DNA from: a virus
Taxonomy: Duplodnaviria > Caudoviricetes
Virus record (IMG/VR): IMGVR_UViG_3300013113_000858
Span: 796 to 64,795 of that record
Strand: one strand, 5' to 3'
Length of the DNA: 64,000 bases
The notes beneath the pieces are model-generated. The model saw only the letters and a program-made list of their open reading frames with translations, ran no database searches and was not told where the DNA came from. Made by a program: the position numbers and the translations under genes. This document shows positions 1 through 64,000 of this stretch, piece after piece (position 1 is the first letter of the stretch; each line of letters opens with the position of its first letter).

Positions 1-30
1 TATTTTTTTGAAACGCTTTGACAAGATATA

Positions 31-888
31 TTAAGTATTAATGAGGGATATAATAACTTCATATTTATCATAATCTTTGAGTAATTTCCGCATTGATTTT
101 CTATAAACCATCATAATTTGATGATTGGTCGTGGCCATACATAAATTTTCAAAACCTCTATAAGCTGAATGGATAGCCCCAACGACTTCTCCCGCACCGT
201 TTAGTATTGGTGATCCCGAAGAACCACCCTTAGTCGGAATGGAAAAGGCATAAGAAATTTGTTGACCTCTGTAAGTTTTCATTTTACCCAAAAAGAAACC
301 TTCAAATAACGGAATCATACTGGGAGCCCACAAACCCATAGGGGCGGCAATATTGTAATATTTCTCACCAATTAGTGGATCATTTTTGGCTATAGTTAAA
401 GCTGGTATTGATATTAGTGTCGTTGCTAATATACATATATCAGCCCGCAAGTTATATTCCATAGGAATTGCGGCATAAGCACGGCCTTTGTAATCGTTTA
501 ATATAAATGCGCTTTTTTCTTTTGTTTTCCAAGCGGGATTCCGAGGATTATAATCTTTTACAAAATAATTTATTTGTTTACCAGACATCATTGTGCATAC
601 ATGGGCTGAAGTTGCCACAAGTGATATATCTCGGTCGTGACCCACGATAAATCCTGAAGCAGCAGATTTTAAATCTAACTCATATTCTTCTACAACAGTA
701 TCAGTAGTAGACGATGTTTTTGTAACCACAATATTTTTATAAATATCAATCTTAAGGAAGGAGCGTCTCTTATCCCTAAACAGATCACCTGGACCGAGAA
801 GAAAAGTACCAGTCGCACATGAGGAACATCCAACAAATGTGATGAATAGTGTTAAAACCAGTAATATCTTTGCAACCGCATCTTTCAT
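31..888 (-). CDS. Trypsin-like (S1) serine protease, probable lipoprotein
   Basis: Catalytic triad motifs TSAHVC (His), ADICIL (Asp) and GGSSGSP (Ser). Hydrophobic N-terminus ends in a lipobox-like FVGC. Confidence 0.85.
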   Translation of the reverse strand: MKDAVAKILLVLTLFITFVGCSSCATGTFLLGPGDLFRDKRRSFLKIDIYKNIVVTKTSSTTDTVVEEYELDLKSAASGFIVGHDRDISLVATSAHVCTMMSGKQINYFVKDYNPRNPAWKTKEKSAFILNDYKGRAYAAIPMEYNLRADICILATTLISIPALTIAKNDPLIGEKYYNIAAPMGLWAPSMIPLFEGFFLGKMKTYRGQQISYAFSIPTKGGSSGSPILNGAGEVVGAIHSAYRGFENLCMATTNHQIMMVYRKSMRKLLKDYDKYEVIISLINT

Positions 889-943
889 GAGAATCTCCCT
901 TGCTCTTAAAACTAACTATCGAGTAAAAACTAAAACGACCACC

Positions 944-955
944 CTATTTATAAAT
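944..955. promoter_or_regulatory. Candidate late-promoter element CTATTTA overlapping palindrome ATTTATAAAT in the divergent intergenic region
   Basis: Perfect 10-bp palindrome at 946-955 between divergent genes. The CTA(T/A)TTA core recurs in other intergenic gaps. Confidence 0.4.
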
Positions 956-993
956 GAGCCCGATAACACAAGGGCAAAAAGCGATAGGTTTAT

Positions 994-2316
994 ATGGCAA
1001 AAAAATTTTATGTTTTAGACACGAGCGTATATCTTACTGATTCTTCTTCAATTTATTCATACGGAAATAATGATATCATCGTTCCGTTAGTGGTATTGGA
1101 AGAGTTAGATAATAATAAAAAAAGACCAAATGGTGTGGGAATAAATGCTAGAAGCATTATCCGTATTTTAGATAAACTAAGAGAAAAGGGGCAATTCCAA
1201 AAAGGAATTAGGATTCGAAAAGGGGCAGGACTGATATTTACTGTTGCACCCGATTTAAATGATCTCCCAGTTGGATATGACCCAGAAATTCCAGATCACC
1301 AAATCATCGCGACGGCGCTAACAGTTCAAAGAGAGCATCCAAACAAGAAAGTGGTTGTGGTATCTAATGATATTAATTTAAGGATTAAATGTGATGCTAT
1401 CGGAGTAGCAGCAGAGGCTTATGCTACCGAAAATGTAATTGAAAAAGGAAACGAACTTTATAATGGTTTTACAAAAGTTCTAGTAGATGATCAGATAATC
1501 GATAGGTTTTATTCTGGTGAAGATATTATTATCTCTGATGTTTCTGACGAAAAAGTCGATCTTTATCCTAATCAATTTATAATGCTTGTCTCTTCTTCCA
1601 ACGACAAGAAGACTGCAATTACAAGATATATGGATCATATCCGACCATTAAAAAAGATTCCTGAATATAAGGATGGTGGCTGGGGAATAACCCCAAAAAA
1701 CAAAGAACAAAATTTTGCTATGGATTTATTATTAGATCCTGATTTACCGGTAATATCACTTATTGGTAAGGCCGGAAGCGGGAAAACTCTGTGTGCAATT
1801 GCGGCAGGGTTAGAGCAGGTGATGGGCCAAGATCCGAAATACAATAGGTTAATTGTTTCTAGGCCAATCCAACCAATGGGTAAAGATATTGGATATTTAC
1901 CTGGGACAATGGAGGAGAAAATGGCACCTTGGCTCGCCCCAATTCAAGATAATTTGAGATTTCTTTTTGGAAATGATAACTTAATGTTGGAATCTTATAT
2001 GGAAAAGGGGATTATTGAAGTGGAAGCGATCACATACATTCGAGGAAGATCAATTCAGAAATCATTTATTATTATTGATGAATGTCAAAACCTAACACAA
2101 CATGAAATTAAAACTATTTTGACTCGCGTTGGACATGATAGTAAGATTATTTTAACAGGTGATATTGAACAAATTGACAATGTTAATATAGATGAGACTT
2201 CCAATGGTTTAACATATGTGATTGAAAAATTAAAGCCTTACGATGTGACCGGCCATATTACCTTTTTGAAAGGAGAACGTTCGAAAGTCGCAACATTGTG
2301 CGCAAAAGTTCTTTAA
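994..2316 (+). CDS. phoH: PhoH-family ATPase with N-terminal PIN domain (PhoH2/YlaK-like)
   Basis: PIN motifs VLDTSV, VLEELD and SNDINLRIK; Walker A GKAGSGKT; PhoH motifs GYLPG, YIRGRS, IIDECQN and TGDIEQID. Confidence 0.93.
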   Translation: MAKKFYVLDTSVYLTDSSSIYSYGNNDIIVPLVVLEELDNNKKRPNGVGINARSIIRILDKLREKGQFQKGIRIRKGAGLIFTVAPDLNDLPVGYDPEIPDHQIIATALTVQREHPNKKVVVVSNDINLRIKCDAIGVAAEAYATENVIEKGNELYNGFTKVLVDDQIIDRFYSGEDIIISDVSDEKVDLYPNQFIMLVSSSNDKKTAITRYMDHIRPLKKIPEYKDGGWGITPKNKEQNFAMDLLLDPDLPVISLIGKAGSGKTLCAIAAGLEQVMGQDPKYNRLIVSRPIQPMGKDIGYLPGTMEEKMAPWLAPIQDNLRFLFGNDNLMLESYMEKGIIEVEAITYIRGRSIQKSFIIIDECQNLTQHEIKTILTRVGHDSKIILTGDIEQIDNVNIDETSNGLTYVIEKLKPYDVTGHITFLKGERSKVATLCAKVL

Positions 2317-2367
2317 TTTTAAAAGTATTGAAAAGTGTGATATTATATTTTCAATATTTATTGATAT

Positions 2368-3060
2368 ATGAAAGATTATTTAAAAAACTCTTTTAACAAA
2401 GCTATGAAAGAAAGAAAAGAATATTATTTATATGATATTCCTATCTATCTTTTGAATAAATTCCCTGATCATATAAATATTGAAAATATTTTACAAGAGT
2501 TGACTGACTACCTTCCCTATGAACTCATCTCTGATTTAGATTCGATGTATGTGGGTGAATTTAAGGAATTCAAAGAAAGAGACATCCAAGCTTTTTTAAA
2601 AGATGGTGCCATCTACATATCTTCTTTTAAAGGAGCCCAAAATATAACTGAAGAAATTATAGTTGGCAATATAATTCATGAAGTCGGTCATTTGGTCGAA
2701 GAAAAATTTTATTTTGATTTATTTTCTGACTCTAAAATAGAAAAAGAGTATATTGGCAAGAAAAAGAGGCTCGTTGATCTTTTGAGAGCGAACGGTGTAT
2801 CGTTCTTGGAAATGGGGCATATGTTCTTTTCTGAAGATATGGTTGATGAGTTGGATGATTTTCTATATAAAACATTGGGATACGATAACTTAATCATTTT
2901 AACTACAGGTTTGTTTTTATCTCCGTACTCTGTAACCTCAATTCGTGAATATTTTGCAAATGGCTTCGAAGAATATATATTTGGGGATAGAAACTATTTA
3001 AAAGAGATAAGTCCAACCTTGTATAATAAGTTGGATTCGTTAATGGAAACAATTATATGA
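2368..3060 (+). CDS. Zincin-like metallopeptidase-domain protein
   Basis: HEVGH (HExxH) plus downstream REYFANGFE, where the Glu could be the third zinc ligand. Confidence 0.55.
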   Translation: MKDYLKNSFNKAMKERKEYYLYDIPIYLLNKFPDHINIENILQELTDYLPYELISDLDSMYVGEFKEFKERDIQAFLKDGAIYISSFKGAQNITEEIIVGNIIHEVGHLVEEKFYFDLFSDSKIEKEYIGKKKRLVDLLRANGVSFLEMGHMFFSEDMVDELDDFLYKTLGYDNLIILTTGLFLSPYSVTSIREYFANGFEEYIFGDRNYLKEISPTLYNKLDSLMETII

Positions 3061-3392
3061 TTAAATTTAATATTACAAAAGATTTGGAAAACAATACTTT
3101 AAAAGTTGTTGCATCTGTTCCTGACGACAAACATCAATGGTGGGTTTGTGAATTGAAGGATGTAGAGTCTTATCTAAGGGAAAACCATATATCTCACGGG
3201 AAATGTATTCACGATGATTATGCTTGTAATCACATGCCTAAGTGGGAAGGTACTTTTTTGTTTGAATTAAAGGAAAAAGAGTCTATTAAAAAAGAAATTC
3301 CCAAGAAAGTGGTTGACAAAACCACATCTAATGTGATATCATCTAACAAAGCTAAAAGAACTAAAAAGGTTGTAAAAGCTAAAGATGATTAA
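3057..3392 (+). CDS. Hypothetical protein with basic C-terminal tail
   Basis: ORF coupled by an ATGA overlap to the upstream gene; no recognisable motif. Confidence 0.6.
   Translation: MIKFNITKDLENNTLKVVASVPDDKHQWWVCELKDVESYLRENHISHGKCIHDDYACNHMPKWEGTFLFELKEKESIKKEIPKKVVDKTTSNVISSNKAKRTKKVVKAKDD
3313..3342 (+). promoter_or_regulatory. Sigma70-type promoter upstream of the nuclease/glycosyltransferase genes
   Basis: TTGACA (3313-3318), 18-bp spacer, extended -10 TGaTATCAT (TATCAT 3337-3342); about 50 bp before the ATG at 3395. Confidence 0.55.
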
Positions 3393-3394
3393 AG

Positions 3395-4162
3395 ATGCCA
3401 CATATTTCCTACAGCGCCATAAAAAATTGGGATTTTTGTCCCTTCTATCATAAGTTAACGTATTTGGATAAAGTTAAACTATTCCAAGGAAACGTTTACA
3501 CTGCTTTTGGCACCGCACTTCATGAGGCTTGTGAAAAACTTGCCCTTGATAACAGTGTAGATTATGAAAATGTTTTTAAATCTTCTTTTAAAGAAGAACT
3601 ACAGACTCTAAAAGAAATACCAGAAGAACACGCATCTTTAATTTTAGAGATGAAAGAACAAGGTATCGAATTAGCTTCTATGATCTTGAAAGCCTTGAAT
3701 ATAAAATTTCCCGATTTTTCAGTAGTTTCCGCAGAAGAAAAAATCATCCAACCGATTAGTGGCTTGGAGATTGAGTATGATTATAAAGGTTTCTTGGACC
3801 TTGTAATCAAAACCCCTGATGAGAAGTATCATATTATCGATTGGAAATCTTGTTCTTGGGGTTGGGATATCGAAAAGAAGACAAACGCAATTGTGACATA
3901 CCAGTTAACTTATTATAAAAAATTTTTTTGTGATAAACACAAAATTGATCCAAAAATGGTAGAAACTTATTTTGGTCTTCTAAAGAGAACAGCCAAGAAA
4001 AACAAAGTAGAATTCTATAGAGTTTCCAGCGGTCCTAGAAAAATCAAAAATGCATTAAACATTTTAAATAAAGCGGTGTATAATATTAACAATAATAACC
4101 ACCCCAAAAACCGTTTAAAATGTACAAAATGCGAGTTTAATAAAACGGAGTGGTGCCAATAG
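3395..4162 (+). CDS. PD-(D/E)XK nuclease, Cas4/AddB/RecB-like, with probable Fe-S cysteines
   Basis: ISYS...CP, FGTALH, GFLDLV, IIDWKS and QLTYY motifs; C-terminal CTKCEFNKTEWC gives the 1+3 Cys pattern. Confidence 0.85.
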   Translation: MPHISYSAIKNWDFCPFYHKLTYLDKVKLFQGNVYTAFGTALHEACEKLALDNSVDYENVFKSSFKEELQTLKEIPEEHASLILEMKEQGIELASMILKALNIKFPDFSVVSAEEKIIQPISGLEIEYDYKGFLDLVIKTPDEKYHIIDWKSCSWGWDIEKKTNAIVTYQLTYYKKFFCDKHKIDPKMVETYFGLLKRTAKKNKVEFYRVSSGPRKIKNALNILNKAVYNINNNNHPKNRLKCTKCEFNKTEWCQ

Positions 4163-4169
4163 GAGAATA

Positions 4170-5501
4170 ATGGCAGACAAGAAGATAAAAGTCTTAACAA
4201 TTTCAGACCATCCCTTATCACCATCCGGCGTCGGAACACAAACTAAATATTTTATTGTAGAGCTTTTAAAAACTGGCAAATTTTCGTTTGTAAGTCTAGC
4301 GGGGGCCATAAAACACGACTCTTACAATCCAACCAAAACCGAAGAATTTGGCGATGATTGGGAAATCCACCCAGTCGATGGCTACGGAAACCCGGACATT
4401 ATTAGATCATTAATCAGGTTTCATAAACCAGATATTCTATGGTTTATGACTGATCCACGATTTTATGGTTGGTTATGGCAAATGGAAAATGAAATCAGAT
4501 CATTGGTTCCAATGGTTTATTATCATGTATGGGATAATTATCCTTACCCTAACTTTAACAAGGTCGCATACGATTCCACAGATGCCGTTGTTACAATTTC
4601 TAAAGTAACCTCTGATATTGTAAAAACTGTATCTCCAGATGTGTATGAAGCTCATATTCCACATTCCTGCCCGCCAAACTTGTTTATCAAAACACCGATA
4701 GATACTCAAAAAAATATGCGCAAGCATTTGTTTGGTGATGATAATCCAGATCGTTTTTTCGTATTTTGGAATTCAAGAAATGCTCGAAGAAAACAGAGTG
4801 GGGCGTTGATTTGGTGGTTCAACGACTTCTTAAAAGAGATTAAAAAAGAAGACGAAAATGCAACTGCCTCATTGGTTATGCATACTGACCCAAAAGACCC
4901 CAACGGTCAGGATTTGTATGCGATCATAAATGAGCTAGGGCTAAACAACAAAGAAGTTATGATCTCCACAGACAAAATCTCCCCTCAAGATCTTGCAGTT
5001 ATGTATAGTGCAGCAGATGTGACAATGGGAATTTCAGATGCAGAGGGTTTTGGTCTTTCTACGTTTGAATCATTAATGTGTGAAACACCGATCATAGTTA
5101 CAATGACTGGAGGGCTTCAAGAGCAAGTGACACCAATAACAAAAATATCAAAAGATATTATGTTAGAGAGGAACGCAGCCAACCCCGGAGCAACAGTGTA
5201 TGAACATGGAATTGGTATTGAACCCCGAGCAAAATCAGTAATCGGCTCCCAACCAGTTCCATACATTTATGAAGATAGAATTTCTGGTAGAGATATGGTC
5301 GAAGCTTTAACTACGATGTATAACTTTGGACCCGAGAAAAGGCAGAAGCTTGGCGAAGCGGGCCGTAAACATATTTTAACAAATTATAATTATGACAATT
5401 ATATTAAACAGTGGGAAAAGGTTATGACCGAAGTACATGAGATAAACGGTTCATGGGAAAATAGAAAGAATTATAAATCTTGGGAGTTGAAAGCAGTATG
5501 A
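4170..5501 (+). CDS. Glycosyltransferase, GT4/GT-B
   Basis: N-terminal ISDHPLSPSGVG, RNARRK and EGFGLSTFESL (ExFGLxxxE) motifs; AGGAG RBS. Confidence 0.88.
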   Translation: MADKKIKVLTISDHPLSPSGVGTQTKYFIVELLKTGKFSFVSLAGAIKHDSYNPTKTEEFGDDWEIHPVDGYGNPDIIRSLIRFHKPDILWFMTDPRFYGWLWQMENEIRSLVPMVYYHVWDNYPYPNFNKVAYDSTDAVVTISKVTSDIVKTVSPDVYEAHIPHSCPPNLFIKTPIDTQKNMRKHLFGDDNPDRFFVFWNSRNARRKQSGALIWWFNDFLKEIKKEDENATASLVMHTDPKDPNGQDLYAIINELGLNNKEVMISTDKISPQDLAVMYSAADVTMGISDAEGFGLSTFESLMCETPIIVTMTGGLQEQVTPITKISKDIMLERNAANPGATVYEHGIGIEPRAKSVIGSQPVPYIYEDRISGRDMVEALTTMYNFGPEKRQKLGEAGRKHILTNYNYDNYIKQWEKVMTEVHEINGSWENRKNYKSWELKAV

Positions 5502-7654
5502 ATCCAAAAAAAGTAGTAGTCAGAGGACCAGCCCTTAGCCAAAGCGGGTATGGAGAGCACACACGCTTTGTTCTTAGATCTCTAAAAAGTAGACCAGATT
5601 TGTTTGAGGTATTTCTGTTGAATGTCAATTGGGGGCAAACAGGTTGGATTTGGGAAAATTCACCAGAGCGTTCTTGGATTGATTCAATACTTCAAAAAAC
5701 TATTGCTTTCGGTGAGCAGGGGGGAAGATTTGATCTATCTGTCCAAGTCCAAATCCCCAATGAGTGGGAACGACTCGCTCCGGTTAATATCGGAGTTACA
5801 GCAGGGATCGAATCAACTAAAATATCTTCTGAGTGGGTGCAGGGAACGAAAAACGTTGACAAGATCGTAGTCGTGTCAGAACACTCAAAGTACGGATTTG
5901 CAAACACAATCTATGAGGCGACAGATCAAAACACAAACCAGAGAGTGTCACTTAAAACCACTTGTCCCATTGAGGTCGTAGGGTATCCTGTAAAAGACAT
6001 TAACCCAGATAAAAGTTTTAAATTAAAGTTAAAACATAAATTTAATTTCTTAACAGTTGGCACCTGGATTGCAAGAAAGAATCTAGAAAATACAATTAAA
6101 TATTTTGTGGAAGAATTTAGAGATCAAGATGTTGGCCTGATTGTAAAAACTAGTTTAGTGAAGAACTGTTTAGAAGATAGGCATCACACATATAATAAAC
6201 TAAAAGAATTGCTGTCGGAATATGAGGATAGGAAGTGTGAAGTTTATTTGTTGCACGGAGACTTAAGTGAGGCAGAAATGACCTCTTTATATAGGAATCC
6301 TAAAGTTAAATGCCTCCTCAGTCTCACCCACGGCGAGGGCTTTGGATTACCACTCTTTGAGGCTGCTTATAACGGGCTGCCCGTAATTGCACCTAATTGG
6401 AGCGGTCATTGCGACTTCCTGTATATGCCTCTAAAAGCAAAAAACGGGAAAATTAAGAGAACACCAATGTTTACTCCAGTCTCTTATGATATCAAACCAA
6501 TCCAACAATCAGCACATTGGAATGGGGTTTTGCAAAAAGATTCAATGTGGTGTTTTCCGCAAGAATGGAATGCTAAAAAAGCGATGCGCGAGGTGTATAA
6601 AAACCATACATCCTTAAAATCAAAGGCCAAAAAGCTACAAAAGTATGTAATTAAAGAATTTTCAAAAGAAAACCAATTCAAGAAAATGGTAGACACTGTT
6701 TCTCCAAATAATCAAGAATTAAAACTAGATTATGTTTTTGTTGCAGACGCTTTTGCTAATCAATACCTCGGTGGAGCAGAACTAAGCCTTCAAGCATTAA
6801 TTGAGAAAGCACCAGGCAGCAATCTTTTGCTAAACGCTAATGTTGTTGATGTTGATACGGTAGAAAATTATAAAGATAAAAAATGGATTTTTGGCAATTT
6901 CTTCACCTTATCTAAAGAAGTTTTAAAGCTGTTCGCAGAAAGCGATGTAGAATATTACGTTATTGATTCAGATTACCATTTTTGCGAACATCGATTGAAA
7001 GAGTTGTGTATGATGTATAATTCTTCTGATGATTGTTATTGCCCTGAAAAAACAGAACATGGTAAGATTGTGAGATCCTTTTTAAAGAATTCAAAAGTGA
7101 CATTCTTTAGATCCGAGGAACACAAAAATCAATATCTACAAAAGATTGATCTTATGGAAGAGCAAGCAAAAGTTTTGACTTCAAACTTTTCTTCTGATAA
7201 TTTAAATTTAATTTCTCGAATGAGAGAAGATTTTAAGAATCTGAAAGAAGATTTTTGGGTTGTCACTTCGTCCCCGTCATTTGTTAAGGGTGCAACTGCG
7301 GCAAAGGCTTGGTGTGAAGCAAATAATAAAAAATATGTTGAAGTTCACGGAAAGAGTTATATAGAAACCTTACAGATCCTAGCCAGAGCACAAGGTTATT
7401 GTACGATGCCAGCAGGAGCAGATACTTGCCCGAGAATGGTCATTGAAGCAAAATTGCTTGGTTGTGAACTTCAAATGAATGAAAATGTACTACACTCAAA
7501 TGAAGAATGGTTTAATATGGAAAATATTTCTGATATTGAAACATATCTAAAAAGTCAAACAGATTATTTCTGGTCATTTGTAAATGATAATTTAAATATT
7601 GAGGTTATTAGTGGAAATCAATTTCAAAATCGTAGTCACGATGTTCAATGTTGA
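5498..7654 (+). CDS. Two-module glycosyltransferase (GT4 plus a second divergent GT-B module)
   Basis: SGYG and EGFGLPLFEAA in the first half; GGAELS and DTCPRMVIEAKLLGC in the second. Start moved to the ATG at 5498 (ATGA overlap). Confidence 0.85.
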   Translation: MNPKKVVVRGPALSQSGYGEHTRFVLRSLKSRPDLFEVFLLNVNWGQTGWIWENSPERSWIDSILQKTIAFGEQGGRFDLSVQVQIPNEWERLAPVNIGVTAGIESTKISSEWVQGTKNVDKIVVVSEHSKYGFANTIYEATDQNTNQRVSLKTTCPIEVVGYPVKDINPDKSFKLKLKHKFNFLTVGTWIARKNLENTIKYFVEEFRDQDVGLIVKTSLVKNCLEDRHHTYNKLKELLSEYEDRKCEVYLLHGDLSEAEMTSLYRNPKVKCLLSLTHGEGFGLPLFEAAYNGLPVIAPNWSGHCDFLYMPLKAKNGKIKRTPMFTPVSYDIKPIQQSAHWNGVLQKDSMWCFPQEWNAKKAMREVYKNHTSLKSKAKKLQKYVIKEFSKENQFKKMVDTVSPNNQELKLDYVFVADAFANQYLGGAELSLQALIEKAPGSNLLLNANVVDVDTVENYKDKKWIFGNFFTLSKEVLKLFAESDVEYYVIDSDYHFCEHRLKELCMMYNSSDDCYCPEKTEHGKIVRSFLKNSKVTFFRSEEHKNQYLQKIDLMEEQAKVLTSNFSSDNLNLISRMREDFKNLKEDFWVVTSSPSFVKGATAAKAWCEANNKKYVEVHGKSYIETLQILARAQGYCTMPAGADTCPRMVIEAKLLGCELQMNENVLHSNEEWFNMENISDIETYLKSQTDYFWSFVNDNLNIEVISGNQFQNRSHDVQC

Positions 7655-8357
7655 GAAGTGGGCTGAAAAAACTGTTAAAAGCGTAGTAAATCAAGAGTAT
7701 AGCAACTTTTCTGCTATATTTGTTGATGATATTTCAACTGACAATACAGCTAAAATTGTTTCTGAGATTATTGAGGGAGACGATAGATTTACATTAGTCA
7801 AGAATACAGAAAAAAAATATTCTTTAAAAAACATCTACGATGGTATTAATATTTTAAACCCCGACAGTAATGATGTGATTGTTTCGCTCGACGGCGACGA
7901 TTGGTTGGCAAACCCACAAGTATTATCTAAGTTAAATAATATATATAACAACAATGACTGTTGGGTTACTTATGGAAGTTATTTAGAGTTCCCGACTGGG
8001 AATATTGGTATTGAATCCTCTCCATATCCAAGCTCCGTAATTACTAACAATTCTTATAGAAAAGAAAAGTGGAGAGCTTCACACTTAAGAACCTTTAAGT
8101 ATGGGCTTTGGGATAAGATTAAGTATGAAGATTTTTTATACCTTGATGACAAGTTCTGTCGCACTTGTATTGATAAAGCATTTATGTATCCTCTGCTAGA
8201 AATGGCCGGACCTCGTGCAAGATATGTTAGCGATATACTTTATATTTACAATCTAGTGAACCCGAATAATGTACACAAGGTTGATAGAACACTCCAATTG
8301 AATACTGATGCATTTTTACAAGCTAAAACACCCTACTCACGAGTAGACCAGCTATGA
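7611..8357 (+). CDS. Glycosyltransferase, GT2/GT-A
   Basis: FNVEKW, VDDISTD and LDGDDWL (DxD) motifs; GTG start at 7611 after GAGG. Confidence 0.88.
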   Translation: MEINFKIVVTMFNVEKWAEKTVKSVVNQEYSNFSAIFVDDISTDNTAKIVSEIIEGDDRFTLVKNTEKKYSLKNIYDGINILNPDSNDVIVSLDGDDWLANPQVLSKLNNIYNNNDCWVTYGSYLEFPTGNIGIESSPYPSSVITNNSYRKEKWRASHLRTFKYGLWDKIKYEDFLYLDDKFCRTCIDKAFMYPLLEMAGPRARYVSDILYIYNLVNPNNVHKVDRTLQLNTDAFLQAKTPYSRVDQL

Positions 8358-9286
8358 AAATTTTTTTAGAAAATGTTAATATAAATTCCTCTAGTGGGCC
8401 AAACCATTTTGGGAGAAAATTAAAAAAATTTTTAGAAAGAACAGACAACACTTGTGTTTTAACCCCCCAAGTTTGTGATTCTCACTTGTGCTTTATACAA
8501 TCAAATTGTTCAATTCAAAATACTCCACTGGTTTTGAGACTTGATAGCATCTATTTTGATCCAGCCCAAAATATAGATTTTTTAAATTCACCAATTAGAA
8601 AGACATACGAGAGAGCAGATGGGGTGATTTTCCAATCAGAGTTTTCAAAAAATCTTGTTTTTAATTACTTCGGAAAGCATGATGATTGCAAGGTCATCAG
8701 AAATGGAGCAGATCAAGAATTTATTGATGCAATCGAGCCACTAAACTCAAAACAAATTGATAAATTTGATAAAGTGTGGTCTTGCGCCGCAAGTTGGTAT
8801 TATGACCAGCAGTTGACCCAACCCCGGACAAGAAAGAGGTTAAAAGAAAATATTGCATATTTCTTAGAGTTTTCAGGCGAAAATGACTGCCTCATCATTG
8901 CTGGAGATGTGCCGCCACGTGACAGGTCAAATAGTAATAAAATATTTTACACTGGGAACCTCAACACACCTACTTTGTTTTCGTTATACAAAAGATCAGA
9001 TTATTTCATACACTTATCTAGTTATGAATCTTGTCCAAATGTTGTTATAGACGCGAGAGCCGCAGGTTGTGAAATTATTTGTTCTTCTCTGGGAGGTACA
9101 GCTGAGATTGCCGGAGCGGGCGCGACTGTGGTTCAAGATTTTGAATGGGACTTCACTTCAAAAAATTTAAAAATTGAAAACAATATTAACTTTTCTAAAA
9201 TATATAAAAATGAATTCAATTCTGAATATGATATGGTAGAAGTATCTAAAAAATATGAAGATTATATGTTAAAATTCAATATATGA
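8354..9286 (+). CDS. Glycosyltransferase, GT4-like
   Basis: SGPNHF, IFQSEF, IRNGAD and ESCPNVVIDARAAG motifs. Confidence 0.8.
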   Translation: MKIFLENVNINSSSGPNHFGRKLKKFLERTDNTCVLTPQVCDSHLCFIQSNCSIQNTPLVLRLDSIYFDPAQNIDFLNSPIRKTYERADGVIFQSEFSKNLVFNYFGKHDDCKVIRNGADQEFIDAIEPLNSKQIDKFDKVWSCAASWYYDQQLTQPRTRKRLKENIAYFLEFSGENDCLIIAGDVPPRDRSNSNKIFYTGNLNTPTLFSLYKRSDYFIHLSSYESCPNVVIDARAAGCEIICSSLGGTAEIAGAGATVVQDFEWDFTSKNLKIENNINFSKIYKNEFNSEYDMVEVSKKYEDYMLKFNI

Positions 9287-9990
9287 TTAAAAAGGTGTTC
9301 ATTAAGGATTATTTCAAAGAAACTGGTTATGATTGGGAAAAGGATTTGAAAGACCTTTCAACAATTTGCCATTTTACCAAAACCAGAGTAGATTCAAAAA
9401 GAGCGGAAGGTGAATTAACTTTTGGTCATGAACAAACTTTCCTATTAAAGTCTATAGCTCACAATATTAAAGCTAAATCTTTTTTTGAGATTGGAACAGG
9501 GAGGGGTACTGCTTGTTATGCCACTTCACTTGAACCTACAATGGAAAAAATAGTTACAGTTGATATCCTATCTCTATATGACAAGATGAGTACGGCAATT
9601 GGATATAAGCCAGCTACGGCATCAAACTATGATATTTTTCAAATGATTCCATTTGAACAAAAAGAAAAAATTTCCTTCAAACACAGGTCAGAACTTACAT
9701 ACATCTTAGACGATTTAGAAGATGAACAATTTGAGTTGGCGTTTATAGATGGAGAGCACGATGATATTTCTATTATCAAAGAAGATTATGAAATATGCAA
9801 AAAAGTGGTGAAACCTGGCTGCCCGATTATTTTTGATGATTATCACCCAGAAAAATTTTCTGTTAAAAAAGTGGTCGATGAGATTATTGAAAATGATCCA
9901 TCACTCGAAGCCACCTTGTTTATTTTTTCAGGTCATCTTTTCGATGAATCCCGAAAAGCAGAAGATTATGGCGTTGTAATGTTGAAATGA
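9283..9990 (+). CDS. Class I SAM-dependent methyltransferase (Methyltransf_24-like)
   Basis: EIGTGRG, FIDGEH and IIFDDY motifs. Confidence 0.85.
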   Translation: MIKKVFIKDYFKETGYDWEKDLKDLSTICHFTKTRVDSKRAEGELTFGHEQTFLLKSIAHNIKAKSFFEIGTGRGTACYATSLEPTMEKIVTVDILSLYDKMSTAIGYKPATASNYDIFQMIPFEQKEKISFKHRSELTYILDDLEDEQFELAFIDGEHDDISIIKEDYEICKKVVKPGCPIIFDDYHPEKFSVKKVVDEIIENDPSLEATLFIFSGHLFDESRKAEDYGVVMLK

Positions 9991-10700
9991 TTTTAGATAA
10001 GAAGCAACAACTATATCATTATGGGTTCATAATGGGTCAATTTAAAGAAACAGAAAATCTTTCAAACCTTATGAGGCTTTGTGAGGAGATCCGCAATAAA
10101 GAGACTAAACCCGATTATAATCTTATAGAAAAATACCAAAATACCTTAGATCTTAAACCAAGCCCCATTGATTATGATGAATGCTTTTTAAGTGTCCTAA
10201 AAGAGAATAATATTGATAAAATATTTGAAGAGTGTACTGGGAATGACTTTTGTTTAAGTAATTTACAAGTCCGAACAGCATACCCAAATAAAGATGGCAA
10301 AGAATATAATTATATGCCCTGGCACAGAGATAACTATATCTATAAAGAACAGTCAGAAAAGCCCATTGGCCCGATGCCACCTGGTTTTAAGTTAAATTTT
10401 TATCCTGATTTAGACAATAAAGAGGATGAAGTTGTGGGATTGATACCAGGAAGCCACCTTCAGATTAGGTTTTCAAAAGAGGAAGATTACTCACAAAAAT
10501 TCTCTTACACACCAATCAGTTTTAAGAGTTCTAAAAATACATACATTATTTTTAATACATCCTTAATGCATGGTACACTACCCACAAAAAACAAGAGAGG
10601 AAATTTGAGAATATTATATAATTTTGTACAAAAAATTCATCTCCAATCAAAAGAAGCCGAAGAAATAAATAAAAAATACAAGGATTTTATAAATGAGTGA
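9987..10700 (+). CDS. Fe(II)/2-oxoglutarate dioxygenase (PhyH-like)
   Basis: WHRD (HxD), IPGSH, distal LMHGT and an Arg in NLRILY. Confidence 0.75.
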   Translation: MILDKKQQLYHYGFIMGQFKETENLSNLMRLCEEIRNKETKPDYNLIEKYQNTLDLKPSPIDYDECFLSVLKENNIDKIFEECTGNDFCLSNLQVRTAYPNKDGKEYNYMPWHRDNYIYKEQSEKPIGPMPPGFKLNFYPDLDNKEDEVVGLIPGSHLQIRFSKEEDYSQKFSYTPISFKSSKNTYIIFNTSLMHGTLPTKNKRGNLRILYNFVQKIHLQSKEAEEINKKYKDFINE

Positions 10701-11529
10701 AGCCATAGACGCCATCAATGAAGAAAGGTTAAAGAAAATCGAAGAAGAGATTCAAAGATTAGAGGGGGTGAAAAGTAGCAATAATTGGCTGGATGTTAGG
10801 AACATTGAAAACTACGAACTTCAAAATAATAATTACCCCTGGAATGGCGCAGACTCCCTAAAGATCCCAGAAGATAAATATCAATTGTATGTGGACCTTC
10901 AAGCATCAAGAGGATTAAGCACGGAGATATGCTCTAAGAATTCTATGAAGAGTTTCCTAGATCAGTACGTATCAGATATCAAGGAAGAGTTTGCAAAGGA
11001 TGTAAATAACCCAGACTTTGAAAGAGCTATTGAATTGTATAAAGTTTGCAATTGGAACAGGTTAGAAAACTTTGTTGAATTAGGGTTTAGAATCCCCAAG
11101 CTTTTAGAATATTATGCCAACGCTCATAAATTAAACCCTATTGGTTATGATGTGGTTGACTTAAACGTGATGCTTGGAAGTTATTTTGGATATGACACTA
11201 GAAAGTATGATCTAAATAAATGCGAGAATATGAAGTTGGATATACCACCGAATAGTTTAGTGGTTTCTTACCATAACTTGGAACACTTAACCAATCCCCT
11301 GAAGGCAATCCAAGCTGTCTACAATTCTTTAGAATCTGGCGGCTTGTTTCATGTGGAGGTTCCAATCGAAGCCGCCAACGAAACACCTGCATTGGAATTC
11401 GGACATCTATATTCTTTCAGAAACTATGAATTGTTAAACATGCTTAAAACGGTTGGCTTTAAGCTGATAAATATAACTATAAGAGGAAACCCGAGCGAAT
11501 CGTTCGAAAGGTATTTGGTGGAAAGATGA
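10693..11529 (+). CDS. SAM-dependent methyltransferase-like protein
   Basis: VELG, GYDV, HNLEHLTNP and LESGGLFHVEVP motifs. Confidence 0.7.
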   Translation: MSEAIDAINEERLKKIEEEIQRLEGVKSSNNWLDVRNIENYELQNNNYPWNGADSLKIPEDKYQLYVDLQASRGLSTEICSKNSMKSFLDQYVSDIKEEFAKDVNNPDFERAIELYKVCNWNRLENFVELGFRIPKLLEYYANAHKLNPIGYDVVDLNVMLGSYFGYDTRKYDLNKCENMKLDIPPNSLVVSYHNLEHLTNPLKAIQAVYNSLESGGLFHVEVPIEAANETPALEFGHLYSFRNYELLNMLKTVGFKLINITIRGNPSESFERYLVER

Positions 11530-12566
11530 TTAAAATAGGATTAATTGGTATTGGTAACAGGGCTTTAAATTTTAACCTTCCTGTTATTTCTAGTATGGAA
11601 GATAAATTTTCCGTCGCTGGATATACATCTAAAAGCGGAAGAGTCAATCTCGAATTAGAAGAAAAAACTGGAGCAAAAAATTTCTCTTCAATTGACACTT
11701 TGGCAGCTGAAGTGGATCTTTTGGTGGTATCCGTACCCGCTGAGGTAAGTCAGTTGCCCATTGATCAGGCAATTGAAACTAAAAAACCACTTCTTCTTGA
11801 AACACCGTTACATTTAGATCCAAATATTGCTTACGCACATTATCAAAAAATCAAAAAATACGGACAACCTGTGGGTATTATTGAACAATGGCCAGAGCTG
11901 CCCCTGGAACAATTCAAAAAAAAGTTTGTAAATTCTGAATTGTTTGGAAACCTCATTAGTGTTGAGAATGACTATCGAACATACGACTTTCATGGAACAG
12001 CACAAATTAGATCTTATTTGCGAGATTCTGAGGAGTTGGAGAGTGTCTACTCCCATTCAGCTCTTTCAAATAGTCCAAATTATTTAAATTTTGAAAACGA
12101 GATGAAGAATGGCCAAAATGATTTTTGGAGACACACAATAGCTAAATCCGAAAGTGGGGTATTGCTGATCAACAAATACACATCCCATTTTAAAAAGATG
12201 CAGTTTAGAGCGCCAAAAGCAATCCGACTATATGGAACAAGAGCCTCAGTGTTTGGAGGTTGCCTTTTGTCAGAAGACTGTGCCATCAAAGTATTGAATG
12301 AGGTGGGTGAGTCTAACGAGCTAGAGGTGAACAAAGAGTATGTGGATGGCGAAATTAAAAGCGTTTCAACCTCTATGGGTGATATGAAAATTTCTTGGGA
12401 AAACGAATACTTCGGCCATAACCTTAATGAACACCAGATTGGTGTTGCTCGACACTTTACTTCTATGTATGACAACTTAACAAACAATAAAAACATCATC
12501 TATGATGCAAATGATTTTATGGTTGATTTAATGTTTTGTTATGGTGTAAAAATGCCATCTAATTGA
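11526..12566 (+). CDS. Gfo/Idh/MocA-family NAD(P)-dependent oxidoreductase
   Basis: KIGLIGIGNRA Rossmann start; LLETP (EKP-like); DFHG. Confidence 0.8.
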   Translation: MIKIGLIGIGNRALNFNLPVISSMEDKFSVAGYTSKSGRVNLELEEKTGAKNFSSIDTLAAEVDLLVVSVPAEVSQLPIDQAIETKKPLLLETPLHLDPNIAYAHYQKIKKYGQPVGIIEQWPELPLEQFKKKFVNSELFGNLISVENDYRTYDFHGTAQIRSYLRDSEELESVYSHSALSNSPNYLNFENEMKNGQNDFWRHTIAKSESGVLLINKYTSHFKKMQFRAPKAIRLYGTRASVFGGCLLSEDCAIKVLNEVGESNELEVNKEYVDGEIKSVSTSMGDMKISWENEYFGHNLNEHQIGVARHFTSMYDNLTNNKNIIYDANDFMVDLMFCYGVKMPSN

Positions 12567-12567
12567 T

Positions 12568-12954
12568 ATGATTAAGGTTTGGGCAAATGGATGCTTTGAT
12601 GTTCTACATCGAGGCCACATTGAACTCTTCAGGTATGCAAAAAGCCTGGGAGATAAATTGGTAGTGGGAATAGACACTGATGAGAAAGTAAAAACAGACA
12701 AGGGGCCAACAAGACCATTTAATTGTTTAGAAGATCGAGTTTATTTGCTTGAGTCAATAAAATATATTGATGAAGTTCAAGTTTTCGGCAATAAAGAAGG
12801 GCTAGAATCATTGATTAGTTCATATAATCCAGATATCTTGGTAGTTGGTTCAGACTGGCGTGGAAAAGAAGTGGTTGGGCAACAATATGCAAAAACAGTA
12901 AAGTTTTTTGATAGGTTAGAAAAGTATTCTACAACAAAAATTTTGGATGGGTAA
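12568..12954 (+). CDS. hldC: Heptose-1-phosphate adenylyltransferase-like (RfaE/HldE domain II, standalone)
   Basis: NGCFDVLHRGH, KGPTRPFN, VGSDW and YSTT motifs; adjacent to the kinase and epimerase genes. Confidence 0.85.
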   Translation: MIKVWANGCFDVLHRGHIELFRYAKSLGDKLVVGIDTDEKVKTDKGPTRPFNCLEDRVYLLESIKYIDEVQVFGNKEGLESLISSYNPDILVVGSDWRGKEVVGQQYAKTVKFFDRLEKYSTTKILDG

Positions 12955-12957
12955 GAA

Positions 12958-13695
12958 ATGAAATTTTTAGTAATTGGAGACAGTTGTACAGATCGTTTTG
13001 TTTATGGTAGTTGTGACCGACTATGCCCCGAAGCACCAGTCCCAGTATTGAACCCAACACATGAGACAAAGAATGGTGGTATGGCGAAGAATGTTCAAAG
13101 AAACATAATTTCTCTTGGTGAGGATTGTCAAATTTTAACAAACCACAATGATATCATCAAAACTCGATATGTTGATAACAAAACTAACCAAATCTTATTA
13201 AGAGTTGATGAAAATGACAAGTGTGATAGTTTAAATAAGTTAGAATTATCTAAGCTCAAAAATTACGACGCGATTATAATTTCTGATTATAACAAGGGAT
13301 ATCTCTCAGAAGACACTATTAAGCACATCTGCGAAACTTATGAGAATGTTTTTATAGACACTAAGAAAAGAATGGGGGAGTGGATTAATTCTGCCTCTTT
13401 CATCAAGATAAACCAATATGAATACGAAAATAATAAAACTTATGTTGAGCAGAATTTAAATTTATTGAGTGATAAACTTATCATTACCTACGGAGACAAG
13501 GGGTGTTATTACAAGGGTAAAATGTACCCCCCACACAAGCACGTAGAGGTAAAAGATTTATCTGGAGCAGGAGATACATTCCTGGCATCTTTTGTGGTAC
13601 AATATATGAAAGAAAAGAAGACATTGGAAGCTATAGATTTTGCTCAAAAATGTTCTTCTGAAGTCGTTGGTAAAAAAGGGGTTGCAACAGTATAA
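12958..13695 (+). CDS. hldA: PfkB-family heptose-7-phosphate kinase-like (RfaE/HldE domain I, standalone)
   Basis: VIGDSCTD, RLCPEAPVPV, SDYNKG and DLSGAGDTF motifs. Confidence 0.85.
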   Translation: MKFLVIGDSCTDRFVYGSCDRLCPEAPVPVLNPTHETKNGGMAKNVQRNIISLGEDCQILTNHNDIIKTRYVDNKTNQILLRVDENDKCDSLNKLELSKLKNYDAIIISDYNKGYLSEDTIKHICETYENVFIDTKKRMGEWINSASFIKINQYEYENNKTYVEQNLNLLSDKLIITYGDKGCYYKGKMYPPHKHVEVKDLSGAGDTFLASFVVQYMKEKKTLEAIDFAQKCSSEVVGKKGVATV

Positions 13696-14558
13696 TGGGT
13701 TTGGGTGGTCATATGATGTGGACAGCAGTCGCAAGAGAGATTGTTGAAACATATAAAGAGCAGCATGGTGATTTTAAAATTTTACCAGTTTCTAATAATA
13801 CGCTTGTAAGGAGTGAAATATTCAAAAACAATCCTTATTTTACTTACAATCAAAAAGAGCCCCACTTTATAATGGATTTGTCAAACCCAGATACAAATTA
13901 TTGTATTAGAGAAGAGCCATACAGGGCAATTCATAGAAATGATAAACATGTTATAGAACAAGTATGTGAGTTTTATAAAATAGCAAACCCATCTCTAAAG
14001 TGTGAATTATACCTAACAGATGAAGAGAATGCAAAGGTCGATAATATATTGGAAGGTATTGGGGATTTTATAGCAATTGAACCACACGCTAAGAATAGCT
14101 ATACCGTAAATAAGGAATATTCATTCGAAAAATGGCAATCCGTAGTTGATTCACTAAAAGACGAAGTACAGTTTGTCCAAATCGGCGTTCCATCTAAGAA
14201 AACTTTAAAAAATGTAATAGATTTTACGGGAAAAACCTCGTACCGCGAGACTTACCGGGTAATTGAAAAGAGTTTATTATTTGTAGGAATTGAAGGAGGA
14301 TTGATGCACGTTGCAAATTCGTGCGGTAAGAAATCGGTGATCGTTGTCCCTGGATTTTTACATCCTGACACCTTTTGTTACCCAGAAAATATTAATATCC
14401 AGGTCTGCTCGTATTGTGAAAAAAATGGACCTTGCGGATACACTAGTAAAGTTTGCGACGATGGAAAAAATGAAGTAAAAAAACATAATGAAGATATCAT
14501 TGTTTCTTCTATAAGGGAGGTAATGAAAGAGAATGAAGGCATTAGTAACGGGTCATAA
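13695..14558 (+). CDS. GT9 (heptosyltransferase-like) glycosyltransferase
   Basis: KEYSFEKW, VQIG, IDFTGKTS and FVGIEGGLMHVA (D/ESGxMHxA) motifs; sits within the heptose genes. Confidence 0.75.
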   Translation: MGLGGHMMWTAVAREIVETYKEQHGDFKILPVSNNTLVRSEIFKNNPYFTYNQKEPHFIMDLSNPDTNYCIREEPYRAIHRNDKHVIEQVCEFYKIANPSLKCELYLTDEENAKVDNILEGIGDFIAIEPHAKNSYTVNKEYSFEKWQSVVDSLKDEVQFVQIGVPSKKTLKNVIDFTGKTSYRETYRVIEKSLLFVGIEGGLMHVANSCGKKSVIVVPGFLHPDTFCYPENINIQVCSYCEKNGPCGYTSKVCDDGKNEVKKHNEDIIVSSIREVMKENEGISNGS

Positions 14559-15324
14559 AGGTTTCATTGGCAGCAATGTTGTCAGTCGTTTAAGGGAATT
14601 GCAACATGAGTGTGTATGTTTTGACCAAGAAATATTAGAAGACGAGAGTCTTTTAGAAAAAGCAGTTAGCGAAGTCGATGTTGTCCTTCATATAGGAGCG
14701 ATATCTGACACTTCTTTACAAGATGAAGAACAGATGTTAAAACACAATTACCTTTTTAGTAAAAACTTGTTTAAGCTGTGTAAACAATATGATAAGAAGG
14801 TTATATATTCTTCATCAGCAGCAACATATGGCTCAACCGGAACACCTTCTAATATATATGGTTGGTCTAAACTCTTAGCAGAGGACATTGGGGCAGCAAT
14901 TTGTGATAAGTTTGTTTCTTTGAGGTATTTTAATGTTTATGGCCCCGGCGAAGAACATAAAGGAAAAATGGCTTCTGTAGCGTATCAATCTTGGAAGTCG
15001 AATGAAGTATTTAAGCTGTTTCCAAAAAAACCAAAAAGAGACTTTGTGTATGTAAAAGACATAGTTAGTGCCAACATCTCTGCAATTAATGCCCCTCCCG
15101 GTATTTATGAGGTCGGCAGTGGCGAGGCAAGAACATTTGAAGACGTTTTGGAAAATATGAAACTGGAGTATGAATACCACCCGGAGTCCAAGATACCTGA
15201 TTGGTATCAGTTTTATACAATGTCAAGTGAGAAAAATTGGATTCCATTTTGGAAACCGCAATATAATCTTGAGGCTGGAACAAAAGATTATTTGGAGTAT
15301 TTAAATGAAAAATCCCAAAGTTAG
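14533..15324 (+). CDS. hldD: ADP-L-glycero-D-manno-heptose 6-epimerase-like extended SDR
   Basis: TGHKGFIGS, HIGAISDT, YSSSAATYG, YGWSK, RYFNVYGPGEEHKGKMAS and RDFVYVKD motifs. Confidence 0.85.
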   Translation: MKALVTGHKGFIGSNVVSRLRELQHECVCFDQEILEDESLLEKAVSEVDVVLHIGAISDTSLQDEEQMLKHNYLFSKNLFKLCKQYDKKVIYSSSAATYGSTGTPSNIYGWSKLLAEDIGAAICDKFVSLRYFNVYGPGEEHKGKMASVAYQSWKSNEVFKLFPKKPKRDFVYVKDIVSANISAINAPPGIYEVGSGEARTFEDVLENMKLEYEYHPESKIPDWYQFYTMSSEKNWIPFWKPQYNLEAGTKDYLEYLNEKSQS

Positions 15325-16225
15325 TATTTTATCAAATTTTGTCAATGGACCATGGGGTGGTGGAAACCAATTCTTAAAAGCCTTGGCAACCCATTTACAC
15401 AATAAGGGAGTTTATACTCCGAATCTATTAGAAGCAGATATTGTAGTTGTTAACAGTAAAGATGAATTACAATATGTTGAAAGCCTTAAAAAAGAACATA
15501 ACAAAACTATTATTCACAGGGTTGATGGGGTGTTTAGTATTTATCGTGGACCAGAATGGTTGCACTTAGATCAACAAGTGTATTATTTTCTTAAAAACTT
15601 TGCTGATGGTGTGGTATATCAATCTAACTGGTCCAAAGTTCGACATAGGGATAACGGCTCGCCAAAGCACCCCAATGAATCTGTCATCTATAATGCTCCC
15701 GATTCGAGTATTTTTAATACAACCGATAAATCTCCAAGAAAAAACGGTGCAAAAACCAGATTAATAACAACCAGTTGGTCCCCAAATATGCGAAAAGGCT
15801 TTTCCACTATGCAATTTTTAGATGAAAACTTAGACTTTGATAGATATGAGTATGTTTTTGTAGGTCAAAGTCCTGTTAAATTTAAGAATATAGAGATGAT
15901 TGATGCGGTTCCATCAGAAAAGTTGGCAGAAATTATTAAAACGTGTGATATTTTTATAACCGCTTCTGAAAATGACACCTGCTCGAATTCTCTAATAGAA
16001 TCTATGAGTTGCGGACTGCCAGCAGTTGGATTGAATAGTGGTGGAACCCCAGAAATTATTAAAGAGGGCGGCAAAACTTTTACAGGGTGTGATGACATCT
16101 TGCAGGTAATTGATGATGTGTCAGAGAATTTACAAACTTACATAGATAAGATTTCAATTGAAACTTTTTCGGATATAGGAAAGCGATACTATAACTTTAT
16201 GAGGAAGGTTCATGGGGAAAAATAA
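15305..16225 (+). CDS. Glycosyltransferase, GT4-like
   Basis: GPWGGGNQF, HRVDG, RKG and DTCSNSLIESMSCGLP motifs. Confidence 0.83.
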   Translation: MKNPKVSILSNFVNGPWGGGNQFLKALATHLHNKGVYTPNLLEADIVVVNSKDELQYVESLKKEHNKTIIHRVDGVFSIYRGPEWLHLDQQVYYFLKNFADGVVYQSNWSKVRHRDNGSPKHPNESVIYNAPDSSIFNTTDKSPRKNGAKTRLITTSWSPNMRKGFSTMQFLDENLDFDRYEYVFVGQSPVKFKNIEMIDAVPSEKLAEIIKTCDIFITASENDTCSNSLIESMSCGLPAVGLNSGGTPEIIKEGGKTFTGCDDILQVIDDVSENLQTYIDKISIETFSDIGKRYYNFMRKVHGEK

Positions 16226-16934
16226 AATAAATATTAGTATAGATGATGTTTCTCCTCACCCACTTTCTTCTGTAAAGGTGTTGGATAGATGTTTTGAGCT
16301 TATTGAAGAATTTCCAGAAATAAAATTCACATTATTTATTCCATTTGCATACTGGAGAACATCATATGTTCCCGGCAGAGCCGATACAAGAAGCGAGAGA
16401 CCATTCGCACTACACAATTTCCCTGATTTTTGTAACACAATAAAGAGTTTACCTGCTAAAAACTTCGAGCTGGGTTATCACGGACTGTTCCATGGAATCC
16501 CAGGCCATTCAAACAATGATGAGTTTAAGCACTTGTCTTATGAAGATGCAGTAGAAACGCTAAAGAGAGTGAGAGAGGTCGAATCGAAATCAGGATTAGT
16601 GGGTAAATTTGCACCAATCTTTAGACCTCCGGCTTGGAAATTGTCTCCTGGTTCTTTTAAGGCTTGTAGTCAATTTGGAATTGAAATATTTGCTTTGTCT
16701 GAAGAAAAATATGCTTTGGATGTTTACAGTGGTGAACACCTGAATCACAAACATTTGTTTTTTGATTGTAGCCCCCCCAATTTTCCATTGCAGGTTAAAA
16801 AAACTAATGAAATCGTGTATCATGCATGTGAGTGGGACGTTAATTATTTAAACAAAGAAAAAACAAAAGATTTAAAAGACTTCATCTTATCACAAGGTGA
16901 GGTAAATTTTTGTTTTATGGAAGAGATGCTATAA
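16212..16934 (+). CDS. Polysaccharide deacetylase-like (CE4/DUF2334)
   Basis: ISIDDV, GYHGLFH and FRPPAW NodB-type motifs. Confidence 0.78.
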   Translation: MGKNKINISIDDVSPHPLSSVKVLDRCFELIEEFPEIKFTLFIPFAYWRTSYVPGRADTRSERPFALHNFPDFCNTIKSLPAKNFELGYHGLFHGIPGHSNNDEFKHLSYEDAVETLKRVREVESKSGLVGKFAPIFRPPAWKLSPGSFKACSQFGIEIFALSEEKYALDVYSGEHLNHKHLFFDCSPPNFPLQVKKTNEIVYHACEWDVNYLNKEKTKDLKDFILSQGEVNFCFMEEML

Positions 16935-17840
16935 ATGAATCATTTAGTAAAAACAGACATTTTTTTTGATCCTGATGTCTTGTATTTTTTAAAAAGTATA
17001 AGAGAATCAAGTGGGGAAAATTATTGGGAGGTCATTCAAGATGAGGAGAGTGGCCTGTGCTTTCTTTACGACCAAAGAAGGGGCTTGTATACCAATTATT
17101 ATAATTCACATCTAGTGGAAATGAGTGAATATGAAAAGATAAAAGATTTAAAAGAACGTATCATATCACTTAATCCTGCTGCGCAGGTCCAATTTCGAGT
17201 GTCATCAAATATTTTAGAAGAAGAGATAGATAAAGAACTAAAAGATAGCAGAAGAGAACTTGATTGGAGCAAAGAAGAAGATCCCGTGAACGTCATTGTG
17301 GGACTGGAAAACTTTTCATTAAAATCAATTAAGTCATCCAACCATAGGAAGAACATAAAAAAAGCCCAAAAGCTCGGCGTAAAATCAAAGTGCTATTACA
17401 GGGAACAAATTCCAGATCACATATTAAAAGAGTTTTATGACTGCTGTGTTACATCCCGGAAAAATATTGGAAAGAATTTTACACATAACCTTTCGTCTTT
17501 TTTAATCCGAGCCCAACTTTCTTTTATGGGTAAGGCAATCTTATGTAGGACAGAATACGAGGGTAAAGTATCTTATGTTTATGCCCTAGTCAGCGAAAAC
17601 AATGCTCTTTATTATGATTCCGGTTATAATAAGAAAGAAGATATCTTTACCGGACACTTCGCACAGTACAAGATTATGCAAAAAATTAAGTCACTTGGCG
17701 GGAAGTTTTATTCAATGGGGATTTTACCAGATAAGAAAAAGTATGAAATCGAGACCTTGGGTTCTGGAAAAACCACAGGTATGGAATACTATAAATATGG
17801 ATTTAGTAAACACTCCATTAAAGAATATATTGTGAGATAA
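16935..17840 (+). CDS. FemAB-like/GNAT acyl- or aminoacyl-transferase
   Basis: HRKNIKKAQKLGV, AQYKIMQKIKSLGGKFYSMG and GMEYYKYGF match the FemABX/GNAT C-terminal pattern. Confidence 0.6.
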   Translation: MNHLVKTDIFFDPDVLYFLKSIRESSGENYWEVIQDEESGLCFLYDQRRGLYTNYYNSHLVEMSEYEKIKDLKERIISLNPAAQVQFRVSSNILEEEIDKELKDSRRELDWSKEEDPVNVIVGLENFSLKSIKSSNHRKNIKKAQKLGVKSKCYYREQIPDHILKEFYDCCVTSRKNIGKNFTHNLSSFLIRAQLSFMGKAILCRTEYEGKVSYVYALVSENNALYYDSGYNKKEDIFTGHFAQYKIMQKIKSLGGKFYSMGILPDKKKYEIETLGSGKTTGMEYYKYGFSKHSIKEYIVR

Positions 17841-17844
17841 GATT

Positions 17845-18465
17845 ATGGGTAGTTCCAATAGGGTATTGTATGATAGTTTGTATTACCCAAACATAAAACC
17901 AGAAGGCGAAACCGCGCTGTTGGGTTTTCCAGATAATTCGGCTTTTAATGGTGATACTTTCGACCTATCTCTAGGTAATTGGGAGATTAATTCTGATTGG
18001 TCGTTAGGTAAAAAATATGATACCATCATATGTTTAAGAACAGCCTATTTCGCCAAAAACCCAGCCAAGTTTTTACAAAAATGTAGCGATCACTTAAATC
18101 CAAATGGGGTTGTGTATATTGATTGGGGTTTGGGAAATCACTGGAGGTATGATAATTATAAAATAGGCTGGGTCAAAGACGGGGAACATGAAGCAGCATA
18201 TTCAGATGATAATTATTTGTGGTCAACGGTTTGGGATTCGTCTTTAAAGAGTGATGGCTCCTTCCAAGCATTTGTTTTTATGTCTTCCAGGTTTGGGTAT
18301 GATATGGAAAATATTTTACAAGTTATTTACAAAGAAGTTCCTAGTGTGTTAAACTTTGCACAAGTTAAAAAAATTTTTGATGTTGAGATGTCTGATGCTA
18401 TAACATTAGAGCTTCCCCAAGGCCCATCTTATTATTTGTTTTTGAAATTGAGGAAAAAAAACTAG
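17845..18465 (+). CDS. Methyltransferase-like protein (divergent)
   Basis: KYDTIICLR and HLNPNGVVYID motifs; motif I is degenerate. Confidence 0.5.
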   Translation: MGSSNRVLYDSLYYPNIKPEGETALLGFPDNSAFNGDTFDLSLGNWEINSDWSLGKKYDTIICLRTAYFAKNPAKFLQKCSDHLNPNGVVYIDWGLGNHWRYDNYKIGWVKDGEHEAAYSDDNYLWSTVWDSSLKSDGSFQAFVFMSSRFGYDMENILQVIYKEVPSVLNFAQVKKIFDVEMSDAITLELPQGPSYYLFLKLRKKN

Positions 18466-18466
18466 T

Positions 18467-19516
18467 ATGTCCAAGAAAATCGGTTTTCTGGTGGACACTA
18501 TGACGGATTTCCGTTATTTTACTCCGCTAATAATGCAAATCAACTCTTTAAATGAGGGTCATGAATTCTTTCTAGATCTTTCTGCAAATCGTAGAAAGTA
18601 TAATGGCCTAGAAACAAACTCAAATATTAAAAATTGGATTATAGAGAATTTTTTAAATTATTGTACCGTTACTGATTCGAAAGTAGATTGCGATATTATG
18701 TTCTCAATTGAAGCAGTTCAATCAGTTTATGAACGAACCAACTCAAATGATGGGCATAGTTTTAATTATAAAAAGCATTATGCTATTCAACATGGTTTTG
18801 ACTGGATTAGAAGTAAATGGAATCTGGGTTATGCTTCTCCCGAATATAAAAAAGGTAGAGATTATAGCAAGACTTGTTATATGGCACATGATGAATTATA
18901 TGCAAATAGTATTAGAGAGTATGGAACTCCTACGGTTTGCCCACCAATCCCAGTAACTTCTTGGAATCTTTTACAACAATTGGATTATGCAAAGAGTTTA
19001 TCAAATTATAACCCTGAACTCCTAAAACCTTCATATTTTAATGATGATAAATTAGCCGTTGTCTTCTGGCCAGAAGCAAATTCTGACCAAAATGCCGCCG
19101 CAGAGCAGATAATAGATTGTCTATTTCAAAATGGATACAGAGTAGTCATTAAACAAAGGCGAAAACACCAAAATATACCTGCAAAATATAAAGAAATTGG
19201 ATTTTATGATGACGTTTGGTTCCCATCAGAATCAATCTTTTTTCCTCACTTAGCCAACGTTTGTATAGGGTTTGACACATCTGCATATGTTGATTTAGTT
19301 CCTGTAGGGGTAAATTTTATAGATAACTGTAAAACAGATATTGCCAAAACATATATCCGCCCAATCGAAAGAGAAAATTTCTACTTGATAGAGCATAGCT
19401 GGAAGGAAAACACAATAAACCTTATTAATACTAAAAAGTTTGAAAAACCTAAATTTAACGATCAGGATTACCTTTTTCGAATTAACAGTTTCCTAAAGAC
19501 AATTTTAGAAGTTTAG
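18467..19516 (+). CDS. Hypothetical protein, possible GT-B transferase for a CMP/CDP-activated donor
   Basis: AIQHG, VVIKQR and GFDTSA segments recall TagF/sialyltransferase-like folds; directly upstream of the nonulosonate genes. Confidence 0.4.
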   Translation: MSKKIGFLVDTMTDFRYFTPLIMQINSLNEGHEFFLDLSANRRKYNGLETNSNIKNWIIENFLNYCTVTDSKVDCDIMFSIEAVQSVYERTNSNDGHSFNYKKHYAIQHGFDWIRSKWNLGYASPEYKKGRDYSKTCYMAHDELYANSIREYGTPTVCPPIPVTSWNLLQQLDYAKSLSNYNPELLKPSYFNDDKLAVVFWPEANSDQNAAAEQIIDCLFQNGYRVVIKQRRKHQNIPAKYKEIGFYDDVWFPSESIFFPHLANVCIGFDTSAYVDLVPVGVNFIDNCKTDIAKTYIRPIERENFYLIEHSWKENTINLINTKKFEKPKFNDQDYLFRINSFLKTILEV

Positions 19517-19518
19517 AC

Positions 19519-19547
19519 TTGATTCTTATTTTTGACTATGTTATAAT
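19519..19547 (+). promoter_or_regulatory. Sigma70-type promoter
   Basis: TTGATT (19519-19524), 17 bp, TGtTATAAT (TATAAT 19542-19547), in the intergenic gap before the radical SAM gene. Confidence 0.65.
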
Positions 19548-19556
19548 TGCTATAAT

Positions 19557-21269
19557 TTGAAAATTTTAAATAACAAACCGAAATTACCGGTTCCAAGTGA
19601 AATTATTAAGAGTTTCAAAAAAGATTCTTTAAAGGGTGTAAAGATAACCTTTATTAATATGCCGTTGAGGGAAGCAGCAAAGCCAAATGTGCCACCCGAA
19701 GGTCCATCAATTTTAGCTGCTATTTGTAGAGAGCATGGTGCATCTCCGCATATCATTGACTTAAATGCTTATCGTATGAAGGATAAAGACTCCATTCTAC
19801 GCGACTTACCCAATGGTCGGCATTTAACCTATGCTGAAGCTGAGAATATGTTCTTGAGACACCTAGAGACTGCTGGAGATCAAGACGTTATAGCATTTTC
19901 GGGAAAAATTACAACTCTGCGGTGGCAAGAGCAAATGGCAAAAATAGTCAAAAAACACCAACCTGACTGTTTTCTAGTATCTGGAAATGGTCTTGCCACA
20001 GAAATGAAGTCGGGATTATTTAATTGGATACCAGAACTTGATGCGATTGGTAGATCTGAAGGTGATGACATTATCTTAATAATGTGTCATGACTCTAAAA
20101 TGATTAAACAATATGGATTAACTAGAGCAATTAACGGCGGCCATTTAAGCCCATATCACGTTGGCGAAGTCAATGGAAAATCTCGATTTATTTACCAAGG
20201 AGACAGACCAAAGAACCTTGATTCTTTACCTTACCCCGCATTTGACCTATTAGAAAGTGACCCATATGGGCATAATGTTTTAGAAGATTACATAAAAGTA
20301 CCAGTATGGGGGCTTGCAGCTAACAACAGCTCAGCGACCCCATTTACAATGGAAAGAAGCTTGACAACTGTTAGTAGCAGAGGATGTCCATATGCTTGCG
20401 CCTTTTGTTATCGCGGAGCCCAGGGTGAAAGAAATTATGGTATGCGTAGCAGTGAACATATTGCCCAACAAATTCGCAACTATGTAGATAAATATAATTT
20501 AGATTTTATTGGTTTTCCAGATGATAATTTCGCAGTAGATAAACGTAGAATCAAACGAATGATTCCTGTTTTTAAGAAGTACGGTCTTGATAAGGTTCGG
20601 TGGGGAACACATACGAGAATGGATGAGGCAGATGATCGTGCTTATGATATGGCAGAATCAGGATGCGTTTATATCGGTTTCGGAGCAGAATCAGCAGATG
20701 CAGAAACTTTAACAAATATGAAAAAAGGCGGCTTCATCCTCAAAAATGGTATGGAATCAGTTTCAGTAAATGGTTCTGTTTATGAATTCCCGGTTACGAT
20801 GATGAACGCTATAAAAAATTGTAAAAAAGCTGGCATTCACCCCAACTGTACTTGGATTATGGCTTATCCAGAGGAAAAACTACATAATTTGAAAACCTCT
20901 GTTGCCTTTATTTTGTGGCAACAAGAGTTCTGGTCACAAGGTCTAAACCCCACCACCACAGAATACCAATTAGCCCAAGACGCAGTTAACTCAAAAATGT
21001 TTACCGCAACAGCATATCCTGGAACAGAAATGTGGAAAGTTGTTCGTTCCGATTTAAAAAAACATTTTGATATCAATTTTGATGCAGATGGTAATCCAAT
21101 TTGCGATGATAATCTTCACAATTATGTTTTAGAGTTGGATGATGCAACAAAAATTTTAAATGATAAAGATGGCAATCCAGTTAATTTTGGTTCTATGAAA
21201 ATGGATGATTTCTTGCAAGCTCGCGAACATATCGACAATAATCAGATTGAAAAAATACTTGACATGTGA
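19557..21269 (+). CDS. Cobalamin-binding radical SAM enzyme (class B methyltransferase-like)
   Basis: N-terminal B12-binding-like region (PPEGPSILAA, IDLN, SEGD); SRGCPYACAFC (CxxxCxxC); DDNF, GAES and AYPGT motifs. Confidence 0.88.
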   Translation: MKILNNKPKLPVPSEIIKSFKKDSLKGVKITFINMPLREAAKPNVPPEGPSILAAICREHGASPHIIDLNAYRMKDKDSILRDLPNGRHLTYAEAENMFLRHLETAGDQDVIAFSGKITTLRWQEQMAKIVKKHQPDCFLVSGNGLATEMKSGLFNWIPELDAIGRSEGDDIILIMCHDSKMIKQYGLTRAINGGHLSPYHVGEVNGKSRFIYQGDRPKNLDSLPYPAFDLLESDPYGHNVLEDYIKVPVWGLAANNSSATPFTMERSLTTVSSRGCPYACAFCYRGAQGERNYGMRSSEHIAQQIRNYVDKYNLDFIGFPDDNFAVDKRRIKRMIPVFKKYGLDKVRWGTHTRMDEADDRAYDMAESGCVYIGFGAESADAETLTNMKKGGFILKNGMESVSVNGSVYEFPVTMMNAIKNCKKAGIHPNCTWIMAYPEEKLHNLKTSVAFILWQQEFWSQGLNPTTTEYQLAQDAVNSKMFTATAYPGTEMWKVVRSDLKKHFDINFDADGNPICDDNLHNYVLELDDATKILNDKDGNPVNFGSMKMDDFLQAREHIDNNQIEKILDM

Positions 21270-21275
21270 TAAAAT
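21247..21275 (+). promoter_or_regulatory. Sigma70-type promoter, near-leaderless to the ATG at 21284
   Basis: TTGAAA (21247-21252), 17 bp, TGaTAAAAT (TAAAAT 21270-21275). Confidence 0.55.
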
Positions 21276-21283
21276 ATTATCAT

Positions 21284-22057
21284 ATGAAAAAAGGTGTTTT
21301 TATATCTGTTCGTACAACTTCAACTAGATTACCCAACAAAGCCCTGATGAAAATTGGGAATCTTTCTACGATAGAGCATTTGATAAAAAGGGTAAAGAAA
21401 TCCACTAAAGCAGATCAAATAGTTTTATGCACAAGCGATCAACCAGAAGATAACACCTTGTCTGAATTGGCAAAAAAATGGGAGATAGGATGTTTCAGGG
21501 GAAGTTTAAAGGATAAACTTGATCGGTGGTACAAAGCAGCCGTCGCCTTTGACGTTGATTATTTTGTTAATGTAGATGGTGATGATATCTTTTGTGACCC
21601 CGAGCTTATTGATTTGGCGTTTGATCAATTTGAAAAAGAGGGGCATGATTTTGTAAAGTGCGATGAAGAGAATTTAGTTGTTGGTGCATTCACTTTTGGT
21701 GCAACAAGAAATACGCTAGAAAAAATTTGCGATATGAAAGATACAGATGACACGGAAGCCGCTTGGCTTTCATTTTCAGAACTAGACTTGTTTGATACAA
21801 GAATTTTGTCAAATGTTCCCAAAAAACTACAAAGACCAGACATTCGAGCAACGCTTGATTATCAAGAAGATTTTGAGTTTTTTAAAGCCGTTATAGAACA
21901 TTTTGAAGGTAATAATATAGAGGAATACTCATTGGGAGATATAGTTGAATACCTGGATTCAAATCCAGATATTATTGAAAGTAACCGATTATGTCAAGCA
22001 GCTTATTTACAGAATCAAAAAAAATTAACCAAACTTGTGTTAAAGGAAGAAGGATAA
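21284..22057 (+). CDS. Cytidylyltransferase, SpsF/KdsB/NeuA family (CMP-ulosonate synthetase-like)
   Basis: VRTTSTRLPNKAL, FRGS, VDGDD and TLDYQEDF motifs; start placed at the ATG at 21284. Confidence 0.83.
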   Translation: MKKGVFISVRTTSTRLPNKALMKIGNLSTIEHLIKRVKKSTKADQIVLCTSDQPEDNTLSELAKKWEIGCFRGSLKDKLDRWYKAAVAFDVDYFVNVDGDDIFCDPELIDLAFDQFEKEGHDFVKCDEENLVVGAFTFGATRNTLEKICDMKDTDDTEAAWLSFSELDLFDTRILSNVPKKLQRPDIRATLDYQEDFEFFKAVIEHFEGNNIEEYSLGDIVEYLDSNPDIIESNRLCQAAYLQNQKKLTKLVLKEEG

Positions 22058-22061
22058 AATA

Positions 22062-23276
22062 ATGAAAAACCCAACCAAATATTACGGAAAAGAGCTTGAA
22101 TATTTAAAGAAGGTTCTTGAGTCGGAAAACTGGACATCTACATCTGGAACTTGGAACCAGCTTTTGGAGTCAGAATTTTCAAAGAAGTTTGAATCTGATT
22201 ATGCAATCGCAATGAATTCAGGAACTTCCACCCTACACGCAGCACTGGTCGCGGTTGGTGTCAAACCAGGCGACGAAGTTATCTCACCGGCTCTAACGGT
22301 AATTATGGATACTTCCGCAACAATCCACGCTGGCGCAGTTCCAGTATATGCTGATATTGACCCCGAAACATTCAACATAGACCCAGATGATATAGAGAGA
22401 AAAATAACTTCAAAAACCAAAGCTATTATTATTGTACCGCTTTATGGTTTGCCTTGTAATATGGACAGGATTATGGAAATTTCTGAAAAATATAATATTC
22501 CAGTTATAGAGGATAATGCACAATGCTTTTTAAGTACCTATAAGGGTAAAAAGATCGGAACCTTTGGCGCACTTGCAAGCTATAGTTTTGAAAATTCAAA
22601 ACATATGTCCTGTGGAGAGGGTGGAATTCTTATAACCAACAATGAGGAATACGCCACAACAGCTCGAAAAGTTAGCAACCATGGGTTCAAAAACTCAACC
22701 GCTGTAAATGGTAGAATTAAATTAAACCTAAGTGATTATCAAAATCCAGATTATAAAAGACACGATGAAATTGGGTGGAATTATCGACTATCTGAATTCG
22801 GTGCAGCGATTGCTACAGCTCAATTAGAGAATCTTGAAAATATGGTAGACACCAGAATTGAAGCTTCGCTTCTATTTTTAAATGTGATTTCAGAAACCGA
22901 GTGTGAATATCTGATTCCTCAAAAAATAGATGAAGATGCAATAAATTCATTTTGGACATTCACAGTTGTTTATGAAGGCGAGGAGAAATTGGGAGTATCT
23001 TGGAAAGACTTCCGCGAAAAGTATGTTGAATTCGGTGGTGATGGAATATATTCAGCCTGGAGTGTTCCCTACTTGGAGCCTGTAATGGCCACTGGTGCTT
23101 TTGTCAAAACAAATCCTAAAATTTATAAGAAAACAAGATATGAGAAGGGGCTTTGTCCTGTCGCAGAAGAAATCCAACCAAAGATTATGCAATTTAAGAA
23201 CAACTACCGAGATCTTGAGCTTGCACAAACTAAAGCTGAAGCTCTAAGGAAAACAATTGAATTCTTTCGGAAATAA
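22062..23276 (+). CDS. DegT/DnrJ/EryC1/StrS PLP-dependent sugar aminotransferase
   Basis: NSGTSTLH, IEDNAQ, SFENSKHMSCGEGG (catalytic Lys) and GWNYRL motifs. Confidence 0.92.
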   Translation: MKNPTKYYGKELEYLKKVLESENWTSTSGTWNQLLESEFSKKFESDYAIAMNSGTSTLHAALVAVGVKPGDEVISPALTVIMDTSATIHAGAVPVYADIDPETFNIDPDDIERKITSKTKAIIIVPLYGLPCNMDRIMEISEKYNIPVIEDNAQCFLSTYKGKKIGTFGALASYSFENSKHMSCGEGGILITNNEEYATTARKVSNHGFKNSTAVNGRIKLNLSDYQNPDYKRHDEIGWNYRLSEFGAAIATAQLENLENMVDTRIEASLLFLNVISETECEYLIPQKIDEDAINSFWTFTVVYEGEEKLGVSWKDFREKYVEFGGDGIYSAWSVPYLEPVMATGAFVKTNPKIYKKTRYEKGLCPVAEEIQPKIMQFKNNYRDLELAQTKAEALRKTIEFFRK

Positions 23277-23279
23277 TCT

Positions 23280-23972
23280 ATGAAAAAAATTATTATAACA
23301 GGCTCTCGTGGCTTATTGGGAACTGAGATATCTTCTTTTTTGCGTTCAAAAAACTATGAGATCATAGAATGTGATTTGCAACTAGGTCATGATTTGACAG
23401 ATGAAAATTTTGTCAAAGAATTTTTTAAAAACAATCCGGCAGATGGATTGATTAATTTATATGCGTTAAACCCTCACGTTGATAAAAATGACGAGTCTAC
23501 GAATTTGTTTGACATTACACTAGAATCGTTGAATGCTTATTTGGAGGTAAATCTGTTGAGCCTATTTTCAGTATGTAGGGAATACGCTAGAAACAATAAG
23601 CAAGGATCAATTGTTAATTTTTCTTCAACCTATGGAATTGTTTCACCAAATCCTGCTTTATACGAAGAAAACAAAGAAAAGCACATTGGCTATTGCGTTT
23701 CAAAATCAGGTGTGGTACAATTAAGCAGATATTTGGCAGTGCATTTAGCACCAAATATTAGGGTTAATTGTGTGGCTCCGGGTGGAGTTACCTTTAAGCC
23801 AACAACTGAGCATAGTAAAAAGTTTATAAAACTATATGAAGAAAAAACCCCAATGAAAAGAATGATGAAGGTGGATGAGTTGAACGGTATGGTTAAGTTT
23901 CTGTGCTCTGACGAATCATCCTATGCAACAGGTGGTGTTTTCAACATAGACGGAGGATGGACCATATGGTAG
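23280..23972 (+). CDS. Short-chain dehydrogenase/reductase
   Basis: TGSRGLLG, SSTYG, YCVSK (YxxxK), RVNCVAPGG and DGGWT motifs. Confidence 0.9.
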   Translation: MKKIIITGSRGLLGTEISSFLRSKNYEIIECDLQLGHDLTDENFVKEFFKNNPADGLINLYALNPHVDKNDESTNLFDITLESLNAYLEVNLLSLFSVCREYARNNKQGSIVNFSSTYGIVSPNPALYEENKEKHIGYCVSKSGVVQLSRYLAVHLAPNIRVNCVAPGGVTFKPTTEHSKKFIKLYEEKTPMKRMMKVDELNGMVKFLCSDESSYATGGVFNIDGGWTIW

Positions 23973-24814
23973 ATTTTAACAATTTAGAAGAAGTATATTT
24001 CATTGGTGAGATTGGTATCAATCACAATGGAGATTTGCAGGTCGCAAAAAAATTAATTGATGCGGTGAATGCTTGCAATTGGGATTGTGCCAAATTTCAA
24101 AAACGCAATCCAGATGTTTGTGTTCCTGAACATCAAAAAGGGGTTATGAGGGAGACTCCCTGGGGCACAATGACCTATCTCGACTATAAATATAAGATTG
24201 AGTTTGGCCAAGATGAATTTGATAACATTCAAGAATATTGTGAATCCAAGCCATTAGATTGGACAGCTTCCGTTTGGGATTTAGATAGTTTGGAATTCTT
24301 AAAAGATTATAGGGTGCCTTTTATTAAAATCCCATCAGCTTTGATCACTAAAACAGAATTAGTCGAAGAATCAGCAAAATCCGGGGTTCAGGTAATAATG
24401 TCAACCGGTATGTCCACTCTTGAAGAAATCGATCAAGCAGTGAATATCATAATGAAGAACGGAAAAGATCCTATTATTATGCATACCAATTCTAGTTATC
24501 CAACACCACGAGATGAACTGAATCTAAACTTAATTCCGTTTTACAAGGAACGATATAACTGTACAATCGGTTATTCTGGGCATGAAGAAGATTTGGAGCC
24601 AACTGTCATCGCCGTAGCATTGGGTGCGAAAGTTGTAGAGAGACATATTACTTTATCTCACGAGATGTGGGGGACCGATCAAAAGGCAAGCCTAGAGGTG
24701 ATGGGGATGGATGCTTTGAAAAAACGATGCACAGACATTAATAAAATTTTAGGTTCCTCCGACAAAAAAGTTACAGAAAGTGAACTTCCAATTAGAAAAA
24801 AATTAAGAAGTTGA
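23966..24814 (+). CDS. neuB: NeuB-family nonulosonic acid synthase lacking the C-terminal SAF/AFP domain
   Basis: EIGINHNGD, KFQKR, KIPSA, STGMS, GYSGHE and ERHITL motifs; ends after the barrel at about 282 aa. Confidence 0.92.
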   Translation: MVDFNNLEEVYFIGEIGINHNGDLQVAKKLIDAVNACNWDCAKFQKRNPDVCVPEHQKGVMRETPWGTMTYLDYKYKIEFGQDEFDNIQEYCESKPLDWTASVWDLDSLEFLKDYRVPFIKIPSALITKTELVEESAKSGVQVIMSTGMSTLEEIDQAVNIIMKNGKDPIIMHTNSSYPTPRDELNLNLIPFYKERYNCTIGYSGHEEDLEPTVIAVALGAKVVERHITLSHEMWGTDQKASLEVMGMDALKKRCTDINKILGSSDKKVTESELPIRKKLRS

Positions 24815-24831
24815 TAAATCTATGATAAAAT
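24803..24831 (+). promoter_or_regulatory. Sigma70-type extended -10 promoter, near-leaderless to the ATG at 24840
   Basis: TTAAGA (24803-24808), 17 bp, TGaTAAAAT (TAAAAT 24826-24831). Confidence 0.45.
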
Positions 24832-24839
24832 AGGGAAAA

Positions 24840-25193
24840 ATGGATAACACTATAAAATATGTAGAAAAAGGTTGGGGGTTCGAAAAATGGATTGTTAACA
24901 AGCCTGCATATTGTGGAAAACTTTTATTCTTCCAAAGCGGTAAACGATGTTCATGGCATTTTCATAAGTTAAAAGACGAAGTATTTTACTTGCAATCTGG
25001 CCAAATCCTTGTGAAATATTCAGATGAAGACGAATATTGGCAAGCAAAAGAGATCATTTTAAATCCGGGAGACAATTTCCACGTTTATACAGGATTAAGA
25101 CATCAAATGATAGCATTAGAAGATTCCGAGTTGTTTGAGTTTTCAACTCAACACTTTGATAGTGATAGCTATAGATTAATGAAGGGTGATTAA
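24840..25193 (+). CDS. Cupin, sugar isomerase-like (mannose-6-phosphate isomerase/lyxose isomerase type)
   Basis: KGWGFE, SWHFHKLKDE, GLRH and EFST cupin metal motifs. Confidence 0.75.
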   Translation: MDNTIKYVEKGWGFEKWIVNKPAYCGKLLFFQSGKRCSWHFHKLKDEVFYLQSGQILVKYSDEDEYWQAKEIILNPGDNFHVYTGLRHQMIALEDSELFEFSTQHFDSDSYRLMKGD

Positions 25194-25526
25194 ATGATTA
25201 TATATGTTGATATTGATGAAACAATTTGCGAACATCCAAACACAGACCCTAGCGTTGCTAGAGATTATGAGAAGGCAATTCCAATATTTGAAAACATTAA
25301 TAAAATTAACAACCTATTTGATAACGGTGATACAATAATCTATTGGACAGCGCGTGGTGCAAATAGTGGTTTAAACTGGGGCGAAACAACAAAGAATCAA
25401 TTACAAAAGTGGGGAGCCAAACACACAGAGCTAAAGATGGGCAAGCCACACTACGATTTGTTCATTTGCGACAAGGCTATAAACACAGAGAGATATTTTC
25501 AGGAGAAGAATGATGAAGTTCGATAA
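25194..25526 (+). CDS. Capless HAD-superfamily phosphatase
   Basis: DIDETI (DxD), WTARG, MGKP and ICDKA motifs. Confidence 0.83.
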   Translation: MIIYVDIDETICEHPNTDPSVARDYEKAIPIFENINKINNLFDNGDTIIYWTARGANSGLNWGETTKNQLQKWGAKHTELKMGKPHYDLFICDKAINTERYFQEKNDEVR

Positions 25527-26208
25527 ATCTTGTATAAAAGAGTATTCTAAAACCGATGAAACTATTATTGAAGAAGTTCTTACACAAGACGTGTATGACT
25601 TTCAAAACTGGTCTCCCGTCCGACAACCTAAATTCATTGTAGATGTTGGTAGTCAAATTGGGTGCTTTTCCTTCATGGCTGCTCAATTGTACCCCGATGC
25701 TGAGGTTATCTCATACGAGTTAGACGGCGAAAATTATAATAAATCTATAACAAATTTAGAAGAATTTAAAAATGTTAAGGTTCGCAACAAAGCGGTAATA
25801 GGAAGAACCAAACCAGACGGCATTTGGGAATCTAATAGCACATATAATAGTAAGCCACTATTTAACACGGGTCATCCTTCAATAAATACAAATAATCCAT
25901 ATGGAAAACCGGGCGCACCAAAGCCACTAACTGTTGATTGTATAAATTTTGTTGAAATTTTTGATAAATTTAACATAGATTACATTGACTACCTCAAGAT
26001 AGACTGTGAGGGTAGTGAGTATGAAATTATACCATTTATGGAAGAAAACCTGTTATTGGAACGAGTTTTAACGATTGGTATGGAAATTCACGGTCCAACT
26101 GGGCAAGAAAAACTTACCAACACCTTAAAAAACAATTTTACGAACTTTAAACAAAACGGAAGTATTCTTTTATTTTCGAAGCAAGGAGAAAAATATGCAA
26201 ACTTATAA
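25510..26208 (+). CDS. FkbM-family methyltransferase
   Basis: VDVGSQIG, LKIDCEGSE and MEIH motifs. Confidence 0.88.
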   Translation: MMKFDKSCIKEYSKTDETIIEEVLTQDVYDFQNWSPVRQPKFIVDVGSQIGCFSFMAAQLYPDAEVISYELDGENYNKSITNLEEFKNVKVRNKAVIGRTKPDGIWESNSTYNSKPLFNTGHPSINTNNPYGKPGAPKPLTVDCINFVEIFDKFNIDYIDYLKIDCEGSEYEIIPFMEENLLLERVLTIGMEIHGPTGQEKLTNTLKNNFTNFKQNGSILLFSKQGEKYANL

Positions 26209-26389
26209 ACTATCAAATCAAGCTATTGGTTCAATCATGTTGACACTACAAAAAGGAATTCTAGAGCAAGTAGATATTACCGAGGTCTTACAGAGTTTTG
26301 AACTTGTAGCCGCAGAGGACGAAATCATCGTTCAAAATCCACCAACTTTTCAAGTAGATAAGCCAGAGGATAAAAAACCAGTTGCCTAA
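26195..26389 (+). CDS. Small hypothetical protein
   Basis: AAGGAG RBS before the ATG; fits the operon packing. Confidence 0.65.
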   Translation: MQTYKLSNQAIGSIMLTLQKGILEQVDITEVLQSFELVAAEDEIIVQNPPTFQVDKPEDKKPVA

Positions 26390-26648
26390 ATATTTGTACT
26401 ATTGCACTGGGTGCGAAAAAGAATTTCAAGCATCCCACTCTATCCACAAAAAGCTGGAGGAGTGTGCAATTTGCAATTCTGAAAACAGTCTGATCCGAAA
26501 ACCATCAACTGTTTTCATAGGTAAAAAAATAGACACTTCAAGACCCTCTCAAGTTGGAAATATCGTAAAGCAATCTATAGAAGAATCGAGAGATGAGCTT
26601 AGGCAAGAAAAAGAGAGATTAAAGAAAAGGGAATATAAGAATGACTGA
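26382..26648 (+). CDS. FmdB-like zinc-ribbon protein
   Basis: MPKYLYYCTGC...ECAIC (two CxxC) with the typical MPxYxY start. Confidence 0.75.
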   Translation: MPKYLYYCTGCEKEFQASHSIHKKLEECAICNSENSLIRKPSTVFIGKKIDTSRPSQVGNIVKQSIEESRDELRQEKERLKKREYKND

Positions 26649-27012
26649 AATAGATTTTTTATACGTTATCATTTTTGGAATAGTATTATTCCTATCAATT
26701 TCAGTCAATCTGGTCCTTTTGCTGTATATAAAGAATGTTTTATTAAGGGTATATACAGCTTCCAATCAACTGTCTGAAATATTTACAGTTATGGATGGCT
26801 ATAGAGAGCACTTGAAGTCGATCTATGAACTACCCACTTTTTACGGTGATGATACGTTAACGGGACTACTGAGCCACACAAAAGCAGTTTTTAGTTATTT
26901 GGAAAAATATGAAGAAGTTTATTCTTTTACAAATCCAGATTTGTTAGAGCAATTAGACGCTGCTTCTATGGAACTAGAAAAAAATTATGAAGACCAAGAA
27001 GAAGCGAGCTAA
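26641..27012 (+). CDS. Single-pass membrane protein
   Basis: N-terminal hydrophobic stretch of about 25 aa followed by an acidic helical region. Confidence 0.65.
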   Translation: MTEIDFLYVIIFGIVLFLSISVNLVLLLYIKNVLLRVYTASNQLSEIFTVMDGYREHLKSIYELPTFYGDDTLTGLLSHTKAVFSYLEKYEEVYSFTNPDLLEQLDAASMELEKNYEDQEEAS

Positions 27013-27676
27013 AAAAAAGAAAAATATTTATTTTACCAAGATGCATGAAGAAGCCATCTTGAAATACATTGATTGCCCAGACCGTGAAGAAAGGAATGTG
27101 ATATACAGAGATGTTATCCGCCCCGTCTTTGTGGAGATGATCAATAAAATTGTTTTTACGTATAAATTTACTAACTTACCAAATGTTGACAGCCTTAAAG
27201 ATGAGTGTGAGATTCATCTAATAACAATTCTTAGTAATTTCGACCCATCAAAAGGCTCAAAAGCTTTTTCTTATTTTAGTGTGATTACAAAAAACTGGTT
27301 CATCGCTAAGGTTAAAAAGACTGCAATCCAATTAAGGCGTGAAGCACATTACGATGAAATCTCTAAAAGAGTAGAGATGGACCATCTTGCGATTTATAAT
27401 CAGTATGATGAACAGCGTACAAAGCGTGAATTTATGGAGCATTTGTGGAAAGAGATTGAAAAGTGGGAAAAAGCAAACTTAAAAGAAAATGAAAGAAAAA
27501 TTCTCGAAGCCATTAAAATACTTCTTTCTGATGCTGAAACAATCGAAATTTTTAATAAAAAAGCTATTTATCTTTACATTAGAGAGATCACAAACTTAAA
27601 CACTAAGCAGGTTTTAAACAACCTAAAAAGGTTCAGGCTTGAATATTCTAATTTTAAAACAAAATGGAACGAATAA
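26987..27676 (+). CDS. Phage sigma-factor-like protein (sigma70 region 2; possible late sigma)
   Basis: LSNFDPSKGSKAFSYFSVITKN resembles sigma region 2.2-2.3 (FDxxKGxxFSxY); C-terminal HTH-like segment; lies just before the structural genes. Confidence 0.65.
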   Translation: MKTKKKRAKKKKNIYFTKMHEEAILKYIDCPDREERNVIYRDVIRPVFVEMINKIVFTYKFTNLPNVDSLKDECEIHLITILSNFDPSKGSKAFSYFSVITKNWFIAKVKKTAIQLRREAHYDEISKRVEMDHLAIYNQYDEQRTKREFMEHLWKEIEKWEKANLKENERKILEAIKILLSDAETIEIFNKKAIYLYIREITNLNTKQVLNNLKRFRLEYSNFKTKWNE

Positions 27677-27969
27677 AGAAAGATTTTGAATCACTCACTG
27701 AAGAAGCTCTGGAAAATATCAGAAAAGATCGCGCACAGACTCAAGAGCTTCTTAAAGACTTAGTTAAATATATATCTGGTGATGATCATCGACATAAGGA
27801 AGTCGGCATAACTGCCGCCAAGTATGTTGAAACCTTACAGCGTTCAAATGAACAGCTTGTAAAGATTGTAACAATCAAAGGAAAGCAGGAAACAGGTAAA
27901 CAAGGATTATCCGATGAGGATAGAGCAGAAATCTTCAATCAGTTGAATGAGGCCAATATCGATGAGTGA
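27664..27969 (+). CDS. Hypothetical helical protein
   Basis: Coupled ORF with coiled-coil-like composition. Confidence 0.6.
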   Translation: MERIKKDFESLTEEALENIRKDRAQTQELLKDLVKYISGDDHRHKEVGITAAKYVETLQRSNEQLVKIVTIKGKQETGKQGLSDEDRAEIFNQLNEANIDE

Positions 27970-29125
27970 TGGCAATAAAAATAAATTGATTAATGGCAGC
28001 GCAAACCTGTTTAAATATTCTGAAAATCAATTCCCTCAACCGTCACGAGGGCAAGAAGATAAGTTTTCCAATAAATTAGGGCAACTGATTGCTGAACAGA
28101 ATGAGCCTGAAGGGATGTCCTTAAAGCAGCCGATCCCCGCTCTCGTATTAAAAGTTGAAGAGAAGGCAATCCCAACCCTTGGCGGGTTTCGTGATAAGAC
28201 AAACATGTATTCACAAACACCCCAAAAAACTTGCTTGAAGATTTGGTGTCACACCTATTTTGATTCGGGATTAAGTATCCCAAAAAACCTATTAACACCA
28301 GGAAAACAGATTGGGCTAATATATGAGCACTTTACCTATGAGGCGTTAAATTCAGAATTAGATTTGGTAGTGCCAAAAGCTGGTGATTTTGTGAACGTCA
28401 CACATCCATACGCATATGGATATAAAAACAAGGTCGGAGTTTACTTAGGGCCATTGGTTAAAGCGATACCTAATGCGTTCTCCCCAGCTTCAGCAAACTT
28501 TGTTAAGCCGTCTAAAAGGAGAAAATATATTCCTGAAACACTAAGAAAGTTACAGTGTGAATCTCCGAAAGCAACTACTCGCAACCCTACGTCATCCCCA
28601 ACGATTAATCAAAAGATTGCATCACTTCATCCAAAGTTTCGTTCCAAGGCAATAGCTTTCTTCAATAAAGCCGAAGATATGGGTTATCAAGTTGATATGG
28701 TTTATGGTTTTCGCAGTGTAGAATTACAGAATAATTTATATGCTCAAGGAAGAACATTCTCTGGCCCTAAAGATACAAAAGGGCGCATAGTAAACAGATC
28801 AGCAGTATGCACTTTTTCTCGTGGTGGCTCAAGTTATCACAACTATGGCCTTGCTTTTGATTTTAAAATACTTGGCTATAAAACTTGTAAGAAAAAAGCA
28901 TCAGTTGCGAACCTTGGTGTAAGAGCCCGATGGGAAGGTGGTATGGAAGAATTAGGTAAAATGGGAGAATCCTTGGGGCTAACTTGGGGTGGACGATGGA
29001 CCAAAATGAAAGACAGGCCACATTTTCAATATCGTGGAACCTCATGGAAAACTTGCCGAAGTAAGTTGGAGAAAGGCGATGTCTTCCTTGATGCAGAAAG
29101 TAATCAAACATTTGTAAATGTTTAA
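27962..29125 (+). CDS. Baseplate-associated protein with C-terminal M15 (L-Ala-D-Glu-type) peptidoglycan peptidase
   Basis: GFRS..LQNNLYAQGR, SYHNYGLAFD, WGGRW and DRPHFQ motifs; N-terminal PKAGDFVNV resembles the gp5 OB-fold; GAGG before the ATG at 27962. Confidence 0.75.
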   Translation: MSDGNKNKLINGSANLFKYSENQFPQPSRGQEDKFSNKLGQLIAEQNEPEGMSLKQPIPALVLKVEEKAIPTLGGFRDKTNMYSQTPQKTCLKIWCHTYFDSGLSIPKNLLTPGKQIGLIYEHFTYEALNSELDLVVPKAGDFVNVTHPYAYGYKNKVGVYLGPLVKAIPNAFSPASANFVKPSKRRKYIPETLRKLQCESPKATTRNPTSSPTINQKIASLHPKFRSKAIAFFNKAEDMGYQVDMVYGFRSVELQNNLYAQGRTFSGPKDTKGRIVNRSAVCTFSRGGSSYHNYGLAFDFKILGYKTCKKKASVANLGVRARWEGGMEELGKMGESLGLTWGGRWTKMKDRPHFQYRGTSWKTCRSKLEKGDVFLDAESNQTFVNV

Positions 29126-29140
29126 TATTTAGGTTAATAA

Positions 29141-30124
29141 ATGGCAAAAATTATTAAAAAAGCGTTTGATAATGTTGGGATATCTAAATCTGCTCAAACA
29201 CAGTTTAGGAATATAGACAAGTCCGATCAGGCTAGAATAAAAGGGATCTGTGGAGATCCTATGATCGAACCAGTACCAGAGTTTATATCAACTAAATCAG
29301 AGAAGATAATTAAAAACTCTAACAACTCTTGGATTGTCCTTGGTAGAGATAGATGGGGGATGAGATGCTCTGGCTACGGTGGTCGCGGCGACACACAGGC
29401 AGGATCAATTGATATTGTTGTAGGCAGAATGTCAGCTAACGCTGTTGAAGAGAACTCTGAGGGTGAAAAGATATGGGTCGATCCAAACTTTAGAACAGAC
29501 GCTGCAAGAATCTATATAAGCCAAAAAACAGATGTGGATTTAAATTTTGGCCTCGCTGCGGGTTCTATCGGAAGTCCCGGCTTGGCACCCCCAGACTCTT
29601 TACCAAATCCAGATTTAACAAAAAAATCACCCCGCTCCGCAATAGCACTTAAGGCAGATGGTCTACGATTCATTGCCCGTGAAGGGATAAAATTGATAAC
29701 CAGAACAGATGGTTTTAACTCCCAAGGAGGCAGTATTGAGAGTATTGCAGGGGTGGATATCATTGCCGGAAATGACGATTCGGATTTACAACCAATGGTA
29801 AAAGGGAAAAACTTATTAGAAGCATTTCGCAGAGTCGTTGCACATATAGATGATCTAAATGGTATTGTAGATTCTCTTCTAGCACATCAAACTACTTTCA
29901 ATGAACAGTTGGCAAATCATTTTCATTTCAGTCCTTTTTGGGGCATCGCCACAACCCCATCACCAGCAGCAGCTAATGCAGGAATCAAGACAGGTATTGA
30001 TCATTTTAGTCAGACCAAGCGATCTTTGTCCTTGCAGAAAGCTAATTTAGCGAATTTCCGTTTAACATATTTAGAACAAGCTGGTGACAAATATATAAAC
30101 AGTAGGTATAACAACTCCAATTAA
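29141..30124 (+). CDS. Baseplate spike / gp5 C-terminal-like protein
   Basis: Beta-strand-rich segments (IVLGRDR, ARIYISQ, IALKADGLRFIAREGIKL), QPMVKG and a C-terminal HFH motif; position before gp25/gp6. Confidence 0.55.
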   Translation: MAKIIKKAFDNVGISKSAQTQFRNIDKSDQARIKGICGDPMIEPVPEFISTKSEKIIKNSNNSWIVLGRDRWGMRCSGYGGRGDTQAGSIDIVVGRMSANAVEENSEGEKIWVDPNFRTDAARIYISQKTDVDLNFGLAAGSIGSPGLAPPDSLPNPDLTKKSPRSAIALKADGLRFIAREGIKLITRTDGFNSQGGSIESIAGVDIIAGNDDSDLQPMVKGKNLLEAFRRVVAHIDDLNGIVDSLLAHQTTFNEQLANHFHFSPFWGIATTPSPAAANAGIKTGIDHFSQTKRSLSLQKANLANFRLTYLEQAGDKYINSRYNNSN

Positions 30125-30125
30125 T

Positions 30126-33100
30126 ATGGCAACCATCGACAAAAATAAAGATGTTAAACCTCTGGTTAGGATTGATTGGACACGCTCAAGTGTAGATGAA
30201 CCGTTTTTCCAAGAAACTGAAACCAAAAAAGTTTTAAACCTAGATACAACTCTTCCAAATCGTTATTCCATAAGGGTTGATACCGAATTCACAGATACTG
30301 GTGGCGAAGATTTAGCTGCAAGAATGGAAAGTGCTAAATATATTGGTGTTTCCAAAATACTGGAGTTTTATAATAAAAAACCTGGCGAAGCAGACATTGG
30401 CATAGCTGAGGATTGGTATCTACCAGAAAGACCAGGGTCGAAATTAAGAGTATTGGTATCCATATCAGAAGATAATGTGGATAAAAGGGAAGCCTTGCCG
30501 ATCCCTACAATATCTGAACTGCCAGCTCCTTGGGAAGAAATACAGTTTAGTACATTCAATTTAGATAAGAAGATAAAAAACATATCTGAACTTTTAAATA
30601 AATACAAAAAAGAACTGGATGATCTTCGCGGAAAAGCCATTGGAATAGATATAACCTTAGAATATAATAATTTACTTAATTTTACCCCATCTTTGACATC
30701 ACTCATGAGTTCTAACGGCTATGTTTACGACTCATCAAACTCAAACCTTCTAACGATGGGGATTGACAAAGACTATAATGTTCTTTATACAATGTTGAAT
30801 GATGGTAATGGGTATAACAATTTATATAACAAGTTTAACTTGTTTAAGAAAGCCCCCGCAATCAAAAATGATAGAACCATCTACTTTTTATCAAAATTAG
30901 ATGAATTAAACAAACTATCAAAAACAGATGATTATCCCTCGTTATCATCATTTTTTGATGAATATGTTTTAAATCCACCGATAATTGACTTCTCAAAGCC
31001 ACCACCACAAAGTTATGTTCCAGATGAAGAAGTTGACAGGATACACCAAGAGTGGTTAAAAGCAAGATTCCCTGGCCCAAAAACTCAAAAAGAACTAGAA
31101 GAGCAAAACAAAAAATTAGAGTCACAAAAAATGAAAGCAGAGCTTCAAAAACTGCTTGATAGTAAATCGGAATTTGTGAATGATTATTTAATCGGGTCGA
31201 TTGGTTCTTTGTCAGATGGAATGGCTTGGGTTGATGGAAAAATTGATTATGTTTTTGACAACCTATTAAACAAATTTCCAATCCAAAATCTTATAACGTC
31301 AGCACTTGAGTGTCTAGGGTTCAGAGGAACAGAATTTTGGGCCATTTCTAAACAGTTTTTAAACAATGCAGAGATGTTTTTAAAGGACTCCAACAGATTA
31401 TTTGATTTACCATTACAAAACTTCCCAGATGATTTTCCAATTGTAAATTATATGAAAGATATTGGAATTAAAATTTTAAACGGTATGCTGGAAGCCATCG
31501 TACAAACATTAATTAAGATGGTTATGATGGTTTTGGAAGCTCTTTTAGACTTTTGTTCCGGTTGTGTTGGTCCCGGTGGCTCAAATTTTGCATTCGGCAA
31601 GCTAAACCTAGGAGATTTAACCGCCAAACTCGGAGCAGAATTTGCCATGGGTGTTGTTGGTGCTGTGGATAATGGCCTACAACAATCAGGAGTAAAACAA
31701 TTAAGTGCAGAGGTTGTAGAGCAAACAAACCAATGGGCAAAAAATCCAGTTTTACTACCAGGCGAAAAGAATGCAGTTAGTTTAATAACGAAAGAATCGG
31801 GAGAATCAGAAGAGTTAAACAAAGAAGATTTACAGCAACAAGCATCCCAGATGAAGGTAATATCTGCCAAAAAAGAAATGAGTAAGTTTTTGGATGCAGC
31901 ATCAGCAGTTTTAACACCTGGTGAAGCTGGCAACCTCTTGCTTGGGTGTAACGTCGGTAATGAACCGGTCAATGCAATTAGAAATTTGTTAGATAATTTT
32001 CCAGCAATTAAAGCTGTGATGGCCCCCAATGACATAAAAGACAGTGATATCAAGTCTTGGTTTAAAACTTTTGGAGATTTAGTTTCCGCACCAGCAATTT
32101 TATCTACAATTGCAGACGTTAACGACTCTCTTCCTGAACAATTTCGGTGTCTGTGTGATGAAGATGAATCAAATCTGAGAGCAGATCTGTTAAATAATCG
32201 AGCAACTCGCTCACAGATTGAAGAACAATTAGAAAAGTCAAAAGACAGAAGGGAAAAAGAGTTAAAAGACTTGGCAGACTTGTTAAATAAAGGAAACTTT
32301 ATGGACAATGTTCTTCCATCAATTTACTGCTCTAAGAATCCTGATGGAACAATTAAGCCAGGATTGATTGAGAATGATCACCCAAGCATGTCTTTTATGA
32401 TGGATAGCGTTCTCGATACGGTTTATGACAACATAGCTTTATCTTACAATCAGGATGTTGCGGGATTAATTCCGTCCATGATGGTGACTTCGCTTGGAGA
32501 AGAAGAGGTACAGAGAACAAACCGAGTAAATGTTCCAAATATTGGCTGGACACGAGTTTTAAATCCGAGATTTGTTGAATTGGTAAACCAAGGCGTTTAT
32601 TCATATGGTTCAGTTTCACACGATGCAATAAACCCAGGATTTTCTGGAAACCAAAATAAAGTATTTCCAGATGGTAGAACAGTGGATCAAAGAGGTCATC
32701 GCGGCTGGGCACAAGAAGAAGGTAAGTGGTTTGGGCTCGGCGGTGGTACTCCTGCCGACGCTGAACTTCAATACCCACACAACGCAGGACAATGGGATGC
32801 AGGCCAAACAAGACCAACCGGAGAACAAGAATACCAATGGGAAATCGCTCAATTAGCTGATGCTGCAATAAACAACACTCAAGCAGGTAGATATTCGTTA
32901 GACTTCAGATACAATGGTTCAAGATTCCCGACTAATGGAGAAATGACCGCGAAGTTTGGATATTCCCCAGTTCCAGTAAAAGCTTCTAAAAATTTAGGTA
33001 AAGAGTTCATTCCTGGTCTCAAAGATTCGTTTGAGAATTTTTGTAGCGGAAATAATTTAGAAATTTTTGATCGAGAGCAGTTTCATATTTACGGTTTCAA

Positions 33101-36100
33101 TATTCCGAATAAAATACTAGAGCAAACTGGTATGAGTGTTGACCAGATTAAAAAATTATCTGATAATCAAGTTCAAAGCGCAGGATCAGTGGTAGGATTA
33201 TCAAATCAGCAAATGGGAGACGCCTTTACTGCAATATCTAAAGTGGCTTCTGCTATTCAAAAATCCAAATTTGAAATTGATTATATAGTTCCGTTTGGAA
33301 GTTCGCTCAATACGGCTGGGAAGCAATTAGATTCATTTGCACTCAGCGTGGTACTATCACCCATGGAAGATGGTCAAAGCAGCCCATATATGTTCCCCTT
33401 GTCTTTCCAGAGAAGCGACAAGACAATCGATGAAAAAGCAAATTATGTAATTTCTCTAAAAGGGTTGGATATTGCTACCGAAGCTGGCCCTCACATACCT
33501 CAAGAGAAATACTTTGTTAAATTATTAAAAGATTCTTGGAATAATGGCGGCTCTGTATGGAACAACAACGAACGTGTAACAGATAAGCCAATTTATGGGA
33601 GTGGAATAGATAAAGTACCACAACCATCATCATTGCAATCTGATCCTATAAAGGATGAATATTATGATTCTGATGCCTATGATCAGATATTCAAGGAGTT
33701 ATATTGCAGCTTTACTAATCAAATTGCAAAGTCTCCATATTTAGATGGCGCTAATATAAATAAATTAAACTTTCACCCAATGAGACAAATTGGTGGTCCA
33801 AATTGTAACCCCCACTTGCTAGATCTTGAGGCAATAAAAGATCGAATAAAGAAAGAATATACAGTCATACAATGCATAGAAGCTTCATACCCTAGCGTTG
33901 ATGGGTTGGGTAGTAACAAAGATAATCCATTTGAACAAGCAAACTTCAGTGGTGCAGTCCTAACAGCAATTAGGACTTATACGATGGAAGTTTTATTGAG
34001 ATCTGTTTTTTCCTTTTATTGGTTCCGATATCAGACAGCAGCAGATGTGGACCAATTGTTAGTAAGTTATATAGCAAATATAATAACTGGTGATATTAGT
34101 GCTAGAAGTAATCCCCCGAATACTGACGGTAACTATATTGTTATCTTTAAAGAGCAGGTCTTGAAACTTTACAACAGAAATCGTCCACCTGCTGAAAAAC
34201 TGTCTAACTACAAAAAAGCACTTGAATATTTGGTTCGCCAACAAATTTTTTCTTGCACTCAAAGGCTATCAAATGTCGTCGGGTCTGTTGGAGAAACATC
34301 GATAGATACGATCCTGTTAGAAGAGTGGCTTCCAACTTATAATGTCCCTAACGTGGATGGAAAGTCTTTAAATGCTTATGGTGAGTGGGCAAATAGATTT
34401 GAACAACAACCTGAAAGTTTTTCAAATGCATCTGGCAAACAATTTGTTGAACCACAAGAAGCGTTATCTTTGGCTCCATATGGCGAACTAAGTGATGAAA
34501 AACTAGTTAATGGTCGTTTAGGTTTCGGATTAGCAAGAACACCAGAGATTCAAGTCCGAGGACCAGGAACCGGATTCTTTCATTTCTATCCTGTCGGCTC
34601 ATTTTTTAGAGAATTTTATTCTGATCCTGTAAACCGTTCGACTGCTCAAGAGATGCCAAACGGTTCGCTGATCGGTCCTGGGCTGCCCAAAAATATTTGG
34701 TCATATGAGGAGAGTACAACCTCAGAACCAGCCCCCAATTTAACATGGATTAGGGGAGACGCAAATTATCTATCCCGAAGCAAAGAGAACGCAGATAGGG
34801 AAAAGATGATTTTGTGGAACTCTGCGCTTCTTCAATTAAACCAAAATAAAGATCCCACCATAAAACAAAACCCAGTTTATAAGTTTGGTGTTTCTGATTC
34901 TGAAAAACAAGGGATGGAAATAATAAACAATTTTATGTTTGCCTCAACGAAGTGGACGCCGCAGCGAAGGCAGGAAATCGCTGATGTTCGCGATATTAGC
35001 GAAGCAGATAGAAGAAGCGCAGCAGCCAAACCAGGATACCAGCCAGAAGATATACACTATTATCCTGGTTCATGGTTGAGAGTACACTCTAAGCAAGTCC
35101 GTCGAACAGAAACAGTTGGGGTTGAACTTAAAGGCAATGATATATGGAGAAGAGTTTTTCCTGTTGGTAAAAACGGAAGTTCAATCCAAGATGTTCAAAC
35201 CAGGCACGTCGAAGAATCCGAAGAAGTAGGCTCAGTTCAGCGCAGGACTTATTCAGGAGTTGTATCCCCACCAGTTGGTGACGGAGACAATTTTAGTGAA
35301 TTCGGTGAAGATTATGTTGTAGCAAGCAGGACAAGAAGCCAAAATGCAAGGATTACGGTCCAAACCCCAGTAAGGTGGGTGGAGATAGGTGGCGTTAGAA
35401 CTGGCCCTTGGGTGTTTGACGGTAACTCTGAGGAATGGATTAATGAAGGTGGCCCCCTCCAAACACAGGATACTTTAACTAATACATTCCTTGGAACTAA
35501 AAATTCGTCCGGCGCTTATTCAGGCGGCGTTTTGACCCCAACAAGAGGTCGCCAAAGCACAAATCATCTAGCATATTTCCAACGAACTATTAATTTATTA
35601 AATTTAGGTAAAATACCTTATATGAGTTTGTTGGATTTCGATCTAAAAGATGGATTACTCATACTACAGTGGGAGCTTGAACACTGGAAATCTGTTCAGA
35701 GAGATGACAATACATCTCCAGAATGGTTACAAGAATTAATAAACAAATATGAAAATATTTGGATCCCTAAATGGATCGAGGCTCATGATTTATTGCAGTC
35801 TGCTGCAAGTGAAAGAATGTTAATGCGCTCGTCGGTTGAGGAAAGGTTAAGAAATTACCCAGTTGCCCGTCGCGAAATGGCGACACCATTGACATTTGAT
35901 ATGTCGAATGGGAATATAATACAGGAAATCTATTTAAGAATCGAGGAGTTAGACGCTTCACCAGACCAAAAAGTGTTTGTAAATTATGATGACTTAGTAA
36001 TGAATCATCAGTTTGTGGATGATAGGGATGATTCTTTGAGAGGCGTGGTCAATATCGACGCCTTCCAGGACTATATCACTAATAAGTTCAAAAATGTTCC

Positions 36101-37844
36101 TGACCTAAACACACTAAAGAAGATTATTCAAGGTTTTGATCCGTTAAACGTGGAAGAATGCGGTGAAGATTTAAAGAAGCTGAAGTTTATTCCATTAGAA
36201 GATGAACATCAAGAGTTGGAGTTAAGGGATTTCTTTTCCAAAATTAGTGTTGGTGTAAGAATTTCTTACATATCGCCACTGGAGGATTTCCAAGAAGTAA
36301 GCCAACAACCAGCCCAGGGAACAGCAGTGGCTAATAATCCATTAGGCGGCGCACTTGAGACTGCTCAATCAGGTGTCGGAGATCGATTTTCGTCGGTAAG
36401 AACTCGAAATCCAAATTGGAGGAATGTAGCTCATAAAGAAAAAGCATATTTTGTTAAAGAAACTTCTGATGATAATACTCTTGAGAGAAGGGTGAATACG
36501 GTCCCAATTATTTCCTTTGAGTACCCGATCAATATGGAGGCAAATCTTGATATAAATCCTGGAAATGTCTTACATATTTCTGAAGAAACCCGTAAAAGAC
36601 CTATTAGAAACATCCAAAACAGACCAACTGGTGTTATGGAAGAATATGTTTATGGATTGGGATTTTTTAGAAAACAATATGAAAATCATGTTAATCGGTA
36701 TGACAAGAATCTGTTAAAGGGTCTGCAAGCAACACCAGAGTATAAGTTACTGTTTAAATATCTGTTTCCTCTAGATAGGATGTTAGCGATAACAAATGTA
36801 TATTCCCACACATATGTTTCTGGTCTTAGAGAGATTGATGGTGTTTTTGATACTACGAAGGAAAATATAAAACAACTTTTCTTTATCCTCGACGGTTCAG
36901 GGAACCCGTATTGCCCAACATATCCAAGCAACATGGACTTGATGGACGCTCTTTTGAACGGCTTGGATGTCCCTGGTATGGCTGGACAAATTGCAATGAT
37001 GATAGCCAAAACTTCTCTGCTAATTTTTAAAGGCTTTATGGAAACAGCAGATCCAAACATAGCGATGACTCGTAAAGTAATTGATATTATTCACCTTTCC
37101 AATCGTGCAATTGCTCAAGGTCTATCACTTGCAAACCAAGCACAAGAAATAGGCACTTCAATTGGAGACTTGTTTTCAACTTGTGAGGGAAGTGCTGAAG
37201 ATGCAAAAGAAAGGATTGTTGATGAAGCAAACCAAATGATTGGGTGGGCAAGAGAGATTCGAGAAACATCCCAAAGAGAACCCGAGTGGACTAAGGATAA
37301 GATAATTTTAGAGGTTGGGATAAATTCTAAAAAAGTTAATGGAACATTTAAACTGCTTAACCTTATCGACCAAAATCCAAGTTGGACAGGGGAAAAAATA
37401 TTTGAAGAGGCTCAGAAACAAAACCCCAACACTATCAATTTAACTAAGATAGCAGAGCAACAGTGTGATCTTGAAGGTTGCTCCTCCACAAACACTAGAC
37501 CTCCAGGTGTTCCACCAGATGCTTGGTTCGACCCAATTGATCAAAATTTTATACCAGAACCACAAGCTTGGATGATTTCTTTGGCACTTTTCCCTGGTCT
37601 ATTATTTCCACCCCTCAACGGCATTCCGATGACACCCTTTGGTTTTGTTTACTGGGCACTTGATTACAAACCTGATCCCAACTGGTTACATGGGCCAGCT
37701 TCCGAAGATTTCTTGCACAAACTATTTAGTAAAGAAGCTGACGACGCAACCAGGGAATTGCTCGGCGCACCCCCTGCAAGTTGTGCAGTTGATTTAGGTT
37801 TGCCTCCACCTGGGGTGCCTGGACTAAGCGAAGGAGAGGAATAG
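30126..37844 (+). CDS. Very large (2572 aa) virion-associated protein of unknown function
   Basis: Uninterrupted 7.7-kb ORF between spike-like and gp25-like genes; helical and amphipathic termini. Confidence 0.6.
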   Translation: MATIDKNKDVKPLVRIDWTRSSVDEPFFQETETKKVLNLDTTLPNRYSIRVDTEFTDTGGEDLAARMESAKYIGVSKILEFYNKKPGEADIGIAEDWYLPERPGSKLRVLVSISEDNVDKREALPIPTISELPAPWEEIQFSTFNLDKKIKNISELLNKYKKELDDLRGKAIGIDITLEYNNLLNFTPSLTSLMSSNGYVYDSSNSNLLTMGIDKDYNVLYTMLNDGNGYNNLYNKFNLFKKAPAIKNDRTIYFLSKLDELNKLSKTDDYPSLSSFFDEYVLNPPIIDFSKPPPQSYVPDEEVDRIHQEWLKARFPGPKTQKELEEQNKKLESQKMKAELQKLLDSKSEFVNDYLIGSIGSLSDGMAWVDGKIDYVFDNLLNKFPIQNLITSALECLGFRGTEFWAISKQFLNNAEMFLKDSNRLFDLPLQNFPDDFPIVNYMKDIGIKILNGMLEAIVQTLIKMVMMVLEALLDFCSGCVGPGGSNFAFGKLNLGDLTAKLGAEFAMGVVGAVDNGLQQSGVKQLSAEVVEQTNQWAKNPVLLPGEKNAVSLITKESGESEELNKEDLQQQASQMKVISAKKEMSKFLDAASAVLTPGEAGNLLLGCNVGNEPVNAIRNLLDNFPAIKAVMAPNDIKDSDIKSWFKTFGDLVSAPAILSTIADVNDSLPEQFRCLCDEDESNLRADLLNNRATRSQIEEQLEKSKDRREKELKDLADLLNKGNFMDNVLPSIYCSKNPDGTIKPGLIENDHPSMSFMMDSVLDTVYDNIALSYNQDVAGLIPSMMVTSLGEEEVQRTNRVNVPNIGWTRVLNPRFVELVNQGVYSYGSVSHDAINPGFSGNQNKVFPDGRTVDQRGHRGWAQEEGKWFGLGGGTPADAELQYPHNAGQWDAGQTRPTGEQEYQWEIAQLADAAINNTQAGRYSLDFRYNGSRFPTNGEMTAKFGYSPVPVKASKNLGKEFIPGLKDSFENFCSGNNLEIFDREQFHIYGFNIPNKILEQTGMSVDQIKKLSDNQVQSAGSVVGLSNQQMGDAFTAISKVASAIQKSKFEIDYIVPFGSSLNTAGKQLDSFALSVVLSPMEDGQSSPYMFPLSFQRSDKTIDEKANYVISLKGLDIATEAGPHIPQEKYFVKLLKDSWNNGGSVWNNNERVTDKPIYGSGIDKVPQPSSLQSDPIKDEYYDSDAYDQIFKELYCSFTNQIAKSPYLDGANINKLNFHPMRQIGGPNCNPHLLDLEAIKDRIKKEYTVIQCIEASYPSVDGLGSNKDNPFEQANFSGAVLTAIRTYTMEVLLRSVFSFYWFRYQTAADVDQLLVSYIANIITGDISARSNPPNTDGNYIVIFKEQVLKLYNRNRPPAEKLSNYKKALEYLVRQQIFSCTQRLSNVVGSVGETSIDTILLEEWLPTYNVPNVDGKSLNAYGEWANRFEQQPESFSNASGKQFVEPQEALSLAPYGELSDEKLVNGRLGFGLARTPEIQVRGPGTGFFHFYPVGSFFREFYSDPVNRSTAQEMPNGSLIGPGLPKNIWSYEESTTSEPAPNLTWIRGDANYLSRSKENADREKMILWNSALLQLNQNKDPTIKQNPVYKFGVSDSEKQGMEIINNFMFASTKWTPQRRQEIADVRDISEADRRSAAAKPGYQPEDIHYYPGSWLRVHSKQVRRTETVGVELKGNDIWRRVFPVGKNGSSIQDVQTRHVEESEEVGSVQRRTYSGVVSPPVGDGDNFSEFGEDYVVASRTRSQNARITVQTPVRWVEIGGVRTGPWVFDGNSEEWINEGGPLQTQDTLTNTFLGTKNSSGAYSGGVLTPTRGRQSTNHLAYFQRTINLLNLGKIPYMSLLDFDLKDGLLILQWELEHWKSVQRDDNTSPEWLQELINKYENIWIPKWIEAHDLLQSAASERMLMRSSVEERLRNYPVARREMATPLTFDMSNGNIIQEIYLRIEELDASPDQKVFVNYDDLVMNHQFVDDRDDSLRGVVNIDAFQDYITNKFKNVPDLNTLKKIIQGFDPLNVEECGEDLKKLKFIPLEDEHQELELRDFFSKISVGVRISYISPLEDFQEVSQQPAQGTAVANNPLGGALETAQSGVGDRFSSVRTRNPNWRNVAHKEKAYFVKETSDDNTLERRVNTVPIISFEYPINMEANLDINPGNVLHISEETRKRPIRNIQNRPTGVMEEYVYGLGFFRKQYENHVNRYDKNLLKGLQATPEYKLLFKYLFPLDRMLAITNVYSHTYVSGLREIDGVFDTTKENIKQLFFILDGSGNPYCPTYPSNMDLMDALLNGLDVPGMAGQIAMMIAKTSLLIFKGFMETADPNIAMTRKVIDIIHLSNRAIAQGLSLANQAQEIGTSIGDLFSTCEGSAEDAKERIVDEANQMIGWAREIRETSQREPEWTKDKIILEVGINSKKVNGTFKLLNLIDQNPSWTGEKIFEEAQKQNPNTINLTKIAEQQCDLEGCSSTNTRPPGVPPDAWFDPIDQNFIPEPQAWMISLALFPGLLFPPLNGIPMTPFGFVYWALDYKPDPNWLHGPASEDFLHKLFSKEADDATRELLGAPPASCAVDLGLPPPGVPGLSEGEE

Positions 37845-37847
37845 CAA

Positions 37848-38243
37848 GTGGCGAACTCATTAACCCCAAAATTACCATTACACAAAAACACAGAGGAAGA
37901 CTATACCTCAATAAAAGAATATCGAGAGCTGGTAAAACAAAACTTTAAAAACTTGATGCTAACCGTCCCTGGTGAAAGAATTATGGATTTAGATTTTGGT
38001 ATAGGCTTGAGGAGGTTCTTGTTTGAATTGGATACCCCAATTCTATATGGAAAAATTTCAGCAAGAGTTTCAGAGCAAGTCAAAAGATATTTGCCTTATG
38101 TTGAGATATTAAATTTTCAATTTAGTTCGGGTCAAACCCCAAACTCTGGTGTTCCGATTAACGTTTTGCAGGTAAGTGTAGACTATTTAATAAAGCCATT
38201 GGAATCAGTGGACAAACTAGAAATAACTTTACCAGGAAACTAA
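37848..38243 (+). CDS. Baseplate wedge protein, T4 gp25-like
   Basis: KQNFKNLMLTVPGERIMDLDFGIGLRRFLFE and YLPYV are the gp25/GPW signature. Confidence 0.9.
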   Translation: MANSLTPKLPLHKNTEEDYTSIKEYRELVKQNFKNLMLTVPGERIMDLDFGIGLRRFLFELDTPILYGKISARVSEQVKRYLPYVEILNFQFSSGQTPNSGVPINVLQVSVDYLIKPLESVDKLEITLPGN

Positions 38244-38264
38244 TTATTCGATGAGGAAAGTCTA

Positions 38265-40067
38265 ATGCCATCTAATAAAAAATATCCAGCCATTAATTAT
38301 ACATCGAGAGACTTTAATTCCATCAAGTCCGATTTAGTAAATTACGCTAAGAGATATTATTCAAATACATATAAGGATTTTAGTGAATCTGGCTTCGGTT
38401 CCTTGATGCTTGATACTTCTGCATATATTGGCGATATTTTATCATTTTATTTGGACTATAGCGTTAATGAATCTTTCCTTGATACTGCTCTAGAGTATGA
38501 AAATATATTAAAATTAGGCAAACAAATGGGGTATAAATTCAACCCCAATCCATCATCCTATGGGACTGCGGATTTTTTTGTTATTGTGCCATCAAATACA
38601 AACGGGACTGGCCCTGACGAAACCTATATGCCGATTTTACAAAGAGGAAGTTCTTTGTCGTCAGTAGACGGAATAGGATTCATTCTGAACGAAGATGTGA
38701 ACTTTTCTAATCCTAATAATGAAATTATTGTAGCTCGCGTAAACGAAGACACTGGTGCCCCTTCTTCGTATGCTATAAAAGCCTCTGGTCAAGTTGCTTC
38801 TGGTAGAACAGAAACCGAAGAAATTTCGGTGGGTGCGTTTAAAAAGTTCCCAAAATTTAAATTAAATGGAACAAACATAACAGAAATTATCTCAGTTGTT
38901 GATTCTACTGGTCATTCTTACTATGAGGTGGATTATCTTTCTCAAGATGTGGTTTATCGTTCGACTATAAACAGGGGTTCAGACAACAAAGTAACCCAAG
39001 AAACAATTCGTCCATTCGCAGTACCTCGTAGATTTGTAATTGATAGAACAAGAAATGATGTCTTTTTACAGTTTGGCTTTGGTTCAGAAATCGACGACTC
39101 TAACATCGACCCTGCTATCGACCCAAGCCGAGTTGTCATACATCAACATGCCAAAGATTATACAACTGATATAAACTTTGATCCAAGTAATTTCTTGGGG
39201 ACCGATAAGCTTGGCATTGCTCCAGCCAACACTGTATTAACAGTCACTTACAGAACCAACGACAAAAATAACGTAAACATCGGGTCAGATTCTTTGGCGA
39301 ATGTTGATGCTCCAATAATCGATTTTGATGATCTTTCTGCTTTAGACACAGCAAAAGTTAATGAAGTGATCTCATCACTTGAATGCTCCAACACAGAGCC
39401 AATTGTGGGTGACGTAACATTGCCGACTGGTGATGAATTAAAGAAAAGGATATATAACGTCTTTGCTTCTCAAAACCGCGCAGTAACAGTTCAAGATTAT
39501 AAATCTCTATGCTATTCTATGCCTCCTCAATTTGGCGCAGTAAAGCGTGTTAACGTGGTCAAGGATCCAGGGTCATTCAAAAGGAATTTGAATTTATACG
39601 TAATTTCAGAAGATGACGTAGGATTTTTAGAAAAAACTAACGATGCTATAAAAAACAATTTAAAAACTTGGCTAGATCAAGGTAGAATGATTAATGATAC
39701 AATTGATATAATGGATGCCAAAGTTATAAACATTGGCATAGAGTTTACTGCAATTGCAACCCTAGAAGCAAACAAGTATGATGTTTTAAGTAATGCTATT
39801 TCTCTTTTAGCTTCATCTTATGAAAAAAAATATGAAATAGGAGAACCATTTTACTTGACAAATATTTACAATGAACTGAATGGGATGGATGGTATCGTTG
39901 ATGTTTCTCAGGTTAAAATAGTTAGAAAAGAGGGTGCAGGATATTCTGATCATTTTTATGACATTGATGCAAACTTTTCCGATGATGGGAGATATATTAA
40001 GTGTCCACAAAATGTAATTTTTGAAGTAAAATTTTCTGACACTGATATCAAAGGAACTATTAAATAA
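38265..40067 (+). CDS. Baseplate wedge protein, T4 gp6 / baseplate J-like
   Basis: YTSRDFNSIK, ESFLDTA, LQFGFG and SQNRAVTVQDY motifs. Confidence 0.88.
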   Translation: MPSNKKYPAINYTSRDFNSIKSDLVNYAKRYYSNTYKDFSESGFGSLMLDTSAYIGDILSFYLDYSVNESFLDTALEYENILKLGKQMGYKFNPNPSSYGTADFFVIVPSNTNGTGPDETYMPILQRGSSLSSVDGIGFILNEDVNFSNPNNEIIVARVNEDTGAPSSYAIKASGQVASGRTETEEISVGAFKKFPKFKLNGTNITEIISVVDSTGHSYYEVDYLSQDVVYRSTINRGSDNKVTQETIRPFAVPRRFVIDRTRNDVFLQFGFGSEIDDSNIDPAIDPSRVVIHQHAKDYTTDINFDPSNFLGTDKLGIAPANTVLTVTYRTNDKNNVNIGSDSLANVDAPIIDFDDLSALDTAKVNEVISSLECSNTEPIVGDVTLPTGDELKKRIYNVFASQNRAVTVQDYKSLCYSMPPQFGAVKRVNVVKDPGSFKRNLNLYVISEDDVGFLEKTNDAIKNNLKTWLDQGRMINDTIDIMDAKVINIGIEFTAIATLEANKYDVLSNAISLLASSYEKKYEIGEPFYLTNIYNELNGMDGIVDVSQVKIVRKEGAGYSDHFYDIDANFSDDGRYIKCPQNVIFEVKFSDTDIKGTIK

Positions 40068-41608
40068 TGGCACTTAAAAGATATCTTGCTACCAAAGACA
40101 ACACCATAACCAATGCTTTCCGTCAAGGATTACAGTTCCGTGGCACTGGTAGTAATATGGGTCGTGCCGACTCTTTGGAGTTTTTTTCTATCTTTGCCCA
40201 AGCTTCAAGCGGCTCAAACGAACAAGCAAAGGTATTAGTTCAGTTCCCGGTTTTAACTTCTGACAATACATCAAGCATTCAGGGGGATAGAAATGATAAC
40301 ACAATTCCTGCAAGTGGAAGTGTCGATTTTTATCTTCGACTTTTTAATGTTCAACATGATCAAACTATTCCTAGAAATTTTACGACTATCGTAACTCCTG
40401 TTTCCCAATCTTGGGAAGAAGGATCTGGTCTAGACATGGATGAATACCGCGACCTCACTTATGATGGAACCGGTTCAAATTGGACTAACGCAGCAGCACA
40501 TACTCCCTGGCAAGATTACTACGGCGTGTCTATTGAGGGCGGCTCATTCCTGACAAGCTCCGAAGAGGGTTCCCCGATAACAGCTTATGATGAATTTAAC
40601 TATAGGCAAAATTTTGTAGAAGGAACAGAAGATTTAGAACTTAACATAACTGGGTTGGTTGAGAAATGGTTATCTGGTGACTTCTCAAATTATGGAGTTG
40701 GTGTTTACTTGACCCCATCCCAACTAAGTGGCGCAAACAAATCATATTATACAAAGAAATTTTCTGGTCGTGGCAGCGAGTTTGCTCTAAAAAGACCAGT
40801 AATTGAAGCGAGATGGAACAGTACCAATAAAGATTCTCGTGGTAATTTTTATGCTTCAAGCTCGGCCTTAACCTCTGCTGATAATCTGCAAACTCTTTAT
40901 TTGTACAATTACGTTCGTGGTGAGCTAAAAGATATAAAGTTTGAAGGCACGGATACAAAGTCCGTATATGTTTCCGTTTGGACATCAGCATCCAATGGAG
41001 ATCAAGTAACTACATCCCCCAACAATCCAGTAACAGGTGGGTGGGTTGAAACTGGAATTTATACTGCTTCTTTTGCCTTGAACACAACCAGGTCCGTTGT
41101 GTACGACAGGTGGTATAGTGGCTCCTCAGAGGATGGTGGAGTCCGTCCGTCCCCAACTGGGCTAGGAGACACAGGATACTTAACAGGAACGCTGAACATA
41201 AAGCAGTTTAGTTCCCAGGCAACATATTCTATTCCTCGTTTTGTTACTAAAATTACTAACTTACAGTCTTCTTATAGCAAGCAAGATCAGGTTAGATTAA
41301 GAACATTCACCAGATTAAAAGATTGGAGCCCAACTATTTACACTGTAGCTTCAAAGAAAATAGAAAATTATTTTGTAGAAGATGCATATTATAAAGTTTA
41401 TAGGGTTGTTGACAATTATGAAGTGATAAGATATGGAACTGGCAGTCTGAAACACACACAACTTTCATATGATGCAAGTGGGAGCTATTTTGATTTAGAT
41501 ATGTCCTTATTTGAGCCTGGTTATGAATACGCTATTAAACTAAATTATTATTTTGATAATTCTTACAAGGAACAACCAGAAACTTATAAATTTAGAGTAA
41601 TAGAGTAG
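40067..41608 (+). CDS. Virion structural (baseplate/tail) protein
   Basis: Beta-rich, with LRLFN, SQSWEEGSG, SNWTNA and RPVIEARW segments; coupled to the gp6-like gene. Confidence 0.6.
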   Translation: MALKRYLATKDNTITNAFRQGLQFRGTGSNMGRADSLEFFSIFAQASSGSNEQAKVLVQFPVLTSDNTSSIQGDRNDNTIPASGSVDFYLRLFNVQHDQTIPRNFTTIVTPVSQSWEEGSGLDMDEYRDLTYDGTGSNWTNAAAHTPWQDYYGVSIEGGSFLTSSEEGSPITAYDEFNYRQNFVEGTEDLELNITGLVEKWLSGDFSNYGVGVYLTPSQLSGANKSYYTKKFSGRGSEFALKRPVIEARWNSTNKDSRGNFYASSSALTSADNLQTLYLYNYVRGELKDIKFEGTDTKSVYVSVWTSASNGDQVTTSPNNPVTGGWVETGIYTASFALNTTRSVVYDRWYSGSSEDGGVRPSPTGLGDTGYLTGTLNIKQFSSQATYSIPRFVTKITNLQSSYSKQDQVRLRTFTRLKDWSPTIYTVASKKIENYFVEDAYYKVYRVVDNYEVIRYGTGSLKHTQLSYDASGSYFDLDMSLFEPGYEYAIKLNYYFDNSYKEQPETYKFRVIE

Positions 41609-41614
41609 AAAGAA

Positions 41615-44600
41615 ATGTCAGATATAAAAGATCTTTTTAAAAGGAAAACTTCGACCAAACTCCTCTCTAACTCGTCATTGAGTTCAGTTGGTCGTGAAGT
41701 GGAATCACCAGATTATGTAATATCTGATGTTAAAGACAAAAACAGATTCATACCTCAAGTAGATTTTACATCAGCATCGAATTTTGCTTTTTACGGTTCA
41801 GCCGAAAAATATTACGAAGATTCAATAAATTACATTATAAATGAATACCCTTATGATGGTTCGGGTAAAGAGAAGATAAACTGGAATTTATCTGGTACTT
41901 ATTTAGATCGATATATATTCGAAAATGAATATCCGAGAACAAACGGGTTTGTGGTTATGGGATATAACTATGGCTCGAATTCAGACTCCCCAACACATGG
42001 ATATTATGCTCCGGTATCCCAAGAGTATATATATTTTAAGGGCGGCCCAAATACAGGCTCACTTACAAGTGGAACGTTAGCAACTCAATTTTACGACTCA
42101 AATCTTTATAATACGGGAACTTTAGGTAAAAACAATCTTGAACTAGATGGAGACAAGGGTTTAACTTTAGAATTTTGGCTTCACAAAACTGCCTGGAATT
42201 CTTCGGCAGAATCCCGCCGCCAGGTTATTTTTGATTTGTGGAACAGCGCATCTTTTGCTGGTCATGATTATGGTAGGTTTAGGGTAGAAATCGAAGGAAA
42301 CCCAGAAGAATCAAACCAACTCCAACCCTATTTTAACGTTGAGTTATACTCTGGTTCACATGCAGCTGGCAACGGTGCTGGTTGGTCGTATAGCTCCTTA
42401 AGCTCTAATACAACATTAGCCTTATCATCAAGCGCACAATTTACTGGCTCTTGGAATCACTTCGCCCTATCTTTCGCTAATTCTGGAAGCCAGATGGTTG
42501 GCAGGCTATACAGAAACGGAATCCTGGAAAATTCAGTTGTAACTGGAAGTTCTATGGGCAATATTTCTGGACCCATGATTGGGTACATCGGTGCCCTAGC
42601 AACTTCAGTCAGTGGCGGAATCGCAACTTCAGGGTCCGCAAAGCTTTCGGCCTCTCTAGATGAGGTTAGGTATTGGAAAAATGAAAGAAATAGCAAAAAC
42701 ATTGGCCAATATTGGTGGACTCAGGTTAACGGTGGCACAAATTCTGATTATGCGTTTTTATCACAATCTTCTACAAAATACAACTTCTCGTTCCCTGCGG
42801 ACTTAGGGGTTTATTATAAGTTTAATGAAGGTATAACAGAAGTACAGAGCATAGATTCAACTTTATTGGATTATGCGGGCCGTACTACCAACGGTAAATG
42901 GATTGGGTACTCAACAGCTTATCCGTCTAGAAATACCGGCTCTGCTATTATAAACGCTGGTGCATCAAATACAGAGTTTAAAGATCCTATTTTATATCTT
43001 CGCCACCCAGCAGTGGCGTCTTACAGAGACGACAAATTAAGCCAAGGAAAGCTATATGATGTAGGTAACAATTCTTCTATCTACGGTTCGATACCAGAAT
43101 GGATAACGTCCGATGATGAAAACAAGGGAAGCGCAGATCTAAAGAAATTAACGCAAATAATTTCAAGTTATTTCGACACCTTACAGTTGCAAATACAGGC
43201 AGTTCCAGAAATAAAAAACAAAGAATATACAAACCTCAGCGCCAGCAATCGCCCTCTCCCTTTCGCAGATCGCCTTTTGGATAACTCTGGTTTTGTAACT
43301 CCTGAAATTTTTTCTAAGGCCACAGAACTAGAATACCTGGCATCAAGAAATAACCATGAAAGCTTCTCAGAAAAATTAAATGAGACAAAAAATCTAATTT
43401 ATGAAAACATTTACAATAATCTAGATTATATTTATAAATCGAAAGGGACAGAAAAAGCATTTAGAAACCTTATAAGGTGCTTCGGTGTCGGTGAAGAATT
43501 AGTAAAAATTAATTTATATGCGGATAACAATGATTTCATATTAAGAGACAATGTTGACTACACTGTTGCGCGTAAGAAGTACGTTGATTTTTATAGTGGG
43601 ACCGGAAAAGATGCAGTTGTTTTTCAAAATTCCTCTAGCATAGATACGGCGGGTAACACGAGATCCTTTATAAGTTCAGATGCGGGGGTTCGCAATCGAG
43701 GAAACACATATGAATTAGAGGCACTTTTTCCGAAAGATTATGAGAAAAGTGATTCTTATTATGTGGCAGCAAATTTTCAGAGTGCTTCACTATTTGGCTG
43801 TCACACCTCCGGCTCTGACTTAGCTTATGGCGGAAACGGGTGGGGAGATCCTGATGAGGGAAATTTCCAAGTTCACTCGATTCGAAAAGATATATCAACT
43901 CCACATGCCTATTTTCAATTAACGAGCAGCGCACCGTACAATATTCCTGAATTGACAAGTAGTGTTTTCAAGGATGTTTACAGCGACTCTAAATGGAATT
44001 TTGCAGTCAGAGTAAAACCAGGCTCATATGCCTGGACAGACGGGGTAAGCGGAAGCACAACAGGCAGTTATGATGTTGAATTTCTTGGATATAATTACGT
44101 ATTAGATTCTCTGGTAAATAGCTTTAAGGTTACTGCAAGTGTTGATTCTTCTTTGGCCGCCTCCTTTTTACAAGCAAATAAAAGATTTTATGTTGGAGCC
44201 CACCGCAACTCTTTTACGGGAACGGTTTTGCAGTCTACCAATATTCGTGCGTCTTCTTGTAGGGTGTGGATTGATTACCTAGACGACGCCACTATAAAAG
44301 CTCATGCAAGAGATGTAGAAAATTTTGGTGTAAAAAATCCTTACGGTAACGCCTATATGACTGTCTCAGGCTCGGCATTTGGCGGAAAATACAGGGAACT
44401 TGATGGTGGAATCACGCCGATCCCTCAAATGGAGACCTTGGCTTTAAATTGGGATTTTGCTACCCTAACAAGTTCAAATGCTTCAGGCCAATTTATCGTT
44501 CCTGATGCCTCTTCTGGGTCTGCTGCTTTAACTCCTAGCAACGCTCAAGGCAGACTCACTTCGAGATGGAATTGGCTTGGCCCAATTACGAACTATCAAC

Positions 44601-47600
44601 ATACTGGATTAGGCTACGGCTTTGCAAGCAACGCAACTGGATCTATCAGTAAGGAGTATATAAACAACGCTAAAGCGATGTTACCAGAAACCTTAAACAG
44701 TTCAGAGATGGTCTCAATTGTAACTGAGAATGAAGATAAATTATTTACCCGAGAATCAAGACCAGTTGAGTATTATTTTGCTTTTGAAAAAAGCATGTAT
44801 AATGTAGTTTCACAAGAAATACTTAAAATATTTGCAACGATTGTAGACTTTAACAACCTCATCGGTGAACCCGTTAACAGATATCGCCAAGGATACAAAC
44901 AAATGGAAAAACTGAGGTCTCTTTATTTTGAAAGATTTCAGGAAACACCAAATTTAGAAAAGTTTGTAGAGTTCTATAAATGGATAGATGCATCAATATC
45001 ATCAATGCTTTACCAGCTAACACCAGCGAGTTCAAAGTTTTCTGACAACCTGCGAACTTTGGTCGAAAGCCATATCCTTGAGAGGAATAAATATTGGACA
45101 AAATTCCCAACATTAGAGGCGAAAACATCTGATATCGAAGGCGGCGTTACTGGCATTAATGAGTTGCTGTATTCCGGCAAACGCGGTTTGGCTCCTGTAC
45201 CAACAAATGCTACTGGCACTAATTGTGAGTGGTGGTATGAGCGAACAGAGCGAGATAATCCGAACATAACTTCTGATGACGCAACGGTTGATAGTCAAAG
45301 AAACACTTTTAGGTCTGCAAACGATTTTAGAAGCGGTAGCGGCGTAACACTTGCAGTATCTCGGGCGTCTACATCCACAACCACAACATATGAAGGAAGA
45401 ACTTTTGCTGTAAGAAACTTTACAAAACCTTATAGATTTGCAGTCCAAGAAATGCCTACAATCCATGGCGGAAACAATTATCCAAAAGGAAAGAAGCTTG
45501 AGTTTGCACACACTGAATTAAAGCCAGCCAAATTTGGTGTGGCAGACATAAAGTTGAGAGTTACTGCATCGAGTGTTAATTTTGAAAAAGATTGCACGGA
45601 TATTGTTAATCCAAATAAGAAAAATAGGCTTGAGGCTACCTTTGCAGCTTCAAATGCACAACCTGCGGACGTTAGTGCAAAGGTATCTTATATATATGAG
45701 GGTGGAAAAACTTCAATTTTTGCGCCTTTTTCTCTTTTCAGTTCATCCATTTCGCCATCCCAAATGTCTAATTTTAGGAGTAACACTCAGATAGGCAATT
45801 ATCATGATGATTCCTATGGAGAGAATAATGAAACTCCGATACAGGGTCCATTCACTGATGCACACGTTGGTGGTTGGCAGTATAGACACCAAAACATTAA
45901 TACCGGAGCCAATGATACAACCCTAACACGCCAAGAGGCTTGGGAAATTGATGTAGACTCTACTGGGTATATACAATTAGTTTCAAGAAATGCTAACACA
46001 TCTCGCCCACTTGCAAGACCAAACGGAAATCTGCGTCGTAACACTTTCGCAAAACGCCCTGTTAATATTCGTAACATTAAGTGGGGCACATCATCTGCCG
46101 TAGCCGGTAACTATCGTTTTGATTATGAGGCTGTCCAAACTTCTGGTAGAAAACTAAACAACAGATATCTTATTAAATCTGATGGAGACTTTCCAGTAAC
46201 AGCATCGACTTATGTTAGTGGAATTGTCGATTTCGGGCTTCCAAGATTTGATTTAACGGGGACAAACAAATATATTTTTGTTGAAAGGTTCAGCGCACCT
46301 GGCGGTCCAGAAATTAATTCTCTAGGCTCCTTGGACGTTTACAGCCAACAATATTCAGTATACAATTCTTTAAACTTTAGAAATGCAATTGTTAGAAATT
46401 CTTTAGACGGGTGGTTGACTGAGCATTGCGGACCATATGGAATAGATCCAACTGGTGTTGTTGGCGACGGCACAACCGTGGCAGAACACGAGGTAAACCC
46501 TCTTTCTTATGACGGTGTGATTGCTGCATACCACAAGGTAAACAGAAACCCAGTAAAAGTAAATTCTTTAGTAGGAACATCTTCATTCGAGTTAACAACT
46601 AGTGTAAACTATGATAACTGGTTTATCCAACACGCAATCCCTCAGAGTGCTATACAATATAAATGGATAAACGACTCTTACGAGAGAATACACAACCAAC
46701 CATTTGGGTACATATCCAATTTTACACAATTAACTGGTACATCAACCCAAACTGCATCGATGGTCGCTTTTGTAACCGAGAGTGATTATGAAACCCCAGG
46801 ATATCCAGCAGGCGCTTCAATACCTGTAAATTATTCCAATATGATTTCTTTGATACCAAAAGAATCTTCTGGAGATTTAAATGCTTCTGGGTATAAGTAT
46901 CAATTAGAGGACACCACTGTTGAATGGTATAAATATAATGGGGTTACTGCATCCAGTGACTTAAGAACCTTGCATGTTGGAGATGACATGCCAACAGGCT
47001 GGAACACTTCAGTAGCATCTCGAACACCTTTATTAACAGACCAGTATCTTGAATTTGAAATTGGTAGATCAAATAGCGAAACAAGATATGTTGTAGGGCT
47101 TAACGATGATCCGCCATTAATTTCTGCTGGTGCTTCTGGTCCCGCAGCATTTGGGGATATGGAATATTATATGTATATCGGGCCGAATGGCGCATTATCA
47201 TATCAACGAGGAACACACGTTTCAAATGAATTTACAATGGGAAGGGAATTAAAAAATCCTGGTATTATTAACGTGGGGGATAAATTTAGGATAAATCATA
47301 GGGGAAATAAGGTAGCATATTCATATCAAAAATATGGTGTCGGCCCGTTTAGAGAGTTCTATGCATATTCTGGCTCCAACACTACAATTAGTGGAACTCT
47401 ATATCCTGACTTAGCTTTTTACTGGACTGGCATTGGCCAATCGCCATTGCTGAAAAATATTCATATCGGAAGCGAAAATACAGTTGCGGCAGGTTATGGA
47501 TATTACAGCGGTTCATCAATTTTGACCGGAGGTCTTAACTCCTATCTCCTAACTCTTAATGGGCCATACCAAGCCGCATCGTGGAAGGATATTCGCGGAG

Positions 47601-50600
47601 ATCAGAAGCCAATTCCAAGACTTCACCGAAAAAAGAACATATACTCAGTTGCCAAACCATCTGGAACATTTTTAAATGAAGTCTTTCTACCAAACCCGGA
47701 TGGAACGGGCTTCGGAAGAGCATACTACAATACAAGACCAGATAAGAACAAAAGATTCATAGAGCCAGCAGTATCTTTTAACAAACCAATTGACACTGAG
47801 TTCGATGTTGATGGCCATTCAGTTACTTTAAGAAATACCTATGCTAATAATAAGTGTTTGTTTTCTCAAGGAGGTCTTGGCGAAGAATCTCTCGGATCTT
47901 TCCTCGGTATAGGAGATAACAACAATAATCCACAATTCTATGATGCGATTAGGGATAGTGAAAATTATAATAATTTAACAAACTTAACATCGCGTGAAAT
48001 AATTTTTCCGAGAGAAGCAAACACAACACTTGCAAAATCGCGAGGAAGGCTGTATTATTCTGAATTTGCTGCACTTTCTGGCACTTATGGTTCGGCATCA
48101 TTTTCTCTTGGTCATGATGGAATTGATCGACCAGTTTTAAACCGTCGTACTTTCTGGCGCGATGAAGAAAAAGATAGAAATCGTGTGTCTGCAAAACACC
48201 GCGCTGCGTCTGGAGACTCAAGAGCGTATGTATCAGGAACACTCATAAACTCTATGGGATTTGCAAATGGGTATTCAACAAGTTTATACAATTTTGGCCG
48301 TACACCAGTAATTTTTTCAAGAGCTTCTACAGCCTATCAAGCAACTGACTTTATATCTGGTAATAACATTTTTGATTATCCAGATATGGGAGAATTAAAC
48401 TGCGCAAACTTTGTTCAAATTGCTGGCCTTGTTGGTTACGCTACTGGAAATGTAAGCGACTTTGCATTGTCTGAATCAGCAAACTTTCCAACCGCTTCAG
48501 CTTTTTACTATCATAGAGAGCTTGGCAAGACCAATCTGGGATTCTCTTCTTACGGGGTATTACCTTGGCGCACAGCGGAATTATCAGGTAAGAATCCTTG
48601 GTATGACTCTTATGAAGAATATTCCGAGGATATCAGGAGGATTGGTAAAAATTATTCAATAGTTCCTGAGTTTAATATCTCGGAGCATATGGAATATTAT
48701 TCTAAAAAATCATTCCAGTTTAGAACTAAAAATGATAAGTTCTTGTCACTAGAAGGCTCTAACATAACCTCCAGCGCCCCCCAACAATCGGGCTCAAGTA
48801 ACAGAGGGTTTGACGAGGAATTTTTTAAAGAATACTCACACTCTGATTTCCAAAAATATTTTGCAAGTTTTGAGAATGACTTATATTGCAAAAAGATAAA
48901 ATTAAAATGTAATGGTATTAAAAAATTGCTACCTTATAATGGATTTTATCCTTCCCAAAGAAGCTTACAGTTAGCTCAACTTCTTTCACAATCAGTAGCG
49001 CCATATATTGGCGGAGCTGATAGAAATGTTTGGAGAAGAGGAAAAGTGAGTGGATCAGTTCCCTATGCGCAGTATTCCGGCGCACTAGCAACACAGGCGT
49101 TAATACAACCATTTTATGCTCCGGGGATTATGTATAACACAATTAAATCGGGTATTGCGGTTGATTGGGGTGCATATACCGGTTCCATTTATCAAGACTA
49201 TGGACCTACTACAGACCAGCCCGAAGATGATGCTCAGTTCTTCTTAACGCAGCCACCAAATTATAGGATTCCATTCGAGACCATTTTAGATCCAATTGGC
49301 GACATCGGTCTACCAATCAGTTCTTCAGACGGCGAAGGTAGAGTTAGTTTACTTTACCCTTCATATAGAGAGTTGTTTAATGAAAATGAGGGTGACGGAA
49401 CAGCAGAGTCAACAAATTATGATAGAAAACCATATTTTGACTTAGAGCCTGAAATGAAATCGGTAATAGATGGGAGCCCTGAATATAGTTTATACAAACT
49501 AGCCGCGAGTAATTTTTTCGCAGAAATACCAAACTTCTTTTTAAAAGGTAATGAATTAAAATCAATTGTATCAAAACCCGCATCTGATGTTAGTTTGGTT
49601 AGCGGCACCACATATTTTATGGACATTTATTTGTCTAAGGACGATAACCTTTTAATGATTGAGGATTGGTTAAATGGCTCAAGAGTCGGCAATCCACGTG
49701 GCAGTTCTGCATATTGGTCAGATAACCCACCTTATCCGTCAACCGGTTCATCAAATAAAAATCGTAGTTGGAATGGTAGATTTTTCGGCCCACCTTCAAG
49801 AGCTGGTCGAGGGCCAAACGACGACTCAACCACGAGCACATATACATGGATGGCTCAGGGAGATCCTGCTTATGCGCCGTATACGCCTCCATATTTTTAT
49901 GGTGATTGTCAATTAACAATTGCTTACGAGGCTGACGCCGATGATCGAACAAATTTTAATTATAAAAAACTATTTGAACGAGCAACAATTACCCAAGCAA
50001 ACCCAACTCTTGATACTATGTTTAATTTGTTGGGTGGAGCAACATCTTCAGCAGCTCAGGGCCAAATGCCACTCACTGCATCTTTAAATATTTATGGTAT
50101 TTTTAATGAAAAAGAAACTCGATTCGATCAGAATGGTAATGTGGTGGAAGTGGTAGATACCGTAAGTTCTGATAGATCTAAGTGGGTTATTAGTTCGAGG
50201 ATGGAAACTCCCGTGCTAGACTTCTCTAGCCAGCCTGACCTTACGGTCCCGCAAGGCACCGGCAAAGGTATGTGGTCTGGTTATGGGACTATACCTTCAA
50301 ATTCAGGTATACGTTTTGGTATCCGATCTTCTGGCCCAGACCCTCAGCACAAAAATCTGGATCTCAACTCTAGAGTTAAAGAATCTCTTCTTGAACAGTG
50401 TTTTGACCGTCCACAGGAAAGAAAAGTTGGTGAAATAGCATTTGAAAAAGAAATCTCCGAAGCCATAATTGCGATACCTTTTTCTCCGAACGCTCAATCA
50501 GATTCACAACGAAATCCGTTTGCACCTACTACCCAAATAATGGACAAGCATTTCTATAAAATCCGACGAAATGTCTTCAATGATGTGTATGAAAATTATT

Positions 50601-51265
50601 TAAACAATAAAGCCGCCGAAGTACCAACCACATTAACGGACTCTTTATCGATACAAAAGATGCTTAAATTATCGGAGAAGTATGTTTTACCACCAGAACT
50701 AGATTTCTTATCAGCAGCTTACAGAAGAACCCGAAGGAATCCCTCACGAACAGATGTTACGACGGTTCTTCCGATCAAGCCTTTTGTTATGTATATGTTT
50801 GAGTTTAAACACAACTTAACTGACACCGAGTTGTCGGATATCTGGCAGGGCGTAATGCCAGATATTTCTAGGGTTGCTCAAAAATCAAGAGGAACCACCG
50901 AAGGTGGTATAGATAATAATGTTTTCGAGCATTTAACAGGCCCTAAAGAATTTTTCCATGGCAAAAGGCTGCATCCAAAAACTCGATGGATGATATTTAA
51001 AGTTAAGCGAAAGGCTAATTTTAACTATTTTGATGTAACTGCGGACACTACCGATGATGCTAAATTTAAAACACAGTTTTCTGTGGGAGATTTTGGAAAC
51101 AAGTTTAGTTATAATTGGCCATATGATTATTGTTCGCTAGTTGAATTAGCCCAAGTTGAGGTTGAAGGTGAGTTTGATAAAGACCCAGCTCCCGGAACTA
51201 CGTCTAGGAATACATCATATGCAGAAGAGCAACTAAGGATTAGTGGGGAGATTGCTGAAGAATGA
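41615..51265 (+). CDS. Giant (3216 aa) baseplate/tail protein with LamG/concanavalin-like domains and a gp7/P2 gpI-like motif
   Basis: LTLEFWL...WNHFAL...LDEVRYW (LamG-like, ~42160-42680); IYKSKGTEKAFRNLIRCFG (~43430-43490); second LamG-like region ~43700-44300. Confidence 0.7.
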   Translation: MSDIKDLFKRKTSTKLLSNSSLSSVGREVESPDYVISDVKDKNRFIPQVDFTSASNFAFYGSAEKYYEDSINYIINEYPYDGSGKEKINWNLSGTYLDRYIFENEYPRTNGFVVMGYNYGSNSDSPTHGYYAPVSQEYIYFKGGPNTGSLTSGTLATQFYDSNLYNTGTLGKNNLELDGDKGLTLEFWLHKTAWNSSAESRRQVIFDLWNSASFAGHDYGRFRVEIEGNPEESNQLQPYFNVELYSGSHAAGNGAGWSYSSLSSNTTLALSSSAQFTGSWNHFALSFANSGSQMVGRLYRNGILENSVVTGSSMGNISGPMIGYIGALATSVSGGIATSGSAKLSASLDEVRYWKNERNSKNIGQYWWTQVNGGTNSDYAFLSQSSTKYNFSFPADLGVYYKFNEGITEVQSIDSTLLDYAGRTTNGKWIGYSTAYPSRNTGSAIINAGASNTEFKDPILYLRHPAVASYRDDKLSQGKLYDVGNNSSIYGSIPEWITSDDENKGSADLKKLTQIISSYFDTLQLQIQAVPEIKNKEYTNLSASNRPLPFADRLLDNSGFVTPEIFSKATELEYLASRNNHESFSEKLNETKNLIYENIYNNLDYIYKSKGTEKAFRNLIRCFGVGEELVKINLYADNNDFILRDNVDYTVARKKYVDFYSGTGKDAVVFQNSSSIDTAGNTRSFISSDAGVRNRGNTYELEALFPKDYEKSDSYYVAANFQSASLFGCHTSGSDLAYGGNGWGDPDEGNFQVHSIRKDISTPHAYFQLTSSAPYNIPELTSSVFKDVYSDSKWNFAVRVKPGSYAWTDGVSGSTTGSYDVEFLGYNYVLDSLVNSFKVTASVDSSLAASFLQANKRFYVGAHRNSFTGTVLQSTNIRASSCRVWIDYLDDATIKAHARDVENFGVKNPYGNAYMTVSGSAFGGKYRELDGGITPIPQMETLALNWDFATLTSSNASGQFIVPDASSGSAALTPSNAQGRLTSRWNWLGPITNYQHTGLGYGFASNATGSISKEYINNAKAMLPETLNSSEMVSIVTENEDKLFTRESRPVEYYFAFEKSMYNVVSQEILKIFATIVDFNNLIGEPVNRYRQGYKQMEKLRSLYFERFQETPNLEKFVEFYKWIDASISSMLYQLTPASSKFSDNLRTLVESHILERNKYWTKFPTLEAKTSDIEGGVTGINELLYSGKRGLAPVPTNATGTNCEWWYERTERDNPNITSDDATVDSQRNTFRSANDFRSGSGVTLAVSRASTSTTTTYEGRTFAVRNFTKPYRFAVQEMPTIHGGNNYPKGKKLEFAHTELKPAKFGVADIKLRVTASSVNFEKDCTDIVNPNKKNRLEATFAASNAQPADVSAKVSYIYEGGKTSIFAPFSLFSSSISPSQMSNFRSNTQIGNYHDDSYGENNETPIQGPFTDAHVGGWQYRHQNINTGANDTTLTRQEAWEIDVDSTGYIQLVSRNANTSRPLARPNGNLRRNTFAKRPVNIRNIKWGTSSAVAGNYRFDYEAVQTSGRKLNNRYLIKSDGDFPVTASTYVSGIVDFGLPRFDLTGTNKYIFVERFSAPGGPEINSLGSLDVYSQQYSVYNSLNFRNAIVRNSLDGWLTEHCGPYGIDPTGVVGDGTTVAEHEVNPLSYDGVIAAYHKVNRNPVKVNSLVGTSSFELTTSVNYDNWFIQHAIPQSAIQYKWINDSYERIHNQPFGYISNFTQLTGTSTQTASMVAFVTESDYETPGYPAGASIPVNYSNMISLIPKESSGDLNASGYKYQLEDTTVEWYKYNGVTASSDLRTLHVGDDMPTGWNTSVASRTPLLTDQYLEFEIGRSNSETRYVVGLNDDPPLISAGASGPAAFGDMEYYMYIGPNGALSYQRGTHVSNEFTMGRELKNPGIINVGDKFRINHRGNKVAYSYQKYGVGPFREFYAYSGSNTTISGTLYPDLAFYWTGIGQSPLLKNIHIGSENTVAAGYGYYSGSSILTGGLNSYLLTLNGPYQAASWKDIRGDQKPIPRLHRKKNIYSVAKPSGTFLNEVFLPNPDGTGFGRAYYNTRPDKNKRFIEPAVSFNKPIDTEFDVDGHSVTLRNTYANNKCLFSQGGLGEESLGSFLGIGDNNNNPQFYDAIRDSENYNNLTNLTSREIIFPREANTTLAKSRGRLYYSEFAALSGTYGSASFSLGHDGIDRPVLNRRTFWRDEEKDRNRVSAKHRAASGDSRAYVSGTLINSMGFANGYSTSLYNFGRTPVIFSRASTAYQATDFISGNNIFDYPDMGELNCANFVQIAGLVGYATGNVSDFALSESANFPTASAFYYHRELGKTNLGFSSYGVLPWRTAELSGKNPWYDSYEEYSEDIRRIGKNYSIVPEFNISEHMEYYSKKSFQFRTKNDKFLSLEGSNITSSAPQQSGSSNRGFDEEFFKEYSHSDFQKYFASFENDLYCKKIKLKCNGIKKLLPYNGFYPSQRSLQLAQLLSQSVAPYIGGADRNVWRRGKVSGSVPYAQYSGALATQALIQPFYAPGIMYNTIKSGIAVDWGAYTGSIYQDYGPTTDQPEDDAQFFLTQPPNYRIPFETILDPIGDIGLPISSSDGEGRVSLLYPSYRELFNENEGDGTAESTNYDRKPYFDLEPEMKSVIDGSPEYSLYKLAASNFFAEIPNFFLKGNELKSIVSKPASDVSLVSGTTYFMDIYLSKDDNLLMIEDWLNGSRVGNPRGSSAYWSDNPPYPSTGSSNKNRSWNGRFFGPPSRAGRGPNDDSTTSTYTWMAQGDPAYAPYTPPYFYGDCQLTIAYEADADDRTNFNYKKLFERATITQANPTLDTMFNLLGGATSSAAQGQMPLTASLNIYGIFNEKETRFDQNGNVVEVVDTVSSDRSKWVISSRMETPVLDFSSQPDLTVPQGTGKGMWSGYGTIPSNSGIRFGIRSSGPDPQHKNLDLNSRVKESLLEQCFDRPQERKVGEIAFEKEISEAIIAIPFSPNAQSDSQRNPFAPTTQIMDKHFYKIRRNVFNDVYENYLNNKAAEVPTTLTDSLSIQKMLKLSEKYVLPPELDFLSAAYRRTRRNPSRTDVTTVLPIKPFVMYMFEFKHNLTDTELSDIWQGVMPDISRVAQKSRGTTEGGIDNNVFEHLTGPKEFFHGKRLHPKTRWMIFKVKRKANFNYFDVTADTTDDAKFKTQFSVGDFGNKFSYNWPYDYCSLVELAQVEVEGEFDKDPAPGTTSRNTSYAEEQLRISGEIAEE

Positions 51266-52329
51266 AATTCTTAAATAAAAAAGAACAAGTAATTGACCTA
51301 CAGCTTACCCAATATGGTAAACACTTACTTTCCAAGGGAAAGCTCAAGCCAACATATTATGCTTTTTTTGATGATAATATTCTATATGATGGGCGATATG
51401 GTGGTGTAACTGGATCCCAAAATAGTATCCAAAATAGAATTATAACAGATACTCCCCAACTTGAAGCACAATATGTCTTTAGGGGTATTGAGACCGAAGT
51501 TAAAAAATCAATAAGTCAAACAAGATCATCAGAAGAGTATCAAAATCTAGTACATAATCCCGATTTACCACCACCCATAATGAGCCAGCCAGTGGGAGAT
51601 AAGTTGTATGGGCTTCAATATCCAATCGGAACTTCCGACTCAAACACAGAAAAAGTCCCAGCTTGGAAGATAACATTTTTAAATGGAGTTATCAGTAGTT
51701 CTGCTAACTTGCTTACTGGTGCTTATTCTCCAATTAATATCCCGCAACTCAATGCCAAAGATATAGAATATAAGACAATAGTAAAACAAACTCAAGAAGG
51801 TGAAATTCCTTCAAGCGATGTAACTCTATTTGAGGATACCTATCTCGACATCATCTCAGGAGAAAACTCTGTAATCTTGCAAATAGAAGAACTAAACACC
51901 TTCTTTGGTCATGATAATTATGAAGTAGAAATATATGAAATTCAACAAGAACAGATAGTTTCCGGTACAGTCGGCCCAACAAACAAAAGAACCCTTCAGA
52001 AAGAGGTGTATGTGCCCCTGTACTTTACAAAGCCAAAAGACAGTTTTACTGGAGACATACTCCCAGACCAGGAAAGTTTCGATGAGATTGAGCCATATGA
52101 AGATAGTACAACAGAAATAGATCCGTCCTATGTAGAGTATTTTTTAGAGGTGAATGTTGACAATGAAATTGATCAAGACGTACTATGTAACTATATTGTG
52201 GACGAATCACAAGGCATTTTCTCTTCCAAAGTTATCGAGTGTCAAAAGGCAAAAAGACAAAAGGGGATAGACACCCAAAATGTGTTTGATACAGATGTTT
52301 CAGAAGAAGACTTAGGAGGGTGCGAATGA
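51262..52329 (+). CDS. Virion structural protein whose N-terminus is paralogous to 58889..59857
   Basis: IDLQLTQYGKHLLSKG...YAFFDDNILY matches ILDAVLTDTGRYRLAKG...FALGDDEINY. Confidence 0.6.
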   Translation: MKFLNKKEQVIDLQLTQYGKHLLSKGKLKPTYYAFFDDNILYDGRYGGVTGSQNSIQNRIITDTPQLEAQYVFRGIETEVKKSISQTRSSEEYQNLVHNPDLPPPIMSQPVGDKLYGLQYPIGTSDSNTEKVPAWKITFLNGVISSSANLLTGAYSPINIPQLNAKDIEYKTIVKQTQEGEIPSSDVTLFEDTYLDIISGENSVILQIEELNTFFGHDNYEVEIYEIQQEQIVSGTVGPTNKRTLQKEVYVPLYFTKPKDSFTGDILPDQESFDEIEPYEDSTTEIDPSYVEYFLEVNVDNEIDQDVLCNYIVDESQGIFSSKVIECQKAKRQKGIDTQNVFDTDVSEEDLGGCE

Positions 52330-55300
52330 CAACCCCATCAATAAATACAGAGGTATTTTTAGACCCTAAACAAACAATTGGAAATATTTTACCAACTATT
52401 TTTATTGACAAGATAACACTTGAATCAAGTGTTGGTTCTCCTCCTATTGAGAGAAACCCGCATATTGATTGGGATCAAAGTCAATTACCAGGCAGAACTG
52501 AAGACCGCGACCCTCAAGCTCAAAATGTTCAAACTTTTATAGCCAATCAGGAACCTGAATCTTTAAAAGTCACAGTAAATCTTGTTGCAAAAGATCGCAT
52601 TATAAATCAACGTTCAAGCTGGTTTGGAAATTTTGACATTGATTTAAAGGATTATATCCATATCCATTTCGTACAAACCACTACTCAAGCCGCCACTAAT
52701 TTCTGGGCAAACCAATTTAATTCCATATCCAATTTCCCAACTTCGGAAGTAAACCAGGCTTGGCAAGGCACAACAATCCAGAGCTTCTCTCTTAAAGATT
52801 TCGGTGGCAATAATGATCCAACAAGCACAGAAAGTGTTGGGCTCGAAGAATCACCCAGCCTTAGAACAAAGTATGTTGAGACAGACAGTCAAGGTAACAG
52901 GATTTTAAATATGACCCATGTCCTTGATGGTAACAGCGGTAAAGCTTTTGGAAATCGCACGAAGCCAGAAATAAATGGAAACACAAACCACTTGTCATAT
53001 TTTGTTTGGGCAACTTTTGCCACTACAAAATTGGCACTAGACTTTGGAATAGATCCCAACACCTTAAATGAATTAGCGACCCGCAATAATTTAAACTTTA
53101 TGAGTAAAGTTTCTTCTGATACCGCAATCAGAGATGGCAAAACAGTCACTGAGGCTTTTGTCTTTCTAAGGAGAGACAACAACCAATTATGGACAGGCCC
53201 AGTACATTATCACGACGAGACAAATCCAGCAGACACCACTGGTGATGGTGTTAGGGATTATATCGGGTATATGGCTGGTGGTACTCACATAGCAGGATTG
53301 CCGCCTTTAATAAAAAAGAATGTAAAAAATAACACTGTTAATGATTTACGAGCCGCGAAAAGAGTAAGTAAATTAAATTTAGATTTCTCAATACTTGAAA
53401 AAGAGTTGCTTACGAACATAACCAAGAATCCTAAAATAGACACTTCGTTTGTTAGGAGTTCTGATTCTTATTTCACTGAAATGTCTTTATCGCGAGATTC
53501 CGGCGGAAATGCTAGTTTCATTTTTGGTGTCGATATGAGAAAAATTGTAAGAGATAATTCAACATATGGAAAACTTTTTGCCGAAAAGTCTGCCCACTTA
53601 AATGATATTATGAATTATATCCAAGTGTTATCTATGAAAATTTATAGAGTCAGGCTTGAAGGAAGTTCCGCCCAAGGCGGCGACATTGCAGAGAAATCTG
53701 CGAAAAACCAGTTTCTCACAAAAAGCAAGTCCCGAAAATTTGGTGAATATGGTATAGCCCAAAATCCCCCAATGGTGGGAGATTACGACTGGCGCACCAA
53801 CTCATCGTTCATCAGAAACGAATCTGATGAATTAGTGGTTTCCTATTCTAATATAGGTGGTTCTGAAAAATCAACCCCGGCACACGAGTTTCAGCATCAA
53901 GTTGGTTCCCCCAACACATTAAGGGAGGTTAATAATATATACTCTGGTATCGATAGTCCAAATGGGGTAAAGTATTATAGTGGTCTTGACTTTAGCATCG
54001 CCGGAAAGACTGATGGATATTATGTTTATCGAGTAGAGATGGAAGTACACGATGGTACAGTAGATTTCTTGAAATCTAAATTAACATCTCTTACAAAAGC
54101 GAAAGAGCAGTTGTTGGAATATTATAATATAGGAACTCAAATCGGCATTACTGGTTTGGCTCAACCAAAAAGAAATGAGACAATTGAACAAAATATGCAA
54201 ACCAATGCAATGGGTTCAGCCACATACTTTGATCCTATTGCAAATAGATTCACTGAGGACTTCATTAGATATTGCGCCGACCATTACCCAACAGCTGAAC
54301 GGGCACCTTGGAATAAGGCAACATCCACATACATAAACACTATAAAGCTTTTTACTAATTTTAATACCGAGCAGATCAACGAATTGACAACAGCTTTCAC
54401 AAACTATATTAATCCAATTTCAGGAAACCCACAAGGGATAACAAGAGTCTTAGAGTTGATGTCAAATTTAGAAGATAGAATTGGTTCGGCTCTGACCACT
54501 AACGACAACTATACAGCAAAAAAGCAAGAAACACAAGGAAAGCCCTTCACAACAGATCCTGCGACACAAGGAAAAAACTATAAATCTATTAAAGTACAGT
54601 TTCAGTTTGATGAAAGCTTTAACTCTAATGTCCCGAAAAGAGTGGGTTATAATTTTCTTCTTGGGCGGTCTTTTAGGTTGGACCCATCAAGAACCATCTC
54701 TTCGGAAGACTTCCAGAGAAACGTCTCTCATGAAACACATAGGTTGTGGTCGGGATCACCCGATGTGACATTGGAGAGTATAAATGTTCCATTTGCAAGC
54801 ATAGAGCAAACAGACTTCTCCTATTTCACACCAACTAGAGTACAGTATGGGGCGAATAGAGTCTTTGATAACCTGCTTGAAAGGGGATCCGCAAACAATC
54901 CTGATTTAAATGATTATGAAAATGCAGACTTGACAGCTTTATTTTTATCCTCCCAAAATCCAGAATATGGGTTATCAAAATCATCAAGACAACCAGAGCC
55001 ATCTGAAGGGTATGGTCAAACTTCTGTCTTAAACCCGAATGCTGATATATTATCAGACTTTGTATCTCAAAATTTGAGTGTGTCCACTGTTCTTGATAAT
55101 GAAGTTTCCTTGCCAAATGTTTTACCTTCTGATGTATCAACACATGAGCCATACAGCGACCCCGATCCATTGTTTAATTATAACACGGACAGCTTGAACA
55201 AAACGAAAGTTGATGGAACAGCTTACCCAATTTTACAAGAAATAACTTTTAAGTTTGTGGGAAGTCAAGCCAAACACGGAGAGTTGACCATCCCAGTATC

Positions 55301-56153
55301 AGCGCCCACAACCAAGGGTTTGACATTTTATGATCCATCTAGCCCAACTGGTTTTATGAATGGCCTTGAAGATGCTACTACACAAATAAGAAACTTGCCA
55401 AACCAAATAAAAGCATTGTTAAAATGGAATGATAATTCTGGTAAAAATGTTAATGCACCAACATCCACCTTCACACAAGAAGTCCGAGATTTTCTACAAC
55501 TTGATCCATTTACCAGTCGCGAGAATAGTTCAAAAGCAAGATACATGTTTAAACTGATATATAAATTAGAAGTCTTAACGGGGTATGAAAAAGTAAAATA
55601 TCAAAACTCACAAGAATCTTCTTTGAGAAGACCAGTTTGGAGAACACTAACTAGGCAAATATTTGAACAAGCACGGGATGGATTATTGTTATGCAGGCTT
55701 AGACCCTATGAGAACAAACAGTTTGGCATCTATTCTACACCAAATTTAAACTTACCCACTTTAAATGAGTGTTTTTTCATCCAGGGCGATGGAGCTTTTG
55801 TGAACAATCTTCAAGAATCTATTGATGTCGAGGTGCCAATGCCAGAACTCTCTTTGGCGGATAACCAACCGTCTTATCAATATACGATAGAGCCAGCTGT
55901 GTCTACGTCACCATTGGTCGGAGAGACAGTTACAGCAGCCCCAGCGACCACTTCAGCAACTTCGGCATCCCCAGGCGCAGTGGGTGGTAGGATTACTGCC
56001 AATAGTTTCAGGCCAGCACCGGAGCAAACTGCACCCACAAACACTAATATCTCTGGTCCGAGTGATGGTACAACTTCTACTTCTGCTGGAAATGTTTCCT
56101 TTGGTCAAGGTTCGTCAGGTAATTCATCTGGCGGCGGGTTTGGAGGTTATTAA
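52326..56153 (+). CDS. Large virion protein with a low-complexity Thr/Ser/Ala/Gly C-terminal tail
   Basis: Long ORF in the tail module; start placed at the ATG at 52326 (ATGA overlap, AGGAGG upstream). Confidence 0.6.
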   Translation: MTTPSINTEVFLDPKQTIGNILPTIFIDKITLESSVGSPPIERNPHIDWDQSQLPGRTEDRDPQAQNVQTFIANQEPESLKVTVNLVAKDRIINQRSSWFGNFDIDLKDYIHIHFVQTTTQAATNFWANQFNSISNFPTSEVNQAWQGTTIQSFSLKDFGGNNDPTSTESVGLEESPSLRTKYVETDSQGNRILNMTHVLDGNSGKAFGNRTKPEINGNTNHLSYFVWATFATTKLALDFGIDPNTLNELATRNNLNFMSKVSSDTAIRDGKTVTEAFVFLRRDNNQLWTGPVHYHDETNPADTTGDGVRDYIGYMAGGTHIAGLPPLIKKNVKNNTVNDLRAAKRVSKLNLDFSILEKELLTNITKNPKIDTSFVRSSDSYFTEMSLSRDSGGNASFIFGVDMRKIVRDNSTYGKLFAEKSAHLNDIMNYIQVLSMKIYRVRLEGSSAQGGDIAEKSAKNQFLTKSKSRKFGEYGIAQNPPMVGDYDWRTNSSFIRNESDELVVSYSNIGGSEKSTPAHEFQHQVGSPNTLREVNNIYSGIDSPNGVKYYSGLDFSIAGKTDGYYVYRVEMEVHDGTVDFLKSKLTSLTKAKEQLLEYYNIGTQIGITGLAQPKRNETIEQNMQTNAMGSATYFDPIANRFTEDFIRYCADHYPTAERAPWNKATSTYINTIKLFTNFNTEQINELTTAFTNYINPISGNPQGITRVLELMSNLEDRIGSALTTNDNYTAKKQETQGKPFTTDPATQGKNYKSIKVQFQFDESFNSNVPKRVGYNFLLGRSFRLDPSRTISSEDFQRNVSHETHRLWSGSPDVTLESINVPFASIEQTDFSYFTPTRVQYGANRVFDNLLERGSANNPDLNDYENADLTALFLSSQNPEYGLSKSSRQPEPSEGYGQTSVLNPNADILSDFVSQNLSVSTVLDNEVSLPNVLPSDVSTHEPYSDPDPLFNYNTDSLNKTKVDGTAYPILQEITFKFVGSQAKHGELTIPVSAPTTKGLTFYDPSSPTGFMNGLEDATTQIRNLPNQIKALLKWNDNSGKNVNAPTSTFTQEVRDFLQLDPFTSRENSSKARYMFKLIYKLEVLTGYEKVKYQNSQESSLRRPVWRTLTRQIFEQARDGLLLCRLRPYENKQFGIYSTPNLNLPTLNECFFIQGDGAFVNNLQESIDVEVPMPELSLADNQPSYQYTIEPAVSTSPLVGETVTAAPATTSATSASPGAVGGRITANSFRPAPEQTAPTNTNISGPSDGTTSTSAGNVSFGQGSSGNSSGGGFGGY

Positions 56154-56155
56154 TA

Positions 56156-58846
56156 ATGGCATATAAATCATTTACAAAGTTTTTAAATCAATCAGCTCCA
56201 CAACCGAGAAAATTAAATGTTGTTGATGCTACCTTGTTTACCGGCTCAATTTCACAGCTAACGACAGTGCCACCAGATGGTAGAAAGTTTGCAGAATATT
56301 CACCTGAAAATATTGATCTTTTTCGATACAGGGGTGGTAAATATTGGTCTTTAAACACTGAAAGAAACATTAAATATGCTGATCAGAGGCAACAATTTAA
56401 TTTGAGCTTTGGTTCTCCGACCGATACTACAGAAACAAATATATGGGGAATATCTACGAAAGACAAGATAACCATAAAACTAACAGACACAACATTACTG
56501 GAAACAGCGGGTTCCCAAGAACAGTCGGTTATTAACAAGTGGATAAATTATGTCGATGCTCGCTACACAACTGATTCCACAAACGGAATTGTTCCCATGT
56601 TTTCAAAACTATTGGAAGCTAATGGAAACGGAGCCCCAATAGATTTTTATGATCATGCATTTAATTTAGAAATTCCACTAGATAGAAAAATATTGGAAAA
56701 CTCTTTTGCTGGAACAATAAGAAATGTGGAAGCAGAGATAAAACCAGTTTATAATTACTACGTTCAGTCTTACGAAACCGCGATGGAAAAATATGAAATC
56801 CCAGAAGTATTGCTGCCAAATTTTTATGCGTTTCTAACTGTATTGACCAGTAACGAACCTGGCATAACAGATAACGTAAATGATCGAGGCTTTAATCCAA
56901 CCATTGATACGACAATTGAGAAGCAAATTACTTTGGCCGGAGCAATCCCAGATACATTAGTTGCAATCGAGAAAGAAGTATTAAATACTAAGGGTGAGAG
57001 AGTTAAATCTTCAAGCAACAAAGTAAGCAAGGGTCAGTATTTCGAAAAATATGCACATAACTATAATAGGTCGGTTGTTGATTCAACACGTCGTGAATTT
57101 GAACTTAATAGGTTAAGTAGGGAATTCTCTAATCAAATCGCCCCTATGTCAAATTTAAATCTTTTTACAGATTATAATGATATGGCAAGACAGTTCCCGA
57201 TGTATGTCGATTTGAGCTTCTCAACTGATATTACAACAAATGTTGCTGACATATTAAAGAAAACAAATTTAAGCTCAATCTTAATTAAAGATGTGATTGC
57301 AAGCAGAATTCCAGGCTTTGCACCCGAAGAGGTGGATATGAATCTGGTTTCATCAAACGGAATGCCGTTTAATCCCACCCCCGGAGCTGACTCCTCCAAA
57401 CTAAAGTGTTGGGATGTTGGCTCATGGTTTAATTTTATTTCCAACAACCCAGTTGAATCTTTTCGAACATTTGGCGAAGCTTTGCCGCTAGTATTTCTTG
57501 GACCTTACAACGAAGAAATGAAACTAGCCTCGGCTTATGGTTCCGATGCAACCATTTATGATTTTTTTAAAAATTTAATGGTCTTAGCTTTTGGCGGAAA
57601 ATTGACAGATCTTGTTAAAGAAAAGATAAGAACCTTCGAAGAAATATTGAATGGCAAAGAGGCTTACAATGAAACGGTTTTTTACAAGATTGAAAAACAT
57701 TCTACAATAGAAAACGAAAACGGCAACTTAATACCAGATCAATTATTGCAAACAACTTACTTGCCCAATTCTAGCGATATCGACGTTCATAGATTTATTG
57801 ATACACAAATAAAGTATGGTAAAAAGTACATCTACAGAATTTATTCTTATGAGATGGTCATCGGGACTAAATATTATTATTCAATAGACAGTATTCCCAA
57901 TCATGATGGCTCCCAAACCCCAACCAGGGATGTGGCGAATGACGAAGCAAGGGTTTGCTCAATTAACGAGCCATCAGTAAAACTAATTGAAGTTCCATAT
58001 TTTCAAAAATCTGTTGTTATGATGGACAAACCACCAGTTCATCCCGAAGTAAATGTCGTGCCATACAGGGATGTTAAAGATAAGTTACTGTTTTTATTTC
58101 AAGGAAACACCGGAGATTATAAACTAAAACCCATATTTTTGCAAGATACCGATGAGCAAAAAATGAATGATATTCGATTATCACAAGATTTGACCTCTGA
58201 TGAATTGGTACGGTTTTCAAACGACGATCCACCTCAGAGATTTGAGGTTTTCCGCACAACCAAAAAACCAACTAAATATGAGGATTTTATAGGTAAAAAA
58301 ATAGCTGATATTAAAACAGATCAGTTTAACATACCTTGTAAGATAGCGAGTGCTGGTGCTTTTAGGGAGACAATTGATCCAAACATTAAACATTATTATA
58401 CGTTTAGAACAATAGACAATCATGGAAATTTCTCAAATCCATCACCAGTTTATGAAATCGAGATCGTATACGATGCTGGTAGTCCGTTTTTATCCTTAAA
58501 TATTATAGACATGTCACCAGAAAAAAATCCTCCTCAAATGGCATCTAAAAAAGTGAGGAAATATATTGAGATCAAACCGTCGCAACAACAGATAACTTTT
58601 AACAAAGTGGCGTCTGGTGTTGAAGATCAGGATGGTAACAAAATTGTCAACAATTTGATAACAGATACAAATCTTGATGAGGAGGGCGGCAACGTTCATC
58701 TTGGCACAAGCGGCCAAAATCTTTGGGGTAAAACATTAAAAGTTAGGATTATCTCAAGAAAAACTGGAAAAAGGGTTGATGTTAATATAAAATTTACACA
58801 CAAACCCGAAATTATAAGAGGCCAAACGGACAATAAATTATGTTAG
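56156..58846 (+). CDS. Virion structural protein with possible FN3/Ig-like segments
   Basis: FIDTQIKYGKKYIYRIY and HYYTFRTIDNHGNFSNPS are typical FN3-like strand ends. Confidence 0.55.
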   Translation: MAYKSFTKFLNQSAPQPRKLNVVDATLFTGSISQLTTVPPDGRKFAEYSPENIDLFRYRGGKYWSLNTERNIKYADQRQQFNLSFGSPTDTTETNIWGISTKDKITIKLTDTTLLETAGSQEQSVINKWINYVDARYTTDSTNGIVPMFSKLLEANGNGAPIDFYDHAFNLEIPLDRKILENSFAGTIRNVEAEIKPVYNYYVQSYETAMEKYEIPEVLLPNFYAFLTVLTSNEPGITDNVNDRGFNPTIDTTIEKQITLAGAIPDTLVAIEKEVLNTKGERVKSSSNKVSKGQYFEKYAHNYNRSVVDSTRREFELNRLSREFSNQIAPMSNLNLFTDYNDMARQFPMYVDLSFSTDITTNVADILKKTNLSSILIKDVIASRIPGFAPEEVDMNLVSSNGMPFNPTPGADSSKLKCWDVGSWFNFISNNPVESFRTFGEALPLVFLGPYNEEMKLASAYGSDATIYDFFKNLMVLAFGGKLTDLVKEKIRTFEEILNGKEAYNETVFYKIEKHSTIENENGNLIPDQLLQTTYLPNSSDIDVHRFIDTQIKYGKKYIYRIYSYEMVIGTKYYYSIDSIPNHDGSQTPTRDVANDEARVCSINEPSVKLIEVPYFQKSVVMMDKPPVHPEVNVVPYRDVKDKLLFLFQGNTGDYKLKPIFLQDTDEQKMNDIRLSQDLTSDELVRFSNDDPPQRFEVFRTTKKPTKYEDFIGKKIADIKTDQFNIPCKIASAGAFRETIDPNIKHYYTFRTIDNHGNFSNPSPVYEIEIVYDAGSPFLSLNIIDMSPEKNPPQMASKKVRKYIEIKPSQQQITFNKVASGVEDQDGNKIVNNLITDTNLDEEGGNVHLGTSGQNLWGKTLKVRIISRKTGKRVDVNIKFTHKPEIIRGQTDNKLC

Positions 58847-58860
58847 AACTAAAAAAACAA

Positions 58861-58868
58861 ACTATTTA
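58861..58868 (+). promoter_or_regulatory. Candidate late promoter ACTATTTA
   Basis: In a 42-bp intergenic gap ahead of GGAG/AGGAG and the ATG at 58889; the same core occurs at 944, 38240, 61074 and 62278. Confidence 0.45.
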
Positions 58869-58888
58869 TATGGAGATAGGAGAAATAT

Positions 58889-59857
58889 ATGGCATTTTTA
58901 GATAATAGTGGAGACATTATTCTTGATGCAGTATTGACAGATACTGGTAGATACAGACTCGCAAAAGGAGATGGATCGTTTAAGATTGTAAAATTCGCTC
59001 TTGGAGATGACGAGATTAATTATGGTTCATATAATAAGAACCACGCTTCCGGCAGCGCGTACTATGATTTGGAAATATTACAAACACCAATCCTAGAAGC
59101 ATTTACCAATAACACTTCTACAATGAAATCAAAACTGATTTCTGTCCCAAGAACAAACTTATTGTATCTTCCAATGTTAAAGTTGGCAAATCAGGATCAG
59201 GGTGATTTCGGCAAACACTCAAGCAACGTTTTCGTAGTCGCAGTTGATTCTAACACAGTTGGTAACAATGGAAACGCTGGACTTTTATTTAGCTCTAACG
59301 CTGGCGATGCCGGTAGTGTCCAAGGAATACTTAATGGATTCAATCCTAATGGCAACAGCGGCGGGAAGATAAGAGTCGATCAAGGTTTGGACACGACTGA
59401 AATTCCTCCAAATTACACCATTGATGCAGATCTTAATGAGACACAATATATTGTTGAGATGGATAACAGGTTCGGAAGTATTGTAACGATCAACGGAACG
59501 TCAACGAATGTTTCTTTCATTGATGATGACAATATCGCAAGCTATTACTATTCTAGAGCCACAGATGCTAAAGACAGTGCAGGTGGCAACGGCCTTGTTG
59601 GTGAACTCGGCACAACTGTTACAGATTCGTCAATCCGTGGCCCAAGGGGAACGTTCTTGGAGTTTAAGATTCGTTCTTCAACCGAGTTAACCACCAGTAC
59701 GTATATGTTCGAACAATTAGGAGACTCAGGTTTGACGGTTGCAGGTAAGGCGACTCTTTCTGCAAATTGCAGATACATCGATACAACTATCAAAGTTACT
59801 GGCGCAACAACAGGATATAGAATTGATATTCCGGTACGATTTGTCAAAAAGCAATAA
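58889..59857 (+). CDS. Virion structural protein with a tail-collar/fibre-attachment-like N-terminus
   Basis: LDAVLTDTGRYRLAKG...IVKFALGDDEINY and PILEAF; strong RBS. Confidence 0.6.
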   Translation: MAFLDNSGDIILDAVLTDTGRYRLAKGDGSFKIVKFALGDDEINYGSYNKNHASGSAYYDLEILQTPILEAFTNNTSTMKSKLISVPRTNLLYLPMLKLANQDQGDFGKHSSNVFVVAVDSNTVGNNGNAGLLFSSNAGDAGSVQGILNGFNPNGNSGGKIRVDQGLDTTEIPPNYTIDADLNETQYIVEMDNRFGSIVTINGTSTNVSFIDDDNIASYYYSRATDAKDSAGGNGLVGELGTTVTDSSIRGPRGTFLEFKIRSSTELTTSTYMFEQLGDSGLTVAGKATLSANCRYIDTTIKVTGATTGYRIDIPVRFVKKQ

Positions 59858-59878
59858 ACTAAAATAGGATAAAACAAA

Positions 59879-61066
59879 ATGGCAACAACTTTTAAAACAT
59901 TTCTAAACAATGACATCACTTCGACAAGAACATTGTTACACGAATCAATCCCAGTAACTGGCTCGATTGTATCGGGAACATATGGCACCGTCGCGACTGC
60001 ATTAAATGATGCGCCCAATATTAAAAACTATGCACATGGAATGTTCCAAAGCGTTTATGATTATCCATACCTTAGTTCTTCTGCAAATCACATTTTTGAT
60101 CTTACAGTTGGTTATGCAAATCAATCTCACCTTTCGGGCACAGGTCACGGAACTCCCGGTGGTGTTGTTCAACAAGCAAAAAAGATAAATATCTATAATC
60201 AGTTTGCTCAAATCCTTGCTGGTCATGATGCTACTGGTGGAATTCTTCAATTGACCACAGGCTCAGTTACAGACGCCAATGGTAATAATAGTGCTGAGGG
60301 AACCGGATCTGGTAAGTTAAAAGAAGCGATTTTCATCAATTTTTCTAGGTTGTTGGCGAAAGATGAGATTAAGAAAGGTTCTTTCTCCATCCAGATTGGA
60401 ACAGGTTCGTTCGGCTTAAGTGATGACGGGAGTGCAAGCCCTTTCAATCACAAGACTAACGGAGACACAGTTGTAACCATTGATGATGCTGGTGCGGAAA
60501 ATGATTACCGTGTAAATTCTCCCGCTGGTGAGTATGCTATTTTATCTATGTCGGCAGGTGCAGCCTCGGGGAAGGAAAACAATCCGTGCGGCCTGATTTA
60601 TTATCAGGCAGGCATAGTAGTGTTGTCTGGCTCTATATTTACAAGCGGAAGCGGCGGAATGCTCGGAACAAACAATCTCGGCTTCGCAGGCCCAGTCGAT
60701 ACCTTCGGTGGCGAAAAAGAAACCAATTTCAATGCGGTTCTGTCTGGCTCATCTATAACGGGTTCATGTGATTATTTTAGACACAGAATTAAAAACATTT
60801 CTTTCAATAACACAACTGAGTTGAATTCTACAATCCACTTTTGTAGAGTTAATCATAATGATTTTAATTATAGTGCAAACCCAACTTACTTATCTGAGAG
60901 TAAAATTCGCGTTAAAAATAATTCATTAGATTCCCCGGTTTCATACATAACTACAGTTGGTCTGTATTCAGCAGATAATGAGCTTTTGGCAGTCGCTAAA
61001 TTGTCAGAACCGTTGAAGAAAGATCCAACGAATGAAATGACCTTAAGAGTAAGACTTGATTATTAA
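59879..61066 (+). CDS. Virion structural protein, paralog of 61090..62265
   Basis: IKKGSF, GLIYYQAGIVVL, FNYSANPT and YITTVGLYSADNELLAVAKLSEPLKK segments. Confidence 0.65.
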   Translation: MATTFKTFLNNDITSTRTLLHESIPVTGSIVSGTYGTVATALNDAPNIKNYAHGMFQSVYDYPYLSSSANHIFDLTVGYANQSHLSGTGHGTPGGVVQQAKKINIYNQFAQILAGHDATGGILQLTTGSVTDANGNNSAEGTGSGKLKEAIFINFSRLLAKDEIKKGSFSIQIGTGSFGLSDDGSASPFNHKTNGDTVVTIDDAGAENDYRVNSPAGEYAILSMSAGAASGKENNPCGLIYYQAGIVVLSGSIFTSGSGGMLGTNNLGFAGPVDTFGGEKETNFNAVLSGSSITGSCDYFRHRIKNISFNNTTELNSTIHFCRVNHNDFNYSANPTYLSESKIRVKNNSLDSPVSYITTVGLYSADNELLAVAKLSEPLKKDPTNEMTLRVRLDY

Positions 61067-61089
61067 TATTGAACTAATTACTGTTAGTT

Positions 61090-62265
61090 ATGCCATTATA
61101 TAAATTTGGGCCGGACGATCTATTTCATAATAGAATAAAAACACGTCCGCAAATAAATTTTAAAATATATGATCGAACGGCTTACTATAATAATAAGCCA
61201 TTCGTTTCTGGCGCACATACCTACAATACAACAACACCTGCGGGTGAAAGAAAGTCTGGATATATTAGTTTATATGAATTAAATGTAGACCGACCAGCTG
61301 GAAATTTAATATACCCTTTTGTAACTAAAGGTGGCAGTCTTGATTCGTTCAGAACTATTTCAACAACAGCATTCAACAGCGACTTTTTGTTTGGTGATCA
61401 AATAACTGGTAGTTATCCTCTTTCTGCTGGAATTTCTTCTGATAGGTATGCTCAAGGCCATTCTACTCATTATATAACAGCACTCAGAACAGCATTAGAA
61501 TCAAATAAAATTTTGTCAAACGCTTATTCTTACAGTTCAAGTTTGGGCGACAAAAGTGATCAAGAATTACGATTGATTAGCATTCCGTCAATTTTTTATG
61601 GCTCATCAATTGACAAAGGATCAGTCTCATTAAAATTTTATATAACTGGCACACTCTTGGCAGAGTTACGTGATGACAAGAAGAACGGCGAGTTGCGGCA
61701 AGCCGTTTCCGCATCCACCGCAGATTCTGGCTCGGTTGGCGGCGTGGTTCTATACGATGAAGGTTTTATTATTTTAACTGGGTCATGGGATCTCCGTCCT
61801 GCCGGGACTGATATTTATATCCCCGGCGAATCTGCCGCTGCCCCACGGTGGATTGATTTTGGCTCAACTGGTTCATCCGGCACAAATGAAAATATGCCTT
61901 CATCAAGCTATGAAATCAGCTTTAGTGGTACAAATTATGTACCCACGATGACTATGTTTGCACATGCCCGCGAAGGCGAAAACAATTTTACCACGAACCC
62001 AACTGCAATTATGCACTCCCATTCTTTAGGTTCTGATGTTGCCACGAATTCAACACAGTATATGGAACCATCTGACAACGCTATTTTCAATGTCGGCTCT
62101 AGTTCTTTCACGGATACAATCCCTCCTTTTGAGAAAACAGTTTTTATAAGCCAGATTGGTATCTATGACGAGTACCGAAACCTTATCGGTGTAGCTAAGT
62201 TGGCAAATCCAGTCAGGAAAAGAGACCAAGATGATTTTACATTTAAATTAAAACTAGATTTTTGA
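61090..62265 (+). CDS. Virion structural protein, paralog of 59879..61066
   Basis: IDKGSV, GVVLYDEGFIIL, NNFTTNPT and FISQIGIYDEYRNLIGVAKLANPVRK segments; both paralogs end in LD(Y/F). Confidence 0.65.
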   Translation: MPLYKFGPDDLFHNRIKTRPQINFKIYDRTAYYNNKPFVSGAHTYNTTTPAGERKSGYISLYELNVDRPAGNLIYPFVTKGGSLDSFRTISTTAFNSDFLFGDQITGSYPLSAGISSDRYAQGHSTHYITALRTALESNKILSNAYSYSSSLGDKSDQELRLISIPSIFYGSSIDKGSVSLKFYITGTLLAELRDDKKNGELRQAVSASTADSGSVGGVVLYDEGFIILTGSWDLRPAGTDIYIPGESAAAPRWIDFGSTGSSGTNENMPSSSYEISFSGTNYVPTMTMFAHAREGENNFTTNPTAIMHSHSLGSDVATNSTQYMEPSDNAIFNVGSSSFTDTIPPFEKTVFISQIGIYDEYRNLIGVAKLANPVRKRDQDDFTFKLKLDF

Positions 62266-62289
62266 TATAATGAGAGTCTATTTATGGTA

Positions 62290-62640
62290 ATGAAGAAACA
62301 ACTTGAAAAGTGGAAGAAATATCTTTCTGAAGAAAACAAGCCTAGCCAAGAACGCTACGAAGCAAAATTCTACTTAAATCTCGAACAATCGAAAGACGTT
62401 GACAGAACTGAACTTATGAATTTCATGAGAGCAATCCCAAATGTAACAACAGTCTATAGAGAGGAAGAGATCTCAACCAGCAAAGAATCTTTTGTTGGGG
62501 AATACAAATTCAGATTTGTTTTACCTGTTGGAGCCGATTCTAAATATTATTATGATCAAGTTTTAAAAACTAACCTAAGAAGAATAAGAGGTCTATCAAT
62601 CCAGAGAGATTTGGGTTATGAAAAAATCGAAAAATATTAA
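62290..62640 (+). CDS. Hypothetical protein
   Basis: MKKQLEKWKKYLSE start; could begin at 62284 or 62290. Confidence 0.6.
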   Translation: MKKQLEKWKKYLSEENKPSQERYEAKFYLNLEQSKDVDRTELMNFMRAIPNVTTVYREEEISTSKESFVGEYKFRFVLPVGADSKYYYDQVLKTNLRRIRGLSIQRDLGYEKIEKY

Positions 62641-63168
62641 ATGATTCTTGGCCTAGATATATCCACTTCCATCACAGGTTATGCAATCCTTGATTTGTCT
62701 GGCAAGATTCAGGAAATCGGCAGTTGGGATATGCGAAATAAAAACTTGTTTCCTGATCTATTTTCAAAATCATTATTTATTAAGAAACAACTTCTTTCAA
62801 TTGATAGTCGAATTGACCATATCTTCATTGAGCCTGCGCTCAATATGTTTATGATGGGGAAGTCATCTTCGCACACAATTTCAACATTAATTAAATTTAA
62901 TGGTATTACCGCTTGGATGTGTTTTGAAGAATTCGGAATCCAACCTCAATTTATCCCAGCAATTTCAGCTAGAAAGAAATGCGGGATTACCATTAAACGC
63001 GGCCAAAAAGCTAAAGAAATTGTTATGAAGTATTTCCTTGACAACGAGCCCGACTTTCGTGTAGAATACACAAAGCATGGAAACCCAAAACCTAAGTATT
63101 ACGATCAAGCAGATGCACTTGTTATGGCCCGAGCAGGTTTAACTTGTCTGACCGAAAACTCAAAATAG
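62641..63168 (+). CDS. RuvC-like Holliday junction resolvase (RNase H fold)
   Basis: ILGLDISTSITG, IFIE and DQADA acidic catalytic motifs. Confidence 0.8.
   Translation: MILGLDISTSITGYAILDLSGKIQEIGSWDMRNKNLFPDLFSKSLFIKKQLLSIDSRIDHIFIEPALNMFMMGKSSSHTISTLIKFNGITAWMCFEEFGIQPQFIPAISARKKCGITIKRGQKAKEIVMKYFLDNEPDFRVEYTKHGNPKPKYYDQADALVMARAGLTCLTENSK
63038..63067 (+). promoter_or_regulatory. Sigma70-type promoter inside the resolvase gene, upstream of the primase
   Basis: TTGACA (63038-63043), 18 bp, TAGAAT (63062-63067). Confidence 0.55.
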
Positions 63169-64000
63169 TTAAAGAATTCCTCGGATCCTTTTATAAATCA
63201 AAAGATGAGTTTCTTTTTCACTGCCCAAAGTGCAAACACCACAAGAAAAAACTTTCCCTAAACTTCGATAAGAATGTTTTTAAATGTTGGATTTGTGATT
63301 ATGTTGGCAAAGATATTGGCCGACTCATTTATTCTTATGGAAATTCAGATACCAAAAGCCAGTGGAGAACCCTAACAGGGGTTGTTGATTTTTCGGAAGT
63401 TGATAAAACAGAAGAAGAAAAAATTGTTGTTAAACTCCCAGAAGAGTTTATTAGTTTAACGGGTAAGCAAATCAGCCCACTTTCAATTGTTGTACGCCAA
63501 TATTTAAAATCCAGAGGATTAACTAGAGATGATTTGGTGTGGTGGAAAATAGGATATTGTCCCGATGGGGAATATGGTAAAAGAATTATTATCCCATCAT
63601 TTGATGTGAGTGGTGAATTAAATTATTTCATCGCTCGCTCTTATACACCGGGTGATTGGCAAAGATATAAAAATCCACCAGCGGAAAGAGACTTTATCTT
63701 TAATGAGTTATACTTGGATTGGGACAAAGACATCACAATTGTTGAAGGTGTGTTTGATGCAATCGTGGCAGGCAACGCCATTCCACTCCTTGGTTCTACG
63801 TTACGTGAAAATAGTTATATTTTTCAAAAGATTATTGCTAATTGCGATAAGGTGTATATTGCCTTGGATGATGATGCGAAATCAAAAGAGTTTAAAATAA
63901 GCGATCTATTTAGGTTATATGGCGTGGATGTTTACCGGATTGATACTTCGGGGTTTGGAGATGTTGGAGAGATGGATAAGAAAACATTCCAAACTCGCAA
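63144..64000 (+). CDS. DNA primase (zinc finger plus TOPRIM), 3'-truncated by the window; missing from the supplied ORF track
   Basis: Manual translation from the TTG at 63144: MSDRKLKIVKEFLG...HCPKCKHH...FKCWICD...YLKSRG...RIIIPS...IVEGVFDAI...PLLGS...IALDDDA. Confidence 0.88.
   Translation, partial: MSDRKLKIVKEFLGSFYKSKDEFLFHCPKCKHHKKKLSLNFDKNVFKCWICDYVGKDIGRLIYSYGNSDTKSQWRTLTGVVDFSEVDKTEEEKIVVKLPEEFISLTGKQISPLSIVVRQYLKSRGLTRDDLVWWKIGYCPDGEYGKRIIIPSFDVSGELNYFIARSYTPGDWQRYKNPPAERDFIFNELYLDWDKDITIVEGVFDAIVAGNAIPLLGSTLRENSYIFQKIIANCDKVYIALDDDAKSKEFKISDLFRLYGVDVYRIDTSGFGDVGEMDKKTFQTR

Follow-up and report, generated by a model that had tools for sequence, protein, structure and literature searches.

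The locus lies in a 64,000-nucleotide stretch of DNA (the window) from a 64.8-kb fragment of a marine T4-like phage that is about 36% complete. A first-pass annotation had listed seven genes in a row, from a radical SAM enzyme to a small HAD phosphatase. ORF and profile searches found all seven present and intact at the coordinates collected in Table 1: they are closely packed on the plus strand and contain no internal stops, and the catalytic motifs of the block enzymes are all intact.

Table 1. Features of the block and its surroundings in the window.
Feature	Coordinates	Strand	Basis
Heptose genes (adenylyltransferase, kinase, GT9 heptosyltransferase, HldD-like epimerase)	12568..15324	+	rfaE_dom_II 113.9, rfaE_dom_I 134, heptose_epim 196.8 bits, all below equivalog cut-offs
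FemAB/Acetyltransf_6-like protein	16935..17840	+	Atlas feature score 0.95
GT-B-fold protein, no named family	18467..19516	+	model pLDDT 61.5; relatives carry a ~210-aa GT29-like transferase there
Sigma-70-like promoter match	19519..19547	+	TTGATT, 17 nt, TATAAT with TG; 10/12 matches; in the 40-nt gap 5' of the radical SAM gene
B12-binding-type radical SAM enzyme, 570 aa	19557..21269	+	Radical_SAM PF04055, 55.1 bits
CMP-ulosonate synthetase-like cytidylyltransferase, 263 aa	21266..22057	+	CTP_transf_3 PF02348, 78.8 bits
DegT-family PLP aminotransferase, 404 aa	22062..23276	+	DegT 274 bits; SFENSK...GEGG lysine motif
Classical SDR oxidoreductase, 230 aa	23280..23972	+	SDR 113 bits; TGSRGLLG and YxxxK motifs
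SAF-less NeuB-family PEP-condensing synthase, 285 aa	23957..24814	+	NeuB domain residues 33-269, 225.7 bits
Metal-binding cupin	24840..25193	+	Cupin_2 32.3 bits; phrog_7851 E 6e-58
Minimal HAD phosphatase, 110 aa	25194..25526	+	four HAD motifs (DIDET, TARG, KP, D)
FkbM-family methyltransferase	25510..26208	+	36.7 bits Pfam; TIGR01444 68.6 vs 37.7; 17-nt overlap with the HAD gene

The synthase belongs to a clade of short NeuB proteins (NeuB-short) that shares the TIM-barrel NeuB domain with canonical NeuB, LegI and PseI enzymes (NmNeuB, PDB 1XUU and 2WQP). Its lack of a SAF domain, noticed at first pass and taken there, with a KFQKR-type segment, as a possible likeness to short actinobacterial NeuB proteins, was borne out by a profile search of the protein and a six-frame search of the entire record. 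Of the 54 clade members, 53-54 retain the NmNeuB residues for metal and PEP; the kept equivalents are those of E25, K53, Q55, K129, S132, S154, Y186, S213, H215, E234, H236 and D247. Unlike NmNeuB, NeuB-short does not keep the E134 position (L in 16, T in 9, K in 9, H in 9 and M in 5 of 54), carries Trp in place of F112 in 54/54 members and has a conserved basic loop following strand 2. The loop KFQKR..P..QK..R(E/D)TPWG, which is specific to the clade, is conserved among its members. Arg314, which binds the N-acetyl group of ManNAc in NeuB (PMC8208679), is missing because the SAF domain is missing. The best solved relative of the window NeuB is 6NCS (290 aa, also without SAF).

The top NCBIfam models for the synthase and the aminotransferase are NeuB/LegI, LegC and PseC, as would be expected if the block served an ordinary legionaminic, pseudaminic or N-acetylneuraminic acid. 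The phage would then give only the late steps (aminotransferase, synthase and CMP-synthetase), the dehydratase, acetyltransferase and hydrolysing epimerase would come from the host or from the unsequenced 64% of the genome, and the HAD and the cupin would act in heptose synthesis only. The incompleteness of the record favours this explanation, as does the role of HAD and cupin as heptose-cassette genes in cyanophages, and the GT-B ORF upstream could be a divergent 2-epimerase. We nevertheless consider it very improbable. All of these scores amount to roughly half the curated cut-offs (NeuB 228 vs 399.65 for NeuB/LegI and 167 vs 340.25 for PseI; DegT 216 vs 420 for the LegC family and 199 vs 423.5 for PseC), the SAF domain is absent, and the SDR (120 vs 255 for PRK09186) is a 230-aa classical SDR and not an extended 4,6-dehydratase. 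The absence of NeuC and of a PseB/LegB-type dehydratase, first remarked for the window, extends in profile searches to the whole record, which covers about 36% of the genome: the Epimerase_2 profile for NeuC gave no match, with the proviso that ORF 18467-19516 has the GT-B fold common to 2-epimerases, PseB reached at best 17.4 bits vs a cut-off of 407.75, and LegB at best 45.8 bits vs 475, falling on the heptose-epimerase-like ORF. The first-pass annotation had named such dehydratase and hydrolase genes elsewhere in the genome as evidence against its own reading; two complete relatives (G001 and G002, 186 and 203 kb) contain no NeuC and nothing at equivalog cut-offs for PseB and LegB.

The cytidylyltransferase matches only KdsB models in NCBIfam, at no more than 59.5 bits vs 193, and among solved structures it is closest to 6OEW ('cytidylyltransferase', 92.5 bits), the others matched being KdsB structures. 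We take 6NCS and 6OEW to be Leptospira entries. Because the NCBIfam matches are weak and to KdsB only, the product may have eight carbons: it might be a Kdo-like amino sugar, analogous to Kdo8N, for which NeuB-short would replace KdsA and use arabinose-5-phosphate. The KdsB structures among the solved relatives, the KdsC/YrbI type of the partner phosphatase in cellular loci and the occurrence of Fe-ADH with DegT, the KdnB/KdnA pairing, would agree with such a product. Little credence is given to it here, since the KdsB matches are weak, the characterised NeuB-family synthases in the accessible parts of the papers cited all give 9-carbon acids, the P. parvum enzyme is described as refusing Ara-5-P (PMC6200933), and the Kdn-9-P phosphatase is likewise of the KdsC type (3E81 matched).

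Gene neighbourhoods were compared across 55 NeuB-short loci of phages, bacteria and archaea, 34 of them cellular and 21 viral, with all counts being lower bounds because many contigs are incomplete. A HAD phosphatase lies near NeuB-short in 39/55 loci and CTP_transf_3 in 42/55. This near-constant company fits a Kdn-type route with a phosphorylated intermediate, and so lends support to the route of NeuB, HAD and CMP-transferase put forward at first pass. The phosphatase is of the KdsC type in 21 of the 34 cellular loci, which speaks against an ordinary nonulosonic acid, and of the 110-aa type in 15/21 viral and 3/34 cellular loci. DegT is present in 25 loci, and the oxidoreductases comprise SDR (22), Fe-ADH (7) and SPASM radical SAM (11). 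Marine virus AG-345-L05 (34-47% identity) and many IMG/VR contigs preserve the module of CMP-transferase, DegT, SDR, NeuB and small HAD, and module partners from Bacteroidales, Omnitrophota and Lachnospiraceae share 58-65% identity with the window DegT. A class IV aminotransferase takes the place of DegT in three loci (L041, L043 and L044), and a SPASM radical SAM enzyme that of the SDR in Lachnospiraceae, suggesting that non-homologous enzymes swap at an equivalent pathway step.

Fusions join CTP_transf_3 to a KdsC-type HAD (L010, L024), the CMP-transferase to DegT (L017, L046-48) and DegT to Fe-ADH (L021, one CPR bacterium), and at least 10 loci have the CMP-transferase followed by DegT. The pairing of DegT with oxidoreductases and the latter two kinds of fusion support the earlier proposal that a hydroxyl is oxidised by the SDR and then aminated by DegT. 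Amination could instead come first, with SDR and DegT making an amino-sugar phosphate that NeuB then condenses with PEP, to give a neuraminic-like (5-amino) or a 7-amino acid by a new route. DegT enzymes acting on sugar phosphates exist: NtdC and NtdA convert a sugar phosphate to kanosamine-6-phosphate in the NtdC/A/B pathway, and NtdA is among the solved relatives of the window DegT (118 bits). The HAD and CMP-transferase partners would fit this order equally well. We regard it as unlikely on three grounds, none of them decisive: the CMP-transferase-DegT fusions better fit transamination and activation as adjoining late steps, the gene order likewise favours late transamination, and the fusion of DegT with FeADH suggests that a primary alcohol is oxidised, a group that becomes free only once the phosphate has been removed.

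The small HAD gave no match in Pfam and NCBIfam searches. Each of its four HAD motifs occurs in 90% or more of 24 homologues, and PDB 9IQW, listed as a 134-aa 'capsule biosynthesis protein', is a match at E 2.8e-6. NeuB-short adjoins it in 15 of the 24 homologues of the HAD tree, in which the window copy groups with NeuB-adjacent copies (support only 92/89); the same group includes Bellamy, whose examined stretch contains no NeuB. Tblastn matched the small HAD to 378 phage records, most of them of T4-like phages that lack NeuB; the window NeuB matched just 3 records of the phage collection, and P-TIM68, P-SSM2, S-SSM7 and Bellamy were not among these. In P-SSM2, S-SSM7 and P-TIM68 the small HAD sits inside the heptose cassette; it is thus common to heptose and NeuB contexts and not specific to NeuB. 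NeuB and the small HAD also abut in loci without cupin or heptose genes in the flanks examined, a further point against an ordinary nonulosonic acid, and in the closest NeuB relatives (L039 and L041) the HAD directly follows NeuB with no intervening cupin. The small HAD is a probable ulosonate-phosphate phosphatase.

The cupin had been thought to supply the hexose phosphate, a role that did not hold up: only 4/55 NeuB-short loci carry a cupin, and that of the window is 60-68% identical to a heptose-cassette gene. In P-TIM68, P-SSM2 and S-SSM7 its homologue is flanked by genes for heptose kinase, adenylyltransferase and epimerase; in Bellamy it adjoins a kinase, a nucleotidyltransferase and epimerases. 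The cupin is probably this cyanophage heptose-cassette gene (a GmhA stand-in) and not a NeuB-pathway enzyme, and would most likely serve the neighbouring ADP-heptose pathway. The heptose genes of the window lack an isomerase and a phosphatase of their own, and the small HAD is possibly also the heptose bisphosphate phosphatase, serving both pathways. The cyanomyophage heptose cassette (T4-GC 304-308; P-SSM2, S-SSM7, P-TIM68) has the same cupin and the same small HAD (41-59% identity), and the window also has its adenylyltransferase, kinase and epimerase; unlike in the cassette, cupin and HAD lie about 9.5 kb from the other heptose genes, directly after NeuB.

The radical SAM enzyme carries a CxxxCxxC motif, SSRGCPYACAFC, and a weak B12-binding match (PF02310, 19.7 bits vs 32.1); its best NCBIfam matches are all far below cut-offs (Sden_1168, 69.4 vs 575). 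Orthologues with 70-74% identity occupy the equivalent position in L039, L041, L043 and L044, and a tailoring role seems plausible. The FkbM methyltransferase, a candidate tailoring enzyme, is specific to the window and has no homologue in the 54 other NeuB-short loci. We recognised no transferase for the CMP-sugar in the window, where the GT29-like gene of the relatives is missing. For 18467..19516, Foldseek gave 42 matches at E <= 0.001, among them GT4, TarL, UDP-GlcNAc 2-epimerases and a sialyltransferase, and its modelled product may be a transferase or a 2-epimerase. The 16935..17840 product, with no match in the Pfam search, might N-acylate the amino sugar and is noted simply as a lead. 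Promoter-like sites in the region (52) are not in excess of shuffles (mean 49.2), so only the placement of the match before the radical SAM gene is suggestive.

Taken in context, we put at about 0.6 the probability that the phage carries, as block 19557-26208, a copy of a widespread cassette for a CMP-activated, amino-substituted 3-deoxy-2-ulosonic (sialic-acid-like) sugar, which is probably made via a phosphorylated intermediate; we found no published enzymology of this cassette. The SAF-less NeuB would join PEP to an aldose phosphate, most simply mannose-6-phosphate, to give a Kdn-9-phosphate-like acid, from which the 110-aa HAD would remove the phosphate. The SDR, for which the Asp ending strand beta2 (IIECD) suggests NAD preference, is proposed to oxidise a hydroxyl to the carbonyl that DegT would transaminate, and the cytidylyltransferase would then form the CMP-sugar. 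Tailoring may involve the B12-type radical SAM enzyme and the FkbM methyltransferase, methylation being a guess. A transferase, perhaps the upstream GT-B-fold ORF, would attach the sugar to a surface glycan of the phage or the host that the remaining genes of the 22-kb glycosyltransferase island would assemble.

The CMP-Kdn pathways of Bacteroides thetaiotaomicron (BT1714 synthase, BT1713 phosphatase) and Prymnesium parvum share with the block a NeuB-family synthase, a HAD phosphatase and a CMP-transferase, and are described as passing through Kdn-9-P (PMC6200933). With this combination, the substrate should be a sugar-6-phosphate and the product a 9-phosphate. Neither an aminotransferase nor an oxidoreductase nor a radical SAM enzyme is described for the CMP-Kdn pathway, and its phosphatase is of the KdsC/C0 type, whereas the window has a 110-aa phage-type HAD. 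The Kdo8N pathway of Shewanella oneidensis, associated with Gattis et al. in 2013, reportedly consists of KdsA, KdsC, the KdnB oxidase, the KdnA transaminase and KdsB. Its logic is shared: a ulosonate phosphate is made and dephosphorylated, a hydroxyl is oxidised and transaminated, and the product is CMP-activated. Kdo8N-like Fe-ADH and DegT pairs, one of them fused, stand beside NeuB-short in 7/55 loci, where the Fe-ADH would correspond to KdnB, described as the Kdo 8-oxidase (PMC5125639). The block differs in its NeuB-type synthase and in having an SDR as the oxidase. KdnA ranks 11th among the solved relatives of the window DegT (144.6 bits) and KdnB 36th for the Fe-ADH of L004; as both are only family-level relatives, the resemblance to Kdo8N synthesis lies in the logic and does not extend to orthology. 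In Leptospira interrogans, the NulO synthase has a fused C-terminal domain read as a phosphatase, and in the gene table synthase, aminotransferase and CMP-synthetase carry consecutive accession numbers (PMC3438082). The accessible text reports no enzymology for this cluster; its authors inferred a phosphorylated route and proposed Neu5Ac as the product (PMC3438082). With its synthase and phosphatase-like domain, aminotransferase and CMP-synthetase, the Leptospira cluster resembles the module described here.

All seven genes that the first-pass annotation had placed in a row, namely those for the radical SAM enzyme, the CMP-transferase, the DegT aminotransferase, the SDR, a SAF-less NeuB synthase (called NeuB-short for simplicity), the cupin and the 110-aa HAD phosphatase (small HAD), were found intact. 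We propose, at a probability of about 0.35, that the product of the cassette is an undescribed Kdn-derived nonulosonic acid, whose core chemistry would be common to many uncultivated bacterial and archaeal phyla. Oxidation and then amination would take place at a side-chain hydroxyl that has been freed, for instance C9 on the model of Kdo8N, and the B12-type radical SAM enzyme would add a C-methyl group to the resulting amino sugar; N-acylation by a FemAB-like protein and O-methylation by the FkbM enzyme would be possible extras in this phage. The sugar would be made during infection for decoration of the phage's own particle or for remodelling of the host surface. Within this proposal, the C-methylation step and the identity of the product are guesses.

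The source record (64,795 bases, IMG/VR, without terminal repeats) has an estimated completeness of about 36% (CheckV), and the window, with a G+C content of 31-40%, covers nearly all of it. DNA similarity was confined to cyanomyophages and marine single-cell viruses (31 records), and the phage genes present encode PhoH, a PD-(D/E)XK nuclease, the gp25 baseplate wedge, a late-sigma-like protein and an M15 peptidase; we take the window to come from a T4-like marine myovirus with affinity to the Kyanoviridae. Every gene of the glycan island is glycan-related and on the same strand: four GT4, one GT2 and one GT9 glycosyltransferases, several methyltransferases, a split HldE, an HldD-like epimerase and the cassette. 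The genes 3' of the cassette are common to the window and to two complete relatives that carry it, G001 (186 kb, with terminal repeats) and G002 (203 kb), so that the position of the island is conserved in this phage lineage. A sigma-70-like promoter match lies within the 40-nt gap preceding the radical SAM gene. The T4 late-promoter word TATAAATA gave 11 matches against 6.4 expected, and upstream of cassette genes it occurred only inside ORFs, an uninformative result. Two giant ORFs without a Pfam family flank the gp25 gene; they presumably encode virion or fibre proteins, which could be targets of glycosylation. A 230-aa ORF near the start of the window has a sub-threshold match to PF07737 (22.6 versus 27.4 bits), probably by chance or through a distant metalloprotease-like fold.

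Coordinates of the features discussed, in the window and in loci fetched for comparison
Feature	Sequence	Coordinates	Strand
230-aa ORF	window	2368-3060	
Glycan island	window	4170-26208	+
Split HldE, adenylyltransferase	window	12568-12954	+
Split HldE, kinase	window	12958-13695	+
Heptose set (two parts)	window	12568-15324, 24840-25526	+
DUF2334, FemAB-like and methyltransferase-like ORFs	window	16212-18465	+
GT-B ORF	window	18467-19516	+
Cassette	window	19557-26208	+
Seven genes of the first-pass annotation	window	19557-25526	+
Radical SAM enzyme	window	19557-21269	+
NeuB-short	window	23957-24814	+
Cupin	window	24840-25193	+
Small HAD	window	25194-25526	+
Giant ORF, 2572 aa	window	30126-37844	
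Giant ORF, 3216 aa	window	41615-51265	
GT29 ORFs with NeuB-short and small HAD	L003, phage LR756508	8253-13074	
DegT-iron alcohol dehydrogenase fusion	L021, Staskawiczbacteria	4522-6783	
Cytidylyltransferase-PEP mutase fusion	L040, viral contig	8849-10129	
Aldolase and small HAD	L057, Synechococcus phage Bellamy	4312-5210	
Heptose set	L058	3062-5680	
Heptose set	L059	4871-6664	
Heptose set	L060	3929-6703	
Small HAD	L061, Escherichia phage WG01	3986-4360	
Small HAD	L062, Acinetobacter phage KARL-1	3962-4357	

NeuB-short has 285 aa, with the NeuB domain at residues 33-269 and the C-terminus 16 residues past it. As the first-pass annotation had claimed, the SAF domain is missing: PF08666 gave no match in the protein or in six frames of the whole record. 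In N-acetylneuraminate/legionaminate synthases, a C-terminal SAF domain supplies Arg314 for binding of the sugar's N-acetyl group (PMC8208679). Against TIGR03569 (NeuB_NnaB, N-acetylneuraminate/legionaminate synthase) NeuB-short scored 228 bits, below the curated cut-off of 399.65, and against the PseI model TIGR03586 it scored 167.1 bits, below the cut-off of 340.25; the closest solved structure, 6NCS, is also merely 290 aa long. Residues of NmNeuB were mapped onto 54 members of the NeuB-short clade via an alignment with 2WQP. Equivalents of E25, K53, Q55, K129, S132, S154, Y186, S213, H215, E234, H236 and D247 are retained in 53-54 of the 54, among them the metal ligands (H215, H236) and the PEP/catalytic residues (E25, K53, K129, S132, S213, E234, D247). 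The F112 position is Trp in all 54 and the E134 position is variable. A basic-rich loop after strand 2 (KFQKR..P..QK..R(D/E)TPWG.M.Y..YK..EF), which had already been flagged from the sequence, is conserved in phages, bacteria and archaea. A published survey describes NeuB proteins without SAF as frequent among environmental bacteria and assigns them no function (PMC8208679). Our literature search, which covered main texts, found neither a paper on what SAF-less NeuB does or on the cassette in phages nor published enzymology for the cassette.

The NeuB-short clade is large, with at least 8000 protein clusters matching at E <= 1e-20 (the best 120 of these matches are all 281-303 aa long) and a range that spans archaea, CPR bacteria, Bacteroidales, Lachnospiraceae, Omnitrophota and marine phages. 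Gene neighbourhoods were sampled in 35 cellular loci (Methanoregula, Neomarinimicrobiota, Patescibacteria, Omnitrophota, Bacteroidales, Lachnospiraceae, Planctomycetia and others), 18 viral loci and two GenBank phage stretches. One cellular locus (L038) holds a NeuB fragment only and was excluded, and the tally covered 55 loci whose NeuB-short has at least 40% identity (34 cellular, 21 viral); the figures are lower bounds because several of the loci span just 1.5-4 kb. A HAD phosphatase of any kind was found near NeuB-short in 39/55 loci. The KdsC type was present in 21/55, all of them cellular (21/34), and the 110-aa type in 18/55 (viral 15/21, cellular 3/34). CTP_transf_3 was found in 42 loci, DegT in 25, an SDR of the window's type in 22, B12-type radical SAM in 12, SPASM radical SAM in 11, class III aminotransferase in eight, Fe-ADH in seven and the cupin in four.

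Pathway steps are tied together by gene fusions: CTP_transf_3 is fused to a KdsC-type HAD in two loci (L010, L024), the CMP-transferase to DegT in L017 and the near-identical L046-48, and a 753-aa protein of a CPR bacterium (L021), adjoining NeuB-short, has DegT at its N-terminus and an iron alcohol dehydrogenase at its C-terminus. The phosphorylated Kdn-type core that the first-pass annotation had proposed agrees well with this gene context, in which HAD phosphatases are frequent and CTP_transf_3-HAD fusions occur, and so does its oxidise-then-aminate pair. A class IV aminotransferase takes the exact place of DegT in three loci (L041, L043, L044), and among Lachnospiraceae, as well as in part of the Omnitrophota loci, the place of the SDR is held by a SPASM radical SAM enzyme, so that SDR, Fe-ADH and SPASM radical SAM alternate. 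Conservation thus lies in a chemical scheme and not in one set of families. This scheme would run from condensation through dephosphorylation, oxidation and transamination to CMP activation. In one viral contig (L040), a cytidylyltransferase-PEP mutase fusion directly follows NeuB-short, which suggests phosphonate decoration in that phage. The radical SAM enzyme of the window has the CxxxCxxC cluster motif and matches Radical_SAM with 55.1 bits; its B12-binding match is weak (19.7 bits versus a cut-off of 32.1), and all NCBIfam subfamilies score far below their cut-offs.

The absence of NeuC and of PseB/LegB-type dehydratases noted in the window extends to the record, where no NeuC was found and PseB and LegB reached 17 and 46 bits, with cut-offs above 400. 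The first-pass annotation had considered that the missing dehydratase and hydrolase genes might lie elsewhere in the genome. In the complete relatives G001 and G002 we found no Epimerase_2 match, and the best PseB and LegB scores were 39.9 bits (cut-off 407.75) and 118 bits (cut-off 475). If the proposed route is true, it begins with a sugar phosphate and nitrogen enters late, so that neither a nucleotide-sugar dehydratase nor a hydrolysing epimerase is needed. It would then rank with Neu, Leg/Pse and Kdn as the fourth major way of making sialic-acid-like sugars, and the annotation N-acetylneuraminate synthase would be a mislabel for clade members across archaea, CPR, Bacteroidales, Lachnospiraceae, Omnitrophota and phages. 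The reason for the large 'LPS' gene islands of T4-like marine phages is a long-standing question (PMC1079782), to which the route, if true, would add a defined, testable pathway.

The cupin had been cast as the supplier of the hexose phosphate, a role that our data do not support, given its rarity near NeuB-short and its place in the heptose set of cyanophages. In P-TIM68, P-SSM2 and S-SSM7, cupin and small HAD are grouped with heptose adenylyltransferase, kinase and epimerase, and in phage Bellamy they lie inside a related sugar gene set; tblastn of NeuB against the phage collection gave matches in three records only and none in these four phages. The Bellamy cassette also contains a kinase, a nucleotidyltransferase and two epimerases, and a class II aldolase gene stands directly upstream of its small HAD. 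Because the five-gene set has neither a SIS-type GmhA nor a GmhB, the isomerase of its ADP-heptose pathway is likely to be the cupin and the phosphatase the small HAD, judging by gene content. The window holds the remaining three heptose genes and a GT9 heptosyltransferase, and no other candidate for the isomerase or the phosphatase step. The cupin is most probably a heptose gene that came to lie between NeuB and the small HAD. It might also have a PMI-like activity that supplies Man-6-P, though the module has no need of such an activity. Its model (pLDDT 69.0) gave no Foldseek match at E <= 0.001, the weak rows mixing HppE, D-lyxose isomerase and KdgF, so that isomerase and oxygenase are indistinguishable by fold, and a PDB sequence search returned nothing below E 0.029.

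The small HAD carries motifs I (DIDET), II (TARG), III (KP) and IV (D), each kept in at least 90% of 24 aligned homologues. It had no Pfam or NCBIfam match and resembles PDB 9IQW, a 134-aa 'capsule biosynthesis protein' (E 2.8e-6); a literature search on 9IQW and 7B0M found nothing. It belongs to phrog_1238 (E 1.3e-22), labelled 'phosphoheptose isomerase', and the cupin to phrog_7851 (E 6e-58), labelled 'cysteine dioxygenase'; both labels look wrong, and two cyanophage gene labels would thereby be corrected. Directly before or after NeuB-short, the small HAD also occurs with neither cupin nor heptose genes in the fetched flanks (for example L039, L040, L041, L045, L049, L053 and L056). In a poorly resolved tree (3/19 inner branches starred), the window copy groups with NeuB-adjacent copies at a support of only 92/89, in a group that includes Bellamy. 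The family is represented in 378 phage records, most of them from T4-like coliphages and Acinetobacter phages. In phages WG01 and KARL-1 the gene adjoins annotated thymidylate synthase and thymidylate kinase genes, in KARL-1 also near a gene annotated arabinose-5-phosphate isomerase, and in such T-even-like phages it may belong to a sugar pathway that serves DNA modification. The small HAD is predicted to be a general phage sugar-phosphate phosphatase, which may serve both pathways in the window.

For the transfer step, related phages have a protein of ~210 aa, weakly linked to GT29-like ORFs of an uncultured 484-kb phage. GT29 enzymes are eukaryote-type sialyltransferases. In that 484-kb phage, NeuB-short and the small HAD are clustered with four GT29 ORFs (210-249 aa) and a GIY-YIG ORF, adjoining a GDP-mannose dehydratase. 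A search for the ~210-aa transferase in the window gave no match below E 0.1, and the window cassette is a variant without the small sialyltransferase-like gene. Upstream of the radical SAM gene, the position is instead occupied by a 349-aa GT-B ORF with four close homologues and no Pfam or PHROG match; profile comparisons with the ~210-aa family and with the Capsule_synth protein of locus L004 gave probabilities below 1%. Some distant relatives show borderline Epimerase_2 and Glyphos_transf matches, and the model, of modest confidence (pLDDT 61.5), has a generic GT-B fold only; the protein may be a transferase or a 2-epimerase. Further upstream lie a DUF2334 (deacetylase-like) ORF, a FemAB/Acetyltransf_6-like ORF (an Atlas lead only) and one weak methyltransferase-like ORF, which may be candidates for amino-sugar tailoring.

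Among known systems, the Kdn-9-phosphate synthase type (BT1714 and the P. parvum enzyme) uses a hexose-6-phosphate and works with a dedicated phosphatase; NeuB-short may be of this type, given a phosphatase partner in 39/55 loci and the CMP-transferase-HAD fusions. The Kdn pathway begins with a NeuB-type synthase acting on Man-6-P and continues with a phosphatase and then a CMP-synthetase (PMC6200933). Leptospira has a NulO synthase fused to a phosphatase-like domain, with an aminotransferase and a CMP-synthetase as tabulated neighbours, and a phosphorylated substrate was proposed for the fusion (PMC3438082). KdnB is the Kdo 8-oxidase that catalyses the first step of Kdo8N synthesis (PMC5125639). 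KdnA (5K8B) ranked 11th in the comparison with the window's DegT (144.6 bits; top match 190), and KdnB (5K8C) ranked 36th with the Fe-ADH of L004 (65 bits); unlike KdnB, the oxidase of the window is an SDR. The remaining steps of the Kdo8N pathway are reportedly those of Gattis et al. 2013. As far as sequence comparison can tell, KdnA and KdnB are family-level relatives only, and their likeness to the module is one of logic, not of orthology.
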